This document shows, in pieces, positions 1 to 64,000 of a DNA stretch of 64,000 nucleotides. Positions within the stretch are counted from its first letter, which is position 1. The number at the start of each line of letters is the position of its first letter. The stretch spans positions 17,436 through 81,435 of the forward strand of contig JAISUT010000017.1 in the NCBI GenBank assembly GCA_031271905.1, written 5' to 3'. A program made the translations under genes and the position numbers. The notes beneath the pieces were generated by a model. That model searched no databases. It was given only the letters and a program-made list of their open reading frames with translations, and had not been told where the DNA came from. This DNA comes from Acidobacteriota bacterium (lineage in GTDB: Bacteria > Acidobacteriota > UBA6911).

Positions 1-445
1 GGTCGATCCGCTGGCGCGGCGCGGCTTCTGGGACCTCATCTACCGCCTCTCCGACGAGGGGCGCACCATATTCGTGAGCACGCACTACATGGAGGAGGCG
101 GAGCGCTGCCACCGCCTGGCGCTGATGTACCAGGGCCGGGTGATCGCGCTCGGCTCCCCCGCCGAGCTGAAGCGTGCGCTGGACGGCTATCATATTTTCT
201 ATCTGGAGTCGCCGGACCTGCTGGCGGCCTTGGACGCGCTGGAGGGGCAGGACGGCGTGTCCGGTGCGGCGGTCTTCGGCGGCGGCCTGCATGTCGTCGC
301 GGACGACCCCGACCCGGCCGCCCCCGCCGTCCGCGCGGCGTTGTCGCGAAAGTCCGTCGAAGCCCTGCGGCTCGAACCTATCGAGGCGTCGATGGAGGAC
401 GTGTTCGTGGCGATGATCGAGCGCGAGGAGAGGGGGCGGGCATGA
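1..445 (+). CDS. ABC transporter ATP-binding protein, C-terminal fragment (the gene starts upstream of the window)
   Basis: The frame running from nt 2 reads VDPLARRGFWDLIYRLSDEGRTIFVSTHYMEEAERC, which is the D-loop/H-loop region of ABC ATPases. It is followed by a C-terminal regulatory domain, and its stop overlaps the start of the downstream permease. Confidence 0.8.
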   Translation, partial: VDPLARRGFWDLIYRLSDEGRTIFVSTHYMEEAERCHRLALMYQGRVIALGSPAELKRALDGYHIFYLESPDLLAALDALEGQDGVSGAAVFGGGLHVVADDPDPAAPAVRAALSRKSVEALRLEPIEASMEDVFVAMIEREERGRA

Positions 446-1596
446 ACTGGCGGCGCACGCGGGCGATGGCGCGCAAGGAGTTCCTCCACATCCTGCGGGA
501 CGCCCGCAGCCTGATCCTGGCGCTGATGCTGCCGCTGGTGATGCTGCTGGCGTTCGGCTACGCGCTGAGCCTGGACGTGGACCGGGTGCCGGTGACGGTC
601 TGCGACCGCGACCGGACGCCCGCCAGCCGCGAGCTGGTCAGCCGGTTCGACGGCTCGCGCTATTTCGAGGTCGTCTCCGAGGTGGAAAGCCCGGAGCAGG
701 TCGACAGGGAGATCGACCGAGGCCGTGCCGCGATGGCGCTGGTGATCCCCGGTTCTTACGCGAAGGACCTCGCCGGAGGGCGCGAAGACGGGGACGCCGA
801 GGTGCAACTGATCTTCGACGGCAGCGACTCGAACACCGCCGCCATCGCCCTCGGGTACGCCGACGCGCTGGTGCAGGGCTACGCGCTCCAGTTGCGCGCG
901 GCGGCGGAGGCGAAGCTGTCGGGCCGCCGGACGCCCGCGCCGGTCGGGGCGCGGACGCGGGTGTGGTACAACAGCGAGCTCGAGTCGAAGAACTACATCG
1001 TACCGGGCCTGGTCGCCGTCATCCTGATGATCATCGCGGCGCTGCTGACCTCGCTCACCATCGCGCGGGAGTGGGAGACGGGCACGATGGAGCAGTTGCT
1101 CTCGACGCCCGTGCGCCCCTCGGAGATGGTCTTGGGCAAGCTGTCGGCCTACTTCGCGCTGGGGCTCTGCGACATGGCCGTCTGCCTGGTCGCGGGGGTG
1201 TTCGTCTTCGGCGTGCCGCTGCGGGGGAGCTTCCCGCTCCTGCTCCTGTCCTGCGGCGTCTTCCTCTTCGGCGCGCTCTCGTGGGGCGTCATGCTCTCGG
1301 CCTCGACGCGCTCGCAGATGATGGCCTTCCAGGCGGGCGTCCTGACTTCGTTCCTGCCCGCATTCCTCCTGTCGGGGTTCATCTATTCCATCCAGAACAT
1401 GCCGGCGGTCATCCGGGCGGTGACCTACGTGATTCCGGCGCGCTATTTCATCACCATCCTCAAGGGGGTTTTCCTGAAAGGGGTGGGCGTCGAGGTGGGG
1501 GCGGCGGCGGTCGCGGCGGAGCTCGCGTTCCTCGCGCTGTACGCGGCGGCGGTGTTCGTCTTCGCGACCAGGAAACTGAGGGGGAAGATCGCATGA
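442..1596 (+). CDS. ABC-2 family transporter permease (YbhS/YhhJ-like)
   Basis: 384 aa. An N-terminal cytoplasmic segment and large periplasmic loop are followed by six transmembrane helices, which is the typical ABC-2 fold. The gene overlaps the ATPase gene with an ATGA start/stop junction. Confidence 0.85.
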   Translation: MNWRRTRAMARKEFLHILRDARSLILALMLPLVMLLAFGYALSLDVDRVPVTVCDRDRTPASRELVSRFDGSRYFEVVSEVESPEQVDREIDRGRAAMALVIPGSYAKDLAGGREDGDAEVQLIFDGSDSNTAAIALGYADALVQGYALQLRAAAEAKLSGRRTPAPVGARTRVWYNSELESKNYIVPGLVAVILMIIAALLTSLTIAREWETGTMEQLLSTPVRPSEMVLGKLSAYFALGLCDMAVCLVAGVFVFGVPLRGSFPLLLLSCGVFLFGALSWGVMLSASTRSQMMAFQAGVLTSFLPAFLLSGFIYSIQNMPAVIRAVTYVIPARYFITILKGVFLKGVGVEVGAAAVAAELAFLALYAAAVFVFATRKLRGKIA

Positions 1597-2804
1597 AGGG
1601 GATGGTGCAGAGGCTGCGCGTGATCATCCGCAAGGAGTTCTTGCAGGCGTTGCGCAACCCGCGCATGCGGGCGATGCTGGTGGCGCCGCCGGTCATGCAG
1701 CTCCTCGTCTTCGGCTTCGCCGCCAATTTAGACGTGGACGCGGCGCGGCTGGCGTGGGTGGACGAGGACCGGACGGCGGAGAGCCGCGAGCTTTTCAGCC
1801 GTTTCCAAGGCTCGGGGCGTTTCGATCTGGTCGCCGCGCCGGACGGGGGGGCGGATGAGGCGCGGGATCTGCTCGACCGGGGCGGGGCGGACGCGGCGGT
1901 GCGCGTGCCCGCGGGCTTCGGCGAGGACGTCCGGCGCGGCAGGGGCGCCGACGTGCAGGTGCTGGTGGACGGCGCGAACTCCAACACCGCGTCGATCGTG
2001 GCGCAGTACGCCGCGAGCGCGGTCGCCCGCTACGCGGAGGAGGCGATGGAGCGCTCCCTGCGCGGGGCGCGCTACGCGGCGGCGGCAGAGGCCGAGGCGG
2101 GGGGGGGCTCCGGCGCGACGGGGGGCGCGCCGTCCGCGCCGTCGTCCGAGGCGCCGCTGCCACGCCTTGTCGCAAAGCCGCGGGTCTGGTTCAACTCCGA
2201 CCTGCGCAGCCGGAACTACTTCGTGCCGGGGATACTGGTGAACATCATCACGCTGACCACGATGATGCTGACGGCGATGGCGGTGGTGCGGGAGAAGGAG
2301 GTGGGGACGATGGAGCAGTTGCTGGTGACGCCCGTCCGGCCCGTGGAGCTGATGCTCGGCAAGACGCTGCCGTTCGCCCTCATCGGCCTGTTCAACGCGG
2401 CGGTGGCGGTGACCGTCTCGGTGCTGCTGTTCCGCGTGCCGTTGCGGGGGAGCGTCCTGTTCCTGGGCGCGGCGTCGGCGGTGTTCCTGATGAGCACGCT
2501 GGGGGCGGGCCTTTTCATCTCGACCGTCTCGCGGACGCAGCAGCAGGCGATGATGACGATGTTCTTGGTCTTCATGCCGTTCTTCCTGCTGAGCGGCTTC
2601 GCCTTCCCGATACGCAACATGCCGCCCCTGGCGCAATGGATCACCTTGGCCAACCCCGTCAGGTATTTCGTGGAGATCGCGCGCGGCGTGTTCCTGAAGG
2701 GGGTCGGCGCCGGGGTGCTGTGGCCGCAACTGCTGGCGCTCGCCGCCTTCGGCGCGGCCATCCTCGCCGCCAGCGTCCTCCGCTTCAAAAAGAAGCTCGA
2801 CTAG
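1593..2804 (+). CDS. ABC-2 family transporter permease (second paralog, YbhR-like)
   Basis: The start is ATG 1593, overlapping the upstream stop as ATGA. The product is 403 aa, is paralogous to the preceding permease, and carries the same KEFLxxLRxP N-terminal motif. The six-frame track's ORF 963..2804 is an N-terminal read-through of this frame. Confidence 0.85.
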   Translation: MKGMVQRLRVIIRKEFLQALRNPRMRAMLVAPPVMQLLVFGFAANLDVDAARLAWVDEDRTAESRELFSRFQGSGRFDLVAAPDGGADEARDLLDRGGADAAVRVPAGFGEDVRRGRGADVQVLVDGANSNTASIVAQYAASAVARYAEEAMERSLRGARYAAAAEAEAGGGSGATGGAPSAPSSEAPLPRLVAKPRVWFNSDLRSRNYFVPGILVNIITLTTMMLTAMAVVREKEVGTMEQLLVTPVRPVELMLGKTLPFALIGLFNAAVAVTVSVLLFRVPLRGSVLFLGAASAVFLMSTLGAGLFISTVSRTQQQAMMTMFLVFMPFFLLSGFAFPIRNMPPLAQWITLANPVRYFVEIARGVFLKGVGAGVLWPQLLALAAFGAAILAASVLRFKKKLD

Positions 2805-3064
2805 GGCGGCTTTCCCTGCGATAAAATGCCGGACGGGCGCCCCCCCTCCGGAGAATCCCGCCTTGCCCTCGAGGGGCGCGCCGGGACATGCGTCAACCGC
2901 GCACCGTCTGCGCGTCGCCAAGCGCAATGCTAAGGGGCGCGATACCCGAAGCGCGATACAAGAAAACCATACGATTTCACGCAGCTCTGTCATAAAATCA
3001 ACCTTCGGCCAAAGAAGCGGCCATTGCGAAGGGAACACGAACAGAACACGGACGGAAGACGCTC

Positions 3065-5227
3065 ATGAAACAACATCGATTCGCAACAACGGCAATGTCT
3101 GATGTCATGCGAAAGGCCGTCCTGGCGGCCCTCGCCAGCCTGTGCCTTGCGCTCTGCCTCGGCGCTGCGCCCCTGCTCGCGGAAGACGGGTCGCGCCTCT
3201 GGCTGCGCGCCGAGCCGACCGCCCGCGCGCAGGTGGACGCCGACCGGCAGGGCGCCACCGTCCAGATCGCGCTCGACGAGCTTCGGACGCAATGGAAGGG
3301 CGCGCCCGTGCGCCTGCGCATCGTGGCGGCGGGTGACGCTGCGGCGGGCGCGGTCGCCCTGGGCGAGGAAGGCTACCGCATCGCCGGCGACGCGAAGGGC
3401 GGCTTCACCGTGTCTGCGGAGGCCGAGGCGGGGCTGCTTTACGGCGCCTACCACCTGCTGCGGCTGCAGGAGACCGGCGCCGTGCCGCCCACGCTCGACG
3501 TGTGCGAGAAGCCCTCGTACGCCATCCGCGTCCTCGACCACTGGGACGGCTTCGGCATGGAAGACCGCGAAGGCAAGCCCGTCGGCTCCATGTGGAAGCC
3601 GGAGCTGCTGCCCGTGATTCCCGACTTTTACAGGCAGTACGCCCGCGCCAACGCCTCCGTCGGCATCAACGCCGCCGTGCTCAACATCGTGAACGCCTCG
3701 CCCAACGTCCTGACGGCGCGCTGGCTCGGGCGCGCCAAGGCGATCGCCGACTTCATGCGCCCCTACCACATCAAAGTCTTCCTGTCGGTCGATTTCGCCA
3801 CCCCCGTGCGGCTCGGCGAGCTGAAGACCGCCGACCCCCTGGACGCGCAGGTGCGGAAGTGGTGGAAGGACAAGGCCGACGAGATCTACAGGCTCATCCC
3901 CGACTTCGGGGGATTTTTGATGAAAGCCAACTCGGAAGGCACGTCGGGGCCGCGCGACTACGGGCGGACGCATCTGGACGGGGCGAACATGATGGCGGAC
4001 GCCCTCGCCTCCCACGGGGGCGTCATCATGTGGCGCGCCTTCGTCTACGACCCGAACGAGACCGACCGCGCCAAGCAAGCCTATCTGGAGTTCCATCCCA
4101 ACGACGGCAAGTTCCGCGACAACGTCATCATCCAGGTCAAGAACGGCCCGGTCGATTTCCAGCCGCGCGAACCGGTCAGCCCCCTGTTCGGGGCGATGAA
4201 GAAGACCCCCGTCATGCCGGAGTTCGAGGTCGTGCAGGAGTACCTGGGCGGCACCAACCACATCGCCTACCTCGGCACGATGTGGGAGGAGGCGCTGGGC
4301 ACGGACACTTACGCGGAGGGGGCGGGTAGCACCGTCGCCAAGGCGACCGACGGCAGGCTGTTCGGGCACAGGCTCACCGCCATCGCCGGGGTGTCCAACG
4401 TGAGCGCGGGCACGCCCAACTGGTGCGGGAGCCACTTCGCGCAAGCCAACTGGTACGTGTTCGGGCGCCTGGCGTGGAACAACGGCCTCTCGGCCGCCGC
4501 CATCGCCGAGGAGTGGGTGCGCCAGACGTTCACCAACGAGGAGGCGTTCGTCGTCCCGGTGGTCGATATGATGATGCGCTCGCGCGAGGCGGAGGTGGAC
4601 TTCATGATGCCGCTGGGACTGCACCACCTGTTCGCCTTCGGGCACCATTACGGGCCGGAGCCTTGGGCCGCCCCGTCCAAGGCGCGCCCCGACTGGCTGC
4701 CGAAGTACTACCACAAGGCGGACGAGTCCGGGCTCGGCTACGACCGCACGGCGACGGGCAGCAACGCCGTCGAGCAGTATTCGCCCGTGTTGCGCGCCGC
4801 CTACGGCAACCTCGCCACCGTGGACGAGCGCTTCATCCTCTGGTTCCACCATGTGCCGTGGACGCACCGGATGCGCAGCGGCCGCACGTTGTGGGAGGAG
4901 CTGTGCCACAAGTACGACCGCGGCGTGCGGGAGGTGCGCGACTTCCAGAAGACGTGGGACCGCATGGAGCGGTACATCGACGCCGAGCGCTTCGCCCACG
5001 TGCAGAAGAAGCTCTACATCCAGGTGGGCGACGCGATCTGGTGGCGCGACGCCTGCGTCCTGTACTTCCAGACCTTCGCCAAGCGGCCGATCCCCTACGA
5101 CCTGGAGCGTCCCACGCAGGACTTGGAGACGCTGATGAAGATCGACCTCGTGGACTTCTACTACCCTGAACGGGAGTGGCGCGACAAGGAGCGGGGCAAG
5201 GTCATCCCCAAGCACATCGACCGCTAG
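3065..5227 (+). CDS. aguA: alpha-glucuronidase, glycoside hydrolase family 67
   Basis: 720 aa with an N-terminal signal peptide. Length and sequence across the protein resemble GH67 AguA enzymes, which release 4-O-methyl-glucuronic acid from xylo-oligosaccharides. Confidence 0.8.
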   Translation: MKQHRFATTAMSDVMRKAVLAALASLCLALCLGAAPLLAEDGSRLWLRAEPTARAQVDADRQGATVQIALDELRTQWKGAPVRLRIVAAGDAAAGAVALGEEGYRIAGDAKGGFTVSAEAEAGLLYGAYHLLRLQETGAVPPTLDVCEKPSYAIRVLDHWDGFGMEDREGKPVGSMWKPELLPVIPDFYRQYARANASVGINAAVLNIVNASPNVLTARWLGRAKAIADFMRPYHIKVFLSVDFATPVRLGELKTADPLDAQVRKWWKDKADEIYRLIPDFGGFLMKANSEGTSGPRDYGRTHLDGANMMADALASHGGVIMWRAFVYDPNETDRAKQAYLEFHPNDGKFRDNVIIQVKNGPVDFQPREPVSPLFGAMKKTPVMPEFEVVQEYLGGTNHIAYLGTMWEEALGTDTYAEGAGSTVAKATDGRLFGHRLTAIAGVSNVSAGTPNWCGSHFAQANWYVFGRLAWNNGLSAAAIAEEWVRQTFTNEEAFVVPVVDMMMRSREAEVDFMMPLGLHHLFAFGHHYGPEPWAAPSKARPDWLPKYYHKADESGLGYDRTATGSNAVEQYSPVLRAAYGNLATVDERFILWFHHVPWTHRMRSGRTLWEELCHKYDRGVREVRDFQKTWDRMERYIDAERFAHVQKKLYIQVGDAIWWRDACVLYFQTFAKRPIPYDLERPTQDLETLMKIDLVDFYYPEREWRDKERGKVIPKHIDR

Positions 5228-5232
5228 CTGTC

Positions 5233-5300
5233 GGGAGCCTCTAAAAACCCCGGACGCCGCGTTGCGCCTTGGGATTCGATATGCGGCTTCGCGGCGGACG
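5233..5300. repeat. truncated copy of the interspersed palindromic element family (left arm CCTCTAAAAACCCCGGACGCCGCGTTGCGCCTTGG plus part of the core)
   Basis: It matches the left half of the long-form copies at 24574, 34162, 43448 and 44803. It sits between the convergent genes aguA and rng. Confidence 0.6.
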
Positions 5301-5328
5301 CCCCCCTTGCGGAGGGGACGCCCCGCGC

Positions 5329-7473
<2,145 letters not shown>

Positions 7474-7995
7474 GAACCTGCTCCCGTGTCATGGGACGCA
7501 GCCGCCTGAGCGAGGAATGAAGGGGTCGGTGCGGATCAGAACAGACAAGGCACGCCTTTCAGGTCGTCACCCGTGTTGGTTGACAAAAGTGATTTTAACG
7601 CCATGATCGCGCTTCCATCATGAACCTGTTAACCTGTTGCGAACCTTGCCTTTTAACCGGGAGAAACCGTTCGGACGCCCCGGCTCGCCTCATCGCGAGC
7701 CCTCCGCGAGGCCGATGGCGGGGCGACAGCGCCTTTCGGCTTCCGCCCTGCGTCCATCCCTTCCGGAGACGCCTGGTGTCTCGCACTGCGAAAATCTTGC
7801 CTGCACCCCGACAGGGGCGTGCAGATCGAATCCCGTTTCTTGCATCCGCCCTTCGCTTATCGCAAAGCGACTGGTCGATTGTGAAAACCAAAATGCTCAA
7901 TTGTTCTCGAAAACTTGCAATCACCGTTGAAAATGATGACATGCGAAACGTTCAAACTTGAAATTCGCAACGGGTCTCATCGAACCCGAAAGAGT

Positions 7996-8024
7996 ATAGT
8001 AGATGCCCCTTCGCCTGATTGCAA
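7996..8024 (-). promoter_or_regulatory. candidate sigma70-type promoter for rng (minus strand -35 TTGCAA, 17-nt spacer, -10 TACTAT), implying a ~515-nt leader
   Basis: On the minus strand the sequence reads ccacTTGCAAtcaggcgaaggggcatcTACTATact. It lies in a relatively AT-rich stretch of the 630-nt rrf2-rng intergenic region. Confidence 0.3.
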
Positions 8025-8103
8025 GTGGTTATCTGCCATATGGATTCCCTTGGCGGGACGGCGCTTGCGCGGGGAGAGGTGGAACCGGGAAGGCGCAGTC
8101 CCC

Positions 8104-8553
8104 TTAGATGACCCAGTTGGGGGTCGTCCGGCTTTGCTTGTCCTGCCACTGCCGGACCAAGTCCGCGAAAGTGGTCTTGTCGAGTATCTCCGAGATGCGG
8201 ACGTCGGTTTGGTGCCACAAGGTCGTGAAGGGGTTTTCATCCACGGGCGTCTCGTTGTGGCGGTTGTTCTTGCGCCCTTTGACGAAGCGCAAGACCTCGC
8301 CCACGGTGAGCTTGTCCGGTGGGCGGGACAAGTTGTAGCCGCCGTTCACTCCGCGCCACGACTCCACGAAGCCCCCACGCTTCAACTCTGCGAGGATCAG
8401 TTCCAAGAATTTTTGCGGGATTTGCTGCCGCTCGGATATCTTGGCGATCCGGATGGGCACCCCCGGCTGTTGTTGCGCCAAGTCGAACAGCGCGCGCAAC
8501 GCATAATCATCTTTTGACGAGATTCCCGCTAAGACAAATGACATATCATCCAT
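8104..8553 (-). CDS. Rrf2-family transcriptional regulator (IscR/NsrR-like)
   Basis: The N-terminal wHTH region ISSKDDYALRALFDLA and the motif KISERQQIPQKFLELILAELKRGGFVESWRGVNGGYNL are typical of Rrf2 proteins. The true start may be the internal Met at MSFV. Confidence 0.75.
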   Translation of the reverse strand: MDDMSFVLAGISSKDDYALRALFDLAQQQPGVPIRIAKISERQQIPQKFLELILAELKRGGFVESWRGVNGGYNLSRPPDKLTVGEVLRFVKGRKNNRHNETPVDENPFTTLWHQTDVRISEILDKTTFADLVRQWQDKQSRTTPNWVI

Positions 8554-8710
8554 AGTTGATGAAGATTAGACAATTTCCGCGCAGAATTCAACATCGATTC
8601 GATCGGGGATGTGGAAAAGAGTCCCGTGGAGGGTGGCGCCATAAACGGCACGGACGGGAGGTGGAAGATGTCCGACAGGTACGGGGAAGGTTGCAAGTCG
8701 TTGATTTGAT

Positions 8711-8786
8711 TGGTGAGCCGTGCTGGATTCGAACCAGCGACCCTCTGCTTAAAAGGCAGATGCTCTGCCGACTGAGCTAACGGCCC
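8711..8786 (-). tRNA. tRNA-Lys (anticodon UUU)
   Basis: The reverse complement GGGCCGTTAGCTCAGTCGGCAGAGCATCTGCCTTTTAAGCAGAGGGTCGCTGGTTCGAATCCAGCACGGCTCACCA folds as a cloverleaf. The anticodon loop CTTTTAA gives anticodon TTT. The T-arm GGTTCGAATCC and the 3' CCA are both encoded. Confidence 0.9.
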
Positions 8787-8914
8787 ACGTTGCGGGACTT
8801 ATCCACTGAAGGGCTTCATCGCAATGCCCCCTGCGCGACTTTGCGGATGCCAGGCATTGAGACGGCGGGGCAAAGATTAGCACGGCGTCCGCGAGTTGCA
8901 AAGCCGAAACATTG

Positions 8915-8950
8915 CACTTCGGACACTTCGGACACTTCGGGCACTTCAAG
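8915..8950. repeat. 9-bp tandem repeat (CACTTCGGA x4, imperfect)
   Basis: The sequence reads cacttcgga cacttcgga cacttcggg cacttcaag. It lies in the intergenic space between tRNA-Lys and the hydrolase gene. Confidence 0.7.
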
Positions 8951-9111
8951 CTGGCGCTTGACCCTGAACGGCAAGGGCGCGTCCTGCCTATGCGACCCGC
9001 ACACGGCAGGTCGCGTTCTGCGCCTGCCGGGCTTACGGGGTCGAAAGGTGTTCCCGCGTGGGGAAGTCGCGTGAGGAATGCGGGGCGCATATGGGCGCGG
9101 CGCTGGCAGGG

Positions 9112-10272
9112 TCAATCGGTCATGACCGCCGCCAGACGGTAGCCGAAGGAGAAGATGTCCCATCCGGTCGCCAACTTTTGCCGGAACGTCTGCGGCGCTT
9201 CCACCGGCTGCGTGTGGGACAGCAGCGGGCTGACGAGAAGGTGGGCGGCGCGGCCTTGTCCGACGACCCGCCGGTGCAACTCGACGCTTTCGCGCGGGGG
9301 GATCAGGTCGTCATGCGCGCCGTGGATCAAAAAGAGCGGGCACCGTAATTCGGCGAGGGGTTTCTCCGGGCTGAGGTCATCGTAGAGCGCCGCCGCCAGA
9401 TGGCGTTCGATGGCGGTCGCCAGCTCCCCGTCGGTCTGACCCGGCCGCACGGTGGCAAGCCCGTGCCAGCGCCTCCCCGCCGGCGTCATGCCAGGCGGGA
9501 CGGCGGGCGCCCTGTGCGTGGCGATCAGCGCCGCGACGGTCTCGTCCATGAAGCGGCGCTCCACGGGGGTGGGGAGCATGTCCAGCGCCGCGCGCATCAG
9601 GAGCCAGCGGGCGTAGTAACGTTGCGGGTAAAATCCTTTCCACTCGTCGGGCGAGCCTGCGGCGAACCACTCCCGCGCACAACCGATGAGGTCGAAATAC
9701 GGGCCGATGGCGAGCACGAAGGCGGTGTCGTCCCTGATCTCCGGCCGGCTCGCGGCGATGATCGCCATCGTGCCGGAGTAGGATATCCCCGCCATGCCGA
9801 CCTTGCGGATGCCCGCCCCCCCCTCCAAAGAGGGGACTTGGCCGTGCCAGAACGTGATCTGCCGGATGGGTTCGGCGGATATCTCGAACTCGCGGAATTC
9901 GCGGATGTCCGGGGTGACCACCAGCAGGCCGTTCGACGCCAGCGTGCGGGCGAGGGCGACCAGCCGCGGGTCGTGGCACCCCTTCTCGCTGAGCCCCGCC
10001 GCGATGATGACGGCGGTCTTCGGCGCCGTCCCGGACGGGCGGTAATAGAGCGCCTCGTAAGTCCGCCCCCCGTCACCCGTGCGGTCGGCCTTGGCGTCGG
10101 TCACCGCGAGATCCCGCCGTTCGACCCCGTTTGACAAGTCGTGCGTCAAACGGTCCAGGGAGAAGGCGAGCCGGGCGGCCCAAGCGACGCGCCCCACCGG
10201 ATGCCATGAGACGGCGACCGCCACCAGCACCGCGGCGAGGGCGAACCAGCGTTTTTTACGTGCGAGGCGCAT
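9112..10272 (-). CDS. alpha/beta-fold hydrolase (dienelactone hydrolase / S9 peptidase-like) with an N-terminal signal/anchor
   Basis: 386 aa. It has a hydrophobic N-terminus (MRLARKKRWFALAAVLVAVAV), a GISYSG nucleophile elbow (GxSxG), and an HGAHDDLIP motif typical of alpha/beta hydrolases. Confidence 0.6.
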   Translation of the reverse strand: MRLARKKRWFALAAVLVAVAVSWHPVGRVAWAARLAFSLDRLTHDLSNGVERRDLAVTDAKADRTGDGGRTYEALYYRPSGTAPKTAVIIAAGLSEKGCHDPRLVALARTLASNGLLVVTPDIREFREFEISAEPIRQITFWHGQVPSLEGGAGIRKVGMAGISYSGTMAIIAASRPEIRDDTAFVLAIGPYFDLIGCAREWFAAGSPDEWKGFYPQRYYARWLLMRAALDMLPTPVERRFMDETVAALIATHRAPAVPPGMTPAGRRWHGLATVRPGQTDGELATAIERHLAAALYDDLSPEKPLAELRCPLFLIHGAHDDLIPPRESVELHRRVVGQGRAAHLLVSPLLSHTQPVEAPQTFRQKLATGWDIFSFGYRLAAVMTD

Positions 10273-10300
10273 CTATAGGCTCCGACCGCTCCAGGCGCCC

Positions 10301-10900
10301 CTACGCGCGGATGCGGTAGTAGTCCCGCCGCTCGAAGCAGGGGTGGCAAAGGGTCTCGCCGGCGGCCTCGACCTCCCTGCCGTCCAAGACGTCCTCGCCG
10401 CAACGTGCGCAGACGGCGCGGCGCACGGGCTTTCCCGGCAAATCCTCCGGCGGGAGGGGCACCTCCACGTCCAGGACGCGGAAAAGCTCCTCGTCGGACA
10501 TCTTCGCCAAGTCGGGCTCGCCCCCGTCGGCGGTCGGCCTGCGGTTGGCGTCGGTGGGGACGACGCGGACGGCGCGGTTCGTCTCCAGGTTGACGAACGT
10601 GGCAGCCATCTTGCCATAGTCCTTCACCTTCATGGAGCGCTTGCCCGGACGGCAGCCGGTCAGCGCCATGATGGCGTCGGTGGCGCAACGGTCGATCTCC
10701 ACGAACACCATCAGCTTCTTCTTGTCGGCTCCCCTGGGGTCGCCGATGCCCAAGTGCCGCAAACCGCACATGGTCATGCGCGTGCCGATGCGGATGCCGC
10801 CGCAGATGTCGCCGTGGAACGCCCCCGCCTCCGCCAACAAGCCCTCGTAATTGCCCAGATCGTATATCGCCATGAGACCTTCCCCCCACTCCCTTCCCAA
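10301..10900 (-). CDS. FmdE-family protein (formylmethanofuran dehydrogenase subunit E-like domain plus C-terminal zinc ribbon)
   Basis: An FmdE domain (AGAFHGDICGGIRIGTRM ... VEIDRCATDAIMALTGCRPGKRS) is followed by a CxxC..CxxC zinc ribbon (CARCG...CHPC). The true start is probably the Met at MAIYDL (10873). Confidence 0.7.
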   Translation of the reverse strand: MGREWGEGLMAIYDLGNYEGLLAEAGAFHGDICGGIRIGTRMTMCGLRHLGIGDPRGADKKKLMVFVEIDRCATDAIMALTGCRPGKRSMKVKDYGKMAATFVNLETNRAVRVVPTDANRRPTADGGEPDLAKMSDEELFRVLDVEVPLPPEDLPGKPVRRAVCARCGEDVLDGREVEAAGETLCHPCFERRDYYRIRA

Positions 10901-10928
10901 TTAGATGCAGATGCGCCGACGTCTTCGC

Positions 10929-10972
10929 ACGTCGCGTCAACGTCGCGCGTCAACGTCGCGCCAACGTCGCAG
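10929..10972. repeat. ~11-13-bp tandem repeat (CGTCGCG(C)(G)TCAA x ~4)
   Basis: The sequence reads acgtcgcgtcaacgtcgcgcgtcaacgtcgcgccaacgtcgcagg. It lies 30-70 bp upstream of the fmdE-family start in a divergent promoter region. Confidence 0.65.
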
Positions 10973-11450
10973 GCTCAAAATAGCACATGCGCGCAGCAGG
11001 CAAAACCCTGGACTTGAAGGAACGCCCCCCTTGGAGGAATGCCGAGGGAAGGTCGAAAGTGCGCCGAATGACGGGCGCAGCCCGGTCTCGGGCGGCGGAC
11101 GCCCCCGGAAGGTGCGCGGGATGCGCGGATGGGCGGACGACGGCCCGACGGGGACGCGCCCCGCGCCGACGGCATGTCGAGGCATGCCCCGCCCCCGGGA
11201 CGTCCGCATGCAGTGGCACGATGCGCCTGGCGATTACAGGTATGCCGTGCCACTGGTGTTGACCCCGCGACCCCCCTTTTCGATGTAAAAAAACACTTAT
11301 CGGCACGCCCCCGTAAAGTATTAGTAGCTTTCTTCCGCTTTGTTCGAGGAGGATCCGCTAAGCGCGCCAAAGGATGCCGGGCGCCGGGTCGGCGGCGGTC
11401 GAGGCGGCCCGGGGGGCGGGGGTGGCGGGGGTGGCATACAAAGTCCTGCC

Positions 11451-12107
11451 ATGGTAAGGTCATTTGGTATAGAATCCGCGATTGTGTCCGGATTCAGTTT
11501 AGGAGGACGGCAGTTGCTTTTGACCTACGCCAACCAGTTGACCATCCTACGCATGGTGTTCGTCCCCTGCTTCGTGATCCTGCTCGTCTACGGGTGCCCC
11601 CGGGCGGCGACCGTCGTTTTCCTGCTCGCCGCGCTGACCGACGGCCTGGACGGGCTGATCGCGCGCAAGCTGAACCAGCGCACGCCCCTCGGCTCCTTCC
11701 TCGACCCGATGGCGGACAAGCTCTTGCTGACGGCGGCGTTCATCGCGTTGACGTTGCATCCCGCCGGCGGAGACATGCGCATCCCGGCGTGGCTGACCAT
11801 CCTCACGATCAGCCGCGACGTGGTCATCGCCGTTTCGGTCTTGGTCATACATATGCAGACCGGACACTCCAGCTTCCCGCCCAGCATCCTCGGCAAGTGT
11901 ACGACGGCCATGCAACTGCTGATGGTGGGGGTCTGCCTGCTCGCCGGTTTCGAGATGGGGGCGGCGCAGACGCTGTTCCCCTGCGCCGTATATGCGACGT
12001 TGCTCGTCACCGTGGCGTCAGGGCTGCACTATTTCTACCGTGCGGTGAAGATCATCTCCTCCTACCAAAGCCAAAGCCCCGTCCAGAACCCGGACGCGAA
12101 AGACTAG
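11451..12107 (+). CDS. pgsA: CDP-diacylglycerol--glycerol-3-phosphate 3-phosphatidyltransferase
   Basis: It carries the CDP-alcohol phosphatidyltransferase motif DGLDGLIARKLNQRTPLGSFLDPMADKLL and several transmembrane helices. ORF 11340..12107 has an implausible Gly-rich N-terminal extension, so the start is set at ATG 11451. Confidence 0.75.
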   Translation: MVRSFGIESAIVSGFSLGGRQLLLTYANQLTILRMVFVPCFVILLVYGCPRAATVVFLLAALTDGLDGLIARKLNQRTPLGSFLDPMADKLLLTAAFIALTLHPAGGDMRIPAWLTILTISRDVVIAVSVLVIHMQTGHSSFPPSILGKCTTAMQLLMVGVCLLAGFEMGAAQTLFPCAVYATLLVTVASGLHYFYRAVKIISSYQSQSPVQNPDAKD

Positions 12108-12112
12108 CGAAG

Positions 12113-13495
12113 ATGCCGGACGCCGGAATCGAGATATTGGAAGTCGCCCCCGGCTCCGTGGCGGATCGGCTGGGCATCGCCCCCGGCGACCGGCTCTTGG
12201 CCGTGGGCGACTGCGAGATCCCCGACGAGCTGGCGTTGAGGTTCCGTCTGGCGACCGCCGACGGGCGCGTGGCGTTGCGCATCCTGCGGAAGGGCGGTCG
12301 CCTGCGCCGGTTCAAGATCGACTGCGACGACTTGGACGGGGGCGGCGGCCTGGGCGTCACGGTCGCGGAGTTCCCGACGCGCCGTTGCGGCAACGCCTGC
12401 ATGTTCTGCTTCGTGGATCAACTGCCCCCCGGCGTCCGGCCCGGACTCCGGGTGAAGGACGACGATTACCGCCTCTCGTTCCTCTACGGCAACTACGTCA
12501 CGTTGACCAACGCGACGGCGAAGGACCTCGCCCGCATCGTCGCGGAACGCCTGTCGCCGCTCTACGTCTCGGTCCACGCGACCGACCCGGATCTGCGCGC
12601 CCGCATCTTGGGGCGTGGCGGGAAGGGGCCGGACGACCTCGCGGGGAAGCTCGCCCGCCTCGTCGGCGGCGGCGTGCGCGTCCATGCGCAGGTCGTCCTG
12701 ATGCCGGGGGTCAACGACGGGGCGGCGTTGGAGAAGACGGTCTTCGACCTCCACCGCCTCGGCGTGGAGTCCGTCGCCGTCGTGCCGGTGGGCATCTCCG
12801 ACCACGTCCCGCCGGGGCGGGGGTTGCGACCGGCGACGCCGTCTTTCAGCCGGACGCTGTTGCGCCGCGTCAACGGCTGGCGGCGGCGGTTCGCCGCGGA
12901 GTCGGGGCGCGCATTCGTCTTCCCGGCGGACGAGTTCTTCCTGCTGGCGGGCGCGCCGATCCCGGGGCGCGACTACTACGAGGACTTCGCCCAGATAGAG
13001 GACGGCGTGGGGATGGTGCGCACCTTCCTCGACGACTTCGCGGCGGGCGCGGCGCGGAGGCGCGCGCCGATGGCGGGCTTGCGCGGGACGCTGGTGACGG
13101 GGCCGCTCTTCTTCCCCGTCCTCGAGCGCGTCATCGGCGATTGGAACGGACGGACGGGCGCGTCGTTGCAAGTCCTCGCCGTCGAGAACCGTTTCCTGGG
13201 GAGGCGGATCACCGTCGCGGGGCTGCTGGCGGGCGGGGACGTCGTCCGGGCGCTGAAGCCCCTTGCGGTCGCGCCGCCGGACGCGCGGTCGAAGACGGTT
13301 GCGGGCGGCAAGCCCTTCGGCGATTTCATCGTCCTTCCCGGAGAGGCGCTGTCGTTTGGCGACAAGGCGCTTTTGGACGACATGACGTTGCGGGATCTGC
13401 GGCGGGAGCTGGGGGTGCCGGTCTACTCCGGGGGCAGGAGCGCCGGAGGGCTGCTCGGGTTGCTGGCGAGGCTCAGGCGGAAAAAACCCGCATGA
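12113..13495 (+). CDS. DUF512-family radical-SAM protein with an N-terminal PDZ domain
   Basis: The start is ATG 12113, giving 460 aa. A PDZ-like N-terminus (GSVADRLGIAPGDRLLAVG) precedes a CGNACMFCF motif (Cx3Cx2C) and a conserved DUF512 C-terminal region. ORF 11129..13495 is a read-through artefact. Confidence 0.7.
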   Translation: MPDAGIEILEVAPGSVADRLGIAPGDRLLAVGDCEIPDELALRFRLATADGRVALRILRKGGRLRRFKIDCDDLDGGGGLGVTVAEFPTRRCGNACMFCFVDQLPPGVRPGLRVKDDDYRLSFLYGNYVTLTNATAKDLARIVAERLSPLYVSVHATDPDLRARILGRGGKGPDDLAGKLARLVGGGVRVHAQVVLMPGVNDGAALEKTVFDLHRLGVESVAVVPVGISDHVPPGRGLRPATPSFSRTLLRRVNGWRRRFAAESGRAFVFPADEFFLLAGAPIPGRDYYEDFAQIEDGVGMVRTFLDDFAAGAARRRAPMAGLRGTLVTGPLFFPVLERVIGDWNGRTGASLQVLAVENRFLGRRITVAGLLAGGDVVRALKPLAVAPPDARSKTVAGGKPFGDFIVLPGEALSFGDKALLDDMTLRDLRRELGVPVYSGGRSAGGLLGLLARLRRKKPA

Positions 13496-13560
13496 GGTTC
13501 CCATAAATGCAGGTTGAAATTTCAAGTTGATGCAAATATCCTGCACCTTCACTTTTCAGG

Positions 13561-16500
13561 ATGGGGGCGACTGTGGCCTTTCGCATCGAAATCGGATTGA
13601 AACGCGGCATCCGGGGGATAAAAGACGCGCGCGGCAACGCCGTGGCCGCCAAGGCGCGCCGCTTCCTGCGCCTTGCCGCCTCCTGCCGGACGCGGGACGT
13701 CTACAAGCTGGACATGGGGCTTTCCCCGGAGGAGCTCGCCGAGGTGCGCAAGGCGTTCACCGACCCGGTGACCTCCCGCTCGGCGGTGGGGCGCCTCGAG
13801 CCGCCGCCGTTCGACTGGATGGTCGAGGTCGGCTTCAAGCCGGGGGTGACCGACAACGTGGGGGCGACGGCGCGCGCGGTGGCGCGGGACGTGCTCGACC
13901 GCCCGCTCGGCCCGACGGAGGCGGTCTACACATCCATCCAGTATTTCTTCCAAGGCTCCGGCCTGGGGCGCGCGGACATCGACCGCCTCGCGGGCGAGCT
14001 CCTGGCCAACCCGCTGATCCAGACGATGCGGGTCTTCTCGCCGGAGGAGTGGGCCGCCGCCCCCGTGGACGATTCCGTGCCCGCCGTGCGCGAGCGCCCC
14101 GACATCCGCGTCGAGACTTATGACCTGAGCGGCGGCGACGAAGACCTGATGCGCATCAGCCGCGAGGGCATCCTCTCGCTGAGCTTGGACGAGATGCGCG
14201 CCATCCGCGACTTTTTCGCCTCGGAGAAGGCGCGCCGGGAGCGCGCGGCGCTGGGCCTGCCCGAACAGCCGACGGACGTGGAGCTGGAGTGCATCGCCCA
14301 GACCTGGTCCGAGCATTGCAAGCACAAGATATTCGCGGCGCTCGTCCACTACATCGACGAGTCCGACCCCGCCGACGTGAAAGAGGAGTGGATAGACTCC
14401 CTGTTCAAGACCTGCATCCGCGACGCGACGGCGAAGATAGGAAATGAGATCGACTGGCTGGTCTCCGTCTTCAGCGACAACGCCGGCGTCATCCGCTTCA
14501 ACGACCGCTACAACCTCGCCTACAAGGTCGAGACCCACAACTCCCCCTCGGCGCTGGACCCCTACGGCGGCGCCATCACCGGCATCGTGGGGGTGAACCG
14601 CGACCCGATGGGGACGGGCATGGGGTGCGAGCTGGTCGCCAACGTCTGGGGCTACTGCCTCGGCTCGCCCTTCTACGACGGCGACCTGCCGGAGGGGCTG
14701 ATGCACCCCCGGCGCATCCGCGACGGCGTCCACCAGGGGGTGATAGACGGCGGCAACCAGAGCGGCATCCCCTGGGCGCGCGGCTTCGAGCGGTTCGACG
14801 AGCGCTACATCGGCAAGCCCCTGGTCTACTGCGGCACGGTGGGGCGGCTGCCGCGGCTGGTGACGGGACGCCCCTCCGAGCGCAAGGAGATAGAGCCCGG
14901 CGACGTGGTCGTGATGTGCGGCGGGCGCATCGGCAAGGACGGCATCCACGGCGCGACGTTCTCCTCGGAGGAGCTGCGCAAGGAGTCGCCGGCGCAGGCG
15001 GTGCAGATCGGCGACCCGATCACGCAGCGCAACCTCTACGAGTTCCTGCTCGAGGCGCGCGACCTCGGCCTCTACCGCGCCCTGACCGACAACGGCGCGG
15101 GGGGCCTCAGCTCCTCCATCGGCGAGATGAGCCGCCTGAGCGGCGGCGCGGACATCGACTTGGGGAAGGCGCCGCTCAAATACGAGGGGTTGCAGCCGTG
15201 GGAGATCTTCCTCTCCGAGGCGCAGGAGCGGATGTCGCTCGCGGTGCCGCCCGAGAAGCTGGACGAGTTCCTGGCGCTGGCGCGGCGGCGCGAGGTCGAG
15301 GCCGCCGCGCTCGGCGCCTTCACCGACAGCGGCGCGCTGACGGTGCGCCACGGCGGGCGGGTGACGGCGCACCTCGACCTGGAGTTCCTGCACGAGGGGG
15401 GGCCGCGCATGACGATCGAGGCGCGCTGGCGGCCGCCGCGGATCCCCGCGCCCCCCGCGCCGCGCAAGGGGCCGCGCAACCGGACGCTCTTGAAGCTGCT
15501 CGCGTCCCTGAACGTCTGCTCGAAGGAGTACAAGTCGCGGCAGTACGACGGGGAGGTGAAGGGGCTGAGCGTGGTGAAGCCCTTCGTCGGCGTGGACGGC
15601 GACGTGCCGAGCGACGCCGTGGTCATGATGGCGGAGCACGGCTGCCGCAAGGGGATGGTGCTGGCCGAGGGGATCAACCCGTTCTATTCGGACATCGACG
15701 CCTACGACATGATGGCGAGCGTCATCGACGAGGCGGTGCGGCGCGTCGTGAGCGTCGGCGGTCGCCTCGACCGCATCGCGGGCCTGGACAACTTCTGCTG
15801 GCCCGACCCGGTGCTTTCGGAGAAGACGCCGGACGGCCCGTACAAGATGGCGCAGCTCGTGCGGGCGGGCAAGGCGCTCTACGACGTGACGACGGCCTAC
15901 AAGGTCCCCGCCATCTCCGGCAAGGACAGCATGAAGAACGACTCGGTGCGCGGGGGGCGCAAGATATCCATCCCCCCCACGGTGCTGTTCTCGACCATCG
16001 GCGTCATCGACGACGTCGGGCGCGCCGTCACCATGCACTTCAAACGGCCGGGCGATGTCGTCTACGTCGCCGGCGTGACGCGCGAGGAGCTGGGCGGCTC
16101 GGAGTTCTTCCGGCTCTTGGCGCGCGAGGCGGGCGAGCCGCTGGCCTACGGCGGGCGCGCGCCGTCGCTCGACATCCCGCTGGCGCTGGGCCTCTACCGC
16201 GCGATGAACGAGGCGACGGGGCGCGGCCTGGTGCGCTCCTCGCACACGCCGACGCTCGGCGGCCTGGGCGTGGCGTTCGCCCTCGCGGCCGTCGGCGGCG
16301 GCTTGGGCGCGGACATCGACCTGGGGGCCGTCGAATGCGACGGCGGCCTTGCGGACGACGCGAAGCTCTTCTCGGAGTCCAACAGCCGCTTCGTCCTCAC
16401 CTGCGCCCCGGAAGACGCGGCGGCGCTCGAAGAAACCTTCCGCGGCCTGCCTCTGCGCCGCGTCGGCGCGGTCGCGGAAGGGCGGCGCCTGCGCGTTGTC

Positions 16501-16581
16501 GGCAGGCGGGGTCGCGAGGTCGTACACACGGACATCGACGCGCTGCGGCGCGCCTTCAAGGGGACCCTGTATGGCGTCTGA
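13561..16581 (+). CDS. purL: phosphoribosylformylglycinamidine synthase subunit PurL with an N-terminal PurS-like domain (PurS-PurL fusion)
   Basis: 1006 aa. An N-terminal ~80-aa PurS-like segment is followed by the PurL FGAM-synthase II core (CKHKIF, NSPSALDPYGGAITGIVGVNRD, DNGAGGLSSSIGEM). The stop overlaps the purQ start. Confidence 0.85.
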   Translation: MGATVAFRIEIGLKRGIRGIKDARGNAVAAKARRFLRLAASCRTRDVYKLDMGLSPEELAEVRKAFTDPVTSRSAVGRLEPPPFDWMVEVGFKPGVTDNVGATARAVARDVLDRPLGPTEAVYTSIQYFFQGSGLGRADIDRLAGELLANPLIQTMRVFSPEEWAAAPVDDSVPAVRERPDIRVETYDLSGGDEDLMRISREGILSLSLDEMRAIRDFFASEKARRERAALGLPEQPTDVELECIAQTWSEHCKHKIFAALVHYIDESDPADVKEEWIDSLFKTCIRDATAKIGNEIDWLVSVFSDNAGVIRFNDRYNLAYKVETHNSPSALDPYGGAITGIVGVNRDPMGTGMGCELVANVWGYCLGSPFYDGDLPEGLMHPRRIRDGVHQGVIDGGNQSGIPWARGFERFDERYIGKPLVYCGTVGRLPRLVTGRPSERKEIEPGDVVVMCGGRIGKDGIHGATFSSEELRKESPAQAVQIGDPITQRNLYEFLLEARDLGLYRALTDNGAGGLSSSIGEMSRLSGGADIDLGKAPLKYEGLQPWEIFLSEAQERMSLAVPPEKLDEFLALARRREVEAAALGAFTDSGALTVRHGGRVTAHLDLEFLHEGGPRMTIEARWRPPRIPAPPAPRKGPRNRTLLKLLASLNVCSKEYKSRQYDGEVKGLSVVKPFVGVDGDVPSDAVVMMAEHGCRKGMVLAEGINPFYSDIDAYDMMASVIDEAVRRVVSVGGRLDRIAGLDNFCWPDPVLSEKTPDGPYKMAQLVRAGKALYDVTTAYKVPAISGKDSMKNDSVRGGRKISIPPTVLFSTIGVIDDVGRAVTMHFKRPGDVVYVAGVTREELGGSEFFRLLAREAGEPLAYGGRAPSLDIPLALGLYRAMNEATGRGLVRSSHTPTLGGLGVAFALAAVGGGLGADIDLGAVECDGGLADDAKLFSESNSRFVLTCAPEDAAALEETFRGLPLRRVGAVAEGRRLRVVGRRGREVVHTDIDALRRAFKGTLYGV

Positions 16582-17392
16582 CATCCCGGTGCTCATCATC
16601 ACAGGTTACGGATTGAACTGCGAGGTCGAGTCCTCGGTCGCGTGGGAGATGGCGGGGGCGCGCCCCGAGCGGGTGCATCTGAGCGACCTCGTCGAACGTC
16701 CGTCGCGGCTGGGCGACTACGCGGCGCTGATGTTCGTCGGCGGCTTCTCCTACGGCGACCACATGGGTTCGGGGCACGTCTTCGCCCTGCGGGTCAGGCG
16801 GCGGCTCGGCGCGGAGCTGGAGAAGTTCATCCGCGCGGGGAAGCTTGTCCTCGGGGTCTGCAACGGCTTCCAAATCATGGTGAAGCTGGGGCTGCTGCCG
16901 GGCATTGACGGCGAATGGTTCGCGCAGAAGCTCTCCATCATGCAGAACGACTGCGGCACGTTCCAGAACCGCTGGACGCCGTTGCGCTTCGAGCCGGACT
17001 CGCCCTGCGTCTTCACCAAGGGGCTGGCGGCGGCGGGGCTCGCGCGCTTCCCGCTGCCGGTGCGCCACGGCGAGGGGAAGGTCTTCACGCCGGACCGGAA
17101 GCTGCTGGAGCGGCTGGAGGCGCTCGGTTGCGTCCCCTGCCGCTACGCCGACCCGGAGACGGGCGAGGCGACGCAGGAGTTCCCCTACAACCCCAACGGC
17201 GCGCTGAACGCCATCGCGGGGCTGTGCGACCCCACGGGGCGCGTCTTCGGGCTGATGCCTCACCCGGAGGCGTACCTGTACCCGGAGAACCACCCGCGAT
17301 GGGATCTGCAGAAGATGCGCGGCGAGCTGCCGACGGAGGGGCTGGGGCTGAGCCTGTTCCGCAACGCCGTCGAACACCTGCGCCGCCTGTGA
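16571..17392 (+). CDS. purQ: phosphoribosylformylglycinamidine synthase glutaminase subunit PurQ
   Basis: The start is ATG 16571, giving 273 aa. It has a class-I glutamine amidotransferase domain (LVLGVCNGFQIM, with HPE at the C-terminus). It is translationally coupled to purL. Confidence 0.85.
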   Translation: MASDIPVLIITGYGLNCEVESSVAWEMAGARPERVHLSDLVERPSRLGDYAALMFVGGFSYGDHMGSGHVFALRVRRRLGAELEKFIRAGKLVLGVCNGFQIMVKLGLLPGIDGEWFAQKLSIMQNDCGTFQNRWTPLRFEPDSPCVFTKGLAAAGLARFPLPVRHGEGKVFTPDRKLLERLEALGCVPCRYADPETGEATQEFPYNPNGALNAIAGLCDPTGRVFGLMPHPEAYLYPENHPRWDLQKMRGELPTEGLGLSLFRNAVEHLRRL

Positions 17393-17444
17393 CATCCGCC
17401 GCCCGCCCATCGCACGGTGGAATTCTCCCGCGATATCCGGGATA

Positions 17445-19313
17445 ATGGGCGTCGTCATGAGATTGAAGCCTGCGACATTCGCCATCGTGGCGGCGTTCCT
17501 CCCGTGCCTGTTTCCCGGCGCGCCGTCCGGCGTGAGGGGTGCGGGGGCGGTGCCTGCGGATGCGGCGGTGCGGATGCGGGCGCTGGCGGGTTCGACCAAG
17601 GGCGCCGCGTCCCTGGTCATCGAGCTCGTGATCGACCGCCGCTACCACATCAATTCGAACCGGCCGCGGCAAGGCCACCTGATCCCCACCGGCGTCGAGA
17701 TCGAGCCGGTCGCGGGCGTGGCCTTCGACGAGCCGGCGTTCCCCGAGCCTGCGGTCAAAAAGCTCCCGTTTTCCGACACCCCGATGTCCGTCTACGAGGG
17801 GACGGTGCGGATCACCGTCGGCGTGCGCCCCTCGCCAGGCTTCGCCCCCAAGGAGATCCTCGCCAAGGGGCGTGTGCGGTTCCAGGCGTGCGATCACAAC
17901 TCCTGCCTCCCCCCGGTGCGAAGGCCGTTCAGCGTCTCTGTGCCGCTCGCGCCGTCGTCGTCGCCGTCGGGTGCGACGGCGGGGGGGGGTGCGGGGGCGG
18001 CGGCGCCTGCGGGCGGGGACGCGGCCGGCGGGACGCCCGGGGATGGGGCCGACTTCGGCCGGCGGGGGTTGCCTTTGAACCTGCTGCTCGCCTTCGTCGG
18101 CGGCTTGGCGCTGAACCTGACCCCGTGCGTCTATCCGCTGATCCCCGTGACGCTCGCCTGGTTCGGCGGGCAGTCCGGCGGACGGAAGGGGAGTTTGATC
18201 GGTCACGCCGCCGCCTACGTGCTCGGCATGGCGGTCACCTATTCCGTCCTGGGCGTCGCCGCCGCGCTGACGGGCGGACTTTTCGGCGGCGCGCTGCGCT
18301 ATCCCGCCGTGCCCGCCGCCCTGGCGCTCTTCATGGCGATTCTGGCGCTCGGCATGTTCGACGTCTACGAATTGCGCGTCCCTTCGTTCCTGACCCGGCT
18401 GGTGGGCTCGGCGGGCGGGGACGGGCGCGGGGGGTGGACGGGTTCCCTCCTGATGGGGCTTACGATGGGCGTCGTCGCCGCCCCCTGCATAGGCCCCTTC
18501 GTGCTGGGGCTGCTGACCTATGTCGGGGAGCGGGGGGACGCGCTCGTCGGCTTCCTGCTCTTTTTCGCGCTGGCGCTGGGCCTCGGGCTGCCGTTCCTGG
18601 CGCTGGGCGTCTTTTCCGGCAGCGTCCGGAGGCTCCCGCGTTCGGGGGCGTGGATGGTCTGGGTGAGGCGGGTGTTCGGCTTCGTCCTGTTCGGCATGGC
18701 GGCATACTTCCTCCGCACCCTGCTCCCTCCGCTCGCCTACCCGTCGGCGCTCGGGCTCATCCTCGTCCTCGGCGGCGTCTACCTCGCGTGGCTGGCGCCG
18801 GTCCCCGACGCCGGCAGGGCTTTCCTCGTCGCGCGCAACGCCGTCGGCTGCCTGTTCTTCGTTGCGGCGCTGTATGTGCTCGCGACGGGGGTGCCTGCCG
18901 CGCTGGAGCGGGGGGGGGCGGGCGTCCCCGGCGGCGCCGCGCGGGACGCCGTCCGCTGGGAGCCCTATTCCAAGGAGCGTCTGGCGCGCGCCGCCGAGGA
19001 GCGGACGCCGGTGTTCATCGATTTTTACGCGGATTGGTGCGCCCCCTGCCGGGAGTTGGACGAGAAGACCTATTCCGACCCCGAGGTGGTCCGCCGCTCC
19101 CGCGGCTTTGTGATGGTCAAGGCGGACTTGACCGACGACGACGATCCGGAGGTGCGGGCGCTGATGGAGAGGTTCCGCATCCGGGGGGTGCCGACGCTGG
19201 TGTTCCTGCGTCCCGACGGGGAGGAGTTGCCCGGGCTCCGGGGCGTGGGGTTCGAGCCCGCCGCCGCCTTCGGGGCGAGGATGGACCAGGCGCTGCGCGC
19301 GCAGCGGGAATAA
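17445..19313 (+). CDS. dsbD: thiol:disulfide interchange protein DsbD (cytochrome c-type biogenesis electron transporter)
   Basis: 622 aa. An N-terminal periplasmic domain is followed by a CcdA-like transmembrane core with the TPCVYPLIP motif and a C-terminal thioredoxin domain (DWCAPCREL). Confidence 0.8.
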   Translation: MGVVMRLKPATFAIVAAFLPCLFPGAPSGVRGAGAVPADAAVRMRALAGSTKGAASLVIELVIDRRYHINSNRPRQGHLIPTGVEIEPVAGVAFDEPAFPEPAVKKLPFSDTPMSVYEGTVRITVGVRPSPGFAPKEILAKGRVRFQACDHNSCLPPVRRPFSVSVPLAPSSSPSGATAGGGAGAAAPAGGDAAGGTPGDGADFGRRGLPLNLLLAFVGGLALNLTPCVYPLIPVTLAWFGGQSGGRKGSLIGHAAAYVLGMAVTYSVLGVAAALTGGLFGGALRYPAVPAALALFMAILALGMFDVYELRVPSFLTRLVGSAGGDGRGGWTGSLLMGLTMGVVAAPCIGPFVLGLLTYVGERGDALVGFLLFFALALGLGLPFLALGVFSGSVRRLPRSGAWMVWVRRVFGFVLFGMAAYFLRTLLPPLAYPSALGLILVLGGVYLAWLAPVPDAGRAFLVARNAVGCLFFVAALYVLATGVPAALERGGAGVPGGAARDAVRWEPYSKERLARAAEERTPVFIDFYADWCAPCRELDEKTYSDPEVVRRSRGFVMVKADLTDDDDPEVRALMERFRIRGVPTLVFLRPDGEELPGLRGVGFEPAAAFGARMDQALRAQRE

Positions 19314-19360
19314 GGGGCGCGCCGCCACGCCCCCCTCCCGTTCCCGCTCCAAGGCGGCGC

Positions 19361-19389
19361 TTGACTTCCCCCCGTCGCTAAACTAGACT
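19361..19389 (+). promoter_or_regulatory. candidate sigma70-type promoter for tatA (TTGACT, 17-nt spacer, TAGACT)
   Basis: The sequence cTTGACTtccccccgtcgctaaacTAGACTc ends about 35 nt upstream of the tatA ATG. Confidence 0.4.
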
Positions 19390-19424
19390 CAGGGACGTAA
19401 AGCGGTAACGAGCGGGGGGGGCGT

Positions 19425-19748
19425 ATGGGCAGTCTGGGAATGCAGGAAATCGTCATAATTTTCATCATCGCCCTCATCGTCTTCGGCCCCCGCAAGCTGC
19501 CGGAGATAGGCAAGACCATCGGCAAGGGGTTGGCCGAGTTCAAGAAGGCGTCCAACGAGCTGAAGCAGACCTGGGAGGACGAGGTCAACCTGGACAAGGA
19601 GAAGGCGGCGTTGAAGAACCTCGTGACGGAAAACACGATCAACCCGTCGGAAATCGTCGAGGACATCGCTAACTCCATATCCTCCGACTCCGCTTCCTCC
19701 GGGACTGCGGCGGACGCCCCTGCGGCGACGGACGCCACGGGGTCTTAA
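19425..19748 (+). CDS. tatA: twin-arginine translocase subunit TatA/E
   Basis: The N-terminus MGSLGMQEIVIIFIIALIVFGPRKLPEIGKTIGKGL shows the TatA transmembrane plus amphipathic helix signature. The product is 107 aa. Confidence 0.85.
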   Translation: MGSLGMQEIVIIFIIALIVFGPRKLPEIGKTIGKGLAEFKKASNELKQTWEDEVNLDKEKAALKNLVTENTINPSEIVEDIANSISSDSASSGTAADAPAATDATGS

Positions 19749-19787
19749 CCCGCATCGGAAGAACCCGCGAAATAGAACAAATAAACG

Positions 19788-20585
19788 ATGAGCGACGTGA
19801 TCGAGGAGACCAAGACGGACGCAGAGGAGTCCGAGCAGGAAGCCGGGAAGATGTCCTTCCTGGATCACCTGGACGAGTTGCGCAAGCGGCTGGTGCGCAT
19901 CACCATCTACCTCGCCGTCGGTTTTTGCGCCTGTTTCTTCTTCTCCCCCCGCATCTACAATTTCCTGGCGATACCCATCAACCGGGAGGTCGAGCGCGTC
20001 GGGGGAAACCTCATCTACACCAGCCCGACGGACGCCTTCACGATCAGCATGAAGGTGGCGCTCCTGGCGGGGATTTTCCTGACCCTGCCCTTTACGCTCT
20101 TCGAGGTCTGGCAGTTCATCTCCCCCGGGCTCTACCGCCGCGAGAAACGCTACGTCATCCCGTTCCTGTTCTTTTCGGTGCTGTTGTTCCTCGCCGGCGC
20201 CACGTTCTGCTACCGCATCGCGTTGCCGGGTGCGTTCGAGTTCTTGACCGACTGGGGAGCGAACATCGACAACGTCAAGCCGCAGATCGACATCGGCAGG
20301 TACTTGGACTTGACCAACACCATGCTGCTCGGCTTCGGGCTCATCTTCGAGATGCCGGTGGTCGTGGCGTTCCTCTCGCTGTTCGGGCTGGTCAGCGCCG
20401 GCTTCCTCATCAAGAAGTTCCGTTACGCCTTGGTCGGCATCGTCATCCTGGCTGCGATCATCTCCCCGACCTCGGATGCCGTCAACCTGCTGATCTGGTC
20501 GGCGCCGATGGTTCTGCTGTACATCGTCAGCATCGGGGTCGCCGCCGTCTTGGGCAGGCGGCGCAAGAAGAAAAACGGCGCGTGA
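19788..20585 (+). CDS. tatC: twin-arginine translocase subunit TatC
   Basis: 265 aa with six transmembrane helices and conserved TatC motifs (FLDHLDELRKRL, the FxxEVW region, and SPTSDA). Confidence 0.9.
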   Translation: MSDVIEETKTDAEESEQEAGKMSFLDHLDELRKRLVRITIYLAVGFCACFFFSPRIYNFLAIPINREVERVGGNLIYTSPTDAFTISMKVALLAGIFLTLPFTLFEVWQFISPGLYRREKRYVIPFLFFSVLLFLAGATFCYRIALPGAFEFLTDWGANIDNVKPQIDIGRYLDLTNTMLLGFGLIFEMPVVVAFLSLFGLVSAGFLIKKFRYALVGIVILAAIISPTSDAVNLLIWSAPMVLLYIVSIGVAAVLGRRRKKKNGA

Positions 20586-20722
20586 CGCGGGGCGGGGCCT
20601 TCGCCGGGAGGGGCGGTCGGGGCGAGGCGTCCCTGCGGCGATGACGATATGGCAGGATAATCGCAATGGCCGCGGTCGCGCAGGAGGCGACGGCGGCGGT
20701 TTCGGAGAGGCATAGAAAGACG

Positions 20723-22171
20723 ATGGCGGACAACAAAGACCTCAAGCTCCCTTCCCGCGCGGAGGATTTCTCGGAATGGTACAACACGCTCGTTCTGCGG
20801 GCGGAGCTCGCCGACTACGCGCCGGTGCGCGGCTGCATGATCGTCCGGCCCTACGGCTGGGCGCTGTGGGAGAACATCCAGCAGGCGCTGGACAGACGCT
20901 TTAAGGCGACCGGGCATGTGAACGCGCAGTTCCCGCTTTTGATCCCTCGCAGCTTCATCGAGAAGGAGAAGTCGCACGTCGAGGGCTTTTCGCCGGAGCT
21001 GGCGGTGGTGACCCACGGCGGCGGCCAGGAGCTGGAGGAGCCGCTGGTGGTGCGCCCCACCTCCGAGACCATCATCGGCCACGCCTACTCCAAGTGGATA
21101 CAGTCGTACCGCGACCTGCCGGTGCTGATCAACCAGTGGGCGAACGTCGTGCGCTGGGAGCTGCGCACGCGGCTGTTCCTGCGCACGCTGGAGTTCTTCT
21201 GGCAGGAGGGGCACACCGCGCACGCCACCGCCGAGGAGGCCCAGGAGGAGACGTTGCGCATGATCGAGGTCTACCGCGATTTCGCCGAGAACGAGGCGGC
21301 GGTGCCGGTCATCGTGGGGCGCAAGTCGGAGACCGAGCGCTTCGCGGGGGCGGACGACACCTACACCATCGAGGCGATGATGGGCGACGGCAAGGCGCTG
21401 CAATCGGGCACGTCGCACAATCTGGGGCAGAACTTCGCCAAGGCTTTCGAGATCAAATACCTCGACAAGAACGGCGTCCTGCAGCACTGCTGGACGACCT
21501 CTTGGGGGATTTCCACGCGCTTCGTCGGCGCCATCATCATGACCCACGGCGACGACCAGGGACTCATCCTGCCGCCGCGCCTCGCCCCGCACCAGGTGGT
21601 GATCGTGCCGATCTACAAGACCGACGAGGAGAAGGCGGCGGTGCTGGGGGCGGCGCGGCGACTGCGCGGGCAACTGGCGGCGGCGGAGGTGCGCACGGTG
21701 CTGGACGAGCGCGAGGGCACGAGCCCCGGCTTCAAGTTCAACGACTGGGAGATGCGCGGGGTGCCGTTGCGCATCGAGGTCGGCCCCAAGGACGTCGCCA
21801 AGGGGACGGTGGTGCTGGCGCGGCGCGACAAGCCGGGCAGGGAAGGGAAGTCGTTCGTGCCGCAGGAGGGGCTTGCCGCCGCCGTCACGGAGACGCTGGC
21901 GTCTATCCAGAAGTCGCTCTACGAGCGCGCGCTGGCGTTCCGCGTCGGCAACACCGTCGAGCCGGAGGACTACGGGGAGTTCACTGCGGCCGTGGAGAAG
22001 GGCTTCGCCTACGCCCCTTGGTGCGGTGACGCCGGATGCGAGAAAAGCGTCAAGGAGGACACCAAGGCGACGCTGCGCTGCATCCCGCTCGGGCAATCGG
22101 GCGATGCGGGGACGTGCATCCGTTGCGGCAAGCCCGCCAAGGCGAAGGCGTACTTCGCCAAAGCCTACTGA
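20723..22171 (+). CDS. proS: proline--tRNA ligase, archaeal/eukaryotic-type
   Basis: The start is ATG 20723, giving 482 aa. Class II aaRS motifs are present ([28 protein letters not shown]). The C-terminal Zn-binding-like domain ending in Y is characteristic of archaeal-type ProRS. ORF 20666 is an N-terminal extension. Confidence 0.85.
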
Positions 22172-22280
22172 TCTATGCCGCCCATGTTGGGTTGGGGCTT
22201 GGAACGCGGGATCGACCGCGCCCGGGCGGGGCGCATGACCCGGCACCCGCGTTCCGAATCCCCGTTCGCGAGCGACGCCT

Positions 22281-23207
22281 ATGCCGAACCGCGACACGCC
22301 GACCAAGCTCGTCGAAGCCTGGCTGGAGTTCCACAGCGAGGGGCTCTGCCGGGAGCTTGACGCCGTCTTCGCCTTCGACGGCGCCGGGATGGAGGTCTGG
22401 TGCCGCAGCGAGGAGAACCGCAGTTATAGGAAATTGCAACGGTTGCTCCAGCCGCTGCAATCCGCCTACGGCGTGGAGCTGTACGCGACGATCCCCCCCG
22501 GCCCCGAAAAACTCGACGACGGGCGTGCCGACGACCGGGGCGACCTGCCCCCGAGCCTCTTGGAGAACCGGGAGCTGCGCGCCCACCTGCGCCCCCTGCC
22601 GGGGCTGAACATGACGCAACCGCGCATCTTCGAGGAGGTCGTCATCAACGGGGTGCGCTACGTCCGGGAGCTGGTGATAAGCTCCTCCCTCGGGGGGGCG
22701 CTTTCGCCGGCGCAGGCGGAGCGTGTGCTCCGCGCACGGCTTTTCGCCTACGCCCGTTCGGTCCTGGAGGACGGGCGGATCATGCGGCAATACGCCGAGG
22801 ATCTGTGCGAGCTGGTCCAGACCGCGTTGGAGCCCGCGTTCGACGCGGCGTTGCGGCGGCGCGCCGCGCTGGTCTGCCGGGGGCACGCGAAAGACCTTGC
22901 CAAGAGCGTCGAAGACCTGCGCAAAGACCTGTCCTACGCCTTCCCCAAGCCGAAAGAGGGGGGCGGGAAGCCGTCGGGCGGGGGGGCGTCCCCGCGACCG
23001 TCATCGCCGCCGGAGTACGTCGCAAAGACGGCGGGGATCGCCGTCAAGGCGCGGGAGCTGTCATCGCGCGTCTACAGCTTCGTCTATCCGACGGAGCACA
23101 CGGTGAGCCTCGACGAGCTGCGCCGTCCCGGCTTGGTCGACGCGCTGGAGGCGTTCGAGGCGGAGGCGAGGGATTTCGCCAAGGGGATCGCGACCTTCTC
23201 CCCGTAG
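22281..23207 (+). CDS. hypothetical protein with no recognisable domain
   Basis: 308-aa ORF with coding-like GC3 bias. Helix-rich and Arg/Leu/Ala-rich. No motif I can assign. Confidence 0.4.
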   Translation: MPNRDTPTKLVEAWLEFHSEGLCRELDAVFAFDGAGMEVWCRSEENRSYRKLQRLLQPLQSAYGVELYATIPPGPEKLDDGRADDRGDLPPSLLENRELRAHLRPLPGLNMTQPRIFEEVVINGVRYVRELVISSSLGGALSPAQAERVLRARLFAYARSVLEDGRIMRQYAEDLCELVQTALEPAFDAALRRRAALVCRGHAKDLAKSVEDLRKDLSYAFPKPKEGGGKPSGGGASPRPSSPPEYVAKTAGIAVKARELSSRVYSFVYPTEHTVSLDELRRPGLVDALEAFEAEARDFAKGIATFSP

Positions 23208-23289
23208 CCCCGCCGCGCCTGCGCCCGACCGCGCCTGCGGCGATATCGGCTGGCAACCGCGAGGTGTCTCTGGTAGCATAAGGCTTCCT

Positions 23290-23763
23290 TTGCAAGCGAG
23301 GTGTGACGCGGTGACGGAGAGCAAGATCAAGAAAAGGGTTTGGATACAGGCTTCCACCGAAATCGTGTTCCAGGCGTTGACGCGGGCGAATGCGCTCGAA
23401 GAGTGGTTCTGCGACAAGGCGACCGCCGACGCGCGCGACGGGGGCGAGGTCACGGCGCAGTGGAACGACGGGAAGAGCCGCCGCAAGGGGCGGGCGGTCA
23501 TCACCCGCTTCGTGCCGGGGAGCGCGCTGGAGCTGCACTGGACGGACGACGGGAGCGGCGAAGGATCCGCGCACACCTTGTGCTACGACATCCATCCCAA
23601 ATCCTCCGGCGCGACTGAGCTCGTCATGGTCGATAGCGACGGGGGGGAGGCGGACGAGGGGATGCTCGCCTATCTCGACGAAGGATGGAACGCGGTGCTG
23701 ACGGAGTTGAGGGACTATTGCGAACACAAAGAGCGCGCCGCCAAGAAGCACCGGCGTCCTTGA
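23290..23763 (+). CDS. SRPBCC-superfamily protein (AHSA1/Aha1-like activator of Hsp90 ATPase homolog domain)
   Basis: ~150 aa. The pattern ...VWIQASTEIVFQALTRANALEEWFCD...GGEVTAQW... is typical of Aha1/SRPBCC ligand-binding folds. The start may be a GTG upstream. Confidence 0.55.
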   Translation: MQARCDAVTESKIKKRVWIQASTEIVFQALTRANALEEWFCDKATADARDGGEVTAQWNDGKSRRKGRAVITRFVPGSALELHWTDDGSGEGSAHTLCYDIHPKSSGATELVMVDSDGGEADEGMLAYLDEGWNAVLTELRDYCEHKERAAKKHRRP

Positions 23764-24092
23764 CCGGCGGCCTGTCCCGGGGGACGTCTGCGTCCCATGA
23801 AAGCGGCGGCTTGCCGCCGCACAACCGCGAAGCCCCGACGGGGCTTTTTGCAACCGCCTTGCGGCCCCGAATCTGTCCCCGAAGTCCCCGAAGTGCAGCC
23901 TTGGCCGGATCCCTGTAGTTGCGGAACGGACTGGATGCGGAATAGACCGATGATGTGCGGAAGATGGTGTGCGCCCCGGTGCGGGCACTCCTCGACCAGC
24001 AACCGCCTACGGTTGGAATAATACGAATGGTTAAGGCGGGGCGATCACAGCGTGACCGCCCCGCATCGCGGATGGAGTCGCGTCCCCGCGTC

Positions 24093-24545
24093 CTACTTGA
24101 TGATCTGGAACTTGCCGATAAGCGGCAACGGTTTCATCTTCCCGTTCACGACATTCATGATGCCTATGATCCAGAATACGAGCGCGGCGATGTACAAGAT
24201 CGAGCCGATTCCGCAGGTGACGGTGGCGACTATGGTTATCACGATCTCCAAGAAGAACAGGATCGTCCCCTGGTTGGTGTGGAATTTCACGAACGGCGAC
24301 TTCTTGTGATCCCCGGTGATCAGCGGGATGAAGAAGATGATGTACGCCAGAATCGCCATCGTCTTGTTCTGCGCCACGTCGTTGGGATCGGCTGGAATCT
24401 CGCCATCCTCGCTGGGCGGCGGCGGCGGCGGCGCCTGATATTGCTGCTGGGCTTGCGCCGCAGGCGCGCCCACCGGCTTTCCGCAGGCCGGGCAGAACTG
24501 CACGCCGTCTCTAACTTCCCCCCCACAACTCGCACATATTGCCAT
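24093..24545 (-). CDS. zinc-ribbon membrane protein with a DUF4870-like transmembrane domain
   Basis: An N-terminal CxxC..CxxC zinc ribbon (CASCGGEV...CPACG) and a Pro/Gln-rich linker precede three transmembrane helices carrying the FHTNQG motif typical of DUF4870. Confidence 0.55.
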   Translation of the reverse strand: MAICASCGGEVRDGVQFCPACGKPVGAPAAQAQQQYQAPPPPPPSEDGEIPADPNDVAQNKTMAILAYIIFFIPLITGDHKKSPFVKFHTNQGTILFFLEIVITIVATVTCGIGSILYIAALVFWIIGIMNVVNGKMKPLPLIGKFQIIK

Positions 24546-24573
24546 AGCGGCATCCTCCTTAGAATTGTTTATC

Positions 24574-24694
24574 GGGAACCTGCGAAAAACCCCGACGCTG
24601 CGTTGCGCCTTGATCGAAAATGCTCATTTACCTCAGTAAACTCCGCTTTTCGATCTGCGGCGACGCCTTGTCTGCGAGCTTTTTAGAGGTTCCC
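24574..24694. repeat. long-form copy (~120 bp) of the interspersed palindromic element
   Basis: The sequence gggaacctgcgaaaaaccccgacgctgcgttgcgccttgatcgaaaatgctcatttacctcagtaaactccgcttttcgatctgcggcgacgccttgtctgcgagctttttagaggttccc has the family's inverted termini and its nested internal hairpin. Confidence 0.8.
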
Positions 24695-24781
24695 CGTTGC
24701 CTTTCACCAGCGGCGTCCCTGCCGTTTCCCACATTCCCCGGCGAGACGCGCATCGTACATCCCAAACACGACTAGACGCAA

Positions 24782-25339
24782 CTACTTGTTCAACAGATCG
24801 CCCAATTGCTCGAGCAGCCCGCCCCATCCCCCGAACTGCCCGAGGACCCCTTCGAACATCGTCATGATCGTCATCCAGAAGACGACACCGAACACGATGC
24901 CGATGACCAGCATCACGAGGGTCAGGATCAGGCAGGCGCGCGACAGGTTGCGACGGTTCTGGTTGCCGCTGCCGATCGCCCAGATCAGGCAAAAGATGAG
25001 GCCGACCAGCGGGATGGCCATCACGACCAGCGTCCAGAGCCAGCCCATGGTCGTGACCACCGCATACTGGCCTGCCGGCGGCGGCGGCGCATAACCTTGG
25101 GTGGACAAGGGCTGGGACGCGGGTTGGGGCGCATACTGCGGCGGTGGCGCGGAGACCACGGGCTGTGGCGGCGCAGGCGCTGGCGGTGGGGCGACGGGCG
25201 CTGGTGCCGCCACCGGTGCGGGCGCGGCTTGCGTCGGCGTCGCCACCGCACCCCGGCTTGTGCTGATCGGGGCGCCGCATTGCTCGCAGAACTTCGTGTT
25301 GTCGGGGATGCTTGCTCCGCATCCGGTGCAGAACGCCAT
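24782..25339 (-). CDS. zinc-ribbon membrane protein, paralogous in architecture to the downstream gene
   Basis: The start is set at the Met of MAFCTGCGASIPDNTKFCEQCGAP, a CxxC..CxxC zinc ribbon. A long Pro/Ala-rich linker and then 2-3 transmembrane helices follow. The upstream part of ORF 24782..25468 is probably not translated. Confidence 0.5.
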   Translation of the reverse strand: MAFCTGCGASIPDNTKFCEQCGAPISTSRGAVATPTQAAPAPVAAPAPVAPPPAPAPPQPVVSAPPPQYAPQPASQPLSTQGYAPPPPAGQYAVVTTMGWLWTLVVMAIPLVGLIFCLIWAIGSGNQNRRNLSRACLILTLVMLVIGIVFGVVFWMTIMTMFEGVLGQFGGWGGLLEQLGDLLNK

Positions 25340-25703
25340 ATCGACTCCTGTTTTGCCGCCCTTGCAGGCCGACGCGAACGACTGTCGGTGCTGTTGACGA
25401 CCCTTGTTTGAACGCCTTGCCGCTTTTGCCAAAACCTCGATCCAAAAACCGACGTTTTGCCCCGCCATCCCCGGCCGGTGCGCCCGCCAGTCTACGATCT
25501 ATCAAGCCGACTGTCTTAACGTCAACTTAGGAGGCAACTTACAACACTTCCCCCTCCATGTCAACAAAATTGCATGGGCAAGCGCGAATTAACCGCGCGC
25601 ATCGTCCACCGACGCCCCGGAGGAAAACACGCGGCCCCGCCCGAACGTGCGGCTGTGTTTCGCGTTGTTGTACTTTGCCCGCAGACTGCTATACTACTCG
25701 CCT

Positions 25704-26246
25704 ATGTCTGGAAAAGAGACCTTTCATGGAACGACGATCCTGCTCGTCCAACGCGGTGGCAAGGTGGTGCTCGCCGGCGACGGGCAGGTGACCTTCGGCG
25801 ACACCGTCATCAAGCAGCGCGCCCGCAAGATCAGGCGCGTGTACAATGGCAAGGTGCTCGTCGGCTTCGCCGGCGCCACCGCCGACGCCTTCGCGCTGGT
25901 CGCGCGCCTGGAGACCAAGCTGGAGCAGTTCCAAGGGAACCTGAACCGGGCTGCGGTGGAGCTGGCGCAGGAATGGCGCACCGACCGCGCCCTGCGCCAC
26001 CTGGAGGCGTTCCTGCTGGCGACCGACGGCAAGAACGTCTACATGCTCTCGGGGACGGGGGACGTCATCGAGCCGGACGACGGCCTGCTGGCGGTCGGCT
26101 CGGGCGGCGTCTACGCGCTGGCGGCGGCGCGGGCGCTGATGCGCAACAGCAAGCTCCCCGCCCGCAAGATCGCCGAGGAGTCGCTGAGGATCGCCGGGGA
26201 GATATGCATCTTCACCAACGGCGAGATCACCGTGGACGAGATCTGA
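25704..26246 (+). CDS. hslV: ATP-dependent protease subunit HslV (ClpQ), CodW-type with a short N-terminal propeptide
   Basis: The start is ATG 25704. MSGKETFHG precedes the conserved [23 protein letters not shown] active-site segment, as in B. subtilis CodW (MSSFHATTI...). TTGTAC-16-TATACT lies 8-30 nt upstream. Confidence 0.85.
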
Positions 26247-26256
26247 CGGGAGCGAT

Positions 26257-27654
26257 ATGGCAAAGACTTCGCAACGGAAAAAACAGCCGAGGGGGTTGGA
26301 CGAGATGTCCCCCCGCGAGATCGTGGCGGAGCTCGACCGCTACGTCGTCGGGCAGCAGGCCGCCAAGAAGGCGGTCGCCATCGCCCTGCGCAACCGCGTC
26401 CGCCGCAGGCAGCTCGACGAGGAGATGGCGGAGGAGATCGCCCCCAAGAACATCATCATGATGGGGCCCACCGGGGTGGGCAAGACCGAGATCGCCCGCC
26501 GCCTCGCCCGCATGGCGAACTCCCCCTTCCTGAAAATCGAGGCGACCAAGTTCACCGAGATCGGCTACGTGGGGCGCGACGTGGAGTCGATGGTGCGCGA
26601 CCTTGTGGAGATCGCCGTGGACATGGTGCGCGAGGAGAAGCTCCTCGAGGTCGAGGAGAAGGCCGAGTTGAACATGGAGGAGCGGATACTGGACTTGCTC
26701 CTGGCCGCGCTCCCGCACATCCCCGGCGAAGGCGCGGCGACCGACGGCGGTAAGGACTTGGCGCGCGTCGAGGCCTTGCGGGAGAAGCTGCGCAAGCAGC
26801 TCCGCGACGGCAAGCTGGACAAGCGCATCGTGGAGCTGGACGTCCATGAGCACCCCGCGAGCCCGGTCTCGATGCAGTTCTTCGAAGGCGCCAGCATCGA
26901 GGAGTTGCAGTACAGCATGCGCGACTTCTTCGCGGGGATGATGGAGGGCAAGGCGAAGAAACGCCGCATGGCGGTCGAGGACGCCGCCGACTACATCATG
27001 CAGGAGGAGGAGCAGAAGCTCGTGGACATGGAGCAGGTGACCCGCATCGCCATGGACCGGGTGGAGGAGAGCGGCATCATCTTCCTGGACGAGATCGACA
27101 AGATCGCCGGACGCGAGGCGGGGCACGGGCCGGACGTGAGCCGTGAAGGGGTGCAGCGCGACATCCTGCCGATCGTCGAGGGGACCACAGTGGGCACGCG
27201 CTACGGCATGGTGCGCACCGACCACATCCTGTTCATCGCCGCCGGGGCGTTCCACATCGCCAAGCCCACCGACCTGATACCGGAGTTGCAGGGGCGCTTC
27301 CCCATCCGGGTCGAGATGACCGACTTGGGCGAGAACGACTTCGTCCGCATCCTGAAAGAGCCCAAGAACGCGCTGATCAAGCAGTACGTCGCCCTGCTCG
27401 GGACCGAGGGGTTGAAGTTGAAGTTCGACGACGACGCCGTGCGCGAGATCGCCCGTCTGGCGTGCCGCGTCAACGAGAGCGGTGAGAACATCGGCGCGCG
27501 CCGCCTGCATACGATATTTGAAGCGCTCTTGGACGACGTGTCGTTCGAGGGCAGGCAGCGCAAGCCGAAGACGGTCCGCATCACGGCGGACTACGTGCGC
27601 AAGAAGCTCGAAGGCGTCGCCCAGAGCAAGGACTTGAGCCGCTTCATCCTGTAG
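26257..27654 (+). CDS. hslU: ATP-dependent protease ATPase subunit HslU (ClpY)
   Basis: 465 aa. It has a Walker A motif (MMGPTGVGKTEIARRLA), the HslU I-domain, and the Walker B segment IIFLDEIDKIA. Confidence 0.9.
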   Translation: MAKTSQRKKQPRGLDEMSPREIVAELDRYVVGQQAAKKAVAIALRNRVRRRQLDEEMAEEIAPKNIIMMGPTGVGKTEIARRLARMANSPFLKIEATKFTEIGYVGRDVESMVRDLVEIAVDMVREEKLLEVEEKAELNMEERILDLLLAALPHIPGEGAATDGGKDLARVEALREKLRKQLRDGKLDKRIVELDVHEHPASPVSMQFFEGASIEELQYSMRDFFAGMMEGKAKKRRMAVEDAADYIMQEEEQKLVDMEQVTRIAMDRVEESGIIFLDEIDKIAGREAGHGPDVSREGVQRDILPIVEGTTVGTRYGMVRTDHILFIAAGAFHIAKPTDLIPELQGRFPIRVEMTDLGENDFVRILKEPKNALIKQYVALLGTEGLKLKFDDDAVREIARLACRVNESGENIGARRLHTIFEALLDDVSFEGRQRKPKTVRITADYVRKKLEGVAQSKDLSRFIL

Positions 27655-27694
27655 GCGCGGGGGGATTCCCCGGGGCCTGCCACCTGAAACCGCT

Positions 27695-28783
27695 ATGAGG
27701 AAAACGCCGATCCCCGCACCCTCCCCCGTCCCCTTGGCGGCGTTGTGCGCGGCGCTCTGCGCCATGGTCGCGGGGTGCGCCCGCATCGCCGACCCCAAGC
27801 CGCCGGAGGTGCGCGTCCCGGCGGCCGTGGGCGACCTCGCCGCGCGACAGGCGGGCGGCGAGGTCATCCTCACGCTTTCGCCGCCGGGAAAGGGTGCCGC
27901 CGAGGTGCGCGCCTTGGAGGTCTTCCGCCTGACGGAGGATGCGCCGGAAGGCGCGCCCCCGGACGGGGCGCCCGCGCCGCTTGACGAGGGCGAATTCCTG
28001 GAGCGGGCGGAGCGCATCCGCTCCATACCCGCCGCGCGCTTCCCCGAATACCTGCGCGGGGACTCCCTCGTGCTCCGCGACGAGGCGCCGGCGGAGGCCC
28101 TGTCGCCCCCATCCTCCAAGCGGTTGCGTTACGCGGCGGTCTTCGTGGACGGCAGGCGCCGGGCGGCGGGGCTCGGCAACCAGGTCGTCGTCCGCCCGCT
28201 GCCCGTCCCGGACGCCCCCCAGGGGCTTGCGGCGACGGTCGCCGAGGACGGCATCGTCCTCGAATGGCGCCCCCCGGCGGAAGGCGCGGCGCGGGTCGCC
28301 GGCTACAACGTCTATCGCGCGGAGGGCGGCGGCGCGCCTGCGCCGACGCCGCGCAACGCCGCGCCGCTGGCCGCCGCGCAATATCGCGACGGCGACTTCC
28401 AGTTCGGCAAGACCTACCGCTACTCCGTCTCCACCCTCGCCGGCGACCGCGCTGCGACGGTGGAGAGCGCCCCTTCGGAGGAGGTGGCGGTGACGGCGCG
28501 CGACGTGTTCCCGCCCGCGCCGCCGGAGGAGTTCGCGGCGGTCGTCGAGCGGGGGGGCGTCACGTTCCTCTGGGCGCCGTCCCCGTCCCCCGATGTCGCG
28601 GGCTATCGGATATTCCGTAAAAGGAGGGGGGGCGGGGAGAGGGAGCCGTTGCAGCCGGGGCTGCTCGCCGGGCTGAGCTTCAAGCTCGCGGACGCGGCGG
28701 CGGACGCCGGGGGGTGGGACTACGAGATCGAGGCGGTGGACGGGCACGGCAACCCGAGCGCGGCCGTAGCCGCGCGGGAATAG
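27695..28783 (+). CDS. lipoprotein with tandem fibronectin-III-like domains (hypothetical)
   Basis: It has a lipobox (AMVAGCARI) after a signal peptide. Two repeated ~90-aa beta-rich modules follow ([20 protein letters not shown]... / [18 protein letters not shown]...), which is the FN3 pattern. Confidence 0.45.
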
Positions 28784-28820
28784 CCCGCGAGGGCGACAAA
28801 CAACCTATACGGAGGTGGAG

Positions 28821-29477
28821 ATGAAATTCTTTCTGGACACGGCGAACATCGACGAGATCAGGGACGCGGCGGAATTCGGGCTCATAGACGGCGTGACGAC
28901 CAACCCGTCCCTCATCAGCAAGGAGGGGCGCAGCTTCAAGGAGATCATCCAGGAGATCGCCTCGATCGTGGACGGCCCCATCAGCGCGGAGGTCGTCAGC
29001 ACCGACGCCGGCGGGATGTTGGAGGAGGCGTACGAGCTGGCGAAGATACACGAGAACGTCGTCATCAAGCTCCCCATGGTCAAAGAGGGGATGAAGGCGC
29101 TCAAGCGACTCTCCGCCGACGGCGTCCGCACCAACGTCACGCTCATCTTCAGCCCCAGCCAGGCGCTGGTGGCGGCCAAGCTGGGTGCCACCTACGTCTC
29201 GCCGTTCGTCGGGCGCCTGGACGACGTCAGCCACGTCGGCATGGAGCTGATCGGCGACCTGGTGCGCATCTTCGACAACTACTCCTTCCAGACGCAGATA
29301 CTGGTCGCCAGTTGCCGCAACCCCCTGCACATCCGGGACGCCGCCCTCCTCGGGGCGCACGTCGCGACCATGCCCTACGGGGTGTTGGGGCAACTGTTGA
29401 AGCACCCGCTCACCGACATCGGCCTCGACCGCTTCCTGAAAGACTGGGAGAAGGTCGCCAAGGCCGGGAGGGATTGA
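28821..29477 (+). CDS. transaldolase / fructose-6-phosphate aldolase family protein
   Basis: [32 protein letters not shown] ... VVIKLP ... NVTLIFS shows the FSA/TalC-type short transaldolase signature. The product is 218 aa. Confidence 0.8.
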
Positions 29478-29489
29478 GGGCGCGCGCCC

Positions 29490-29747
29490 CTACACCACGA
29501 GTTTCAGGCACCTGCCGGTCGCGGCGACCTCCTCCGCGTCCGGCAGGCGTCCGTCCTCGGGGCACACGTCGCGCCGCCGCCCTTCGGGGTGCCGGAACAG
29601 ATGCTGCAACACCCGCTTGCCGGCATTGGTCTCGACCACCTCCTGGGGGACCGGGAGGAAGTAGCCCAGCCCTGAAAAGATCAGGTCTGCGTCGACCTCT
29701 TTCGGGCTGGCGTAAGTCCGTAGCGTGTTGGGGTATTCTGGATTCAT
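29490..29747 (-). CDS. small hypothetical protein (85 aa), start overlapping the stop of the upstream response-regulator gene
   Basis: The ORF MNPEYPNTLRTYASPKEVDADLIF...CPEDGRLPDAEEVAATGRCLKLVV sits in an ATGA overlap with the HD-GYP gene. I recognise no family. Confidence 0.3.
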   Translation of the reverse strand: MNPEYPNTLRTYASPKEVDADLIFSGLGYFLPVPQEVVETNAGKRVLQHLFRHPEGRRRDVCPEDGRLPDAEEVAATGRCLKLVV

Positions 29748-30955
29748 AGTACGAACCTCTCTATCGGTATGGGGTTGCGCCGTCTGGCGGTGCCGGGGGC
29801 TGCGCCGCCCCGCGTCGCCGGGGCGCCGCCCCCGTCCTTTGGAAACAACGGTTGCGCCAGCTTCGCCTTGTGCGAATGGATTTTGCAATATTCCGCGACC
29901 TTGGCGAACTGCGGCGCGAGGTCGGCGAAAAGGTCCACCAGCGCGGGGTCGAAGTGCGTCCCCCTCCCGCCGAGGATGATGCGCTCCGCCTCCGAGGTGG
30001 GCATGGCGGGCTTGTAGGAGCGTGGCGAGATGATGGCGTCGTAAACGTCCGCGATCGCCATCAGCCGCCCCTCCAAGGGGATGTCGCACCCCGCAAGCCC
30101 CCGGGGGTAGCCGGAGCCGTCCCACTTCTCATGATGGGTCCCGGCGAAGATCTTCGCGTGGCGCAGGAAGTCCTTTTCCGAGGTGTTCTGCATGATCGTG
30201 GCGATGGCGTCCTCGCCGAAGGTGGTGTGCCGCTTCATGACGTCGAACTCCTCCGGCGTCAGGCTGCCGGGCTTGTTCAGGATGGCGTCGCTGATGGCGA
30301 TCTTGCCCACGTCGTGCAGTTGCGCCGAGGGGACGATCAGCTCGAGGTCCCAGGCGGAGACGTCCTCCCAGTAGGTCTTCTCGTCCAGGAGCTTGTTGAC
30401 CAGCAGGGTCAGATACTGCTGGATGCGGCCGATGTGCCCGCCGGTGACGTTGTCGCGCACCTCCACCAGCTCCGCCATGGCGTTCAGGATGGCGTTCTGC
30501 AACTCCACCACCTGGACGGTCCGCCTCCAGACGATGTTGCGCAAGTCGTCGTTGTGCTCCGCGAGCTCCTTGCGGCGGCTGTCGAGCAGGAGGATGTTCT
30601 CTATGCGCTTCAACAGGAGCGGGGGGGAGAAGGGCTTGGAGATGTAGTCGGCGGCGCCCAGGGTCAACCCCTTCAACTCGTCCAAGGGCTCGTCCCGGCT
30701 GGTCAGGAATATGACCGGTATCTCGGTCGTGGCGGGGTTCGCCTTCAACCTGCCGATGATCGCGTAACCGTCCATGTCGGGCATCTCGATGTCCAGCAGG
30801 ATCAGATCCGGGGTCATCAGGCGCAACAGCCCGAACAGCTCCTCCCCGGAGGTGATGGGGTAGACGGAGTAGTGGCTCTTGAGGATCTGCTTCCCCGCCG
30901 AAAGGATGGCGAAATTGTCATCCACCAGGATGATGCGCTGATGTAGCGGCTCCAT
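29744..30955 (-). CDS. response regulator with an HD-GYP c-di-GMP phosphodiesterase output domain
   Basis: An N-terminal REC domain (ILLDIEMPDMDGYAI, with the phospho-acceptor Asp context) is followed by an HD-GYP domain (HDVGKIAIS ... HHEKWDGSGYPRGL). Confidence 0.75.
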   Translation of the reverse strand: MEPLHQRIILVDDNFAILSAGKQILKSHYSVYPITSGEELFGLLRLMTPDLILLDIEMPDMDGYAIIGRLKANPATTEIPVIFLTSRDEPLDELKGLTLGAADYISKPFSPPLLLKRIENILLLDSRRKELAEHNDDLRNIVWRRTVQVVELQNAILNAMAELVEVRDNVTGGHIGRIQQYLTLLVNKLLDEKTYWEDVSAWDLELIVPSAQLHDVGKIAISDAILNKPGSLTPEEFDVMKRHTTFGEDAIATIMQNTSEKDFLRHAKIFAGTHHEKWDGSGYPRGLAGCDIPLEGRLMAIADVYDAIISPRSYKPAMPTSEAERIILGGRGTHFDPALVDLFADLAPQFAKVAEYCKIHSHKAKLAQPLFPKDGGGAPATRGGAAPGTARRRNPIPIERFVL

Positions 30956-31026
30956 GATTCACACCCCTGAAGCCCGCGCCCGCCGCGACCGGCGGCGCCC
31001 GGGCCGCAACCCCGAAAACCAGGAAA

Positions 31027-34000
31027 TCAATTGAACGGCGACAGCCGTTTCTGTATCTCCGCGAACCTCGACTGGTCCACCTGCTCGCGCAACCACAGGA
31101 TCAGATCCGGGTTCGAGTCGTAGCTGTACTTCTCGAGCTCGTCCATCGTCTTGTCCGCCTCCTCGATGTCCAGGTCGATGGCGGCGAGGCGCAGCCGCTC
31201 CAGCAGCCCCTTGTCGGGATCCGTGCGACGGGGCTTGCCCGCCTCCGCATCGGCTATCAAGGCGCCGATGCGGTGGACGAGCCCCTCCATGCCGGCGACG
31301 AAGGATGCGTTGTGCGCCTCCAGGTAGCCGACGTCCCCCCGGCGCGCGGCGTGCTCCAGCGCCTCCGCCTCCCTGCCTGTCGCGTCGGCGCAAATGCTGT
31401 AGCTCGCCCCCTTGATGCCGTGCATCGTGACGATGTACTGCTTCAAGTCGCCGCCGACGGGCGCCGTCAGCGCCTCCAGCAGCGGCGGGATGTGGAAGGT
31501 GTAGCTCTGCAGCGACTTGAAATACCCCTTGCCGTCGCCGAAGCGCTCCAACGCCTCGACGAAATCGATGCCGTCCACCTGGCGGGTCAGGAAGAAGCGC
31601 GTCAAGCGCTCCTCCGCCTCCAGCTCCGGGTCCGCGTCGCACGCCACCCTGCCAAGGCGCGACAGGGCGTCGGGGAAGGCGTCGCCGAACGACCCATGCC
31701 GGGTGTCCGTCGCCGCCTCCGACGGGCTTTCGACCCGCGTCGGCGCAGGTGGCGGCGCAGGCTTGGGCGGCGCGCCGGCTTCCGCCCCCTCATCCCCCCC
31801 CCTCTCCGCCTCCCCGTCCTTCTCGGCGTCGGCGGAGGCGGCGCGCCTCTCGTAGTCCCGGTCGCGCACCCAGGCGTTCACCATGGCGTCCAGCTTCATG
31901 ATGTCGATGGGCTTGGCGAGGAAGCCCTGGAAGCCGTTTTCCAAAAACATCTTCTCGCTGCCGGAGATCGCGTTGGCGGTCAGGGCGATGATGGGGACCG
32001 TCCGCGCGTATTCCGTCCCGATCTCGTTGCGGATGATGCGGACCGCCTCGATGCCGTCCATGCCCGGCATCATGTGATCCATGAAGATCGCGTTGTAGCG
32101 CACCTTCTGCCTGCGCACCATGTTGACCGCGTCCTTGCCGGAGCCGACGCAATCCACCGTCATGCCGTAAGGGCGCAGCATGCCGCGCGCGACGTCCAGG
32201 TTGGGGGGGACGTCATCGACGACCAGCACCTTGGCGTAGGGGATGTGCGCCCGCACGATGCGCGCGCCGCGGTCGCGCCGCTGCTCGACGTACTGGAAGT
32301 TCTGGAGGTTTTCCGCGACATCCTTCCCGATGGGCACGTCGTCCACGTACCCTTGGCGCACCCGGACGTGGAAGACGCTCCCGATGCCGTAGACGCTGTC
32401 CACGGAGATGTCCCCGTCCATCAGCTTCGCCAGGCGGCGGGTGATCGCCAGCCCCAACCCCGTGCCCTCGATCTTGCTGTGGTTCTTCCTGTCCACCTGG
32501 GTGTAGTCCTCGAACAGCCTGGGGACGTCCTCCTTGCGGATGCCGATGCCGGTGTCCGCCACGGAGAAGTCCAGCCAGACCGAGTCGCCTTCGCGCGACC
32601 AGCGCACCCCTAAGGTCACAGTCCCCTCCCGCGTGTACTTGAAGGCGTTGGACAGGAGGTTGTTCAATATCTGCTTCACCCGCAAATCGTCGCCCACCAG
32701 GTGTGCGGGCAGCGATTCCGGGATGTCCAGCACGAGGCGGATGGGCTTGCTGCCGATGCGCACGATGTTCAGCGCCACGGTGTTGTTGATCAGGCTGGGC
32801 GTGTCGTACTCGCCCGGATGCAGCTCGAACCGCCCCGACTCGATCTTGGAGATGTCCAAGATGTCGTTGATGAGCCCGAGGAGGTTGATGCCGGAGGAGT
32901 ATATCTTCTCCATGCTCTCCCGCACCGCCTTGGGCATCCCCGCGCCCTCCTTGCCCAGCTCCAGCTCCGACAGGCCGATGATGGTGTTCAAGGGGGTGCG
33001 CATCTCGTGGCTCATGTTGGCGAGGAACGCGCTCTTGGCGTTAGACGCCTCCTCCGCCTTGTTGCGGAGGACCGCGATCTTCTCGAACGAGCGGGCGATG
33101 GTCTTTGACGCCATGACGGTCGCGCAGACGCCTATGACCAGGAAGGCGAAGCCGGAGAGCAGGAACGAGCGCGTCATCAGCGGCAGCGGGGTCTCCCGGA
33201 GGGGGCAGACCGCCCCCAGGAACCAGCCTTCCGAGCCTTGGACGGGCGTGTAGGCGCAGATGCGCTCGACGCCTTCGTACTTGTAGCGCCCCGTCCCCGT
33301 CCGCCCCTGGAGCATCGCTTGGACGACGGCCTTCATGCCGGTGTTCTTGTCGCCGCCGCCCGCCACGGAGACGATGTTGTCGCGCTCCATCACCATGTGG
33401 GGGTAGCGGTTGGCGATGATCACGCCGTCCTTGTCGATGACGAAGAGGTTGCCGGTGCCCAGGATGTGGAACTCGCCCACCAGGTTGTTGATCATCCCGC
33501 CGTCGAAGTAGGCGACCAGGACGCCGTCCTCGCCCAGCGGGACTGCGGCGTGCATCAACAGATCCCCTTCCGGCCCCTGGTCGGTGGATGCGATGGACGC
33601 TTTGCCCGCGAAGGCCTGGCGCACCGCCTCGGACTCCACGGAGGCCCGGTCCGCCGCGTGCCCCTGGCTGCTGACCAGGGTGCCGTCGCGCTTGAGGATG
33701 CTCAGCGAGCGGTAGGAGTGTATCTGCGCCTCCCGGCGCAGCAACGCCTCGGTCTCCGCCTCGTCGCCGCGCCCGCCGGCGGACTGGATGTGCTCGGCGA
33801 CGGAGGCGAGGGACAGCTTCTGCAACTCGATCTTCTCGGAGACCATCCGGGCGGCGATGGCGCTGACGACGACCATGTCGTCTTCGACGGAGCGGACGAG
33901 GTTCCTGTGGTTCAGGCCGATGCCGATGGCGGTGGTGGACGCGGTGATGGCCGCGATGATGACCGAGACGATTAAGATGACCTTCGCGCGAATGGACAAT

Positions 34001-34074
34001 TTCCACCCCTCCCTGTGAAAAAAAATAGGCGAGGGTGCGCGAACCAAAAACACCCGAAAGGGTGAATCCTTCAT
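31027..34074 (-). CDS. hybrid sensor histidine kinase (periplasmic Cache-like sensor, HisKA, HATPase_c, REC and C-terminal Hpt)
   Basis: 1015 aa. It has an H-box ([19 protein letters not shown]), N/G boxes ([22 protein letters not shown]), and a REC domain ([10 protein letters not shown]...[12 protein letters not shown]). The C-terminal helical region matches an Hpt fold. Confidence 0.8.
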
Positions 34075-34161
34075 TTTTTTATTTTTTATTTTCCTAGTTG
34101 GACGGCGGGGATGCCGACGGCGCGGTCGGCGCGGCGGACTGCGACTTCGGAATTTTTTTTT

Positions 34162-34275
34162 GGGCGCCTGCGAAAAACCCCGGACGCTGCGTCGCGCCTT
34201 GGCCGGAAATGCTCGTTCGCCGCGGCGAACTCCGTTTTTCGACCTGCGGCGACGACTTCCGGGCCCTCCGGAGTC
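34162..34275. repeat. long-form copy of the interspersed palindromic element, with a divergent right arm
   Basis: The left arm and core of gggcgcctgcgaaaaaccccggacgctgcgtcgcgccttggccggaaatgctcgttcgccgcggcgaactccgtttttcgacctgcggcgacgacttccgggccctccggag match the family. The right terminus has diverged. Confidence 0.7.
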
Positions 34276-34278
34276 CGG

Positions 34279-36876
34279 CTATCTCCGCAACAGCCCCTGG
34301 CTGATGGCGACGCGGATGGTCTCGGTGCGGTTGGCGGTGCCGAGCTTCCCGTAGACGCGCTTGACCGTGCTCTTGACGGTGTTGATCGACAGCTTCGCCT
34401 CCCCGGCTATCTCCTCCAGCGTGAAGCCCCGGAACAGCCACTCCAGCATCTCCACCTCCTTGCGCGACAGCGAGGCGTCTCCGTGGCGCACGCCGGCGGT
34501 GCGTCCGGCGGGGGCGGGGGCGGCGAACCGCTCCGCGACCTGGAAGAACTTCTTGGCGTATGCCGAGGAGAGGACGCGCACCTTCTCGAGGAACGCCTTG
34601 GGGATCGGCGCATCGTCCTTCGCGGCGGCGGTCGCCAGGGTGCGCATGTCCTTCCCCTGCTCCGCGAAAGGGAGGAGCAGGCCGCCCGGGGCGGCGAACT
34701 CCCATGCTTGGCGCAGCTTGGCGTAGGCTTTGGCGCGCTCCTGCGACTGGTACAGGCAGAGCGCCTCCAGCACTGCGATCTCCACCTTGCCGAAGATGAA
34801 TGCGCCCGCGCTCTGGCGCGCGTTCCCGAGGGAGGCGAGGGAGGCGGCGAACTTGCGCTCCCGCAGCAGCGCCTTCGCCCGCACCAGTTCGTCCAGGCCC
34901 ACGAGGTGCGAGCTGATCCCGCTGTTGCCCGCCTCGCTCCGGAGCCAGAACGCGACCTTCTCGACCGCGCCCAGGTGGGCGTGGAACCAGCCGAGAAAGA
35001 TGTCGTTGTAGATGAACCGGTTCTGATGCTCCTCGACGCCCAGCAGCTCGCGGTAGCGGGCGACGACCCCTTCCAGCGCGTCCGTCCGCCCCTGGTAGAT
35101 GGCGACCCGCAGGCGGTAGAAGAGCGCCTGGCTCTCGACGTCGTACTGGTTGTTGCGCCGCGCCTGGGGCACCGCCTGCAAGAGGCACCGCTCCGCCTCG
35201 TCCATGTCCAGCCTGAAGAACGCCGTCTCGCCCCGGCTCACCCAGTCCTGCCCCATCATGCACCCTGCCATGGCGGCGGCGACGTGGGGCAGCATGGCGG
35301 TCTCCTCTTCGATGAACCGTTCCAGGTCCTTCGGGGCGGGGGTTCCCACCCGGCAGGCGTAGGCGCCGATGCTGGCGTTGCGCATCGCCCCCTCCAGCAC
35401 CCTGCCGCACAGGTCGGAGTAATGCCGCCCCTTGATGAAATACTCCGCGAAGTCGTAGTCGCCGTTGAACAGGCAGAGCAGCTTGCGGATGAAGCCGATG
35501 GTGAAATACGCGCCCCAGAGGACGTAGTTGCGGAACTCGTCCTCCGGCGCCGCCTCGTATTTGCGGATGATGTCGGTCAACAGGGTCTCCGCCTCCCCGA
35601 CCTTGCCCAGCATCACCATCAGCCTGGTCAGGATGACGTAGGCGTTGGAGTGGGTGGCGTACACCTCGTCGGGCATCCGCCGCATGGCCTCGTACAGGAA
35701 CTTCGCCGTCTGGTTCGGCATCGACATGGGGAACGAGCTGCACAGCTTCATGACGGCGGCGTAGTCCCCGGCCTTGTCGTAATAGCTGATGGCGTCGTTC
35801 TTCTGCCCGTTGGCGAGGCTCCACCGGGCGGCCTGCATCCAGACGTCCTTCTTCTCCTCGGGCGTCAGCTCCTGTTGCAGGGTGACCAGGTAGTCCAAAA
35901 ACAGGTGGTGGATGTAGTAGATGTTGCTGTAGGTGTCCAGTTGGATGAAGGTCCCGATCTCGTCCAACTGGCGCAGGAGGCCGCCGCCGGTCTGGTCCAG
36001 GCCCGCCAGCAACTCCTTCGCCTTCATGTGCAGGAGGGACGCCTTGATCAGGAACTTGCGCAGCTCCATGCCGCTCTCGGCCAGCACCTCGCTCTCGATC
36101 AGCTTGAAGATGTTGGCGCGTATGGCGGGGATGACGCGCCCCTCCCGCTGCGGCACCTTCTTCAGGTAGATGCCCGCCAGGTGGAGGGCGAACGCCCAGC
36201 CCTCCGTGTCGCGGTACACGGCGTCCAGCGTCTCGGACGAGGCGTGGATGCCGAAGATCTCGAACAGCGCCTCCATCTCCTCGAAGCTGAACCGGAGCTG
36301 GTCGCCGGTGATCTGCGCCAAGGTGCCTTTGGAAAGGTGGCGCATCAGGTTCAGCGGCGGCTCCTTGCGGCTGATGAGGATGGAGGTGATGTTGGGGAAC
36401 GGTATGGAGAGGGAGCGGTTGAGGAACCACAGCACCGACTCGTTTTGGATGAGGTGGATGTCGTCGTAGACGAAGACGTAGCGGCGCCGGGGGTCGTTGC
36501 CCTCCACGGGGATGGACAGGTACCTCTCGAACTGCCGCTCCGTGCCGGGGAACCCCTGCTGGAGCAGTCTCTCGGCGGTTTGGGGGCTGAACGCGGAGAC
36601 GGAGCGGGCGAAGTGCTCCCAGAACCGGTCGGCGATGTTGTCGCGGGTGGAGAACTGCAACCAGGCGGCGTCCACGTCCTTGTCCTGGAGCCAGGAGTAG
36701 ACGGCGCGGCTCTTGCCGTACCCGGCGCCCGCGACCACCGTCACCAGCGGCGACTGCAACGCCTCGTCCAGGAGCGCGTCGATGCGCGGGCGATCCAGGT
36801 GGATGCGCCCCCCCGGAAGCGGCGGCATGCCGCCCCGGACGCCTGGTGGAGTGGTTCTTTGCCGTTTACGTGCCAT
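34279..36876 (-). CDS. MalT-like LuxR-family transcriptional regulator (NTPase, helical/TPR region and C-terminal LuxR HTH)
   Basis: The start is set at MARKRQ, giving 865 aa. It has an N-terminal P-loop ([10 protein letters not shown]), a long helical repeat region, and a C-terminal GerE/LuxR HTH ([44 protein letters not shown]). Confidence 0.75.
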
Positions 36877-37128
36877 CGCACTAACTATACAGAACTTCAC
36901 GATGACCGCAAGCCGCAATTTGCCTTGGCGCGCGGCGGCGTCGCCCCCCGCGCCGCCCCCCGGCGTCGCCGGGGCGGGGAGGGGGCGGGACGGCGGTTCC
37001 GCGTTCTATTCCCCTTGCCGCGCGCGATTTTCAGCTATAATGCTCGACATGAACTATCGGGGCGGGGAAGCCCCGCGTCCGGTGACTTCGCCGCATGGAA
37101 CGCCATGTGGGAAAAGGGAGGTGGCGCA

Positions 37129-39042
<1,914 letters not shown>

Positions 39043-39084
39043 AGGGGCGGGCGTGGGCGGGTGCCGCCGCCCCCCTGTCGCATC

Positions 39085-40188
39085 CTACCGCAGGGAGGCG
39101 ACGGGGGCGGGCGCTTCGTCGGGCGCCCCGGGAGGTGCTTCGGGGATGGCGGGGATGGCGGCGTCCAAGGTGCTTGCCGGGCCTGCCGCCAATTCCGCGC
39201 CGTCCGACCGCCGCCATCCGCAGGCGGAGGGGGCGTGCACGACGGGGACGCATTCCGCCAGCTCCTCGGGTCGGAGGACGGCCTCGGCGTGCTTCTCGGG
39301 GTCGAAGCGCCCGGTGGTGACGTACATCGCCAGGCCGCTGGCGGCCGCCCAGGGGGAGATCGCGATTATCGGCGCGGCGTACTTCTTCGTCAGGATCAGC
39401 GTCTCGGTCACGCCCCGCACCGCGTTGCTGCGCTTGAGCTCCCCCGGGACTTGCGGGATGACGAAGGACGAGGAGCGCAACTCGGGGCGCCGCGCCCCGA
39501 ACTTGACCAGCGAGCGCGCCGCCTGCTTGGGCGTGGTGATGCCGAGGTCGGCGACGATGCTGCGCCGCACCGTCTTGGGGTAGTAGAAGTTGACGACGTC
39601 CTTGGCGAAGTCGGCGCAGTTGCGCAAGAGCAGGTTGAACCGCCTCTCGTTGGCCCGCCCGTTCAAATGCGCGATCAGCGCGTCGTCCGACGCCTCGCCG
39701 GTCTCGACCACGAACCCGTAGATCTTGCGGTCGTAGGAGGCGCCCACCAGTTGCGTCCAGTCCCCCGGGGGGGGGCCGCCGTCGGGGGCGTCGGGCGCGA
39801 GCTCCCGCAGATGCGCGCGGCGGTAGGCGTCCCGGAGCGCGTCCACGCCTTCGCGGTCGGCGGACTCGGGGACTTGCTCCGGCGCCTCGACCGCGTACAG
39901 GTAGGGGAGGAGGGGGATGGCGACCCAGTCGTACCCGGCGACGCGGTTGTAGCGGCTGATGACGACCCCCGCCTCGCCGTCCGCGCAACGGCGCAACCGT
40001 GTGGGGGACTCCGCGCACACCCGCGACAGGTAGACGGCGACGTGGCCGGTCGGGTTGAAGGCGCCGAACGTGCTGTGCGGCTGTTGCAGGAGCAGGGCGA
40101 TATCCGCGCGCGCCGGCGAGGCGAGCAACAGCGTCTGCGACAGCAACAGCCACCACCATTTCCCCACTCTCATGTCTCCACGCCCCAT
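39085..40188 (-). CDS. secreted hypothetical protein, possibly a permuted papain-fold (LRAT/NlpC-P60-like) domain
   Basis: It has a signal peptide (WWWLLLSQTLLLASPARA). The His-before-Cys order of the candidate catalytic motifs GHVAVYLSRVC and LLRNCADFAKDV resembles the HWAIY / NCEHF motifs of LRAT-like enzymes. The rest is unassigned. Confidence 0.4.
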   Translation of the reverse strand: MGRGDMRVGKWWWLLLSQTLLLASPARADIALLLQQPHSTFGAFNPTGHVAVYLSRVCAESPTRLRRCADGEAGVVISRYNRVAGYDWVAIPLLPYLYAVEAPEQVPESADREGVDALRDAYRRAHLRELAPDAPDGGPPPGDWTQLVGASYDRKIYGFVVETGEASDDALIAHLNGRANERRFNLLLRNCADFAKDVVNFYYPKTVRRSIVADLGITTPKQAARSLVKFGARRPELRSSSFVIPQVPGELKRSNAVRGVTETLILTKKYAAPIIAISPWAAASGLAMYVTTGRFDPEKHAEAVLRPEELAECVPVVHAPSACGWRRSDGAELAAGPASTLDAAIPAIPEAPPGAPDEAPAPVASLR

Positions 40189-40292
40189 CGACGTTCACTC
40201 TAACACAATTTCGGGCGCCGGGGCAGGGGGGATTCGCCGCCTGAAACTCCTCCATGCGGCCGCCGCCTCGCCCAGGGCCGGCGCCCCGGCGG

Positions 40293-40325
40293 ATAAAAAA
40301 AGGCCGCAGACCTTTCGACCTGCGG
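40293..40325 (-). terminator. Rho-independent terminator downstream of the AOR gene
   Basis: On the minus strand, the hairpin GGCCGCAG-N10-CTGCGGCC is followed by TTTTTTT (plus strand: aaaaaaaGGCCGCAGacctttcgacCTGCGGCC). Confidence 0.7.
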
Positions 40326-40398
40326 CCTTTCGCCACCAGAGGCGCCCGTAGGGGCGGGGGCGGCGCCGTCGAAGCGAGGCGCCGCCCCTTTCCCGTCC

Positions 40399-42495
40399 TT
40401 AGCCCAGCTTGCCCTTGGACTGGAGCACGTCGGCGACGTTCTTCATGCCCATCTTTTCGAGCGTCGCGCGGGTGGGATAGCTGTTGTCGGGGTTCCAGCC
40501 CTCGAACTTGTAGAACCGCTCCTTGAAGTCCTCGACCTTGGCGCGGTCCAGTTGGCGACCCCTGCCGTTGGCGTACGTCCACTTGCCATCGACGACCATC
40601 GGTTGTTCGCTGCCGTTGGTCGGCTTGTCGTAGACGTAGTCGGGGAAGACCTCCATCTTCTTGTCGCGCCCCTGGATGTTCCAGATGGCGCGGTCGAGCG
40701 TGTAGATCTTGTGCCCGATCTCCATCAGCTCGGCGAAGGTCTTGTCCTGGCCGGTGATCGCGTTCCAGAACTTGGGCTCGGCGTGCGGCGTCGCGCCCCG
40801 GTAGTCGTTCGTGTTGTTGGTGATGCACTGCGGCCAGCGCCAGCCGCAGAAGCCCATCCCCATCCAGAACTTCTCGTAGTGCTTGACCCAGGCGACCTGC
40901 TTGACCTTGGAGTCGGAGTAGATGCCGGTCGGGCCGTCGCCGTAATCCACCAGGTAGCGGTCGTCGTTGTAGGGCACCATCGCCTCGGCGTACTTCTGGG
41001 ACGCCTCCTCGGCGCTCATGTACGGGTTGCCCGAGGTGATCATCCAGTGCAGCGGGTAGTTCGACATCTGGTGCAACATCAGGTCGCGCTCGCCGAACAG
41101 GGAGCCGTAGCCCCACTCCGCCTGGGTGGGCGTGTCATAGTGCTCCTGAGTCCCCCAGTAGGTCAGGCGCAGCGTGCCGCCGTGGACGTCCTGCTGGTAG
41201 CGTCCCAGCTTCTCCGCCATGCGGGCGGGCCCTTCCGCCGCGAAGTCCCCGAAAGCGTCGTCGCGCATGGCGATCTTCCGGAAGACCGTCTCGTAGTACG
41301 CCATCGTCCCGGCCGGGGGCAGGTCGATGTCGATCTGCTTGCCGGGGCCGATGATCCCCTCGCGCTGAAGCGCGCCGATGTAGCCGTTGACGGCCATGAA
41401 CGGCCAGTGGCCGATGCCGTAGCGCTGCATCAGGTCGTTGCCCTGGCGGGTCAGCTTGGAGCTGAGCGCCTGGGGCATCGCCTTCGGGTCGGGCTTGCGC
41501 CCGAAGCCGCCGAACATGCCGCCGCCGCCGATGTTGGCGACCATCGTGCCTGCGCAGACCGACTCGTTGCTGTCGGCCGTGGCCAGGCGCATGCGGCAGC
41601 CGCGCGGGCACGAGGCGCATGCCGCGGCGCGCGCCGGGACCGGGTTGGTGCCGCCGTTGCTGACGTTGCCGCCGCTGGGGGAGCCGTTGATCAGGCTGTA
41701 GCCGCTCTCGAACTTCTCCGCCTCGTGCGGGTTGTCAACGTCCCACTGGAACTGGCGGAACCAGATGCGGGCGTCCATCAGCGCCTGCGGGTCGGCGACC
41801 GGCACGCCGCCGTTGCCGATGACGCTGACCGCCTTGAGGTTCTTGGAGCCGAACACGCCGCCGAAGCCGCACATGGCGGCCTGGGAGCCCGGGCCGTGCA
41901 GCAGCGCCCCGAAGCGGCACTTGCGCTCGCCCGCCGGGCCGCAGGTGACCACCGCGGGGATCTGCGTGGTGAAGCAGTTCTGCGCCAGCTCCGCCCATTC
42001 GCCGTACTTGAGGCTGGGGACGACGCGCCGGGAGATCTCCTGCTGCGCGTCCCAGGTGTCCATGCCCCAGACGCCGTTGGTGGCGTCCTCGATCTTGACC
42101 TGGTCGTTGACGACGTTGATGTAGACCGGCTGGTCGGACGCCCCTTCGATCACGATGCCGTCCCAGCCGGCGAACTTCAACTGCGCCGTGAAGCGGCCGC
42201 CGAAGTTGCTGTGGCCGAACCATTCGACCGGGTACAGCATGGGCGAGAGCCCCTGCACCTCGCAACGTCCCGAGCCCGGCATGAAGGTGCCCGCGAAGGG
42301 CGACGCCATCATGACGATCAGGTTGCGCGGGTCGAACGCCTCGAACGGGAGTTGGGCGCCCACGAGGTCGAAGAAGACCGCGGAACCCATGCCGTGACCG
42401 CCGCCGAAATCCATGTATTTTTCGGTGGGCAGATTGCTGACCTCTTTCGTGGTCAGGTTGACTCTGAGAATTTTACCTGTGTATCCACCTGGCAT
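40399..42495 (-). CDS. aldehyde:ferredoxin oxidoreductase family tungsto/molybdopterin enzyme (YdhV-like)
   Basis: 698 aa. The N-terminus MPGGYTGKILRVNLTTKEV is AOR-typical, and a [4Fe-4S]- and pterin-binding core is present. Its length and its pairing with a Tat-signal Fe-S protein match E. coli YdhV/YdhX. Confidence 0.8.
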   Translation of the reverse strand: MPGGYTGKILRVNLTTKEVSNLPTEKYMDFGGGHGMGSAVFFDLVGAQLPFEAFDPRNLIVMMASPFAGTFMPGSGRCEVQGLSPMLYPVEWFGHSNFGGRFTAQLKFAGWDGIVIEGASDQPVYINVVNDQVKIEDATNGVWGMDTWDAQQEISRRVVPSLKYGEWAELAQNCFTTQIPAVVTCGPAGERKCRFGALLHGPGSQAAMCGFGGVFGSKNLKAVSVIGNGGVPVADPQALMDARIWFRQFQWDVDNPHEAEKFESGYSLINGSPSGGNVSNGGTNPVPARAAACASCPRGCRMRLATADSNESVCAGTMVANIGGGGMFGGFGRKPDPKAMPQALSSKLTRQGNDLMQRYGIGHWPFMAVNGYIGALQREGIIGPGKQIDIDLPPAGTMAYYETVFRKIAMRDDAFGDFAAEGPARMAEKLGRYQQDVHGGTLRLTYWGTQEHYDTPTQAEWGYGSLFGERDLMLHQMSNYPLHWMITSGNPYMSAEEASQKYAEAMVPYNDDRYLVDYGDGPTGIYSDSKVKQVAWVKHYEKFWMGMGFCGWRWPQCITNNTNDYRGATPHAEPKFWNAITGQDKTFAELMEIGHKIYTLDRAIWNIQGRDKKMEVFPDYVYDKPTNGSEQPMVVDGKWTYANGRGRQLDRAKVEDFKERFYKFEGWNPDNSYPTRATLEKMGMKNVADVLQSKGKLG

Positions 42496-42513
42496 AGTAG
42501 TCTCTCCTCCTCC

Positions 42514-43386
42514 CTATTGTTTCGGTTGCGCGCCGGGTTGTGGTTTCGCTCCAGGACCGCCGGGACCTGGCTTCGCTCCGGGGCCTTCCGCCCCCGGCTT
42601 CGCTCCGGGTTTCGACGCGCCGCCCGGGCCGCCGCCCATCATCTTGGGGGCGGGGCGCGGTATGACGGTGCGGCTGTCGTCCACGAGCCCGAGCCTCAGC
42701 CAGTGCTCGTTGCGCAGGTTCACCTGGTAGCCGTTGGTCTCTTCCTGGTTCGGCGCCTCGGCGACGAACTTGAGGGCGTTGACCGGGCAGTTGGTCACGC
42801 AGGCCTGCTTGCCGCCGGGGCCGCCCTTCTCGTTCCAATACGGGGTGTCGATGCAGAGGTCGCATTTGGAGGATTTTTTGTTGACGTGATCCCACACCGT
42901 GCGGTGCGGTTGCTGCGGGCACATCTTGAGACAGGTCTTGCAGCCGATGCACTTCTTCTGGTCGATCACGCGGACGTTGCCGTTGTCGGCGTCCACATGG
43001 GCCGCGCCCACGGGGCAGCTCCGGACGCAGACCGGCTCCACGCACTGGCGGCACGGGGCGATGGTGAGGTCGTGGGGGAACTTGCCGAACGAGTCCTGGA
43101 TGATCTGGATGCGCGAGAGCGACAGGTTCTGCTGGCCGTAGTGGGTCAGCGAACAGCTCAACATGCAGGTGGTGCAGCCGATGCATTTGCGGCTGTCGTA
43201 GACCAGGTACCCCTTGGATTTGGGGATGGGGCCGTCGACGGCAGCCGTGGCGGTGGCGGGCGACGTCGCCGCCGTGATGATGGCGGGCGCGGCGACGGCC
43301 GCTCCGCCAGTGACTAGAAAATCACGCCTTGAATATCTCTTTTTGGCGGCAGTTTCGTCGTTTTCAGCTTTCTTGCCTCCAAGCAT
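42514..43386 (-). CDS. Tat-exported 4Fe-4S ferredoxin-type subunit (YdhX/HybA-like) with a C-terminal Gly/Pro/Lys-rich repetitive tail
   Basis: The start is set at MLGGKK with a GGAG ribosome-binding site. It has a twin-arginine motif (SRRDFLVTGGAAVAAP), four Cys clusters (CIGCTTCMLSC, CRQCVEPVCVRSCP, CIGCKTCLKMCP, CDLC...CVTNCP), and the tail GGGPGGASKPGAKPGAEGPGAKPGPGGPGAKPQPGAQPKQ. Confidence 0.75.
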   Translation of the reverse strand: MLGGKKAENDETAAKKRYSRRDFLVTGGAAVAAPAIITAATSPATATAAVDGPIPKSKGYLVYDSRKCIGCTTCMLSCSLTHYGQQNLSLSRIQIIQDSFGKFPHDLTIAPCRQCVEPVCVRSCPVGAAHVDADNGNVRVIDQKKCIGCKTCLKMCPQQPHRTVWDHVNKKSSKCDLCIDTPYWNEKGGPGGKQACVTNCPVNALKFVAEAPNQEETNGYQVNLRNEHWLRLGLVDDSRTVIPRPAPKMMGGGPGGASKPGAKPGAEGPGAKPGPGGPGAKPQPGAQPKQ

Positions 43387-43447
43387 AGCGTTACTCCTTC
43401 GCTGAATATTGATAATCGTCCGGGTCAGGACCCGCAAACAACCTTTA

Positions 43448-43566
43448 GGGAACCTCTAAAAACCCCGGACGCTGCGTCGCGCCTTGGTCGAAAATGCCCG
43501 TTCGCCTCGGCAAACTCCGCTTTCCGACCTGCGGCGGCGCCTTGTCCGCGAGGTTTTCAGATGCCC
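43448..43566. repeat. long-form copy of the interspersed palindromic element
   Basis: gggaacctctaaaaaccccggacgctgcgtcgcgccttggtcgaaaatgcccgttcgcctcggcaaactccgctttccgacctgcggcggcgccttgtccgcgaggttttcagatgcc. Confidence 0.8.
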
Positions 43567-43849
43567 TTTTCATGCGTCCCGCCTCGTGAAGCTCCGCCAT
43601 CCGCCATGTGAAGCTCTGTCGGGGTGACACTTCGTCGGGCATAGCTAATTACGTCCGCCGGCGGCGTCCCGTTACTTGCGGCGACCGTCGGCGCACAGAC
43701 CCACTTTGGAACAAACGGGGGAGGATTGTCAACAACTAATGCGCCGAGGTAAAGTAAGGGGCGGCGCGAAGGAGGTTGGTTGCGCGCCGGTTGCCGCCCG
43801 GGGCGCCGGGCGGCGCGCGGGTGGATGTCGGACGGGGAGGGGCGAGGCT

Positions 43850-44668
43850 ATGGACGTGAAGAAGGTGGTGCGCGAGAAGTACGGCATGGCGGCGTTGCGC
43901 GTGGTCGGGAGGGGCGCGGGGGGCGCCTGTTGCGAGGGGCTCTCCTGCTGCTCCGCCGCCGACCCGATCACGGGCGACCTGTACGGCGAGCTGGAGAAGG
44001 CGTCGCTCCCCGACGCCGCCGTGCTGGCGTCGTTCGGCTGCGGCAACCCGACGGCGCTGGCGGAGCTCAAGGAGGGGGAGGTCGTGCTCGACCTCGGCAG
44101 CGGCGGCGGCATCGACGTGCTCCTGTCCGCCAGACGGGTCGGGCCCGGGGGCAAGGCGTACGGCATCGACATGACGGACGAGATGCTGGCGTTGGCGCGG
44201 GAGAACCAGGCGAAGGCGGGGGTCGCCAACGTCGAGTTCCTGAAGGGGGAGATCGAGGACATCCCCCTGCCGGACGCCTCCGTGGACGTCGTCATCTCCA
44301 ACTGCGTCATCAACCTCTCGGGCGACAAGGACAAGGTCATCGGCGAGGCGTTCCGCGTCCTGAAGCCGGGGGGGCGCTTCGCCGTGTCGGACATCGTGAC
44401 GCTGGGGCGCGTGCCGGAGGATTTGCGCAAGGGCGCCCTGGCGTGGGCGGGGTGCGTGGCGGGGGCGTTGGAGGATGCGGAGTACCGCGACAAGCTGGAG
44501 GCGGCGGGGTTCGCCTGCGTCAGCGTCGAGCCGACGCGCGTCTACCGCGCCGAGGACATCCTGCGGGTCTTTGCCGGCGACGGGGGGGGCGGCCCGGCGC
44601 TCCGCGCGGCGGTCGAAGGCAAATTCGCCAGCGCCTTCATCCGCGCCACGAAGCCCGCCGCGCCATAG
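43850..44668 (+). CDS. arsM: arsenite S-adenosylmethionine methyltransferase (ArsM-like)
   Basis: The start is ATG 43850, giving 272 aa. [18 protein letters not shown]...[24 protein letters not shown] matches the ArsM N-terminal Cys motif. A class I SAM-methyltransferase core ([12 protein letters not shown]) and a conserved downstream Cys (WAGCVAGA) are present. Confidence 0.7.
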
Positions 44669-44802
44669 TCCGCATAGCCGGCCGAGGCATGGTCCGCCGC
44701 AACCGCGCCCGGACCGCAGGCGTCGAAAAAAGGCGGCACGCCTTGGCGTGCCGCCTTTTCGCAACAGGGACTACAGGAACAGGACAAGAGCAAAAACGAA
44801 GG

Positions 44803-44921
44803 GGGGCCTCTGAAAACCCCGGACGCCGCGTCGCGCCTTGGTCGAAAACGCCCATCCGCCTCGGCGGACTCCGCTTTTCGACCTGCGGCGACGCCTTGCC
44901 TGCGAGGTTTTCGGAGGCGCC
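44803..44921. repeat. long-form copy of the interspersed palindromic element
   Basis: gggggcctctgaaaaccccggacgccgcgtcgcgccttggtcgaaaacgcccatccgcctcggcggactccgcttttcgacctgcggcgacgccttgcctgcgaggttttcggaggcgcc; it lies between the convergent genes arsM and blaI-family. Confidence 0.8.
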
Positions 44922-44952
44922 CAAGGGGCGGCGGGGCGGCGGGGCGGCTCGC

Positions 44953-45402
44953 CTAGGACTCCACCCGCGCCTCGTACTGGGAGAAGGCCTGCCAGATGTC
45001 CTCCTCCGGCGCCAAGACCCTGCCTTCCCAGCGCAGGAGCATGGTGCGGATGTTGTTGATCTGGTCGGTGTTCTTGACCTCGCTCTCCAGGAGGTAGGCG
45101 ATCATTTTCTCGGGGTCGTTGTCGAAGAAGCGCGCGATCACGTCGGAGACCTGGTTCTTCGTCGCCTGTCGTTTGGAGAGGAGCGGCTTGTAGACGTAGG
45201 CGCGGCCCACGCGCTCGTGGACCAATGCGCCCTTTTCCTCCAGAATCCCCATCAGCGTGAGGATCGTCGTATACGCCGTCGGCTTGATCTGGCAGATGGA
45301 GGCGCAGACTTCCTTCACCGTCGCCGACCCGAGGTTCCAGACCACTTTCATAATTTGAAGCTCTTGCCGCGTGAGAATAATCGACTTCAAATCCTTCTTC
45401 AT
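44953..45402 (-). CDS. BlaI/MecI/CopY-family transcriptional repressor
   Basis: 149 aa. It has a winged-helix N-terminus (LTRQELQIMKVVWNLGSATVKEVCASI...YTTILTLMGILEEKGALVHERVGRAYVYKP) and a C-terminal dimerisation helix. Confidence 0.7.
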   Translation of the reverse strand: MKKDLKSIILTRQELQIMKVVWNLGSATVKEVCASICQIKPTAYTTILTLMGILEEKGALVHERVGRAYVYKPLLSKRQATKNQVSDVIARFFDNDPEKMIAYLLESEVKNTDQINNIRTMLLRWEGRVLAPEEDIWQAFSQYEARVES

Positions 45403-45566
45403 TCTTCCTCCCTAGACTCCCTGACGATCAGACTGAGAATAATACACGATTCATTCCCGGTGCGATCACAATTCTCCGAAATTTCTGAAATCGTAAGGAT
45501 TGGAACTTGCCAATCCCCGATCCCCGTTTCGCGCAACTCCTTCTCCAAGGCGCTTGCGGCGTCCCG

Positions 45567-46667
45567 CTACTTGCGCAGGATGCTCTCCAGCCGCCGCCCC
45601 AGCAGCCTGCCTGGGCCGTCGTCGGACATGACCGCGACCCCTTCCGGGGCGCGCGCCCCCAGGCGCAACTCGGCGGCCCGCTTGATCTGCGGCTGCTCGA
45701 AGACGCCGTCCGCGCCGCCGATGCGGGCGCCGGCGTATTGCAGCACCGAGAACGCCACGGCGTCCAGGGCCACGCGGTCCCGCGACGCGGCGATGACGCC
45801 CGGGCGCGCGACCTCCCCTTTTTCCGGACCCCCGGCGACGAACACCTCCGTGGCGTCCAGAAACACGACGCCCGGCGAGTACACCTGGTTGGCTTCAGCG
45901 ATCATTTGCCCCTGGGCCGGAGAAGCGTGTAGGTCTTGCATGAAGTTCCGGCCATGGCTGGGGGCGGCATCAACACCGCGCCCTTGAATATCTTGCCCCG
46001 TCGCGTCCCTTGCCCCGACCCGCTTGGCGATAAGGCCGATGGAGTTCTTCAGGCTTGCGCTGAACCCCCCGCCGAACCGATGCGTCCGTGGCGAACACAA
46101 CTGAACAACACGACAATCTTGGATCAGAAAATCGGGAAATGCAATACCCCCCGGCCAATGAGACCCCGGAAGTTCCGCGAAACGCCACCGGGAGGCGTCC
46201 AGTTCGTCCAGCGGCAGGAAGGCGACCGACAGCGATTCCAGCACCTCCAGCGCGCCGAGCCGTCCCATCACCTCGCGCGTGCGCCCCATGCCGCTCCGCT
46301 CCACGAGGGTGATGCCTTCCGCCCCCCGCGCGCGCAACAGGCCGACCACGGCGCGGAGCGCATCCGGGTGCGTGGTCGCGGGGGGCGGCGCGGGGCTGCC
46401 GTAGGAGGCTTTGAGGTAGACGTCCCCGCCGGAGAAATCCAGCGCCCCCGCGCCGTCCCCCTCCAGCAACGCCAATGCGCGGGCGAACCCCGTCCCGCGC
46501 TCCGCGCCGCCGATGACGGCGACACGGACGCCAGCACCCTCCGGCGGCGCGCCCGCACCCCCTCCCGCAGGCGGGATGTCGGGGGCGTCCGCCTCCGGGG
46601 CGTCGCCCAGCAATGCCAAGCCGCCCAGGGACGACAGGCGGCCGAACGCCCTCCTCGTCAAACGCAT
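45567..46667 (-). CDS. DUF362-domain protein with a twin-arginine signal
   Basis: It has a Tat motif (MRLTRRAFGRLSSLGGLALLG) and a conserved DUF362 core (YLKASYGS ... SLKNSIGL ... AVAFSVLQYAG). Confidence 0.55.
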   Translation of the reverse strand: MRLTRRAFGRLSSLGGLALLGDAPEADAPDIPPAGGGAGAPPEGAGVRVAVIGGAERGTGFARALALLEGDGAGALDFSGGDVYLKASYGSPAPPPATTHPDALRAVVGLLRARGAEGITLVERSGMGRTREVMGRLGALEVLESLSVAFLPLDELDASRWRFAELPGSHWPGGIAFPDFLIQDCRVVQLCSPRTHRFGGGFSASLKNSIGLIAKRVGARDATGQDIQGRGVDAAPSHGRNFMQDLHASPAQGQMIAEANQVYSPGVVFLDATEVFVAGGPEKGEVARPGVIAASRDRVALDAVAFSVLQYAGARIGGADGVFEQPQIKRAAELRLGARAPEGVAVMSDDGPGRLLGRRLESILRK

Positions 46668-46856
46668 ACGCGACTACCTTAGCCGAACCGGCGCACGGAT
46701 GCATCAAAAAAAATTCCCGCCGATGTTCCTGGGATTCGGGATTCGGCCCGGGATTCGGGCAAAAAACGCTTGCAAAAATCACAGGAGAGGGTCAACATTC
46801 CCGCTTGCCGTATGGATAACCAAGGTGCTTGGGCTTTGCTTTGTGAAATTGGCAAC

Positions 46857-46920
46857 AGGCGCATCTGAAAACCCCGCCGACAGGGCGCTAGAGCGGCGTC
46901 CGGGGGCTTCGGGAGCGTCC
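46857..46920. repeat. short-form copy (~60 bp hairpin) of the interspersed palindromic element, in the hydrogenase operon upstream region
   Basis: aggcgcatctgaaaaccccgccgacagggcgctagagcggcgtccgggggcttcgggagcgtcc. Confidence 0.65.
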
Positions 46921-46952
46921 GATGGCTTAAACCTTCGCAGGTGTAGGTAATT

Positions 46953-48401
46953 ATGAATGAATGTCTGCTTTTCTGTCTGGTGGCGGTCCCCCTGTTCGGC
47001 TCGCTGCTGCTGCCCCTGCTGGGCAAGGCCGGCGACCAGGCGCGGAACATCTTCGCGCTGGTCTTGATGCTCTGCTCCCTCGGGATATCCTGCTTCCTGC
47101 TTCCCGTCATCGCGGGCGACCAGGTCTTGACGGTCAGCGTCGGCGGCGTCACCCTCTTTTACGCGGACAAGCTCGCCATCTTCATGGCGCTGTGCTCCCA
47201 GACGCTCGGCACCATCATCATCCTCTATTCGTTCGGCTACATCGCCCATTACGAGCACCGCAACGAATACTACTTCATGGTGGTGTTGTTCCTGGCCGCC
47301 ATGATGGGGCTGATCTTCTCGTCGAACCTGCTCTGGATATACTTCTTCTGGGAGATCACCGCCATCTGCTGCTGGAGGCTGATCGGCTTCTTCCGCGAGC
47401 GGGAGTACGTCCTGCGCGCCGACAAGGCGTTCTTCATCACCATCTTCGGCGCCCTGATGATGCTGGGCGGCTTTCTGATGGTCTACGGCCAGACCGGCAC
47501 CTTCGACCTGCTCGAGATCAAGGCGTACCTGGGGCGGCATCCGGGCGAGGTCATCGACAACACCGCGATATTGTTCATCCTGTTCGGCATCCTCTCCAAG
47601 TCCGCCACGCTGCCGCTGCACACCTGGCTGCCTGACGCCGGCGTCGCCCCTTCGCCCGTCACCGCGTTGCTGCATGCGGCGGTGCTGGTGAAGATCGGCG
47701 TCTACGTCTTCGCCCGCCTGTTCGTGGCGACCTTCACCGTGGACGGGATATGGTGGGAGGTCGTGCCCTGGATAGCCGCCGCGAGCGCCTTGGTCAGCGC
47801 CTGCGCCGCGCTGGTGGAGAACGACATCAAGCGCATCGTCGCCTACTCGACCGTCAGCCAGCTCGCATTCATCCTGCTGGGGCTCGCAGTCCATAACGAG
47901 GTCAGCGTCCTGGGCGGCCTGCTCTACATCCTGATGCACGGCATCGCCAAGGCGGGGCTGTTCCTTTGCGCCGGGGTGGTGGAGCACGAGACGCACAACA
48001 AAGACATCCGCAGGATGGGCGGGCTGGTCAAGACCATGCCGGTCACGGCGGTCTCCTTCGGCCTGTGCGCCTTCTCGGTCATGGGGCTGCCCCCGTTCGG
48101 CGGCTTCTTCAGCAAGTACATGGTGGTCAACGGCGCGCTCGAGTCGGGGCAGGTCGCCATCGGGCTGACCTTCGTGGCGGGCGCGTTCCTGACCCTCGCC
48201 TACCTCCTGCGGGTCTATGTGCGCGTGTTCTTCGGCGCGAGCCGGGCTGCGGACGACGGGCATGGGGCGCCTAAGGAAGGCTCGCCCATCATGGTGTTCA
48301 GCGTGGCGTTGCTCGCCGCGCTCTCCCTGCTCAGCGGCGTGGTGATCGGCCCGTCGTTCCAGTTCGCCCAAGAGGCGGTGCGGCAGATGATGGGTCGGTA
48401 A
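46953..48401 (+). CDS. group-4 hydrogenase membrane subunit, Mrp/NuoN-MnhD-like antiporter module (1 of 3)
   Basis: 482 aa with ~14 transmembrane helices. It carries conserved antiporter-module motifs (WLPDAGVAPSPVTALLHAAVLVKIGVY, AYSTVSQLAFILLGLA). Confidence 0.8.
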   Translation: MNECLLFCLVAVPLFGSLLLPLLGKAGDQARNIFALVLMLCSLGISCFLLPVIAGDQVLTVSVGGVTLFYADKLAIFMALCSQTLGTIIILYSFGYIAHYEHRNEYYFMVVLFLAAMMGLIFSSNLLWIYFFWEITAICCWRLIGFFREREYVLRADKAFFITIFGALMMLGGFLMVYGQTGTFDLLEIKAYLGRHPGEVIDNTAILFILFGILSKSATLPLHTWLPDAGVAPSPVTALLHAAVLVKIGVYVFARLFVATFTVDGIWWEVVPWIAAASALVSACAALVENDIKRIVAYSTVSQLAFILLGLAVHNEVSVLGGLLYILMHGIAKAGLFLCAGVVEHETHNKDIRRMGGLVKTMPVTAVSFGLCAFSVMGLPPFGGFFSKYMVVNGALESGQVAIGLTFVAGAFLTLAYLLRVYVRVFFGASRAADDGHGAPKEGSPIMVFSVALLAALSLLSGVVIGPSFQFAQEAVRQMMGR

Positions 48402-48525
48402 GAACAGACGGCGGGGGCGGGCGCGCCCGTCCCGCCTTGTGACAAGGGGGTGGGCTCCGAGGACTTCGCGGATGAGGCGCGACGCAGCGTCCGGGGTTCG
48501 GGGGCTTCCCTGAAAAGGCAAAACA

Positions 48526-50367
48526 ATGAGCACGGAAAATCTGATGTTACTCGCCATTTTCCTTCCCATCGTCTTGGCGGTCGTCCCGTTGGCGCTGGTC
48601 AAGAAAAATGCCCTCGCCGCCGGAGCCGTCGCGATCGCAGCCAGCTTCGCGAACCTCGTCGTGGTCTGCCTGGCCTACGGCAAGGATGCCGCCCTCACCC
48701 TGCCCTGGGCGGGCTGGTTCTTCGAGTTCACGTTGCGCAACTACCAGTTCAGCTCCTTCATCCTGGCTGCCGCCGCGCTCTTCGGGGCGTTGCTCTCGGT
48801 CTACAACACGGTCTTCCTCAAGGACAAGGCCTACGGATGGCTCTTCCACGCCTACTTCCTGCTGACCCTGGGCTTCGTCAACGGCGCCATCTTGGCCGAC
48901 AACCTGCTGCTGCTCCTGTTTTTCTGGGAGGGGCTGCTGGGTCTGATGTTCGGCATGATCTACCTCGGCCACCGCGACGCCTACCGCACCGCGACCAAGG
49001 CGGTCATCATCGCCGGGGTCACCGACCTGTGCATGATGTTCGGCATCGGGCTCGCCGTCCACCTCGCCGAGACCGCGACCATGTCGCAGATGAAGGTGCC
49101 GATGGAAGGCTTGGGGGGCTTGGCCTTCGTGCTCCTGGTGATCGGGGCGATCTCCAAGGCGGGCTCCATGCCGTTTCACACTTGGATCCCGGACGCCGCG
49201 ACCGACGCGCCGATGCCGTTCCTGCCCTTCGTCCCGGCGGCGCTGGAGAAGTTGCTGGGCATCTACCTCCTCGCCCGCGTCACGCTCGACTTCTTCAAGC
49301 TGGACGGCGGGCACTGGGGCTCGATGCTGCTGATGGTCGTCGGCGCGCTCACCATCAACTTGGCGGTGGCGATGGCGCTCATCCAGAAAGACTACAAGCG
49401 CCTCCTGTCCTACCACGCCATCAGCCAGGTCGGCTACATGATCCTGGGCATCGGCACCTGCACCCCGGTCGGTGTCGTCGGGGGCCTGTTCCACATGCTC
49501 AACCACACGATCTACAAGTGCTGCCTGTTCCTGACCAGCGGCTCGGTGGAGCGGCAGGCGGGGACGACCGACCTGCGGAAGATCGGCGGCCTGGGGCGCA
49601 AGATGCCGGTCACCTTCGTCCTGTTCATCATCGCGGCGGCCGCCATCGCCGGCTTCCCGGGCACGAACGGCTTCTTTTCCAAGGAGCTGGTCTATGACGG
49701 CGCCTTGGAGCGGCACTGGATATTCTACGCGGCGGCGGTGCTGGGCTCGTTCCTGACGGCGGCGTCCTTCCTGAAGCTGGGGCACGCCGCATACCTTGAC
49801 AAGGGGCGCGGCGACGCGAGCAAGGTCAAGGAGGCGCCGGCGGCGATGCTCGTCCCCGGAATCGTCCTGGCGGCGCTCTGCCTCGCCTTCGGCGCAGGCA
49901 ACGCCTTCCCGCTCCACAATTTCATCCAGCCGGTGCTGGGCGATGCGTTGCACGGGCATGACTACTCGGGCTTCCACTTCAAGCTGGTGCTGGTCGGCGG
50001 CTCCGTCGCGGCGCTGCTGCTGGCCTTCGCCAACCACTATTTCGGCGCGAAGAGCAAGGGGAGCGGCCTTGCGGCGGTGGACCACATCCACTACGCGCCG
50101 GGCCTGCACCAGATCTACGACGCGGCGGAGAAGCGCTTCTTCGACCCCTATGATTGGGCGAGGAACGTGGGCAAGGCGGTCGCCTACGTCGGCTTCGGCA
50201 TCGACCGCGCCATCGACTTCTTCTTCAACAAGGTCGTCGTCTTCGTCGCCGGCGGAATCTCCGGCACCATCCGTGCGCTGCATAACGGGAGCCACGCCAC
50301 ATACCTGGCATGGACTTTGGCCGGCCTTGTGATCGTAATCGTCGCCTGCATGGCGGGTCGCCTGTAG
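48526..50367 (+). CDS. group-4 hydrogenase membrane subunit, NuoL/MnhA-like antiporter module (2 of 3)
   Basis: 613 aa. It has the motifs FFWEGLLGLMFGMIYLG, HTWIPDAATDAPMPFLPFVPAAL and SYHAISQVGYMILGIG, plus the C-terminal extension typical of NuoL-type subunits. Confidence 0.8.
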   Translation: MSTENLMLLAIFLPIVLAVVPLALVKKNALAAGAVAIAASFANLVVVCLAYGKDAALTLPWAGWFFEFTLRNYQFSSFILAAAALFGALLSVYNTVFLKDKAYGWLFHAYFLLTLGFVNGAILADNLLLLLFFWEGLLGLMFGMIYLGHRDAYRTATKAVIIAGVTDLCMMFGIGLAVHLAETATMSQMKVPMEGLGGLAFVLLVIGAISKAGSMPFHTWIPDAATDAPMPFLPFVPAALEKLLGIYLLARVTLDFFKLDGGHWGSMLLMVVGALTINLAVAMALIQKDYKRLLSYHAISQVGYMILGIGTCTPVGVVGGLFHMLNHTIYKCCLFLTSGSVERQAGTTDLRKIGGLGRKMPVTFVLFIIAAAAIAGFPGTNGFFSKELVYDGALERHWIFYAAAVLGSFLTAASFLKLGHAAYLDKGRGDASKVKEAPAAMLVPGIVLAALCLAFGAGNAFPLHNFIQPVLGDALHGHDYSGFHFKLVLVGGSVAALLLAFANHYFGAKSKGSGLAAVDHIHYAPGLHQIYDAAEKRFFDPYDWARNVGKAVAYVGFGIDRAIDFFFNKVVVFVAGGISGTIRALHNGSHATYLAWTLAGLVIVIVACMAGRL

Positions 50368-50382
50368 CGGAGGAGTGTTAAC

Positions 50383-51828
50383 GTGATAACTCTTTACATA
50401 GCGCTGCCCCTGGCAGTCGTTCTGCTCCTGAACCTGTCGCCCCGGAGGACCGCCAACGCGCTCAGCCTCTGGTGCGGCTTGGTGCTGACGGTCTTTGCGG
50501 GGGCGTACACCCTCGCCATGCCGCACGTCCCCGGGCTCGCGGACGCCTTCGACCCCGCCAACCGGGTGTTGCAGTGGAAGATCGAGGCGGGCAACCTCGC
50601 CGGCGTGATGTTCCTCTCCATCGCCTTGGTGGTCTTTTCCGCCTTCTGGGTGGGGCGCTACCTGATCGCCGACTCCAACCGGCGGTTCATCTTCAACAAC
50701 CTCCTGTTGCTGTGCATGACGGGGATGAACGGCATCGTGCTGTCCAACGACCTTTTCACCCTGTACGTGTTCTTGGAGGTCGTCGCCGCCTCATCCTTCA
50801 TCCTGATCGCGCTGGAGCGGACGAACGCCGGCCTGGAGGGCGCGTTCAAGTACGTCCTGCTCTCGGCGGTCGCCACGGTGCTGGTGCTCTCGTCGATGGC
50901 GCTGATCTTCGTGCTGGTGGGGAGCCTGGACTACGGCACGGTCAAGGCGGTCTTGACGTCCGGTCAGCTCGACGCGGCGACCTCGCGCTTCGTCACTTTC
51001 GCCATCGGCCTGTTCGTCGTCGGCCTGTTCATCAAGGGCGGCATGGTGCCGTTCCACGGATGGCTGCCGGACGCCTACTCCTCCGCCCCCACGGCTTCGT
51101 CCGTCCTGCTGGGCGGCATCGTGACCAAGGCGGCGGGGGTGTTCACGCTCATCCAGCTCGCGCAGAACGTATTCGGCTGGGACAAGCCCTCGCCGGTCTT
51201 GCTCGCCGTCGGCACGCTCTCCATCGCGGTCGGCGCCTTCGCGGCGTTGGGGCAGAGGAACTTCAAGCGGATGCTGGCGTATTCGAGCATCAGCCAGATC
51301 GGCTACATCATCATCGGCCTGGGCGCCGCCAACGAGGTCGCCGTCGTCGGCGCGATCCTGCACCTGTTCAACCACTCGACTTTCAAGACCCTCCTGTTCG
51401 TCAACTCCGCCGCCGTGGAGAAACAGGCGGGCACCGTGGACATGGACAAGCTGGGCGGCCTCGCGAACAAGATGCCGGTGACCGGCTTCACCTCGGTGCT
51501 GGCGATGCTCTCGACCGCCGGCGTGCCGCCGTTGTCCGGCTTCTGGAGCAAGCTTTTGATCGTGCTCGGCGTCTGGCTGTCGGGGGCGCACGCGGTGGCG
51601 GTGACGGCGATATTGCTGAGCGTGGTCACGCTGGCGTACTTCCTCTCGATGCAGCGCCGGGTGTTCTTCGGCAGGCTGGCGCCGGGGCTTGAAGGCGTCA
51701 AGGAGGCGGGCGGCTGGTTGCTGGTGCCCGAGATCGTCCTGGCGGTCATCACGCTGGGGCTTGGTTTGACGATGCCGTGGTTCTTTAACACATTTCTCGT
51801 TCCCCTGCGGAGCTTGTGGAGCTTGTAA
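50383..51828 (+). CDS. group-4 hydrogenase membrane subunit, NuoM/MnhD-like antiporter module (3 of 3)
   Basis: 481 aa. It has the motifs HGWLPDAYSSAPTASSVLLGGIVTKAAGVF and AYSSISQIGYIIIGLGA. Confidence 0.8.
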   Translation: MITLYIALPLAVVLLLNLSPRRTANALSLWCGLVLTVFAGAYTLAMPHVPGLADAFDPANRVLQWKIEAGNLAGVMFLSIALVVFSAFWVGRYLIADSNRRFIFNNLLLLCMTGMNGIVLSNDLFTLYVFLEVVAASSFILIALERTNAGLEGAFKYVLLSAVATVLVLSSMALIFVLVGSLDYGTVKAVLTSGQLDAATSRFVTFAIGLFVVGLFIKGGMVPFHGWLPDAYSSAPTASSVLLGGIVTKAAGVFTLIQLAQNVFGWDKPSPVLLAVGTLSIAVGAFAALGQRNFKRMLAYSSISQIGYIIIGLGAANEVAVVGAILHLFNHSTFKTLLFVNSAAVEKQAGTVDMDKLGGLANKMPVTGFTSVLAMLSTAGVPPLSGFWSKLLIVLGVWLSGAHAVAVTAILLSVVTLAYFLSMQRRVFFGRLAPGLEGVKEAGGWLLVPEIVLAVITLGLGLTMPWFFNTFLVPLRSLWSL

Positions 51829-52358
51829 TTATGCTTTCGCTAGGCACAATCCTTCTTATCCTGCTCGTGCTCATGGTGCTCTCGGCGCTTTGGGCGGTGA
51901 TGGCGACGGATCTCTTGCGCTCCACCATCGCGCTGGCATTGACGAGCGTCTTTCTCGCCATCGCCATCTATATGATGGGCGCGCCCTTGGCGGCGGTCTT
52001 CGAGCTCTCGGTCTGCGCCGGCCTGATCACGGTGGTCTTCATCAGCGCCATCAGCATGATCAAGCCCGAGGGGAACACCCGCAAGGAAGACCTCGCCCGC
52101 AAGAGGCGGAAACGCTTGAAGAAGTACATCCCGCTGCCGATCCTGCTGGCGGTCGCGGGCGTCCTGCTGTGGCTGAACCGGGTCGACCTGCCGTTCACGC
52201 CCGACGCGGACGTGTTCCCGCTCACCCTGTCTGAGATCATGTGGGACGTCAGGCGCGTGGACATCGCCGGCCAGGCGGTCATGATCCTGGTCGGGGTCTT
52301 CGGCATCGTCGTCCTGTTCAAGGAATTCGTGAGGCGCGGCAAAGGAGGGGAGGAGTAA
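51816..52358 (+). CDS. MrpB/MbhD-E-like small membrane subunit of the hydrogenase antiporter module
   Basis: 180 aa with 4-5 transmembrane helices. The N-terminal half resembles DUF4040/MnhB and the C-terminal half resembles MbhE. The start may be the Met at 51831. Confidence 0.6.
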   Translation: MELVIMLSLGTILLILLVLMVLSALWAVMATDLLRSTIALALTSVFLAIAIYMMGAPLAAVFELSVCAGLITVVFISAISMIKPEGNTRKEDLARKRRKRLKKYIPLPILLAVAGVLLWLNRVDLPFTPDADVFPLTLSEIMWDVRRVDIAGQAVMILVGVFGIVVLFKEFVRRGKGGEE

Positions 52359-52666
52359 TGGAAAACCTGTTCTGGTTCCTGACGTCTTTCGTGGCGCTCC
52401 TGTTCATCATAGGGCTCTATGCGCTGCTGGCGACGCGCAACCTGTTGCGCATCCTGATCGGGATGGAAATACTCACCAAGGGCGTGACCTTGCTGCTCAT
52501 CGCCGCTGGCTTCCTGGCCGGGCGGCAGAACGCCATGCAACCCATCGTCATCACCATGATCGTGGTCGAGGTGGTGATCATCGCGGTCGCGGCGGGCATC
52601 GTCATCGCCTCGTACCGCAACAACAAGACCATCAGCGTGCGCGCGTTGCGCAACCTGAAAGGGTAG
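52358..52666 (+). CDS. NuoK/MrpC/MbhG-like membrane subunit
   Basis: The start is ATG 52358 after GGAGGGGAGGAG. It is 102 aa with three transmembrane helices, and it has the NuoK-type conserved Glu in a transmembrane helix (GMEILTKG). Confidence 0.75.
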   Translation: MENLFWFLTSFVALLFIIGLYALLATRNLLRILIGMEILTKGVTLLLIAAGFLAGRQNAMQPIVITMIVVEVVIIAVAAGIVIASYRNNKTISVRALRNLKG

Positions 52667-52675
52667 GGGGGGGAC

Positions 52676-53032
52676 ATGGACAAGATCATCGAGGTGAAAG
52701 ACGTATACCTTTTGTTGCCGCCCATCGCGTTCCTGATCGTCTTCGTCTTCGTCTGGTTGCAGTACGTGGGCTTGAAGATGTTCTCGGCGGGCGAGAAGTG
52801 GAAGGACGAGGAGGGCAAGCGCGAGTCCTACGCCTGCGGCCATGACGTGAAGGACTCCCGCGTGGCGCCGGACTACAGCCAGTTCTTCTCCTTCGCCTTC
52901 TTCTTCACGATCATGCACGTCGTGGCGCTGATAGTGACCACGTTCCCTTCGGGTGACGTCGAGGCGCTCGCCTTGGGCGTCGGCTACCTGGTCTCGGCGG
53001 CGGTGGGTCTTTTCATCCTGTTTAAGAGGTAA
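52676..53032 (+). CDS. small membrane subunit (MbhI/NuoA-like)
   Basis: 118 aa with three transmembrane helices. A YACGHD motif in the central loop resembles the NuoA Y(E/A)CG motif. Its position immediately upstream of the NuoB-like gene matches MbhI. Confidence 0.5.
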   Translation: MDKIIEVKDVYLLLPPIAFLIVFVFVWLQYVGLKMFSAGEKWKDEEGKRESYACGHDVKDSRVAPDYSQFFSFAFFFTIMHVVALIVTTFPSGDVEALALGVGYLVSAAVGLFILFKR

Positions 53033-53038
53033 CGCATC

Positions 53039-53533
53039 ATGGGTCTTATCAAATCGCTTGTGACCTGGTCGCGCGTCAAGTCGCCGTGGGTCATCCACTT
53101 CAACACCGGCGCGTGCAACGCCTGCGACATCGAGATCGTGGCGTCGATCACCCCCAAGTTCGACTTGGAGCGTTTCGGGGTCCAGTTGAAGGGGACGCCG
53201 CGCCACGCGGACGTGTTGCTCTGCTCCGGCCCGGTGACCCGGCAGATCGAGTCCCGGCTCAAGCGCGTCTACGAGCAGATGTCCAACCCCAAGTTCGTGG
53301 TAGCCATCGGGACTTGCGCCTGCTCCGGCGGCGTGTTCAACGGGTGCTACAATGTCAAGGGCGGCATCGACACGGTGATCCCGGTCTCGGCATACATCCC
53401 CGGATGCCCGGTGCGTCCGGAGGCGATCATCGACGGCGTGGTCAAGCTGCTCGGCAGCCTGAAGAACCCCGCCGCCGCGCCGAAGCTGCCCATCACCATA
53501 GACCCGGCAGGGGTGTTGGAGAAAGGAGCGTAG
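53039..53533 (+). CDS. [NiFe]-hydrogenase group-4 small subunit (NuoB/EchC/MbhJ-like)
   Basis: 164 aa with the four Cys of the proximal [4Fe-4S] cluster (GACNACDIE, CSGPV, GTCACSGG, GCPVRP). Confidence 0.85.
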   Translation: MGLIKSLVTWSRVKSPWVIHFNTGACNACDIEIVASITPKFDLERFGVQLKGTPRHADVLLCSGPVTRQIESRLKRVYEQMSNPKFVVAIGTCACSGGVFNGCYNVKGGIDTVIPVSAYIPGCPVRPEAIIDGVVKLLGSLKNPAAAPKLPITIDPAGVLEKGA

Positions 53534-53538
53534 GGTCA

Positions 53539-54015
53539 ATGGCAAACGAGCAGGCGATACAGATGGAGTTGCAGGACACGTTCCCGTACCTGAACGAGAA
53601 GATCGTCGTCACGCGGGAGCGGCGCATCTGGGCGGAGGTCGCGTCGGAGCATTTCTTCGAGGTGTTCGACTACCTGGTCAAGCACCCGAAATGGGACTTC
53701 CCGATCCTGTGCCTGATCACCGGGCTGGATTCGGGGGACAACCTCGAGTTCATCTACCACCTGGCGCGGCGGGACGGCACGATGTTCAACTTGAAGACCT
53801 TCGTCCCCAAGTCGAACCCGGTGCACAAGACCGTCACGACCGATTATTTCCCCGGCGCGGAGCTTTACGAGCGGGAGCTTGTGGACGTGCTCGGCGCGAA
53901 GATCGAGGGGTTGCCGCCGGGGAACCGGTACCCGTTGCCGGACGGCTGGCCGGACGGGCAGTACCCGCTGCGCAAGGACTGGACCCCGGACATGCTGGAC
54001 AAGGGGAACCTGTAA
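53539..54015 (+). CDS. NuoC/EchD/MbhK-like hydrogenase subunit
   Basis: The start is ATG 53539 with a GGAG ribosome-binding site, giving 158 aa. It has the NuoC-fold motifs ILCLITGLD and LVDVLG. Confidence 0.75.
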   Translation: MANEQAIQMELQDTFPYLNEKIVVTRERRIWAEVASEHFFEVFDYLVKHPKWDFPILCLITGLDSGDNLEFIYHLARRDGTMFNLKTFVPKSNPVHKTVTTDYFPGAELYERELVDVLGAKIEGLPPGNRYPLPDGWPDGQYPLRKDWTPDMLDKGNL

Positions 54016-54035
54016 GAAGTGGCAAGGAGGTGTGT

Positions 54036-55271
54036 ATGGTGAATCCGGAAAAGATAGTGAAGATACCGATAGGCCCTCAGCATCCGGCGCTCAAGGAGCC
54101 GGCTTGCTTCACGGTCTCGCTCAACGGCGAGAAGCTGGTCGATCTCGACCTGCGCTTGGGCTACAACCACCGCGGCGTCGAAAAGGCCGCAGAGGGGCGC
54201 ACGTACACCCAGAACATGTATCTTTTCGAGCGGGTGTGCGGCATCTGCTCGCACTCCCACGCGACCTGCTTCATCCAATGCGTCGAGGAGGTCGCGGGCT
54301 TGGAGGTGCCGCCGCGCGGACGTTTCCTGCGCACGCTCATCGGCGAGCTGGAGAGGATTCACAGCCACTTCCTCTGGCTGGGCGTCGCCGCCCATGAGAT
54401 CGGCTTCGACACGCTTCTGATGTACTCCTGGCGCGACCGCGAAGTGGTGATGGACTTGCTGGCGATGCTGACCGGCAACCGCGTCAACTATGCCGCCAAC
54501 GTCATCGGCGGCGCCAAGCACGATGTCACCGACGAGCAGAAGGCGGCCATCCTCAAGGCCGTCGATACGCTGGAAGAGCGCACGAAATACTACATCGAGG
54601 TGGCTTCGGAGGAGACCACGCTGATCGCCCGGCTCTCGAACGTCGGCCGCATCTCCCTCGAGGACGTGAAGCGCCTCGGGACGGTGGGCCCGACGGCGCG
54701 GGCGTCCGGCCTCAGCCAGGACGCGCGGCGCGACGATCCTTACGCGGCGTACAAGGAAGTGCCGTTCAGCGTCATCACCGACACGCATTGCGACGTTTAC
54801 GGGCGCACGCTCGTGAGGGTCGGCGAACTCATGGAGTCCTACAAGATCATCCGGTACGTCCTGCAGAACCTGCCCGACGGCCCCATCGCGGCGAAGGCCC
54901 CGCGCAAGATCCCCGCCGGGGAGGCGGTGAGCCGCTACGAGGCCCCGCGCGGCGAGGACGTCCACTATGTGCGCGGCAACGGCACGGAAAAGCCCGAGCG
55001 GGTGCGGGTGCGCGCCCCCACGATGGTGAACCTCCTGTCCGTGCCCAAGATGCTGGAGGGGAACAACCTGGCCGACGTGCCGATCACTGTCGCCGCCATC
55101 GACCCCTGCTTCTCCTGCACCGACCGGGCGATCCGGGTCGCGGACGCCGACGGCGGCAACGCGCAGGTCTTCTCCTGGGAGGAGTCGCGGCGTTTCGGCA
55201 TCGACTGGTACCGGAAGAACGGCGTCGATTTCACCGACGTGAACAAGCGCTTGGCGCAGCGGTTGAAATAA
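54036..55271 (+). CDS. [NiFe]-hydrogenase group-4 large (catalytic) subunit (NuoD/EchE/MbhL-like)
   Basis: The start is ATG 54036 with an AAGGAGG ribosome-binding site, giving 411 aa. Both Ni-Fe-ligating CxxC motifs are present, N-terminal L1 RVCGICSHSH and C-terminal L2 DPCFSCTDR, so this is a bona fide hydrogenase and not a complex-I NuoD. Confidence 0.85.
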   Translation: MVNPEKIVKIPIGPQHPALKEPACFTVSLNGEKLVDLDLRLGYNHRGVEKAAEGRTYTQNMYLFERVCGICSHSHATCFIQCVEEVAGLEVPPRGRFLRTLIGELERIHSHFLWLGVAAHEIGFDTLLMYSWRDREVVMDLLAMLTGNRVNYAANVIGGAKHDVTDEQKAAILKAVDTLEERTKYYIEVASEETTLIARLSNVGRISLEDVKRLGTVGPTARASGLSQDARRDDPYAAYKEVPFSVITDTHCDVYGRTLVRVGELMESYKIIRYVLQNLPDGPIAAKAPRKIPAGEAVSRYEAPRGEDVHYVRGNGTEKPERVRVRAPTMVNLLSVPKMLEGNNLADVPITVAAIDPCFSCTDRAIRVADADGGNAQVFSWEESRRFGIDWYRKNGVDFTDVNKRLAQRLK

Positions 55272-55292
55272 GGGAACCCATAACCTATTTAA

Positions 55293-55348
55293 GGGCGCCT
55301 CCGAAAAGGCCCCCGGGCGCAGCGTCCGGGGGTTTTCGGGGGCGTCCC
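55293..55348. repeat. short-form copy of the interspersed palindromic element, between the large-subunit gene and the NuoH-like gene
   Basis: gggcgcctccgaaaaggcccccgggcgcagcgtccgggggttttcgggggcgtccc. Confidence 0.65.
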
Positions 55349-55374
55349 GAAGTCATAGACAAACAGGGTAAGAA

Positions 55375-56313
55375 ATGGCGGCATCCATAATTGAAATGAT
55401 CGTGTTCCCGGGATTCGTCTTCCTGGGGGTGCTGGGCATGATTTTCGAGTACGTGGACAGGATCCTGTACGCGCGACTGCAAAACCGCAAGGGGCCGCCC
55501 TGGTTCCAGCCGTTCGCGGATTTCATCAAGCTGGCGGCTAAGGAGGACATCGTCCCGCGCGAGGCCGACTCGGTGATGTTCAAGGTCACCCCGTTGCTGG
55601 CCGCGACGGCGACGGTGGTGGCGTCGTTCTACATCCCGCTCTGGGGCCCTGCGGCGCTCCATTCCTTCGCGGGCGACGCGGTGGTGGTCATCTACCTGCT
55701 GACGATCCCGACGATGTCGTTCTTCCTCGCCGGCTGGTATTCGACCTCGCTCTACTCGACGGTGGGCGCGGTGCGCACCATCACGCAGCTTTTCGCCTAC
55801 GAGGTGCCGCTGTTTTTGGTGATCCTGGCGCCCGGCATCCTCGCCAAGACGTGGTCGTTGAGCGAGATGGCGGCGTTTTACAGCGCCCACCCGCTCCTGT
55901 GCCTGTCCAACGTCGTCGGCTTCGTCGTCGCGATCGTGGCGCTCCAGGGGAAGCTGGAGCGGATACCCTTCGACATCCCGGAGGCGGAGACCGAGATCGT
56001 CGCGGGCACCTTCACCGAATACAGCGGACGGCTGCTGGTGCTGTTCCGGCTGGCCATCAGCATCGAGACCGTCGTGGGCGCGGCGCTGATCTCCGCCGTG
56101 TTCCTGCCCTTCGGCTACGGCCTGGGCGCGGCGTGGGGCTTCGTCGTCTTCATCGTGAAGATCGCCTTCGTGATGGTCATCCTGGCGGTGTTCAAGACTT
56201 CGGTGGCGCGCCTGCGCATCGAGCAGATGGTCAACTTCTGCTGGAAGTACGTGGCGCCGGCGGCGGTCTTGCAACTGTTCATCAGCTTGATTCTGAGCGC
56301 GTTCGTCGGGTAG
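55375..56313 (+). CDS. NuoH/EchB/MbhM-like membrane subunit
   Basis: 312 aa with eight transmembrane helices. It has the NuoH-type motifs DRILYARLQNRKGP and FDIPEAETEIVAGTFTEYSG. Confidence 0.85.
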   Translation: MAASIIEMIVFPGFVFLGVLGMIFEYVDRILYARLQNRKGPPWFQPFADFIKLAAKEDIVPREADSVMFKVTPLLAATATVVASFYIPLWGPAALHSFAGDAVVVIYLLTIPTMSFFLAGWYSTSLYSTVGAVRTITQLFAYEVPLFLVILAPGILAKTWSLSEMAAFYSAHPLLCLSNVVGFVVAIVALQGKLERIPFDIPEAETEIVAGTFTEYSGRLLVLFRLAISIETVVGAALISAVFLPFGYGLGAAWGFVVFIVKIAFVMVILAVFKTSVARLRIEQMVNFCWKYVAPAAVLQLFISLILSAFVG

Positions 56314-56435
56314 ACGGCGAAAAAGGTTTCGCCGCGACGGGGACTGGCGGCGGCTCTGGAAACGAACGACTGCGGATGGGCGCGGATGGTGGGGCGGGGC
56401 AGCCTCCATCGGCGTCCGTCCCCGGTTGAAAATCT

Positions 56436-56894
56436 TTGAAGGCACGGGGAAGTATGAAAAAACCAGGGAAGATGCTGGCCGAGTTGTTGAGACATGTGAC
56501 CAAGCGGCCTGCGACCACGCAATATCCGTTCAAGAAGATCGACGTCCCGGCGACCTACCGGGGGCGCATCGTATTCATTTCCGAGAACTGCATCGGGTGC
56601 AAGCTCTGCATGAGGGACTGCCCCGCTTCGGCGATCACCATCAACAAGGTCGGCGAGGAGAAGATATTCGAGGCGGTCTTCGATCTGGACAAGTGCATCT
56701 ACTGCGCGCAGTGCGTCCTGTCCTGCAACAAGAAGGCGCTCATGACCTCGACCGATTTCGAGTTGGCGCAGATCACCCGGAAAAACCTCAGAATGGTGTA
56801 CGATGCCAAACCCAAACCGCCCGCTCCCCCCAAAGAACCCGTCGTCGCGCCGCCTGCTGACGCAGGGGCTGCGCCGGCTTCTCCGCAAGCCTGA
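56436..56894 (+). CDS. NuoI/EchF/MbhN-like 2x[4Fe-4S] ferredoxin subunit
   Basis: Two CxxCxxCxxxCP motifs are present (CIGCKLCMRDCP, CIYCAQCVLSC). The start may be the Met at 56454. Confidence 0.8.
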   Translation: MKARGSMKKPGKMLAELLRHVTKRPATTQYPFKKIDVPATYRGRIVFISENCIGCKLCMRDCPASAITINKVGEEKIFEAVFDLDKCIYCAQCVLSCNKKALMTSTDFELAQITRKNLRMVYDAKPKPPAPPKEPVVAPPADAGAAPASPQA

Positions 56895-57480
56895 CGGCGC
56901 CGGGGGGGGGGCTGGGGGCGCCGAAGCCTGCGATGCGCCCCGCAAGGCCGCCTTCGTCGGCATCGGCTCGGAGTTGCGCGGCGACGACGCCGTGGGCGTG
57001 GTCGTCGCCAACAGGCTTCGGGACTGGCAATCCTCCGGCCGCGACGCCGGCGACGCCCCGTCCCATCTTCTTGCGGGCGCCGGGGAAAAGCCCGCAGGCG
57101 CGGCGTCCGGGGTTTTCAACGACGCCCTTTTCGTAAACGGCGGGAGCGCCCCGGAGAACGTCTTGGGCGAGGTCAAGGCTTTCCAGCCCGACGTCATCGT
57201 CTTCATCGACGCGGCTGTCATGGGGCGTGAGCGGGGCGCCGTCCGGCTCATCGACACGCGCCAGGAGAAGATATCCGGCATTTCTTTTTGCACGCACAGC
57301 CTGCCGCTCACCATCATCGCCGACTACATCCGCCAGAGCCTCGACTGCGAGATATATGTCATCGGCATCGAGCCGGGCGACATGGGGTTCCGCCCCGACT
57401 GCGCCCTGTCGCCGCCCGTGGCTGCGGCGGCCGACGAGGTGGTGGACGCCATCGTCGATGCGTCCCTCCCGCCGGCGTGA
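56803..57480 (+). CDS. hydrogenase maturation endopeptidase (HycI/HyaD family), with an unusual start that overlaps the preceding gene
   Basis: AAFVGIGSELRGDDAVGV is the GxGNxxxxDDGxG-like maturation-protease motif, and IVFIDAAVMG with its Asp/His context matches HycI. The only in-frame ATG or GTG is at 56803, 92 nt inside the NuoI-like gene. Confidence 0.65.
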   Translation: MPNPNRPLPPKNPSSRRLLTQGLRRLLRKPDGAGGGAGGAEACDAPRKAAFVGIGSELRGDDAVGVVVANRLRDWQSSGRDAGDAPSHLLAGAGEKPAGAASGVFNDALFVNGGSAPENVLGEVKAFQPDVIVFIDAAVMGRERGAVRLIDTRQEKISGISFCTHSLPLTIIADYIRQSLDCEIYVIGIEPGDMGFRPDCALSPPVAAAADEVVDAIVDASLPPA

Positions 57481-57737
57481 CCGTCGCTTGGGACGGGGGG
57501 GGGATGGGCGGGGTTTCGCGCCGCGGACGGATCTTGGCGCTGCGGCGCCCGCCGTCGCATGCCGCCCCTCCGCCGGGTCGCCGCATGAATTCCATCCATT
57601 TCCCGAAATTTATAGTACAATCGGCGCGTTTGATTTTGATGGTTGGCAAGTGGGGTGCGCCTGACGCATGATGTCCGGCGCACGGAGTTTTACGGGGTCC
57701 GCGGCGGCGTGACGCCGTCGCGGATGTTCGAGCTTGT

Positions 57738-57803
57738 GGGCGCCTCTGAAAACCTCGCAGACAAGGCGCTGGCGCTGTTATCCGGGGTTTTTAGAGGCTC
57801 CCT
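57738..57803. repeat. short-form copy of the interspersed palindromic element, immediately upstream of the MFS transporter start
   Basis: gggcgcctctgaaaacctcgcagacaaggcgctggcgctgttatccggggtttttagaggctccc. Confidence 0.75.
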
Positions 57804-57804
57804 C

Positions 57805-59217
57805 ATGGACGCAACCGGCATGAAGACGGAGATGGGGCGCTATCGCTGGACGATCTGCGCGCTGCTGTTTTTCGCCACGACGGTCAACTACCTCGACCGG
57901 CAGGTCCTGAGCCTGCTCCAGCCGATGCTGTCGAAGGAGTTCGGCTGGTCGAACTCCGACTACGCCGACATCACGTCGGTGTTCCAGTTCGCCTACGGCC
58001 TTGCGGTGCTTTTCGCGGGGCGCTTCATCGACCGCGTCGGGACCAAGCGGGGCTACGCCTGGGCGATAGCGGTGTGGTCGGTCGGCGCCGCCATCCATGC
58101 GGCGGTGTCGGGCGCGGGGGGCGTCGGCGCGGCGGTGTCGCCCGCGCTGGCGGCGGTCGGCGTCGCCGTGCCGGTCTCGGTCGCCGGCTTCATGGTCGGG
58201 CGCTTCGTGCTGGCGGTCGGCGAGGCGGGCAACTTCCCGGCGGCCATCAAGACCGTCGGCGAATGGTTCCCGCGCAAGGAACGCTCGCTGGCGACGGGCA
58301 TATTCAACTCGGGCGCGAACATCGGCGCGGTCCTCGCCCCCCTGCTGGTGCCTTGGATGGCAGGGCTCTGGGGCTGGCAGACGGCGTTCCTCGCCGTCGG
58401 CGCGGCGGGCTTCGTCTGGCTGGCGTTCTGGCTGGCGTTCTACGACGCGCCGGAGAAGATGCTCGCGAAGGGGAAGGTCGGCCAGGCGGAATACGACCGC
58501 ATCGCCGCCGACCGGGAGCCGCTCGAAAAAGCCGACGCCGAAAAGCCTGCGGACGGGGCGGAGGCGAAGGTCTCCTGGTTCACGCTCCTGAAATTCCGCC
58601 AGACCTGGGCGTTCTTCTTCGGGAAGTTCTTCACCGACGGCGTCTGGTGGTTCTTCCTGTTCTGGCTCCCCTCGTTCCTCAAGGCGCAGTACGGCATGGA
58701 GGGGACGGAGATCATGTGGCCGCTCGGCGTGCTCTACAGCCTGACGATGGTCGGCAGCGTCTGCGGCGGCTGGTTCCCCGCCTGGTTCATGAAGAAGGGG
58801 ATGGAGGCGTACAAGGCCCGCATGACGGCCATGTTCGTCATCGCGCTCTTCCCTCTGGCGGTGCTGCTGACGCAGACGGCGGGGCGGCGCGGGATGTGGT
58901 TCGCCATCCTCCTGATCGCCATCGGCTGCTCGGCGCACCAGGCATGGTCGGCGAACATCTACACCACGGTCTCGGACATGTTCCCCAACGGCGCGGTGGC
59001 GTCCATCACCGGCATCGGGACGATGGCGGGCAGCTTCAGCGGCGTGCTCGTCTCCAAGGCCGCAGGGGCGTTGTTCGACCATTACGAGAAAATGGGCGAC
59101 GTGACCGTGGGCTACAGCATCGTCTTCGTGTATTGCGCCGTGGCGTACCTGGTCGCCTGGTGCGTGATGAAGTCGCTGGTGCCGCGCTTTGCGCCGGTGA
59201 ACGTGAAATTGCACTAG
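57805..59217 (+). CDS. MFS transporter, ACS/ExuT-like (hexuronate/sugar-acid transporter)
   Basis: It has 12 transmembrane helices. RWTICALLFFATTVNYLDRQVLSLLQP and GRFIDRVGTKRG are typical of ExuT/ACS-family MFS proteins. The start is ATG 57805 or 57820. Confidence 0.75.
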   Translation: MDATGMKTEMGRYRWTICALLFFATTVNYLDRQVLSLLQPMLSKEFGWSNSDYADITSVFQFAYGLAVLFAGRFIDRVGTKRGYAWAIAVWSVGAAIHAAVSGAGGVGAAVSPALAAVGVAVPVSVAGFMVGRFVLAVGEAGNFPAAIKTVGEWFPRKERSLATGIFNSGANIGAVLAPLLVPWMAGLWGWQTAFLAVGAAGFVWLAFWLAFYDAPEKMLAKGKVGQAEYDRIAADREPLEKADAEKPADGAEAKVSWFTLLKFRQTWAFFFGKFFTDGVWWFFLFWLPSFLKAQYGMEGTEIMWPLGVLYSLTMVGSVCGGWFPAWFMKKGMEAYKARMTAMFVIALFPLAVLLTQTAGRRGMWFAILLIAIGCSAHQAWSANIYTTVSDMFPNGAVASITGIGTMAGSFSGVLVSKAAGALFDHYEKMGDVTVGYSIVFVYCAVAYLVAWCVMKSLVPRFAPVNVKLH

Positions 59218-59269
59218 GAAGCCGTTGGGAGGCGAAGGGCTGTCGCGCAGGCGGAGGTGCGGGAGGCGG

Positions 59270-60373
59270 ATGTATCTTAAAGACGACAAACGGATAGTGC
59301 TGACGCTCGACGCCGGCGGGACCAGCTTCCGCTTCTCCGCCGTCCGGGGCGGCGTCCCGGTCGTGGAGACGGTGACGCTCCCGTCCGACGCGGGCGACCT
59401 CGGCAAATGCCTCGGCAACATCGTCGAGGGCTTCGCCCGCGTCAAGGGGCGGTGCCCGGAGGCGCCGGTCGCCGTCAGCTTCGCCTTCCCCGGTCCGGCG
59501 GACTACCCGCGCGGCATCATCGGCGATTTGCCGAACCTGCCCGGCTTCCGCGGCGGCGTGGCGCTCGGCCCGATGCTCGAGGACAAGTTCAGCCTGCCCG
59601 TCTACATCAACAACGACGGCGACCTGTTCACATACGGCGAAGCCATCGCGGGCTTCCTCCCCTACGTCAACGGGCTGCTGGCGGCGGCGGGCAGCCCCAA
59701 GCGCTACCGCAACCTCCTCGGCGTCACGCTGGGGACAGGCTTCGGCGCGGGGATCGTCATCGACGGCAAGCTGCTGGCCGGTGACAACGCCATCGCGGGG
59801 GAGATATGGCTGATGCGCAACAAGCTCGACCCGCGCACCAACGCCGAGGAGGGGGTCAGCATCCGCGCCCTGCGCCGCGCCTACGCCAAGGAGGCCGGCG
59901 TCGCGCCGGAGGACGCGCCCGACCCCAGGGAGGTTTTCGCCATCGGGACGAGCGGTCGCCAAGGCGCCGCCGCCGCCGCCCGCGAAGCCTTCCGGCGACT
60001 GGGGGAGGTCGCCGGCGACGCGATGGCGCACGCGCTGACGCTGGTGGACGGGCTGGCGGTCGTCGGAGGCGGCATCTCGGCGGCCTGGCCGCTGTTCCTG
60101 CCCGCGCTGGTCGCGGAGCTCAACGGCCGGTACGAGGCGCCGGACGGGACGCGCTTCCCGCGCCTGGCCTCCATGGCCTGCAACCTCGAAGACCCGGAGT
60201 CGATGGAGCGGTTCCTGAAAGGGGCTGCGCGCGAGGTGCGCGTCCCCGGGAGCGGCAAGACGGTCGCCTACGATGCGTTGCGCCGCGTCGGCGTCGGCGT
60301 CTCGCGCCTGGGCACGAGCGAGGCGGTGTCTGTCGGCGCCTACGCCTACGCCTTGCAAAAGCTGGACGAATAG
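59270..60373 (+). CDS. ROK-family sugar kinase (glucokinase/N-acetylglucosamine kinase-like)
   Basis: The start is ATG 59270, giving 367 aa. It has an N-terminal ATP-binding motif (LTLDAGGTSFRFSAV) and ROK signature segments (YINNDGDLFTYGE, GVTLGTGFGAGIVIDGKL). Confidence 0.7.
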   Translation: MYLKDDKRIVLTLDAGGTSFRFSAVRGGVPVVETVTLPSDAGDLGKCLGNIVEGFARVKGRCPEAPVAVSFAFPGPADYPRGIIGDLPNLPGFRGGVALGPMLEDKFSLPVYINNDGDLFTYGEAIAGFLPYVNGLLAAAGSPKRYRNLLGVTLGTGFGAGIVIDGKLLAGDNAIAGEIWLMRNKLDPRTNAEEGVSIRALRRAYAKEAGVAPEDAPDPREVFAIGTSGRQGAAAAAREAFRRLGEVAGDAMAHALTLVDGLAVVGGGISAAWPLFLPALVAELNGRYEAPDGTRFPRLASMACNLEDPESMERFLKGAAREVRVPGSGKTVAYDALRRVGVGVSRLGTSEAVSVGAYAYALQKLDE

Positions 60374-60491
60374 TAAAGACTGGACGGGCGTGACGGGATA
60401 AAGGTGGAAGATAAAGGTGGAAGGTGCGGCACGAATAAAAGGCGAGTGCAGTTGATATGCAGTTAATACTCTCATTCAAGGGGGACGGAGC

Positions 60492-61823
60492 ATGTCGGAC
60501 AAACCGGAGAATTGGAATTCACTCACACCGGAGCAAAAGAGGAGTCTGCGCCTGGACGCCTGGGTGCGCGGCGACGGCATCGAATTCGTGGACGGGGATG
60601 CCAGGAAGAAATACCAGGAGCGCGCCGGGCGTTTTCGCGCGGCGCTGGAGCTGCGCGTCCCCGACCGCGTGCCGATAGCGGGGCTGGGCGGCGCGTTCCT
60701 CTACCGTCGCAAGGGCATCCCGCAGAAGGCCACCATGTACGACCGCTGGGCGGAGGCGGCCGAGGCGGTCGTCCAGTTCCACAAGGATTTCGAGCCGGAC
60801 AGCGCGGCGGCGACCTTCATGATGTCCGGCCCGGCGATGGAGCTGCTCGGACAGACGAGCCTGAAGTGGGCGGGGTGCGGCTTGCCCGACGACGTGCAGT
60901 ACCAGTACGTCGAGCAGGAGTACATGAAGCGGGACGAATACGACCACTTCCTGCTCGACCCGTCCGACTACGTGCTGCGCCGCTTCATGCCGCGCATGTA
61001 CTCCTCGCTGAAAGGCTTGGAGAAGATGCCGACCTTCAGCTTCGACGGCATCGACATCGGCAACACCGCCATCCGCAAGTTCCTGGACCCGGACGTGATG
61101 GGCGCGATAGAGCTGATGCGCAAAGCCGCCGAGCTGAGCAACCTCCCCGGCAAGGTCACGATGGATACGGTGGCGCGGCTCACGGCGATGGGCTTCCCGA
61201 TGTTCTACACCGGCTTCGGCGCGGCGCCGTTCGACGTGCTGGGCGACACGCTGCGCGGCACGCGGGGCATCATGATGGACCTCTACCGCTGTCCCGAGAA
61301 AGTGCTGGCGGCGTGCGAGAAGATCTTGGAATTGACGCCGATCCCCGACCTGCCGCTGGGCGTTCCGCCGCTGATCATGATGCCGCTGCACAAGGGGGAC
61401 GACACGCACATCTCCCTGAAGCAGTTCGAGAAGTTCTACTGGCCGACCTTCAAGGAGCTGCTGGTGCGCATGGCGAACGAGGGGCTGATCCCCGCGCCGT
61501 TCGCCGAGGGGGTCTACACGCAACGGCTCCCGTACCTGACGGAGCTGCCGGAAAAGTCGGTGCTGTGGTTCTTCGACCGGACCGACATGCACAAGGCCAA
61601 GGACATCCTGGGCGGGCACAGCCCCATCAAGGGGAACGTGCCGATCACGATGATCGCCACCGGGACGCCGGAGCAGGTGAAAGCGTGCTGCAAGGACTTG
61701 ATCGACTACTGCGGCAAGGGGGGCGGGTACATCCTCTGCTCCGGCACGCAGCTTGACGACGCGAAGGAGGAGACGGTGCGCGCCCTGGTCGATTTCACCA
61801 AGGAATACGGCGTGTACAAATAA
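60492..61823 (+). CDS. uroporphyrinogen decarboxylase (URO-D) family protein (MtaA/CmuA-like methyltransferase fold)
   Basis: 443 aa. Its overall similarity is to URO-D-like (HemE-family) TIM-barrel proteins. The function is not assignable from sequence alone. Confidence 0.55.
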   Translation: MSDKPENWNSLTPEQKRSLRLDAWVRGDGIEFVDGDARKKYQERAGRFRAALELRVPDRVPIAGLGGAFLYRRKGIPQKATMYDRWAEAAEAVVQFHKDFEPDSAAATFMMSGPAMELLGQTSLKWAGCGLPDDVQYQYVEQEYMKRDEYDHFLLDPSDYVLRRFMPRMYSSLKGLEKMPTFSFDGIDIGNTAIRKFLDPDVMGAIELMRKAAELSNLPGKVTMDTVARLTAMGFPMFYTGFGAAPFDVLGDTLRGTRGIMMDLYRCPEKVLAACEKILELTPIPDLPLGVPPLIMMPLHKGDDTHISLKQFEKFYWPTFKELLVRMANEGLIPAPFAEGVYTQRLPYLTELPEKSVLWFFDRTDMHKAKDILGGHSPIKGNVPITMIATGTPEQVKACCKDLIDYCGKGGGYILCSGTQLDDAKEETVRALVDFTKEYGVYK

Positions 61824-62040
61824 AGCGCGGGAAGGGGGGCGGGGGGCGGAGCCCCGCCGGCAACCGCTTCGCGGTTGTGCGGCGACAAGCCGCCGCCTTC
61901 GCGGGGTGCGGGCTCGCCCAGAACGCTAAACCGCCGATTTGGCGCATTGGCGACGGGTGCTGGGGCGCGCCCCGCCCCGCACCCGACCCCTTGCAAAGTC
62001 CCCCCTTTCACGCCCCGCGATTGATGTTAATATTAGCGCC

Positions 62041-63234
62041 GTGAAACAGACGATACTTGTCCATTACCATGAGATCAGCCTCAAAGGGAACAACCGCGGC
62101 TGGTTCGAGAACCAGTTGAGCCGCCACCTCGCCGCCCTGCTCAGGGACGTGCCGCACGGCGCGATGCGGCGCTTCGCGGGGCGGCTGGGCATCGAGCTCG
62201 CCGAGGACGCCCTGCCTGCGGAGGTCGATGCCGTCGTCCGCCGGCTGCGGACGGTCTTCGGCGTCGCCAACTTCGTCGTGGCGCGGGAGGTGCCTGCGGA
62301 CTTGGGCGCGATCAAGGCGGGGCTGGAGGAGCTGGCGGCCGCCACCGACTTCCAGTCGTTCAAGATCGACGCGCGGCGGGGGACGAAGGAGTTCCCGCTC
62401 AACTCCCAGCAGTTGAACCAGCAGCTCGGGGCGCACATCCAGGGGTTGACGCGCAAGCAGGTGCGCATGGAAGGCCCGGACGCGACCTTCGGCGTGGAGA
62501 TCGCCGAGGGGCGCGCCTTCCTCTCCGCAGGCAAGGTCCAAGGGGCGGGGGGGCTCCCCTCCGGGACGGGCGGCAAGGCGGTCTGCCTGCTTTCCGGGGG
62601 CTTGGACTCGCCGGTCGCGGCATGGCGCATCATGCGGCGCGGCTGCCGCGTCCAGTACGTCCACTTCCACAGCTTCCCGCACACGACGGTGGAGTCGCAG
62701 GACAAGGTGCGCCGCATCCTCGGCGTCCTCTCCCGCTACCAGTTGGGCTCGGCGCTGTTCCTGGTGCCCTTCTCCGAGGTGCAGCGGGAGATCGTCGCCT
62801 ACGCGCCGCCGCCCCTGCGGGTGGTGCTCTACCGGCGCTTCATGGTGCGCATCGCCGAGGCGGTCGCCGCGCGGGAGAAGGCGCTGGCGCTGGTCACGGG
62901 AGACAGCCTGGGGCAGGTCGCCAGCCAGACGATGGAGAACCTGCGCACGATCTCGGCGGTGGCGGCGCTCCCCATCCTCCGCCCCCTGGTCGGCGACGAC
63001 AAGGAGGACATCATGCGCGCGGCGCGCGCCATCGGCACCTACGACATCAGCATCCAGGCCGACCAGGACTGCTGCTCGCTCTTCGTCCCCAAGCACCCGG
63101 AGACGATGTCAGACCTCGGGCAGGCCGAGCGCGCCGAGGCGCAACTGGACGTCCAGCGCCTGTGCCGGGAGGCGCTGGAGGGGATGACGCGCGAAACCGT
63201 CCCCCCCGATTGGCGGGATGGGGGGACGTCTTGA
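62041..63234 (+). CDS. thiI: tRNA uracil 4-sulfurtransferase ThiI
   Basis: The start is GTG 62041, giving 397 aa. It has a THUMP domain and the PP-loop motif CLLSGGLDSPVAAW. No C-terminal rhodanese domain is present, so this is the short ThiI form. Confidence 0.8.
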   Translation: MKQTILVHYHEISLKGNNRGWFENQLSRHLAALLRDVPHGAMRRFAGRLGIELAEDALPAEVDAVVRRLRTVFGVANFVVAREVPADLGAIKAGLEELAAATDFQSFKIDARRGTKEFPLNSQQLNQQLGAHIQGLTRKQVRMEGPDATFGVEIAEGRAFLSAGKVQGAGGLPSGTGGKAVCLLSGGLDSPVAAWRIMRRGCRVQYVHFHSFPHTTVESQDKVRRILGVLSRYQLGSALFLVPFSEVQREIVAYAPPPLRVVLYRRFMVRIAEAVAAREKALALVTGDSLGQVASQTMENLRTISAVAALPILRPLVGDDKEDIMRAARAIGTYDISIQADQDCCSLFVPKHPETMSDLGQAERAEAQLDVQRLCREALEGMTRETVPPDWRDGGTS

Positions 63235-63297
63235 GGGCGCCTCTAAAAGCTCGCAGGCAAGGCGCAACGCGGTATCCCGGGGTTTTTAGAGGTCGCC
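63235..63297. repeat. short-form copy of the interspersed palindromic element, directly after thiI and upstream of metX
   Basis: gggcgcctctaaaagctcgcaggcaaggcgcaacgcggtatcccggggtttttagaggtcgcc. Confidence 0.75.
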
Positions 63298-63322
63298 TGG
63301 AGAAGCATCTTGAGGTGTGTGG

Positions 63323-64000
63323 ATGACAGAGGACACTTTTCAAAGTAGCGACAGCGTGCGTTCCGGGCGGCCTCTCAAGCACGTCCAGACGTTTCCCATC
63401 GACGGGCCGTTGCCTCTGGAGATGGGCGGGGAGTTGCATGGCGTCGTCGTGGCATACGAGACCTACGGCGAGCTGAACGCCGCCCGGGACAACGCCATCC
63501 TGGTCTGCCACGCCATCAGCGGCGACTCGCACGTCGCGCGCCACGACGGGGACGACGGGGACGAGCCCGGCTGGTGGGATCTCGTCGTCGGGCCGGGCAA
63601 GGCGATCGACACGGATCGCTATTTCGTCATCTGCTCCAACGTGCTCGGGGGGTGTCGCGGCACGACCGGGCCGGGCAGCGTCAATCCCGCGACGGGGCGG
63701 CGCTACGGCGCGGACTTCCCCACCGTCACCGAGGGCGACATGGTGGAGGTCGAGCGGAGGCTGGTGGACGGCCTCGGCATCGACCGGCTCCTGGCGGTCG
63801 TCGGCGGCTCGATGGGCGGGCACCAGGCGCTCCTGTGGGCGACGCGCTTCCCGGACCGGCTGCGGGGCGTGGTGACGCTGGCGACCTCCACGCGCCTCAC
63901 GACCCAGGCGCTGGCGTTCGACATCGTGGGGCGCAACGCCATCCGGCGCGACCCCGACTTCAAGGGGGGGCGCTACCTGGACGAGGACACCGCGCCCGCC
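63323..64000 (+). CDS. metX: homoserine O-acetyltransferase (MetX), N-terminal part; the gene continues beyond the window
   Basis: ATG 63323. The alpha/beta-hydrolase MetX signature is present (ILVCHAISGDSHVA ... YFVICSNVLGGCRGTTGP ... GGSMGGHQAL). Confidence 0.8.
   Translation, partial: MTEDTFQSSDSVRSGRPLKHVQTFPIDGPLPLEMGGELHGVVVAYETYGELNAARDNAILVCHAISGDSHVARHDGDDGDEPGWWDLVVGPGKAIDTDRYFVICSNVLGGCRGTTGPGSVNPATGRRYGADFPTVTEGDMVEVERRLVDGLGIDRLLAVVGGSMGGHQALLWATRFPDRLRGVVTLATSTRLTTQALAFDIVGRNAIRRDPDFKGGRYLDEDTAPA

Follow-up and report, generated by a model that had tools for sequence, protein, structure and literature searches.

Oxidoreductases of the AOR/WOR superfamily in which the iron–sulfur subunit WorS carries a Tat signal have been described as Class V (Putumbaka et al., 2026; PMC13328260). 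This class, which equals clade 41, makes up more than 10% of the WOR family and includes Escherichia coli YdhV/YdhY and CsWOR41LS(W) of Cetobacterium somerae; every enzyme assigned to it has at least one further subunit, and Acidobacteriota are not listed for it (PMC13328260). Only E. coli YdhV and CsWOR41L have been examined biochemically, neither with a known activity: CsWOR41L was inactive on 46 aldehydes, and CsWOR41S did not co-purify with it (PMC13328260). The Tat-exported WORs (Class V, YdhV type) thus far have no member with an assigned reaction; they form a sizeable part of the tungsten/molybdenum AOR superfamily and are frequent among anaerobes of gut and sediment. The original prediction for the locus described here had regarded a periplasmic enzyme of this kind as unusual, a view that does not hold given the size of Class V. 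A second point of reference is the metal site, as Cys322 of BamB and Cys336 of YdhV have been described in the literature as a ligand to W or Mo that is confined to the clades of BamB and YdhV, and a review states that the enzymes with this Cys ligand lack the second shell of AOR and carry out different chemistry.

In the genome of an uncultured member of the Acidobacteriota, two genes, worS and worL, form an operon for an enzyme of the AOR/WOR superfamily. The features of the operon within the window (the whole 64-kb stretch of DNA that was analysed) are as follows.

42514..43386, minus strand: worS, encoding a 290-aa ferredoxin of the NrfC/DmsB/WorS type that begins with a Tat signal and ends in a disordered tail
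43243..43386, minus strand: twin-arginine signal peptide of WorS (residues 1–48), with SRRDFLV, an uncharged stretch and ATA
42517..42672, minus strand: low-complexity tail of WorS of about 52 residues, rich in P, G, A and K (P13, G14, A7 and K6 of 52)
42496..42513, minus strand: 18-bp spacer between worS and worL, containing the worL Shine-Dalgarno sequence GGAGGAGGAG
40399..42495, minus strand: worL, encoding a 698-aa catalytic subunit of the AOR/WOR superfamily without a signal peptide
40295..40330 (approximately), minus strand: strong intrinsic terminator closing the bicistronic operon, recognised from sequence and RNA fold

The worS reading frame starts with an ATG at 43386, with GAAGGAG ahead of it, and stops at 42514. 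The GC content at third codon positions is 0.94 in worL and 0.83 in worS, in a genome of 66% GC, indicating that both are real genes. The layout proposed in the original prediction was confirmed in every feature, among them the 698-aa reading frame of an AOR-family protein without a signal of its own, the 18-bp gap and a Rho-independent terminator, whose position, earlier given as 40293–40325, was only slightly revised. RNA folding showed that this terminator, 3′ of worL, consists of a GC-rich stem of about 14 bp, a GAAA loop and U7, and the region had a z-score of −3.9; the consensus scan had missed the terminator, and it was RNA folding that confirmed it. With the terminator right after worL and a divergent gene upstream of worS, the locus is strictly bicistronic. 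No same-strand neighbour of worS–worL was found, and the 64-kb window contains no second copy of the pair. A reading frame adjoining the operon on the minus strand (37054–38973) was rejected, as GC content by codon position identified plus-strand glgB as the real gene at this place. Searches of Rfam, at gathering thresholds across the whole window and at E values up to 1 for positions 43300–43900, gave no match to a riboswitch (Moco or other) in the 463 bp that lie upstream of worS.

Residues 19–48 of WorS read SRRDFLVTGGAAVAAPAIITAATSPATATA, identical to the earlier quotation. The RR pair occupies residues 20–21 (codons 43324–43329) and is followed by one Asp and about 26 uncharged residues that end in A-T-A, directly before A49; by the AxA rule, cleavage is predicted between A48 and A49. 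The Pfam TAT_signal model matched WorS with 20.6 bits (E = 3.9e-4), slightly below its cut-off of 22.7 bits. The protein contains 16 Cys residues in four ferredoxin-type [4Fe-4S] motifs and matches Pfam Fer4_11 and related models, so that a partner with four clusters and a twin-arginine signal, as had been anticipated, is indeed present. Its best NCBIfam match was NrfC (102 bits), with no equivalog reached, and its sequence matches in the PDB were the WOR small subunits 9mqx_E, 8c0z_C and 6x6u_B, showing that WorS is homologous to the Fe-S subunits bound to WorL in solved WOR structures. The C-terminal tail contains neither a transmembrane helix nor a membrane anchor; shorter K/P-rich tails were found among homologues from Acidobacteriota and Desulfobacterota, and most other homologues lack one.

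The Pfam models AFOR_N and AFOR_C matched WorL with 166.5 and 94.6 bits, respectively, both over the cut-off, and since the AFOR_N match begins at residue 7, there is no space for a signal peptide. The AF2 model of WorL was confident (pLDDT 88.5) and showed the three-domain AOR fold of the WORs. Foldseek comparison of the model retrieved AOR, FOR and BamB at TM scores of 0.65–0.72, the best query-normalised value (0.72) being that of BamB, and the E values against AOR, FOR, BamB and WOR5 ranged from 1e-35 to 1e-28. Little or no variation is seen at C293, C296, C300 and C550, which form a CxxCxxxC...C pattern, and the first three align with the cluster cysteines of PfAOR, FOR and BamB; these four residues are the predicted ligands of a [4Fe-4S] cluster next to the pterin.

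The metal site bears on whether WorL is a genuine periplasmic aldehyde oxidoreductase, converting aldehydes to acids as the cytoplasmic AORs do. The two AFOR domains, the likeness of the fold to AOR and FOR, and source annotations that call homologues "aldehyde:ferredoxin oxidoreductase" are all in keeping with such an activity. However, Cys314 of WorL (codon 41554–41556) aligned with Cys322 of BamB both in a profile alignment and with MAFFT, and it shares its MAFFT column with Cys336 of YdhV; the same position is E311 in PfAOR, and that of PfAOR Glu313 is taken by Gly316, which varies within the clan. Cys314 is thus a predicted ligand to W or Mo, and the metal site resembles the sites of YdhV and benzoyl-CoA reductase, not those of true aldehyde oxidoreductases. 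Because a Cys-ligated site of the BamB/YdhV type lacking the second-shell Glu of AOR is expected, WorL probably catalyses something other than classical aldehyde oxidation, and the different chemistry ascribed to Cys-ligand enzymes and the inactivity of CsWOR41L, a distant Class V relative, on aldehydes (PMC13328260) point the same way. Genuine aldehyde oxidation by WorL is therefore considered unlikely, and the earlier designation as an aldehyde oxidoreductase is doubtful. The alignment of the Cys ligand also cautions against the label "aldehyde ferredoxin oxidoreductase" in metabolic reconstructions of Acidobacteriota.

The original prediction had further assigned WorL to the YdhV clade, setting membership as a test, and had likened the pair to ydhX–ydhV of E. 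coli. The first proposal was not upheld, and the second needed correction. WorL is 25% identical to YdhV and scored 247.2 bits against the NCBIfam YdhV equivalog NF007354, whose cut-off is 868. In trees built by neighbour joining only, with 200 bootstraps, the WorL clan of the window was recovered in 200/200 replicates at full length and in 176/200 with the N-terminal region, and a group joining this clan and the YdhV group appeared in 0/200. When the tree was rooted on canonical AORs, YdhV and BamB branched outside the window clan. In sequence similarity, YdhV was closer to many other WORs than to the window WorL. By these comparisons WorL is placed outside the YdhV group proper, in a clan of its own, and the shared Cys position places it together with YdhV in a Cys-ligand supergroup. 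As to gene order, the gene adjoining ydhV is ydhY and not ydhX, and WorS is about as similar to YdhY (30% identity) as it is to YdhX (28%).

The pairing of the two genes is widely conserved. Among 68 distinct related loci, which span Acidobacteriota, Desulfobacterota, Coriobacteriia, Bacillota, Campylobacterota, Planctomycetota, Gemmatimonadota and one haloarchaeon, 63 have a Tat-signal WorS directly upstream of WorL, the signal being defined as RRxF[LVIMFA] in the orthologous WorS. Matches between the query and the related WorL genes begin at residue 1–4. Some relatives have lipobox-type or signal-anchor variants of WorS with a membrane cytochrome b adjoining, and those from Coriobacteriia, Bacillota and Campylobacterota have the order cytochrome b561, worS, worL, which shows that a membrane connection of the module is possible. 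At the window operon itself, no neighbour with CxxCH motifs and no NrfD-like, cytochrome b or polytopic neighbour was found, in agreement with the earlier statement that no membrane cytochrome adjoins it, and CxxCH neighbours were found in none of the related loci. Likewise, no related locus gave a match to YdhW or YdhT, and weak matches to a YdhU-like cytochrome b occurred in other subclades only. A small protein (137 aa in the example locus) is conserved 3′ of worL in about 20 loci; it had no Pfam family, and an HMM search linked it to none of the Ydh proteins, YdhW among them. In the literature, no experiment on any member of the window clan was found.

The window also encodes Tat components, about 20 kb from worSL and outside the operon.

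19425-19748, plus strand: tatA (Pfam TatA_B_E, 69 bits)
19788-20585, plus strand: tatC (Pfam TatC, 233 bits)

Because of the pairing in 63/68 loci and the presence of TatA and TatC in the window, hitchhiking export is the best reading, and WorL is probably carried across the membrane by the twin-arginine signal of WorS. Under a different reading, WorL would stay in the cytoplasm and work with another ferredoxin, either because the RR motif is no working Tat signal or because WorS is exported alone. The score below the TAT_signal cut-off and the lack of a signal on WorL itself would fit this, as would an older genome survey in which lone YdhV homologues of Eggerthellaceae were predicted to be cytoplasmic. 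Against it, 63/68 partners from different phyla keep RRxF and invariably lie directly upstream of WorL, the h-region of WorS is long and uncharged and is followed by an AxA site, and several relatives combine lipobox-type or signal-anchor variants with an adjoining membrane cytochrome b, making a cytoplasmic WorL quite improbable. Least credible of all is a role for WorSL as an arsenic-related periplasmic oxidoreductase, acting in the redox conversion of inorganic or methylated arsenic and co-regulated with the divergent gene for an ArsM-like arsenite methyltransferase: this gene (347 bits with NCBIfam PRK11873, cut-off 263) diverges from worS across 463 bp, the two closest readable contexts (loci L008 and L002–L005) contain this divergent methyltransferase as well and L008 alone also has an ArsR-family gene, but the ArsM-like gene is limited to these loci and that of the window, the other approximately 80 loci, including those whose WorL is 60–76% identical, have no ArsM or ArsR within 10 kb, and L002 and L008 share NifS/NifU synteny, which fits shared descent over functional coupling, so that the link through ArsM was judged to be lineage synteny and was rejected.

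Hitchhiking export is accordingly the reading on which the following mechanism is built, and we consider it likely that worS–worL is a self-contained operon for a heterodimeric AOR/WOR oxidoreductase working outside the cytoplasm. In this mechanism, of which complex formation, co-export, signal cleavage, the identity of the metal and the direction of electron flow are predicted elements, WorL would fold in the cytoplasm around a bis-metallopterin (W or Mo) and one [4Fe-4S] cluster, with Cys314 ligating the metal and C293, C296, C300 and C550 the cluster. WorS would fold around its four [4Fe-4S] clusters and bind WorL as in the solved WOR complexes. The WorS signal would then take the folded complex through TatAC, with WorL hitchhiking as the catalytic subunits of [NiFe]-hydrogenases do, and cleavage after A-T-A would yield a soluble periplasmic WorSL. 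Through the cluster chain of WorS, the metal site would exchange electrons with a partner encoded outside the operon; in the relatives from Coriobacteriia, Bacillota and Campylobacterota, this partner may be the cytochrome b561 encoded directly upstream.

Overall, worSL is rated as a minimal, soluble variant of an already recognised, uncharacterised enzyme class. If it can be expressed, the two-gene worSL would be a simpler target than the six-gene ydh operon of E. coli for proof of hitchhiking export, identification of the metal and substrate screening. More tentatively, the window clan may represent a distinct, widespread family of extracytoplasmic enzymes, soluble or anchored by cytochrome b, with a Cys-ligated W/Mo-bis-metallopterin and an activity other than aldehyde oxidation, a proposal that we put forward as a possibility rather than an expectation. 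Were it true, the clan would be the AOR-superfamily counterpart of the DMSO-reductase family's respiratory enzymes of the periplasm, the paralogues, of which anaerobic members of Acidobacteriota and Desulfobacterota have several per genome, might each have their own substrate, and the chemistry of the clan could most simply be discovered with the bare two-subunit form.

Among the known systems close to worSL is Class V, with which it shares a WorL, a four-cluster WorS with a Tat signal, a predicted periplasmic location and a metal that may be W or Mo; it differs in that the window operon consists of worS and worL alone, without a further membrane or cytochrome subunit. Gordonibacter, which is listed for Class V, has a window-clan member with a cytochrome b, and this fits the description of the Coriobacteria given there. 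With BamB, of class II benzoyl-CoA reductase, WorL shares the equivalent of the metal ligand Cys322 and the [4Fe-4S] motif, whereas BamB is cytoplasmic and part of the BamB-I complex of about 1 MDa; the invariant Zn and proton-relay site of BamB (Glu251/His255/Glu257/His260) is absent from WorL, which has Gly, Ser or gaps there, and no bam-like genes were found near worSL. The principle of a WorL–WorS heterodimer is shared with AorAB(C) of A. aromaticum, WOR5-L/S of P. furiosus and the electron-bifurcating WOR 9MQX, and WorS is homologous to AorA, WOR5-S and 9mqx_E. These enzymes, AOR sensu stricto and WOR5 types with polyferredoxin subunits, however, work in the cytoplasm, bind W without a protein ligand and retain Glu313, whereas the enzyme described here has a Tat signal, a predicted Cys ligand and, in place of Glu313, a Gly.

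In the [NiFe]-hydrogenases HyaAB and HybOC, only the small Fe-S subunit has a signal peptide and the catalytic subunit has none. The same distribution is seen here, with a signal on WorS and none on WorL, although the catalytic families are unrelated and WorS lacks a C-terminal membrane anchor. With regard to E. coli YdhYVWXUT, WorL aligns with YdhV from end to end over about 700 aa and has the equivalent of Cys336, an Fe-S gene lies directly upstream in both cases and one Fe-S partner carries an RR signal. The two systems differ in the low identity of their catalytic subunits, which fall into separate neighbour-joining clans, and in that the window locus has no homologue of YdhW, YdhU or YdhT; in place of the two E. 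coli Fe-S proteins, a single WorS combines the gene position of YdhY with an RR signal of the YdhX type.

Because the GC content of the window is about 66%, real genes were separated from spurious ORFs by codon-position GC. The result confirmed the gene pair of the original prediction: two minus-strand genes, worS (a Tat-signal ferredoxin with four [4Fe-4S] clusters) and worL (the catalytic subunit of the AOR/WOR family), and a terminator were found at the described place.

42514-43386, minus strand: worS, 290 aa, with GAAGGAG preceding the ATG
40399-42495, minus strand: worL, 698 aa
about 40295-40330, minus strand: terminator with a near-perfect stem of about 14 bp, a GAAA loop and U7 (RNA folding)

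The two genes are separated by 18 bp, and a ribosome-binding site, GGAGGAGGAG, lies inside this spacer. As the terminator lies 3′ of worL and worS is preceded by a divergent gene, the operon is strictly bicistronic. A second, very GC-rich hairpin (40357-40388, minus strand; GGGGCGGCGCC...GGCGCCGCCCC) was observed directly behind the worL stop codon, ahead of the terminator. The 16 cysteines of WorS make up four ferredoxin motifs. WorL matched Pfam AFOR_C (94.6 bits) and AFOR_N (166.5 bits), the latter from residue 7, indicating that WorL has no N-terminal extension able to be a signal peptide.

The N-terminus of WorS, MLGGKKAENDETAAKKRYSRRDFLVTGGAAVAAPAIITAATSPATATA, contains a lysine-rich n-region, S-R-R-x-F-L, about 26 uncharged residues and an A-x-A site, with cleavage predicted directly ahead of AVDG; the Pfam TAT_signal match (E 3.9e-4) was slightly below the curated cut-off. 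One genome per species was then scanned in a survey of family loci, which yielded 80 loci. A WorS bearing RRxF[LVIMFA] was found directly upstream of WorL in 63 of the 68 distinct loci in which a WorS-like gene adjoins WorL, and most of the five exceptions are ORFs that were truncated or given a wrong start. Some lineages have a signal with a lipobox-like Cys at its end, and in Gram-positive lineages it resembles a signal anchor. In the related WorL genes the match to the query begins at residue 1-4. WorS homologues include the small subunits of solved WorL-WorS complexes, namely 9mqx_E, AorA (8c0z_C) and WOR5-S (6x6u_B). TatA and TatC, the translocase required by the export model, are encoded within the window, in three consecutive genes with DsbD.

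17445-19313, plus strand: DsbD
19425-19748, plus strand: TatA
19788-20585, plus strand: TatC

Taken together, the conserved RR-bearing WorS upstream, the signal-less WorL, the homology of WorS and the presence of tatA and tatC suggest that Tat hitchhiking, in which the WorS signal would carry WorL through Tat, is the best-supported reading of WorSL export. In addition, WorS ends in a low-complexity tail of 52 residues rich in P, G, A and K (42517-42672, minus strand; ...GGGPGGASKPGAKPGAEGPGAKPGPGGPGAKPQPGAQPKQ), in which no transmembrane helix was found; among the related loci, shorter K/P-rich tails occur in acidobacterial and desulfobacterotal WorS proteins and are missing from most others. 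WorSL is described by an architecture-and-export model, which we consider likely, as a minimal, probably soluble, Tat-exported enzyme.

The metal site was examined by profile alignment of the clan, that is, the group of WorL relatives containing the window WorL. The alignment placed a nearly invariant Cys314 on BamB Cys322 and the PfAOR motif P-E311-Y-E313 on C314-A-G316; independent MAFFT alignments gave the same columns, with YdhV residue 336 also in the Cys column. Each of the 112 sequences closest to the query had the equivalent of Cys314. According to a 2025 review, the Mo/W ion is ligated by the protein through Cys336 in YdhV and Cys322 in BamB. The same review reports that this Cys is conserved in the YdhV and BamB clades, that no other AOR/WOR member has it, and that the AOR second-shell residues are lost where it occurs. 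The shared column and the review together argue that WorL is a member of the Cys-ligand supergroup and not an AOR sensu stricto, and Cys314 would then ligate W/Mo. The label "aldehyde oxidoreductase" given in the original prediction is therefore unlikely, given a Cys at the position of BamB C322 and YdhV C336 and a Gly at PfAOR E313. The BamB-specific Glu251/His255/Glu257/His260 site was absent from WorL in the alignment. A confident AF2 model of WorL (pLDDT 88.5, pTM 0.92) was about equally similar to all solved WORs (TM 0.65-0.72, 19-23% identity), BamB being marginally best on query-normalised TM.

The closest WorL homologues, several of them from acidobacterial MAGs, are 73-88% identical. 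Among representatives of 50%-identity clusters, WorL belongs to a discrete family of about 30 full-length clusters with 35-60% identity to the query and about 300-900 bits, below which scores fall to about 200 bits. By the test named in the original prediction, WorL falls outside the YdhV group proper. E. coli YdhV aligned with WorL end to end at only 25% identity, WorL reached 247 bits with the NCBIfam equivalog model for YdhV, whose cut-off is 868, and with YdhV as query the window WorL ranked 136th of 256, after many other WORs. Neighbour-joining trees were built from 112 full-length sequences, 44 of them in the window clan, which includes proteins from Gordonibacter, Raoultibacter, Halodesulfurarchaeum, Gemmatimonadota and Dehalococcoidales. 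The clan was recovered in 200/200 bootstraps, and it joined the YdhV group in 0/200. In a second tree, to which the N-terminal ~420 residues of PfAOR, CaAOR, PfFOR and BamB, transcribed from HMMER alignments with the expected lengths, were added, the three canonical AORs served as outgroup; the clan was recovered in 176/200 and BamB and YdhV branched outside it. Clan monophyly and exclusion of YdhV are robust, while the deep branching order is not reliable because the trees are distance-based.

In Acidobacteriota and Desulfobacterota, one genome may hold two or three diverged paralogues of worL from the clan, 37-69% identical to the query (loci L022, L056 and L079 of OY761556.1; L010, L020 and L059 of JAFGTD01; and, each set in one genome, L018/L023/L066, L062/L063/L078 and L006/L007), and the WorL proteins P0067 and P0106 are encoded on one 6.5-Mb contig. 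These paralogues suggest substrate diversification.

Comparison of loci across the clan showed two main arrangements. The worS-worL pair stands alone in the window and in most acidobacterial and desulfobacterotal loci. About 17 loci, from Coriobacteriia (including cultured Gordonibacter and Raoultibacter), Bacillota, Actinomycetes, Campylobacterota and Desulfobulbus, have a cytochrome b561 (Pfam Ni_hydr_CYTB, weakly YdhU-like), worS, worL and a small protein of no family (about 115-140 aa where the start is clear); examples are L049 (8325-13853), L026, L027, L029, L033, L040, L052, L057, L065 and others. The small protein is followed in eight loci by a B12-binding radical-SAM gene and in three, on the same strand, by a class-V aminotransferase (cysteine desulfurase type); these neighbours may serve in maturation, such as sulfuration of the cofactor. 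No c-type cytochrome adjoined worSL at any locus. At L089 (2531-9300), whose Cys-type WOR P0167 lies outside the clan, two tandem worS-worL pairs, each worS with a Tat signal, lie behind a single cytochrome b, showing that the Tat-exported architecture is wider than the window clan. In a subclade from Desulfobacteraceae and Deltaproteobacteria MAGs, in which WorL is 55-56% identical, a Tat-signal double-cupin protein of 370 aa replaces WorS directly upstream of WorL (L021, 866-1996; L023, 8825-9937). It contains no Fe-S motifs and may be an alternative hitchhiking partner.

The other genes around the pair are as follows.

34279-36918, minus strand: MalT-like LuxR regulator
37129-39042, plus strand: GlgB, masked by longer spurious ORFs and recovered by codon-position GC
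39085-40188, minus strand: secreted hypothetical protein, 367 aa, no detectable family, convergent with glgB
43850-44668, plus strand: ArsM-like arsenite methyltransferase (NCBIfam PRK11873, 347 bits)
44953-45402, minus strand: BlaI/CopY-type repressor, with no BlaR-like partner
45567-46667, minus strand: DUF362 protein, adjoining the repressor
46953-57480, plus strand: complex-I-like group-4 [NiFe]-hydrogenase cluster, eleven genes

The true start of the ArsM-like gene is 43850, the ORF-list start at TTG 43676 being too early, and the gene diverges from worS across 463 bp. Among the other loci it occurs, again divergent, only in L008, where an ArsR-family gene accompanies it, and in L002-L005, these being the two closest contexts that could be read; even loci whose WorL is 60-76% identical lack it. 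An arsenic function of WorSL linked to this gene is therefore improbable, and the neighbour was treated as synteny within one lineage. The gene at 39085-40188 is not conserved beside worSL elsewhere. The RR-containing N-terminus of the DUF362 protein, MRLTRRAFGRLSSLGGLALLG, looks like another Tat signal, and a DUF362 gene also occurs near the worSL pairs of L089. The eleven-gene cluster comprises three antiporter-like subunits, NuoJ/K-like proteins, a 118-aa protein of unknown type and a NuoB-like protein. Its large subunit is a NuoCD/NiFe fusion, and NuoH, a NuoI-like protein with 2x[4Fe-4S] and a protease of the HycI type are also encoded; the cluster looks like a membrane-bound group-4 [NiFe]-hydrogenase. 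No tungstate/molybdate transporter, Moco biosynthesis gene or, by Rfam, riboswitch was found within the window. A ProRS encoded there shares 100% identity with the ProRS of an NCBI Acidobacteriota MAG.

The core idea of the original prediction, a Tat-signal Fe-S protein paired with a signal-less AOR-family subunit, has already been published as a class. Class V, the WORs with a Tat-signal WorS, occurs only in clade 41 and makes up >10% of the family (Putumbaka et al., 2026; PMC13328260), so the expectation that an AOR in the periplasm is something unusual is no longer current. In E. coli, YdhV is the WorL and YdhY the WorS; no activity is known for Class V, and CsWOR41L, made recombinantly, showed a preference for W and no activity on any of 46 aldehydes (Putumbaka et al., 2026). 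The E. coli gene order, ydhY-V-W-X-U-T, puts ydhY, and not ydhX as had been proposed, next to ydhV; YdhX has a canonical RR, whereas YdhY has TRLEF at the same position. All Class V enzymes contain one or more subunits beyond WorL and WorS, and Acidobacteriota are not among the listed hosts (Putumbaka et al., 2026). WorSL is predicted to have a Cys-ligated W/Mo-bis-metallopterin site and belongs to a well-separated clan of Class V-like (YdhV/BamB-type) WORs; it differs from the described Class V systems in having no third subunit, in coming from another phylum and in forming a separate deep branch.

Follow-up and report, generated by a model that had tools for sequence, protein, structure and literature searches.

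The locus analysed here encodes an intact and well-preserved [NiFe] hydrogenase that is predicted, from the sequences of its subunits, to be membrane-bound, ion-pumping and H2-producing. Its twelve genes occupy positions 46953-57480 of the window (the whole 64,000-nucleotide stretch of DNA that was analysed, from a member of the Acidobacteriota), with operon boundaries drawn from gene spacing only. Ferredoxin-driven H2 evolution coupled to ion export is the most likely function of the encoded complex and, judged from its gene content, a probable one. The operon belongs to a widespread, already recognised bacterial family, and the window adds no new kind of system. The clade in question is very common in uncultured anaerobes, and in it a live Ni-Fe site is joined to the full membrane-arm complement of complex I; the structure or ion transport of any member would bear on the evolution of complex I from hydrogenases and on the number of ion paths that can be driven by a small redox span.

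Gene content and conserved residues

The initial annotation had described twelve co-directional genes, and all twelve are present, intact and on the + strand:

46953..48401, + strand: g1, antiporter-like subunit of the MrpA-N/NuoL/HyfD type, 482 aa, without a C-terminal lateral helix
48526..50367, + strand: g2, antiporter-like subunit, 613 aa, with a predicted NuoL-type C-terminal extension (TM15, long lateral helix, TM16)
50383..51828, + strand: g3, antiporter-like subunit of the MbhH/MrpD type, 481 aa
51831..52358, + strand: g4, NuoJ-like subunit, 175 aa, corresponding to MbhD with a C-terminal portion that faintly resembles MbsE
52358..52666, + strand: g5, NuoK/MrpC/MbhG-like subunit, 102 aa (Pfam Oxidored_q2, 1.4e-17)
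52676..53032, + strand: g6, small 3-TM subunit in the MbhI position, NuoA/ND3-like by sequence, 118 aa
53039..53533, + strand: g7, hydrogenase small subunit, NuoB/MbhJ-like, 164 aa (Pfam Oxidored_q6, 9e-32; NCBIfam NuoB above cutoff)
53539..54015, + strand: g8, NuoC/MbhK-like subunit, separate from the large subunit, 158 aa (Pfam Complex1_30kDa, 2.4e-19)
54036..55271, + strand: g9, [NiFe] large subunit, NuoD/MbhL-like, 411 aa, with a 47-aa C-terminal tail after DPCFSCTDR
55375..56313, + strand: g10, NuoH/MbhM-like membrane anchor, 312 aa (Pfam NADHdh, 7.8e-72)
56454..56894, + strand: g11, NuoI/MbhN-like 2x[4Fe-4S] subunit, 146 aa, presumed ferredoxin entry point
56803..57480, + strand: g12, HycI-type large-subunit C-terminal endopeptidase, 225 aa when read from the sole upstream ATG

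An independent gene caller, applied to a 12.9-kb copy of the locus on a contig of the same species, returned identical coordinates, except that nuoI was not listed, and supplied the corrected start of g4 at 51831. Junctions had been described as short or overlapping, which holds for most of them, including a 92-nt overlap of g12 with g11, but not for three gaps of 124, 103 and 140 nt, the last being the largest inside the operon. Pfam and NCBIfam matches bear out the proposed NuoB-, NuoC-, NuoD-, NuoH- and NuoI-like subunits and HycI protease, and the three proposed antiporter modules are Proton_antipo_M proteins (g1-g3; E 1e-74, 1e-51 and 4e-60).

The catalytic module retains the ligand motifs noted in the initial annotation. 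We ran the Pfam HMM check that had been suggested for the large subunit, and g9 matched both Complex1_49kDa and NiFeSe_Hases (PF00346 + PF00374). Both reported Ni-Fe motifs, RVCGICSHSH and DPCFSCTDR, are found in g9. Among 75 sequences, C68, C71, C361 and R364 never vary, while C358 is kept in 74 (Asp in the other), and the cysteine ligands of g9, g7 and g11 are shared by orthologues from >10 phyla; C-terminal tails of the large subunit range from 35 to 50 aa among orthologues. The four proximal-cluster cysteines that had been noted in the NuoB-like protein correspond to C26, C29, C93 and C123 of g7 (invariant, n = 60 sequences). Cysteines for two further clusters are conserved in g11, which matches Fer4 families and the NCBIfam models NuoI, HycF and HyfH (C46, C49, C52 and C56 in 51/51 sequences; C81, C84, C87 and C91 in 50/51). 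The protease g12 was identified by Pfam HycI (1.6e-10), TIGR00142 hycI (99.6 bits) and a hydrogenase-protease superfamily model (above cutoff). No hyp maturation genes were found among the scanned ORFs of the 64-kb window, and ~7 related loci have hypA/hypB as operon neighbours.

In the membrane arm, the TM5 Glu, TM7 Lys, TM8 His/Lys and TM12 Lys are invariant in all three antiporter-like subunits (51-75 orthologues), and the charged-residue chains of g1, g2 and g3 are unchanged across orthologues from >10 phyla. These residues comprise E134, K216, H241, H329, K333 and K388 in g1 (n = 60 sequences), E135, K211, K242 and K386 in g2, and E132, K218, K249, H327, H331, K335 and K390 in g3 (n = 68 sequences). 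The best PDB matches of g1, which carries Proton_antipo_M (about 1e-74 to 6.5e-74) and Proton_antipo_N domains, were MrpA, NdhF and NuoL. The NuoL HMM aligned residues 4-611 of g2, whose AF2 model (pLDDT 80.6) places helices at 487-511, 541-585 and 590-609 and has full-length NuoL/ND5/MrpA as top Foldseek matches (TM ~0.73), such that g2 is predicted to carry a NuoL-type lateral helix and TM16. Some lineages encode g1 and g2 as one fused protein, and the two are therefore probably neighbours in the complex. The NuoH-like anchor g10 shares the operon with these antiporter-like subunits.

Among the small membrane subunits, g4 had been described as MrpB/MbhDE-like; it is NuoJ/MbhD(+E)-like and not MrpB-like, with a Pfam Oxidored_q3 (NuoJ) match, a weak MbhD match and orthologue-profile E values of 2e-11 for MbsD, 4e-9 for MbhD, ~2e-6 for NuoJ and 0.41 for MbsE. 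The proposed NuoK/MbhG-like subunit is g5, with membrane glutamates E37 (72/73 sequences) and E71 (73/73) conserved. For the proposed MbhI/NuoA-like subunit, g6, only the NuoA-like half of the description is upheld by sequence, the MbhI half by position only: g6 alone gave a sub-threshold Pfam Oxidored_q4 (NuoA) match and a best E of 0.25 against the PDB, and a profile of 32 orthologues matched only ND3/NuoA chains, at nearly full length (best E 2e-4), with no MbhI match in that PDB search. A loop of the form YACG(E/H)D...PDYSQFF is conserved in g6.

Distribution and relation to known systems

The clade comprises thousands of homologues in >10 phyla and is common in fermenters (Omnitrophota, Spirochaetota, Bacillota and Elusimicrobia). 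The 11-gene order is colinear in 79/79 related species-level loci; the complete set of 11 was recovered in 53 of them, with HycI following in 43 of those 53, and a HycI homologue occurs in 56/79 related loci. Many homologues carry the JGI name 'membrane-bound hydrogenase subunit alpha'. The view that three antiporter modules are unusual is refuted by this distribution, since the architecture is invariant across the clade, is also present in E. coli Hyf (PMC3144371) and occurs in clusters that were already published. We found no biochemical data for any clade member in the searched literature.

The closest solved relative is the MBH of Pyrococcus furiosus (PDB 6CFW; HydDB group 4d, ferredoxin-coupled, Mrp-linked). 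PDB bit scores were highest for MBH chains in g9 (MbhL 333, HycE 277, Nqo4 208) and g10 (MbhM 141, Nqo8 120, HycD 83), the best matches of g3 were 6cfw_H MbhH (182 bits) and MrpD, and g4 was closest to MbsD/MbhD. The order of g6-g11 is that of mbhI-J-K-L-M-N, and both systems lack a dedicated electron-input module. MBH differs in having one antiporter-like subunit, MbhH, compared to three here, each with intact charged residues, and the antiporter genes here come before the J/K-like genes. The D- and E-like parts are joined in one protein, g4, and the subunit in the MbhI position is NuoA/ND3-like with no detectable MbhI match. The paper describing the MBH structure reportedly assigns the lateral helix to MbhI, whereas here a NuoL-type lateral helix is predicted in g2. 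Genes for MbhA-C (MrpEFG), present in MBH, were not found in this operon, in agreement with the initial annotation, nor were MrpEFG-like genes found among the scanned window ORFs or in the colinear operons of the 79 loci.

Similarity to the Mrp Na+/H+ antiporter is confined to individual subunits, with g1 nearest the MrpA antiporter domain, g3 nearest MrpD and g5 nearest MrpC. MrpE, MrpF, MrpG and the MrpB-like domain were not found here, and the module is attached to a redox module, in contrast to Mrp itself.

Clusters of this kind have already been named 'Mbh-Mrp type' or group 4g (PMC8542988, bioRxiv 10.1101/765248, PMC6349859), in MAGs and a few isolates of Omnitrophota, Cloacimonadota, Elusimicrobia (including Elusimicrobium minutum), Saganbacteria, Pelobacter propionicus and Clostridia. 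They likewise place a group-4 large subunit beside Mrp antiporter-like subunits, without an oxidoreductase module and with ferredoxin as the presumed donor (PMC8542988, PMC9324843, bioRxiv 10.1101/765248, PMC6349859), and group 4g has been reported for Mbh-plus-Mrp-like clusters in the same phyla as the related loci found here (PMC8542988, PMC9324843, PMC11257099). No difference from them is established, the published descriptions being less detailed than residue or single-subunit level. HydDB lists group 4g, a loose class, as of 'undetermined role' (PMC5037454), and the group was polyphyletic in the tree of a later study (PMC13582414); our subgroup reading rests on PDB bit scores and published labels.

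Predicted function and alternative readings

The initial annotation had proposed a complete group-4 Mbh/Mrp-type [NiFe] hydrogenase, which agrees with the intact Ni-Fe ligands, the cleavable C-terminal tail with its co-encoded HycI and the absence of a NuoEFG, formate dehydrogenase or CODH partner, both here and in the flanks of ~79 related loci. We infer that ferredoxin is the donor and that the enzyme runs towards H2; which ion is moved, at what stoichiometry, and how the subunits are arranged along the membrane arm are likewise inferred. Reduced ferredoxin would dock on the NuoI-like g11, and electrons would travel via the two [4Fe-4S] clusters of that subunit to the one cluster of the NuoB-like g7 and on to the Ni-Fe site of g9, where 2 H+ would be reduced to H2. 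This redox step may be coupled to g3, g1 and g2 through g10 (NuoH-like), g6 (NuoA-like), g4 (NuoJ-like) and g5 (NuoK-like), while the lateral helix of g2 would hold the three antiporter-like subunits together as ions are moved out of the cell. Fermentative H2 release yields little free energy, and ion export would conserve part of it. HycI would cut the 47-residue tail off g9 after Ni insertion. H+ is more likely than Na+ as the ion because the MrpEFG-type module is missing. Going by standard potentials, electron transfer from ferredoxin to H2 would yield roughly 10-40 kJ per H2, depending on H2 pressure, and would pay for at most ~2 ions. Four complex-I-like paths pumping outward at 1:1 would not be feasible, and the real coupling must therefore differ from that of complex I.

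The same complex might run mainly in reverse, oxidising H2 and spending the ion gradient to push electrons uphill onto ferredoxin, as Ech and Eha do in methanogens, in which case we propose that the many ion paths would act as a high ion-per-electron 'gear' for ferredoxin reduction at low H2. Ech-type group-4 enzymes are physiologically reversible (PMC5037454), and the three antiporter-like subunits and the NuoH/A/J/K path, all intact, appear to offer more ion paths than the driving force from ferredoxin to H2 would pay for when pumping. A possible supplier of the gradient, a membrane pyrophosphatase, is the commonest neighbour of related loci (18 loci). Mainly reversed operation is nevertheless unlikely, given a sugar-degrading host context in the window (GH67, a ROK protein, an MFS sugar-acid-type transporter and GlgB), the prevalence of the clade in fermenters, the absence of CO2-fixation genes beside the operon in related loci and the fact that the closest characterised enzyme, Pyrococcus MBH, evolves H2.

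There is a very small chance that the operon encodes a formate hydrogenlyase-2 like Hyf, with genes for a formate dehydrogenase and a HyfA-like partner at another site in the genome. Like the present complex, E. coli hydrogenase-4 (Hyf, FHL-2; group 4a) has three antiporter-like, NuoK-, NuoH-, NuoI- and NuoB-like subunits, and keeps the TM5 Glu and TM7 Lys in all of its antiporter-like subunits, and the protease here is of HycI type. Hyf, however, has HyfA and partners formate dehydrogenase, whereas HyfA-, FdhF- or FocB-like genes were found neither in the operon and window nor beside ~79 related loci. Similarity to Hyf is also lower (g9 against HyfG, 36% identity, 263 bits). The NuoC- and NuoD-like proteins g8 and g9 are separate rather than fused as in HycE/HyfG, gene order differs from hyf, all three antiporter-like subunits have Lys at TM12 where HyfB and HyfF have Glu, and the large and NuoH-like subunits score higher against MBH than against HycE and HycD. 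A relative that is not a hydrogenase and reduces another acceptor (Ehr, Mbx, Mbs or an 11-subunit complex I) is scarcely credible, even though the subunit complement corresponds one-to-one to that of 11-subunit complex I (NuoABCDHIJKLMN without NuoEFG) and several subunits bear the NCBI name 'NADH-quinone oxidoreductase'. The resemblance extends to the key NuoL/M/N charged residues, the NuoA-, NuoJ- and NuoK-like small subunits, and a NuoL-type subunit with a predicted lateral helix and TM16. The Ni-Fe ligands, tail and protease have nonetheless been lost from Ehr, Mbx, Mbs and complex I (PMC3144371, PMC6349859), complex I binding quinone instead (PMC3144371), whereas here the cleavable tail and HycI are kept, and 75 orthologues share the four Ni-Fe cysteines and the DPCxxCxxR Arg apart from the single Asp at C358. 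Scores of g9 against NuoD chains (~208 bits or less) are also below that against MbhL, and the earlier call of a true hydrogenase rather than an Ehr or complex I relative stands.

Ferredoxin-driven H2 evolution would mean that the acidobacterial host can release reducing equivalents from fermentation as H2 and still conserve some energy, which helps in the interpretation of H2 fluxes from anoxic soils and sediments. It is possible, if doubtful, that the operon is also tied to a proposed ancestor, namely a complex of 11 subunits of the NuoABCDHIJKLMN type whose Ni-Fe site was functional. Such a complex would include NuoA- and NuoJ-like subunits, which the proposing paper places in no hydrogenase, and a NuoL-type lateral helix across three intact antiporter-like subunits. 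If this were true, a very low-energy reaction, from ferredoxin to H2, would be coupled to a complex-I-sized pumping apparatus with a coupling ratio or gearing unlike that of complex I or MBH, and the enzyme would lend itself to testing what number of antiporter modules can be driven by a given redox span.

Flanking genes and intergenic elements

The DUF362 protein (TRRAFG Tat motif), MFS transporter, ROK protein and AOR described around the operon are all present. We weighed whether the DUF362 protein, a BlaI-type repressor, the MFS transporter or the ROK protein might belong to the system and rejected all four, none of them recurring beside the operon in related loci. The AOR had been cited in support of a ferredoxin donor, and this argument fails: the protein is YdhV-like and paired with a Tat-signal NrfC/HybA-type Fe-S protein. 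It is thus probably exported and a poor support for a cytoplasmic ferredoxin link, and was set aside as a ferredoxin source.

Promoter and terminator consensus scans of 46400-58000 gave counts no better than shuffles, and Rfam and tRNA scans of the window yielded a single find, tRNA-Lys at 8711-8786. The three inter-gene gaps of 124, 103 and 140 nt hold GC-rich hairpins, and two of them carry relatives of a REP-like motif. One of them lies between g9 and g10:

55293..55347, + strand: GC-rich hairpin of ~25 bp in the g9-g10 gap, a relative of the REP-like repeat

The gap that contains it (55272-55374) folds with a dG of -54.4 kcal/mol (z -5.4), and the hairpin shares a motif with dispersed intergenic repeats. 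The corresponding gap in orthologous loci has a median of 2 nt, and the hairpin is a lineage-specific insertion outside the conserved parts of the operon.

Operon content and the Ni-Fe site

We assigned gene families with Pfam and NCBIfam and found twelve intact genes on the + strand within 46953-57480 (g1-g12), in a window with a GC content of 62-71% and in agreement with the co-directional operon described in the initial annotation. An independent gene caller returned the same operon coordinates on a second assembly of this sequence (L082) and placed the start of g4 at window position 51831; nuoI is missing from that gene list. The description of the junctions as short or overlapping held for most (−1 to 20 nt, with a 92-nt overlap between g12 and g11, nuoI); three gaps were longer, at 124, 103 and 140 nt.

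Family assignments of the operon genes
g1, 482 aa: antiporter-like, Proton_antipo_M with a NuoL/MrpA-type N-terminal domain
g2, 613 aa: antiporter-like, Proton_antipo_M
g3, 481 aa: antiporter-like, Proton_antipo_M
g4, 175 aa: NuoJ, Oxidored_q3, weak MbhD match
g5, 102 aa: NuoK
g6, 118 aa: sub-threshold NuoA match, nothing else
g7, 164 aa: NuoB, exceeding NCBIfam cutoffs
g8, 158 aa: NuoC
g9, 411 aa: Complex1_49kDa and NiFeSe_Hases
g10, 312 aa: NuoH
g11, 146 aa: NuoI/HycF-type, 2x[4Fe-4S]
g12, 225 aa: HycI, 56803-57480

The HycI gene has a single canonical start 5' of the conserved GIG...GDD motif, and translation from there gives a Pro/Arg/Gly-rich N-terminal extension of ~50 aa that covers the 92-nt nuoI overlap. 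An insertion of ~40 aa further distinguishes the protein from the HycI model, and most HycI orthologues are 137-179 aa long.

Ligand conservation was assessed in aligned orthologues taken from 79 species-level loci. C68, C71, C361 and R364 of the large subunit (g9) were unchanged in 75 sequences and C358 in 74 of 75, and all large subunits carried a tail of 35-50 residues after DPCxxCxxR. All four cluster ligands of the NuoB-like small subunit were invariant, eight cysteines of the NuoI-like subunit were kept in at least 50 of 51 sequences, and both membrane glutamates of the NuoK-like subunit were invariant or nearly so. HycI homologues were detected at 56 of 79 loci; of the 53 loci with the full set of 11 structural genes, 43 had one following the operon. 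Within the window, the Ni-Fe motifs quoted previously were found in the sequence, and re-inspection for lost Ni-Fe cysteines located all four. This pattern of ligands, tail and HycI fits a functional [NiFe] enzyme. The conserved Ni-Fe ligands, the large-subunit tail and HycI together exclude a reading as Ehr/Mbx/Mbs or complex I, such that the earlier view of a true hydrogenase and not an Ehr/complex-I relative was upheld (Ni-Fe cysteines in at least 74 of 75 sequences), as was its core interpretation of a group-4 Mbh/Mrp-type enzyme.

Distribution and relation to known systems

Scanning one genome per GTDB species, we found 79 loci with large subunits of 52-83% identity. Locus labels comprised Acidobacteriota, Omnitrophota, Planctomycetota, Spirochaetota, Bacillota, Bacteroidales, Elusimicrobia, Armatimonadota and Riflebacteria, along with Krumholzibacteriaceae, Edwardsbacteria, Myxococcales, Geobacteraceae and Syntrophorhabdaceae; we take the Aminicenantes and Thermoanaerobaculaceae records to be Acidobacteriota in GTDB. 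The order L1-L2-M-J-K-A-B-C-D-H-I was colinear in 79 of 79 loci, with all 11 genes in 53 and most others cut by contig ends. Three antiporter-like subunits, previously considered unusual, are therefore the norm for this enzyme and not an oddity of the genome, and three also occur in Hyf, hydrogenase-4 of E. coli (PMC3144371). A protein database search gave at least 8000 homologues with E ≤ 1e-20, and many carry the JGI name 'membrane-bound hydrogenase subunit alpha' or the NCBI name 'nickel-dependent hydrogenase large subunit'.

Subunit by subunit, the whole operon of one MAG labelled Syntrophorhabdaceae (L002, WRHP01000031.1) was 55-82% identical to that of the window, on a par with L001, the nearest Acidobacteriota locus, despite the different phylum label, which points to a recent transfer between phyla or else to a binning error.

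Matched by description, the operon fits published accounts of Mbh-Mrp or group 4g hydrogenases and thus represents another case of a known, uncharacterised kind. These accounts include 'Mbh (group 4g) plus Mrp-type module' from MAGs of Omnitrophota, Cloacimonadota and Auribacterota (PMC8542988, PMC9324843), the 'Mbh-Mrp type' of Elusimicrobia, among them the isolate Elusimicrobium minutum (bioRxiv 10.1101/765248), and an Mrp-Mbh without an oxidoreductase module, akin to the enzymes of Pelobacter propionicus and Clostridia (PMC6349859). Group 4g was polyphyletic in a 2026 study (PMC13582414), and a rumen study found it highly expressed yet 'functionally unresolved' (PMC6776011). The operon differs from Pyrococcus-type membrane-bound hydrogenase (MBH) in having neither the MrpEFG-like subunits nor the single antiporter-like subunit that define it, and it likewise lacks the features by which Hyf, complex I and Ehr are defined.

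Family and profile matches give a subunit set of A, B, C, D, H, I, J and K plus three L/M/N-like proteins, which is that of an 11-subunit complex I with the addition of a Ni-Fe site. The g4 orthologue profile matched MbsD, MbhD and NuoJ, with its C-terminal part faintly matching MbsE, while that of g6 matched ND3/NuoA chains alone, over nearly its full length (best E 2e-4), and gave no match to MbhI. NuoJ-like subunits were already shown by MBH structures. A common ancestor with 11 subunits and a Ni-Fe site was proposed by Moparthi and Hagerhall, in whose account hydrogenases lack NuoA and NuoJ (PMC3144371). At the profile level, the bacterial clade has both NuoA- and NuoJ-like subunits, a point for which we found no paper in our partial coverage of the literature.

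Membrane arm, electron donor and energetics

Alignment of g1-g3 to E. coli NuoL/M/N and HyfB/D/F showed that each retained the TM5 Glu, TM7 Lys, TM11 His/Lys and TM12 Lys, and that the TM8 residue was His in g1 and Lys in g2 and g3. Core positions in TM5, TM7, TM8 and TM12 were invariant across 60-68 orthologues per subunit, and variation at TM11 was limited to two histidines of g2. Among solved structures, g1 was nearest to MrpA, NdhF and NuoL and g3 to MbhH and MrpD, with g2 more divergent (MrpD, MrpA, Nqo12, MbsH'). The NuoL HMM covered g2 end to end, and an AlphaFold2 model from 39 homologues (pLDDT 80.6, pTM 0.80) placed TM15 at 487-511, a 45-residue helix at 541-585 and the last TM helix at 590-609; its best Foldseek matches were full-length NuoL/ND5/NdhF and MrpA chains (TM ~0.73). 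Together, HMM span, model helices and structural matches predict a lateral helix of the NuoL type in g2. Some lineages encode g1 and g2 as a single fused protein of ~1000 residues (P0168, P0187 and P0206, the last from a Margulisiibacteriota MAG), which suggests that the two are neighbours in the complex. Residues 3-430 of P0206 were 60% identical to g1 and residues 490-1000 were 57% identical to g2, whose first ~90 residues have no counterpart there.

In related loci we surveyed the flanks of the operon (up to five ORFs upstream and six downstream) and found no input module that recurred, be it formate dehydrogenase, CO dehydrogenase, NuoEFG or another, extending the earlier observation that NuoEFG or formate-dehydrogenase partners are lacking. 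Most often, in 18 loci, the neighbour was a membrane pyrophosphatase; in ~7 loci, mostly Bacillota, hypA and hypB lay upstream. DedA-like and ExbB/ExbD-like genes also recurred beside the operon. The flanking DUF362, MFS transporter and ROK protein genes noted earlier were confirmed in the window, together with a BlaI-type repressor; none of the four recurred at related loci.

Other genes in the window
19401-20585: tatA and tatC
40399-42513 (−): AOR, YdhV-like
40399-43455 (−): the AOR with its co-directional upstream NrfC/HybA-type poly-[4Fe-4S] protein, twin-arginine motif SRRDFLVTG
44953-46667 (−), divergent from the operon: Tat-signal DUF362 (TRRAFG motif) and BlaI/Penicillinase_R-type repressor; the pair is also on L082 and in other species is not beside the operon

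By analogy with MBH, ferredoxin would be the most economical donor. The AOR had been cited as support for this link, but it is YdhV-like and its Fe-S partner has a twin-arginine motif, and the two are probably an exported pair as opposed to a cytoplasmic ferredoxin-reducing AOR, in which case they lend the link no support.

In the proposed mechanism, electrons would pass from ferredoxin through the two clusters of g11 and the single cluster of g7 to the Ni-Fe site of g9, where H2 would form, with coupling from g10/g6/g4/g5 to g3, g1 and g2. Potentials are −414 mV for H+/H2 and about −450 to −500 mV for ferredoxin. We estimate from standard potentials that this reaction would yield ~10-17 kJ per H2 at 1 bar H2 and ~30-40 kJ at 10 Pa H2, and since moving one ion against 150-180 mV would cost ~15-17 kJ, at most about two could be exported per H2. 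The enzyme has as many putative ion paths as complex I, for which far more energy is available (~80 kJ). This mismatch could mean that the paths are not all used 1:1, or that some exchange ions, as proposed for MBH/Mrp; it could also mean that the enzyme often operates in reverse, with the gradient driving ferredoxin reduction by H2. Homologues of MrpEFG/MbhA-C, part of the Na+ module in Mrp and MBH, were absent from the operon, which mildly and tentatively favours H+ over Na+ as the coupling ion.

Intergenic hairpins and repeats

The three long gaps are lineage-specific, because the same junctions in orthologous operons have median lengths of −4 to 2 nt; L001 has a similar long gap. All three contain GC-rich hairpins, which may affect mRNA stability or subunit stoichiometry.

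Hairpins in the long gaps
48402-48525, g1-g2 gap: dG −61.5 kcal/mol, z −1.96
55272-55374, g9-g10 gap: dG −54.4 kcal/mol, z −5.4
56314-56453, g10-g11 gap: dG −66.1 kcal/mol, z −3.1

A very stable hairpin of ~25 bp lies at 55293-55347, between the large-subunit and NuoH-like genes. A GCGTCCGGGG...GGGGGC-type motif is common to the g1-g2 gap, the g9-g10 gap, the operon leader and a dispersed intergenic repeat. Four copies of the core of this repeat, CCAAGGCGCGACGC(A/G)GCGTCCGGGGTTTT, lie in the window against none expected, and they have ~45 nt of upstream flank in common as well. The gap and leader elements look like REP-like insertions and not parts of the hydrogenase system.

Repeat copies in the window
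5244-5272, 34174-34202, 43459-43487 and 44813-44841 (all −): repeat core
46894-46916: degenerate relative, operon leader
48485-48505 and 55320-55342: degenerate relatives, two of the long gaps

Elsewhere in the window, a gene for a GlgB-like glycogen branching enzyme (~37150-39042, +) was masked in composition-based gene picking by spurious ORFs of 1643 aa (+) and 639 aa (antisense), long ORFs of a sort typical of this high-GC DNA.
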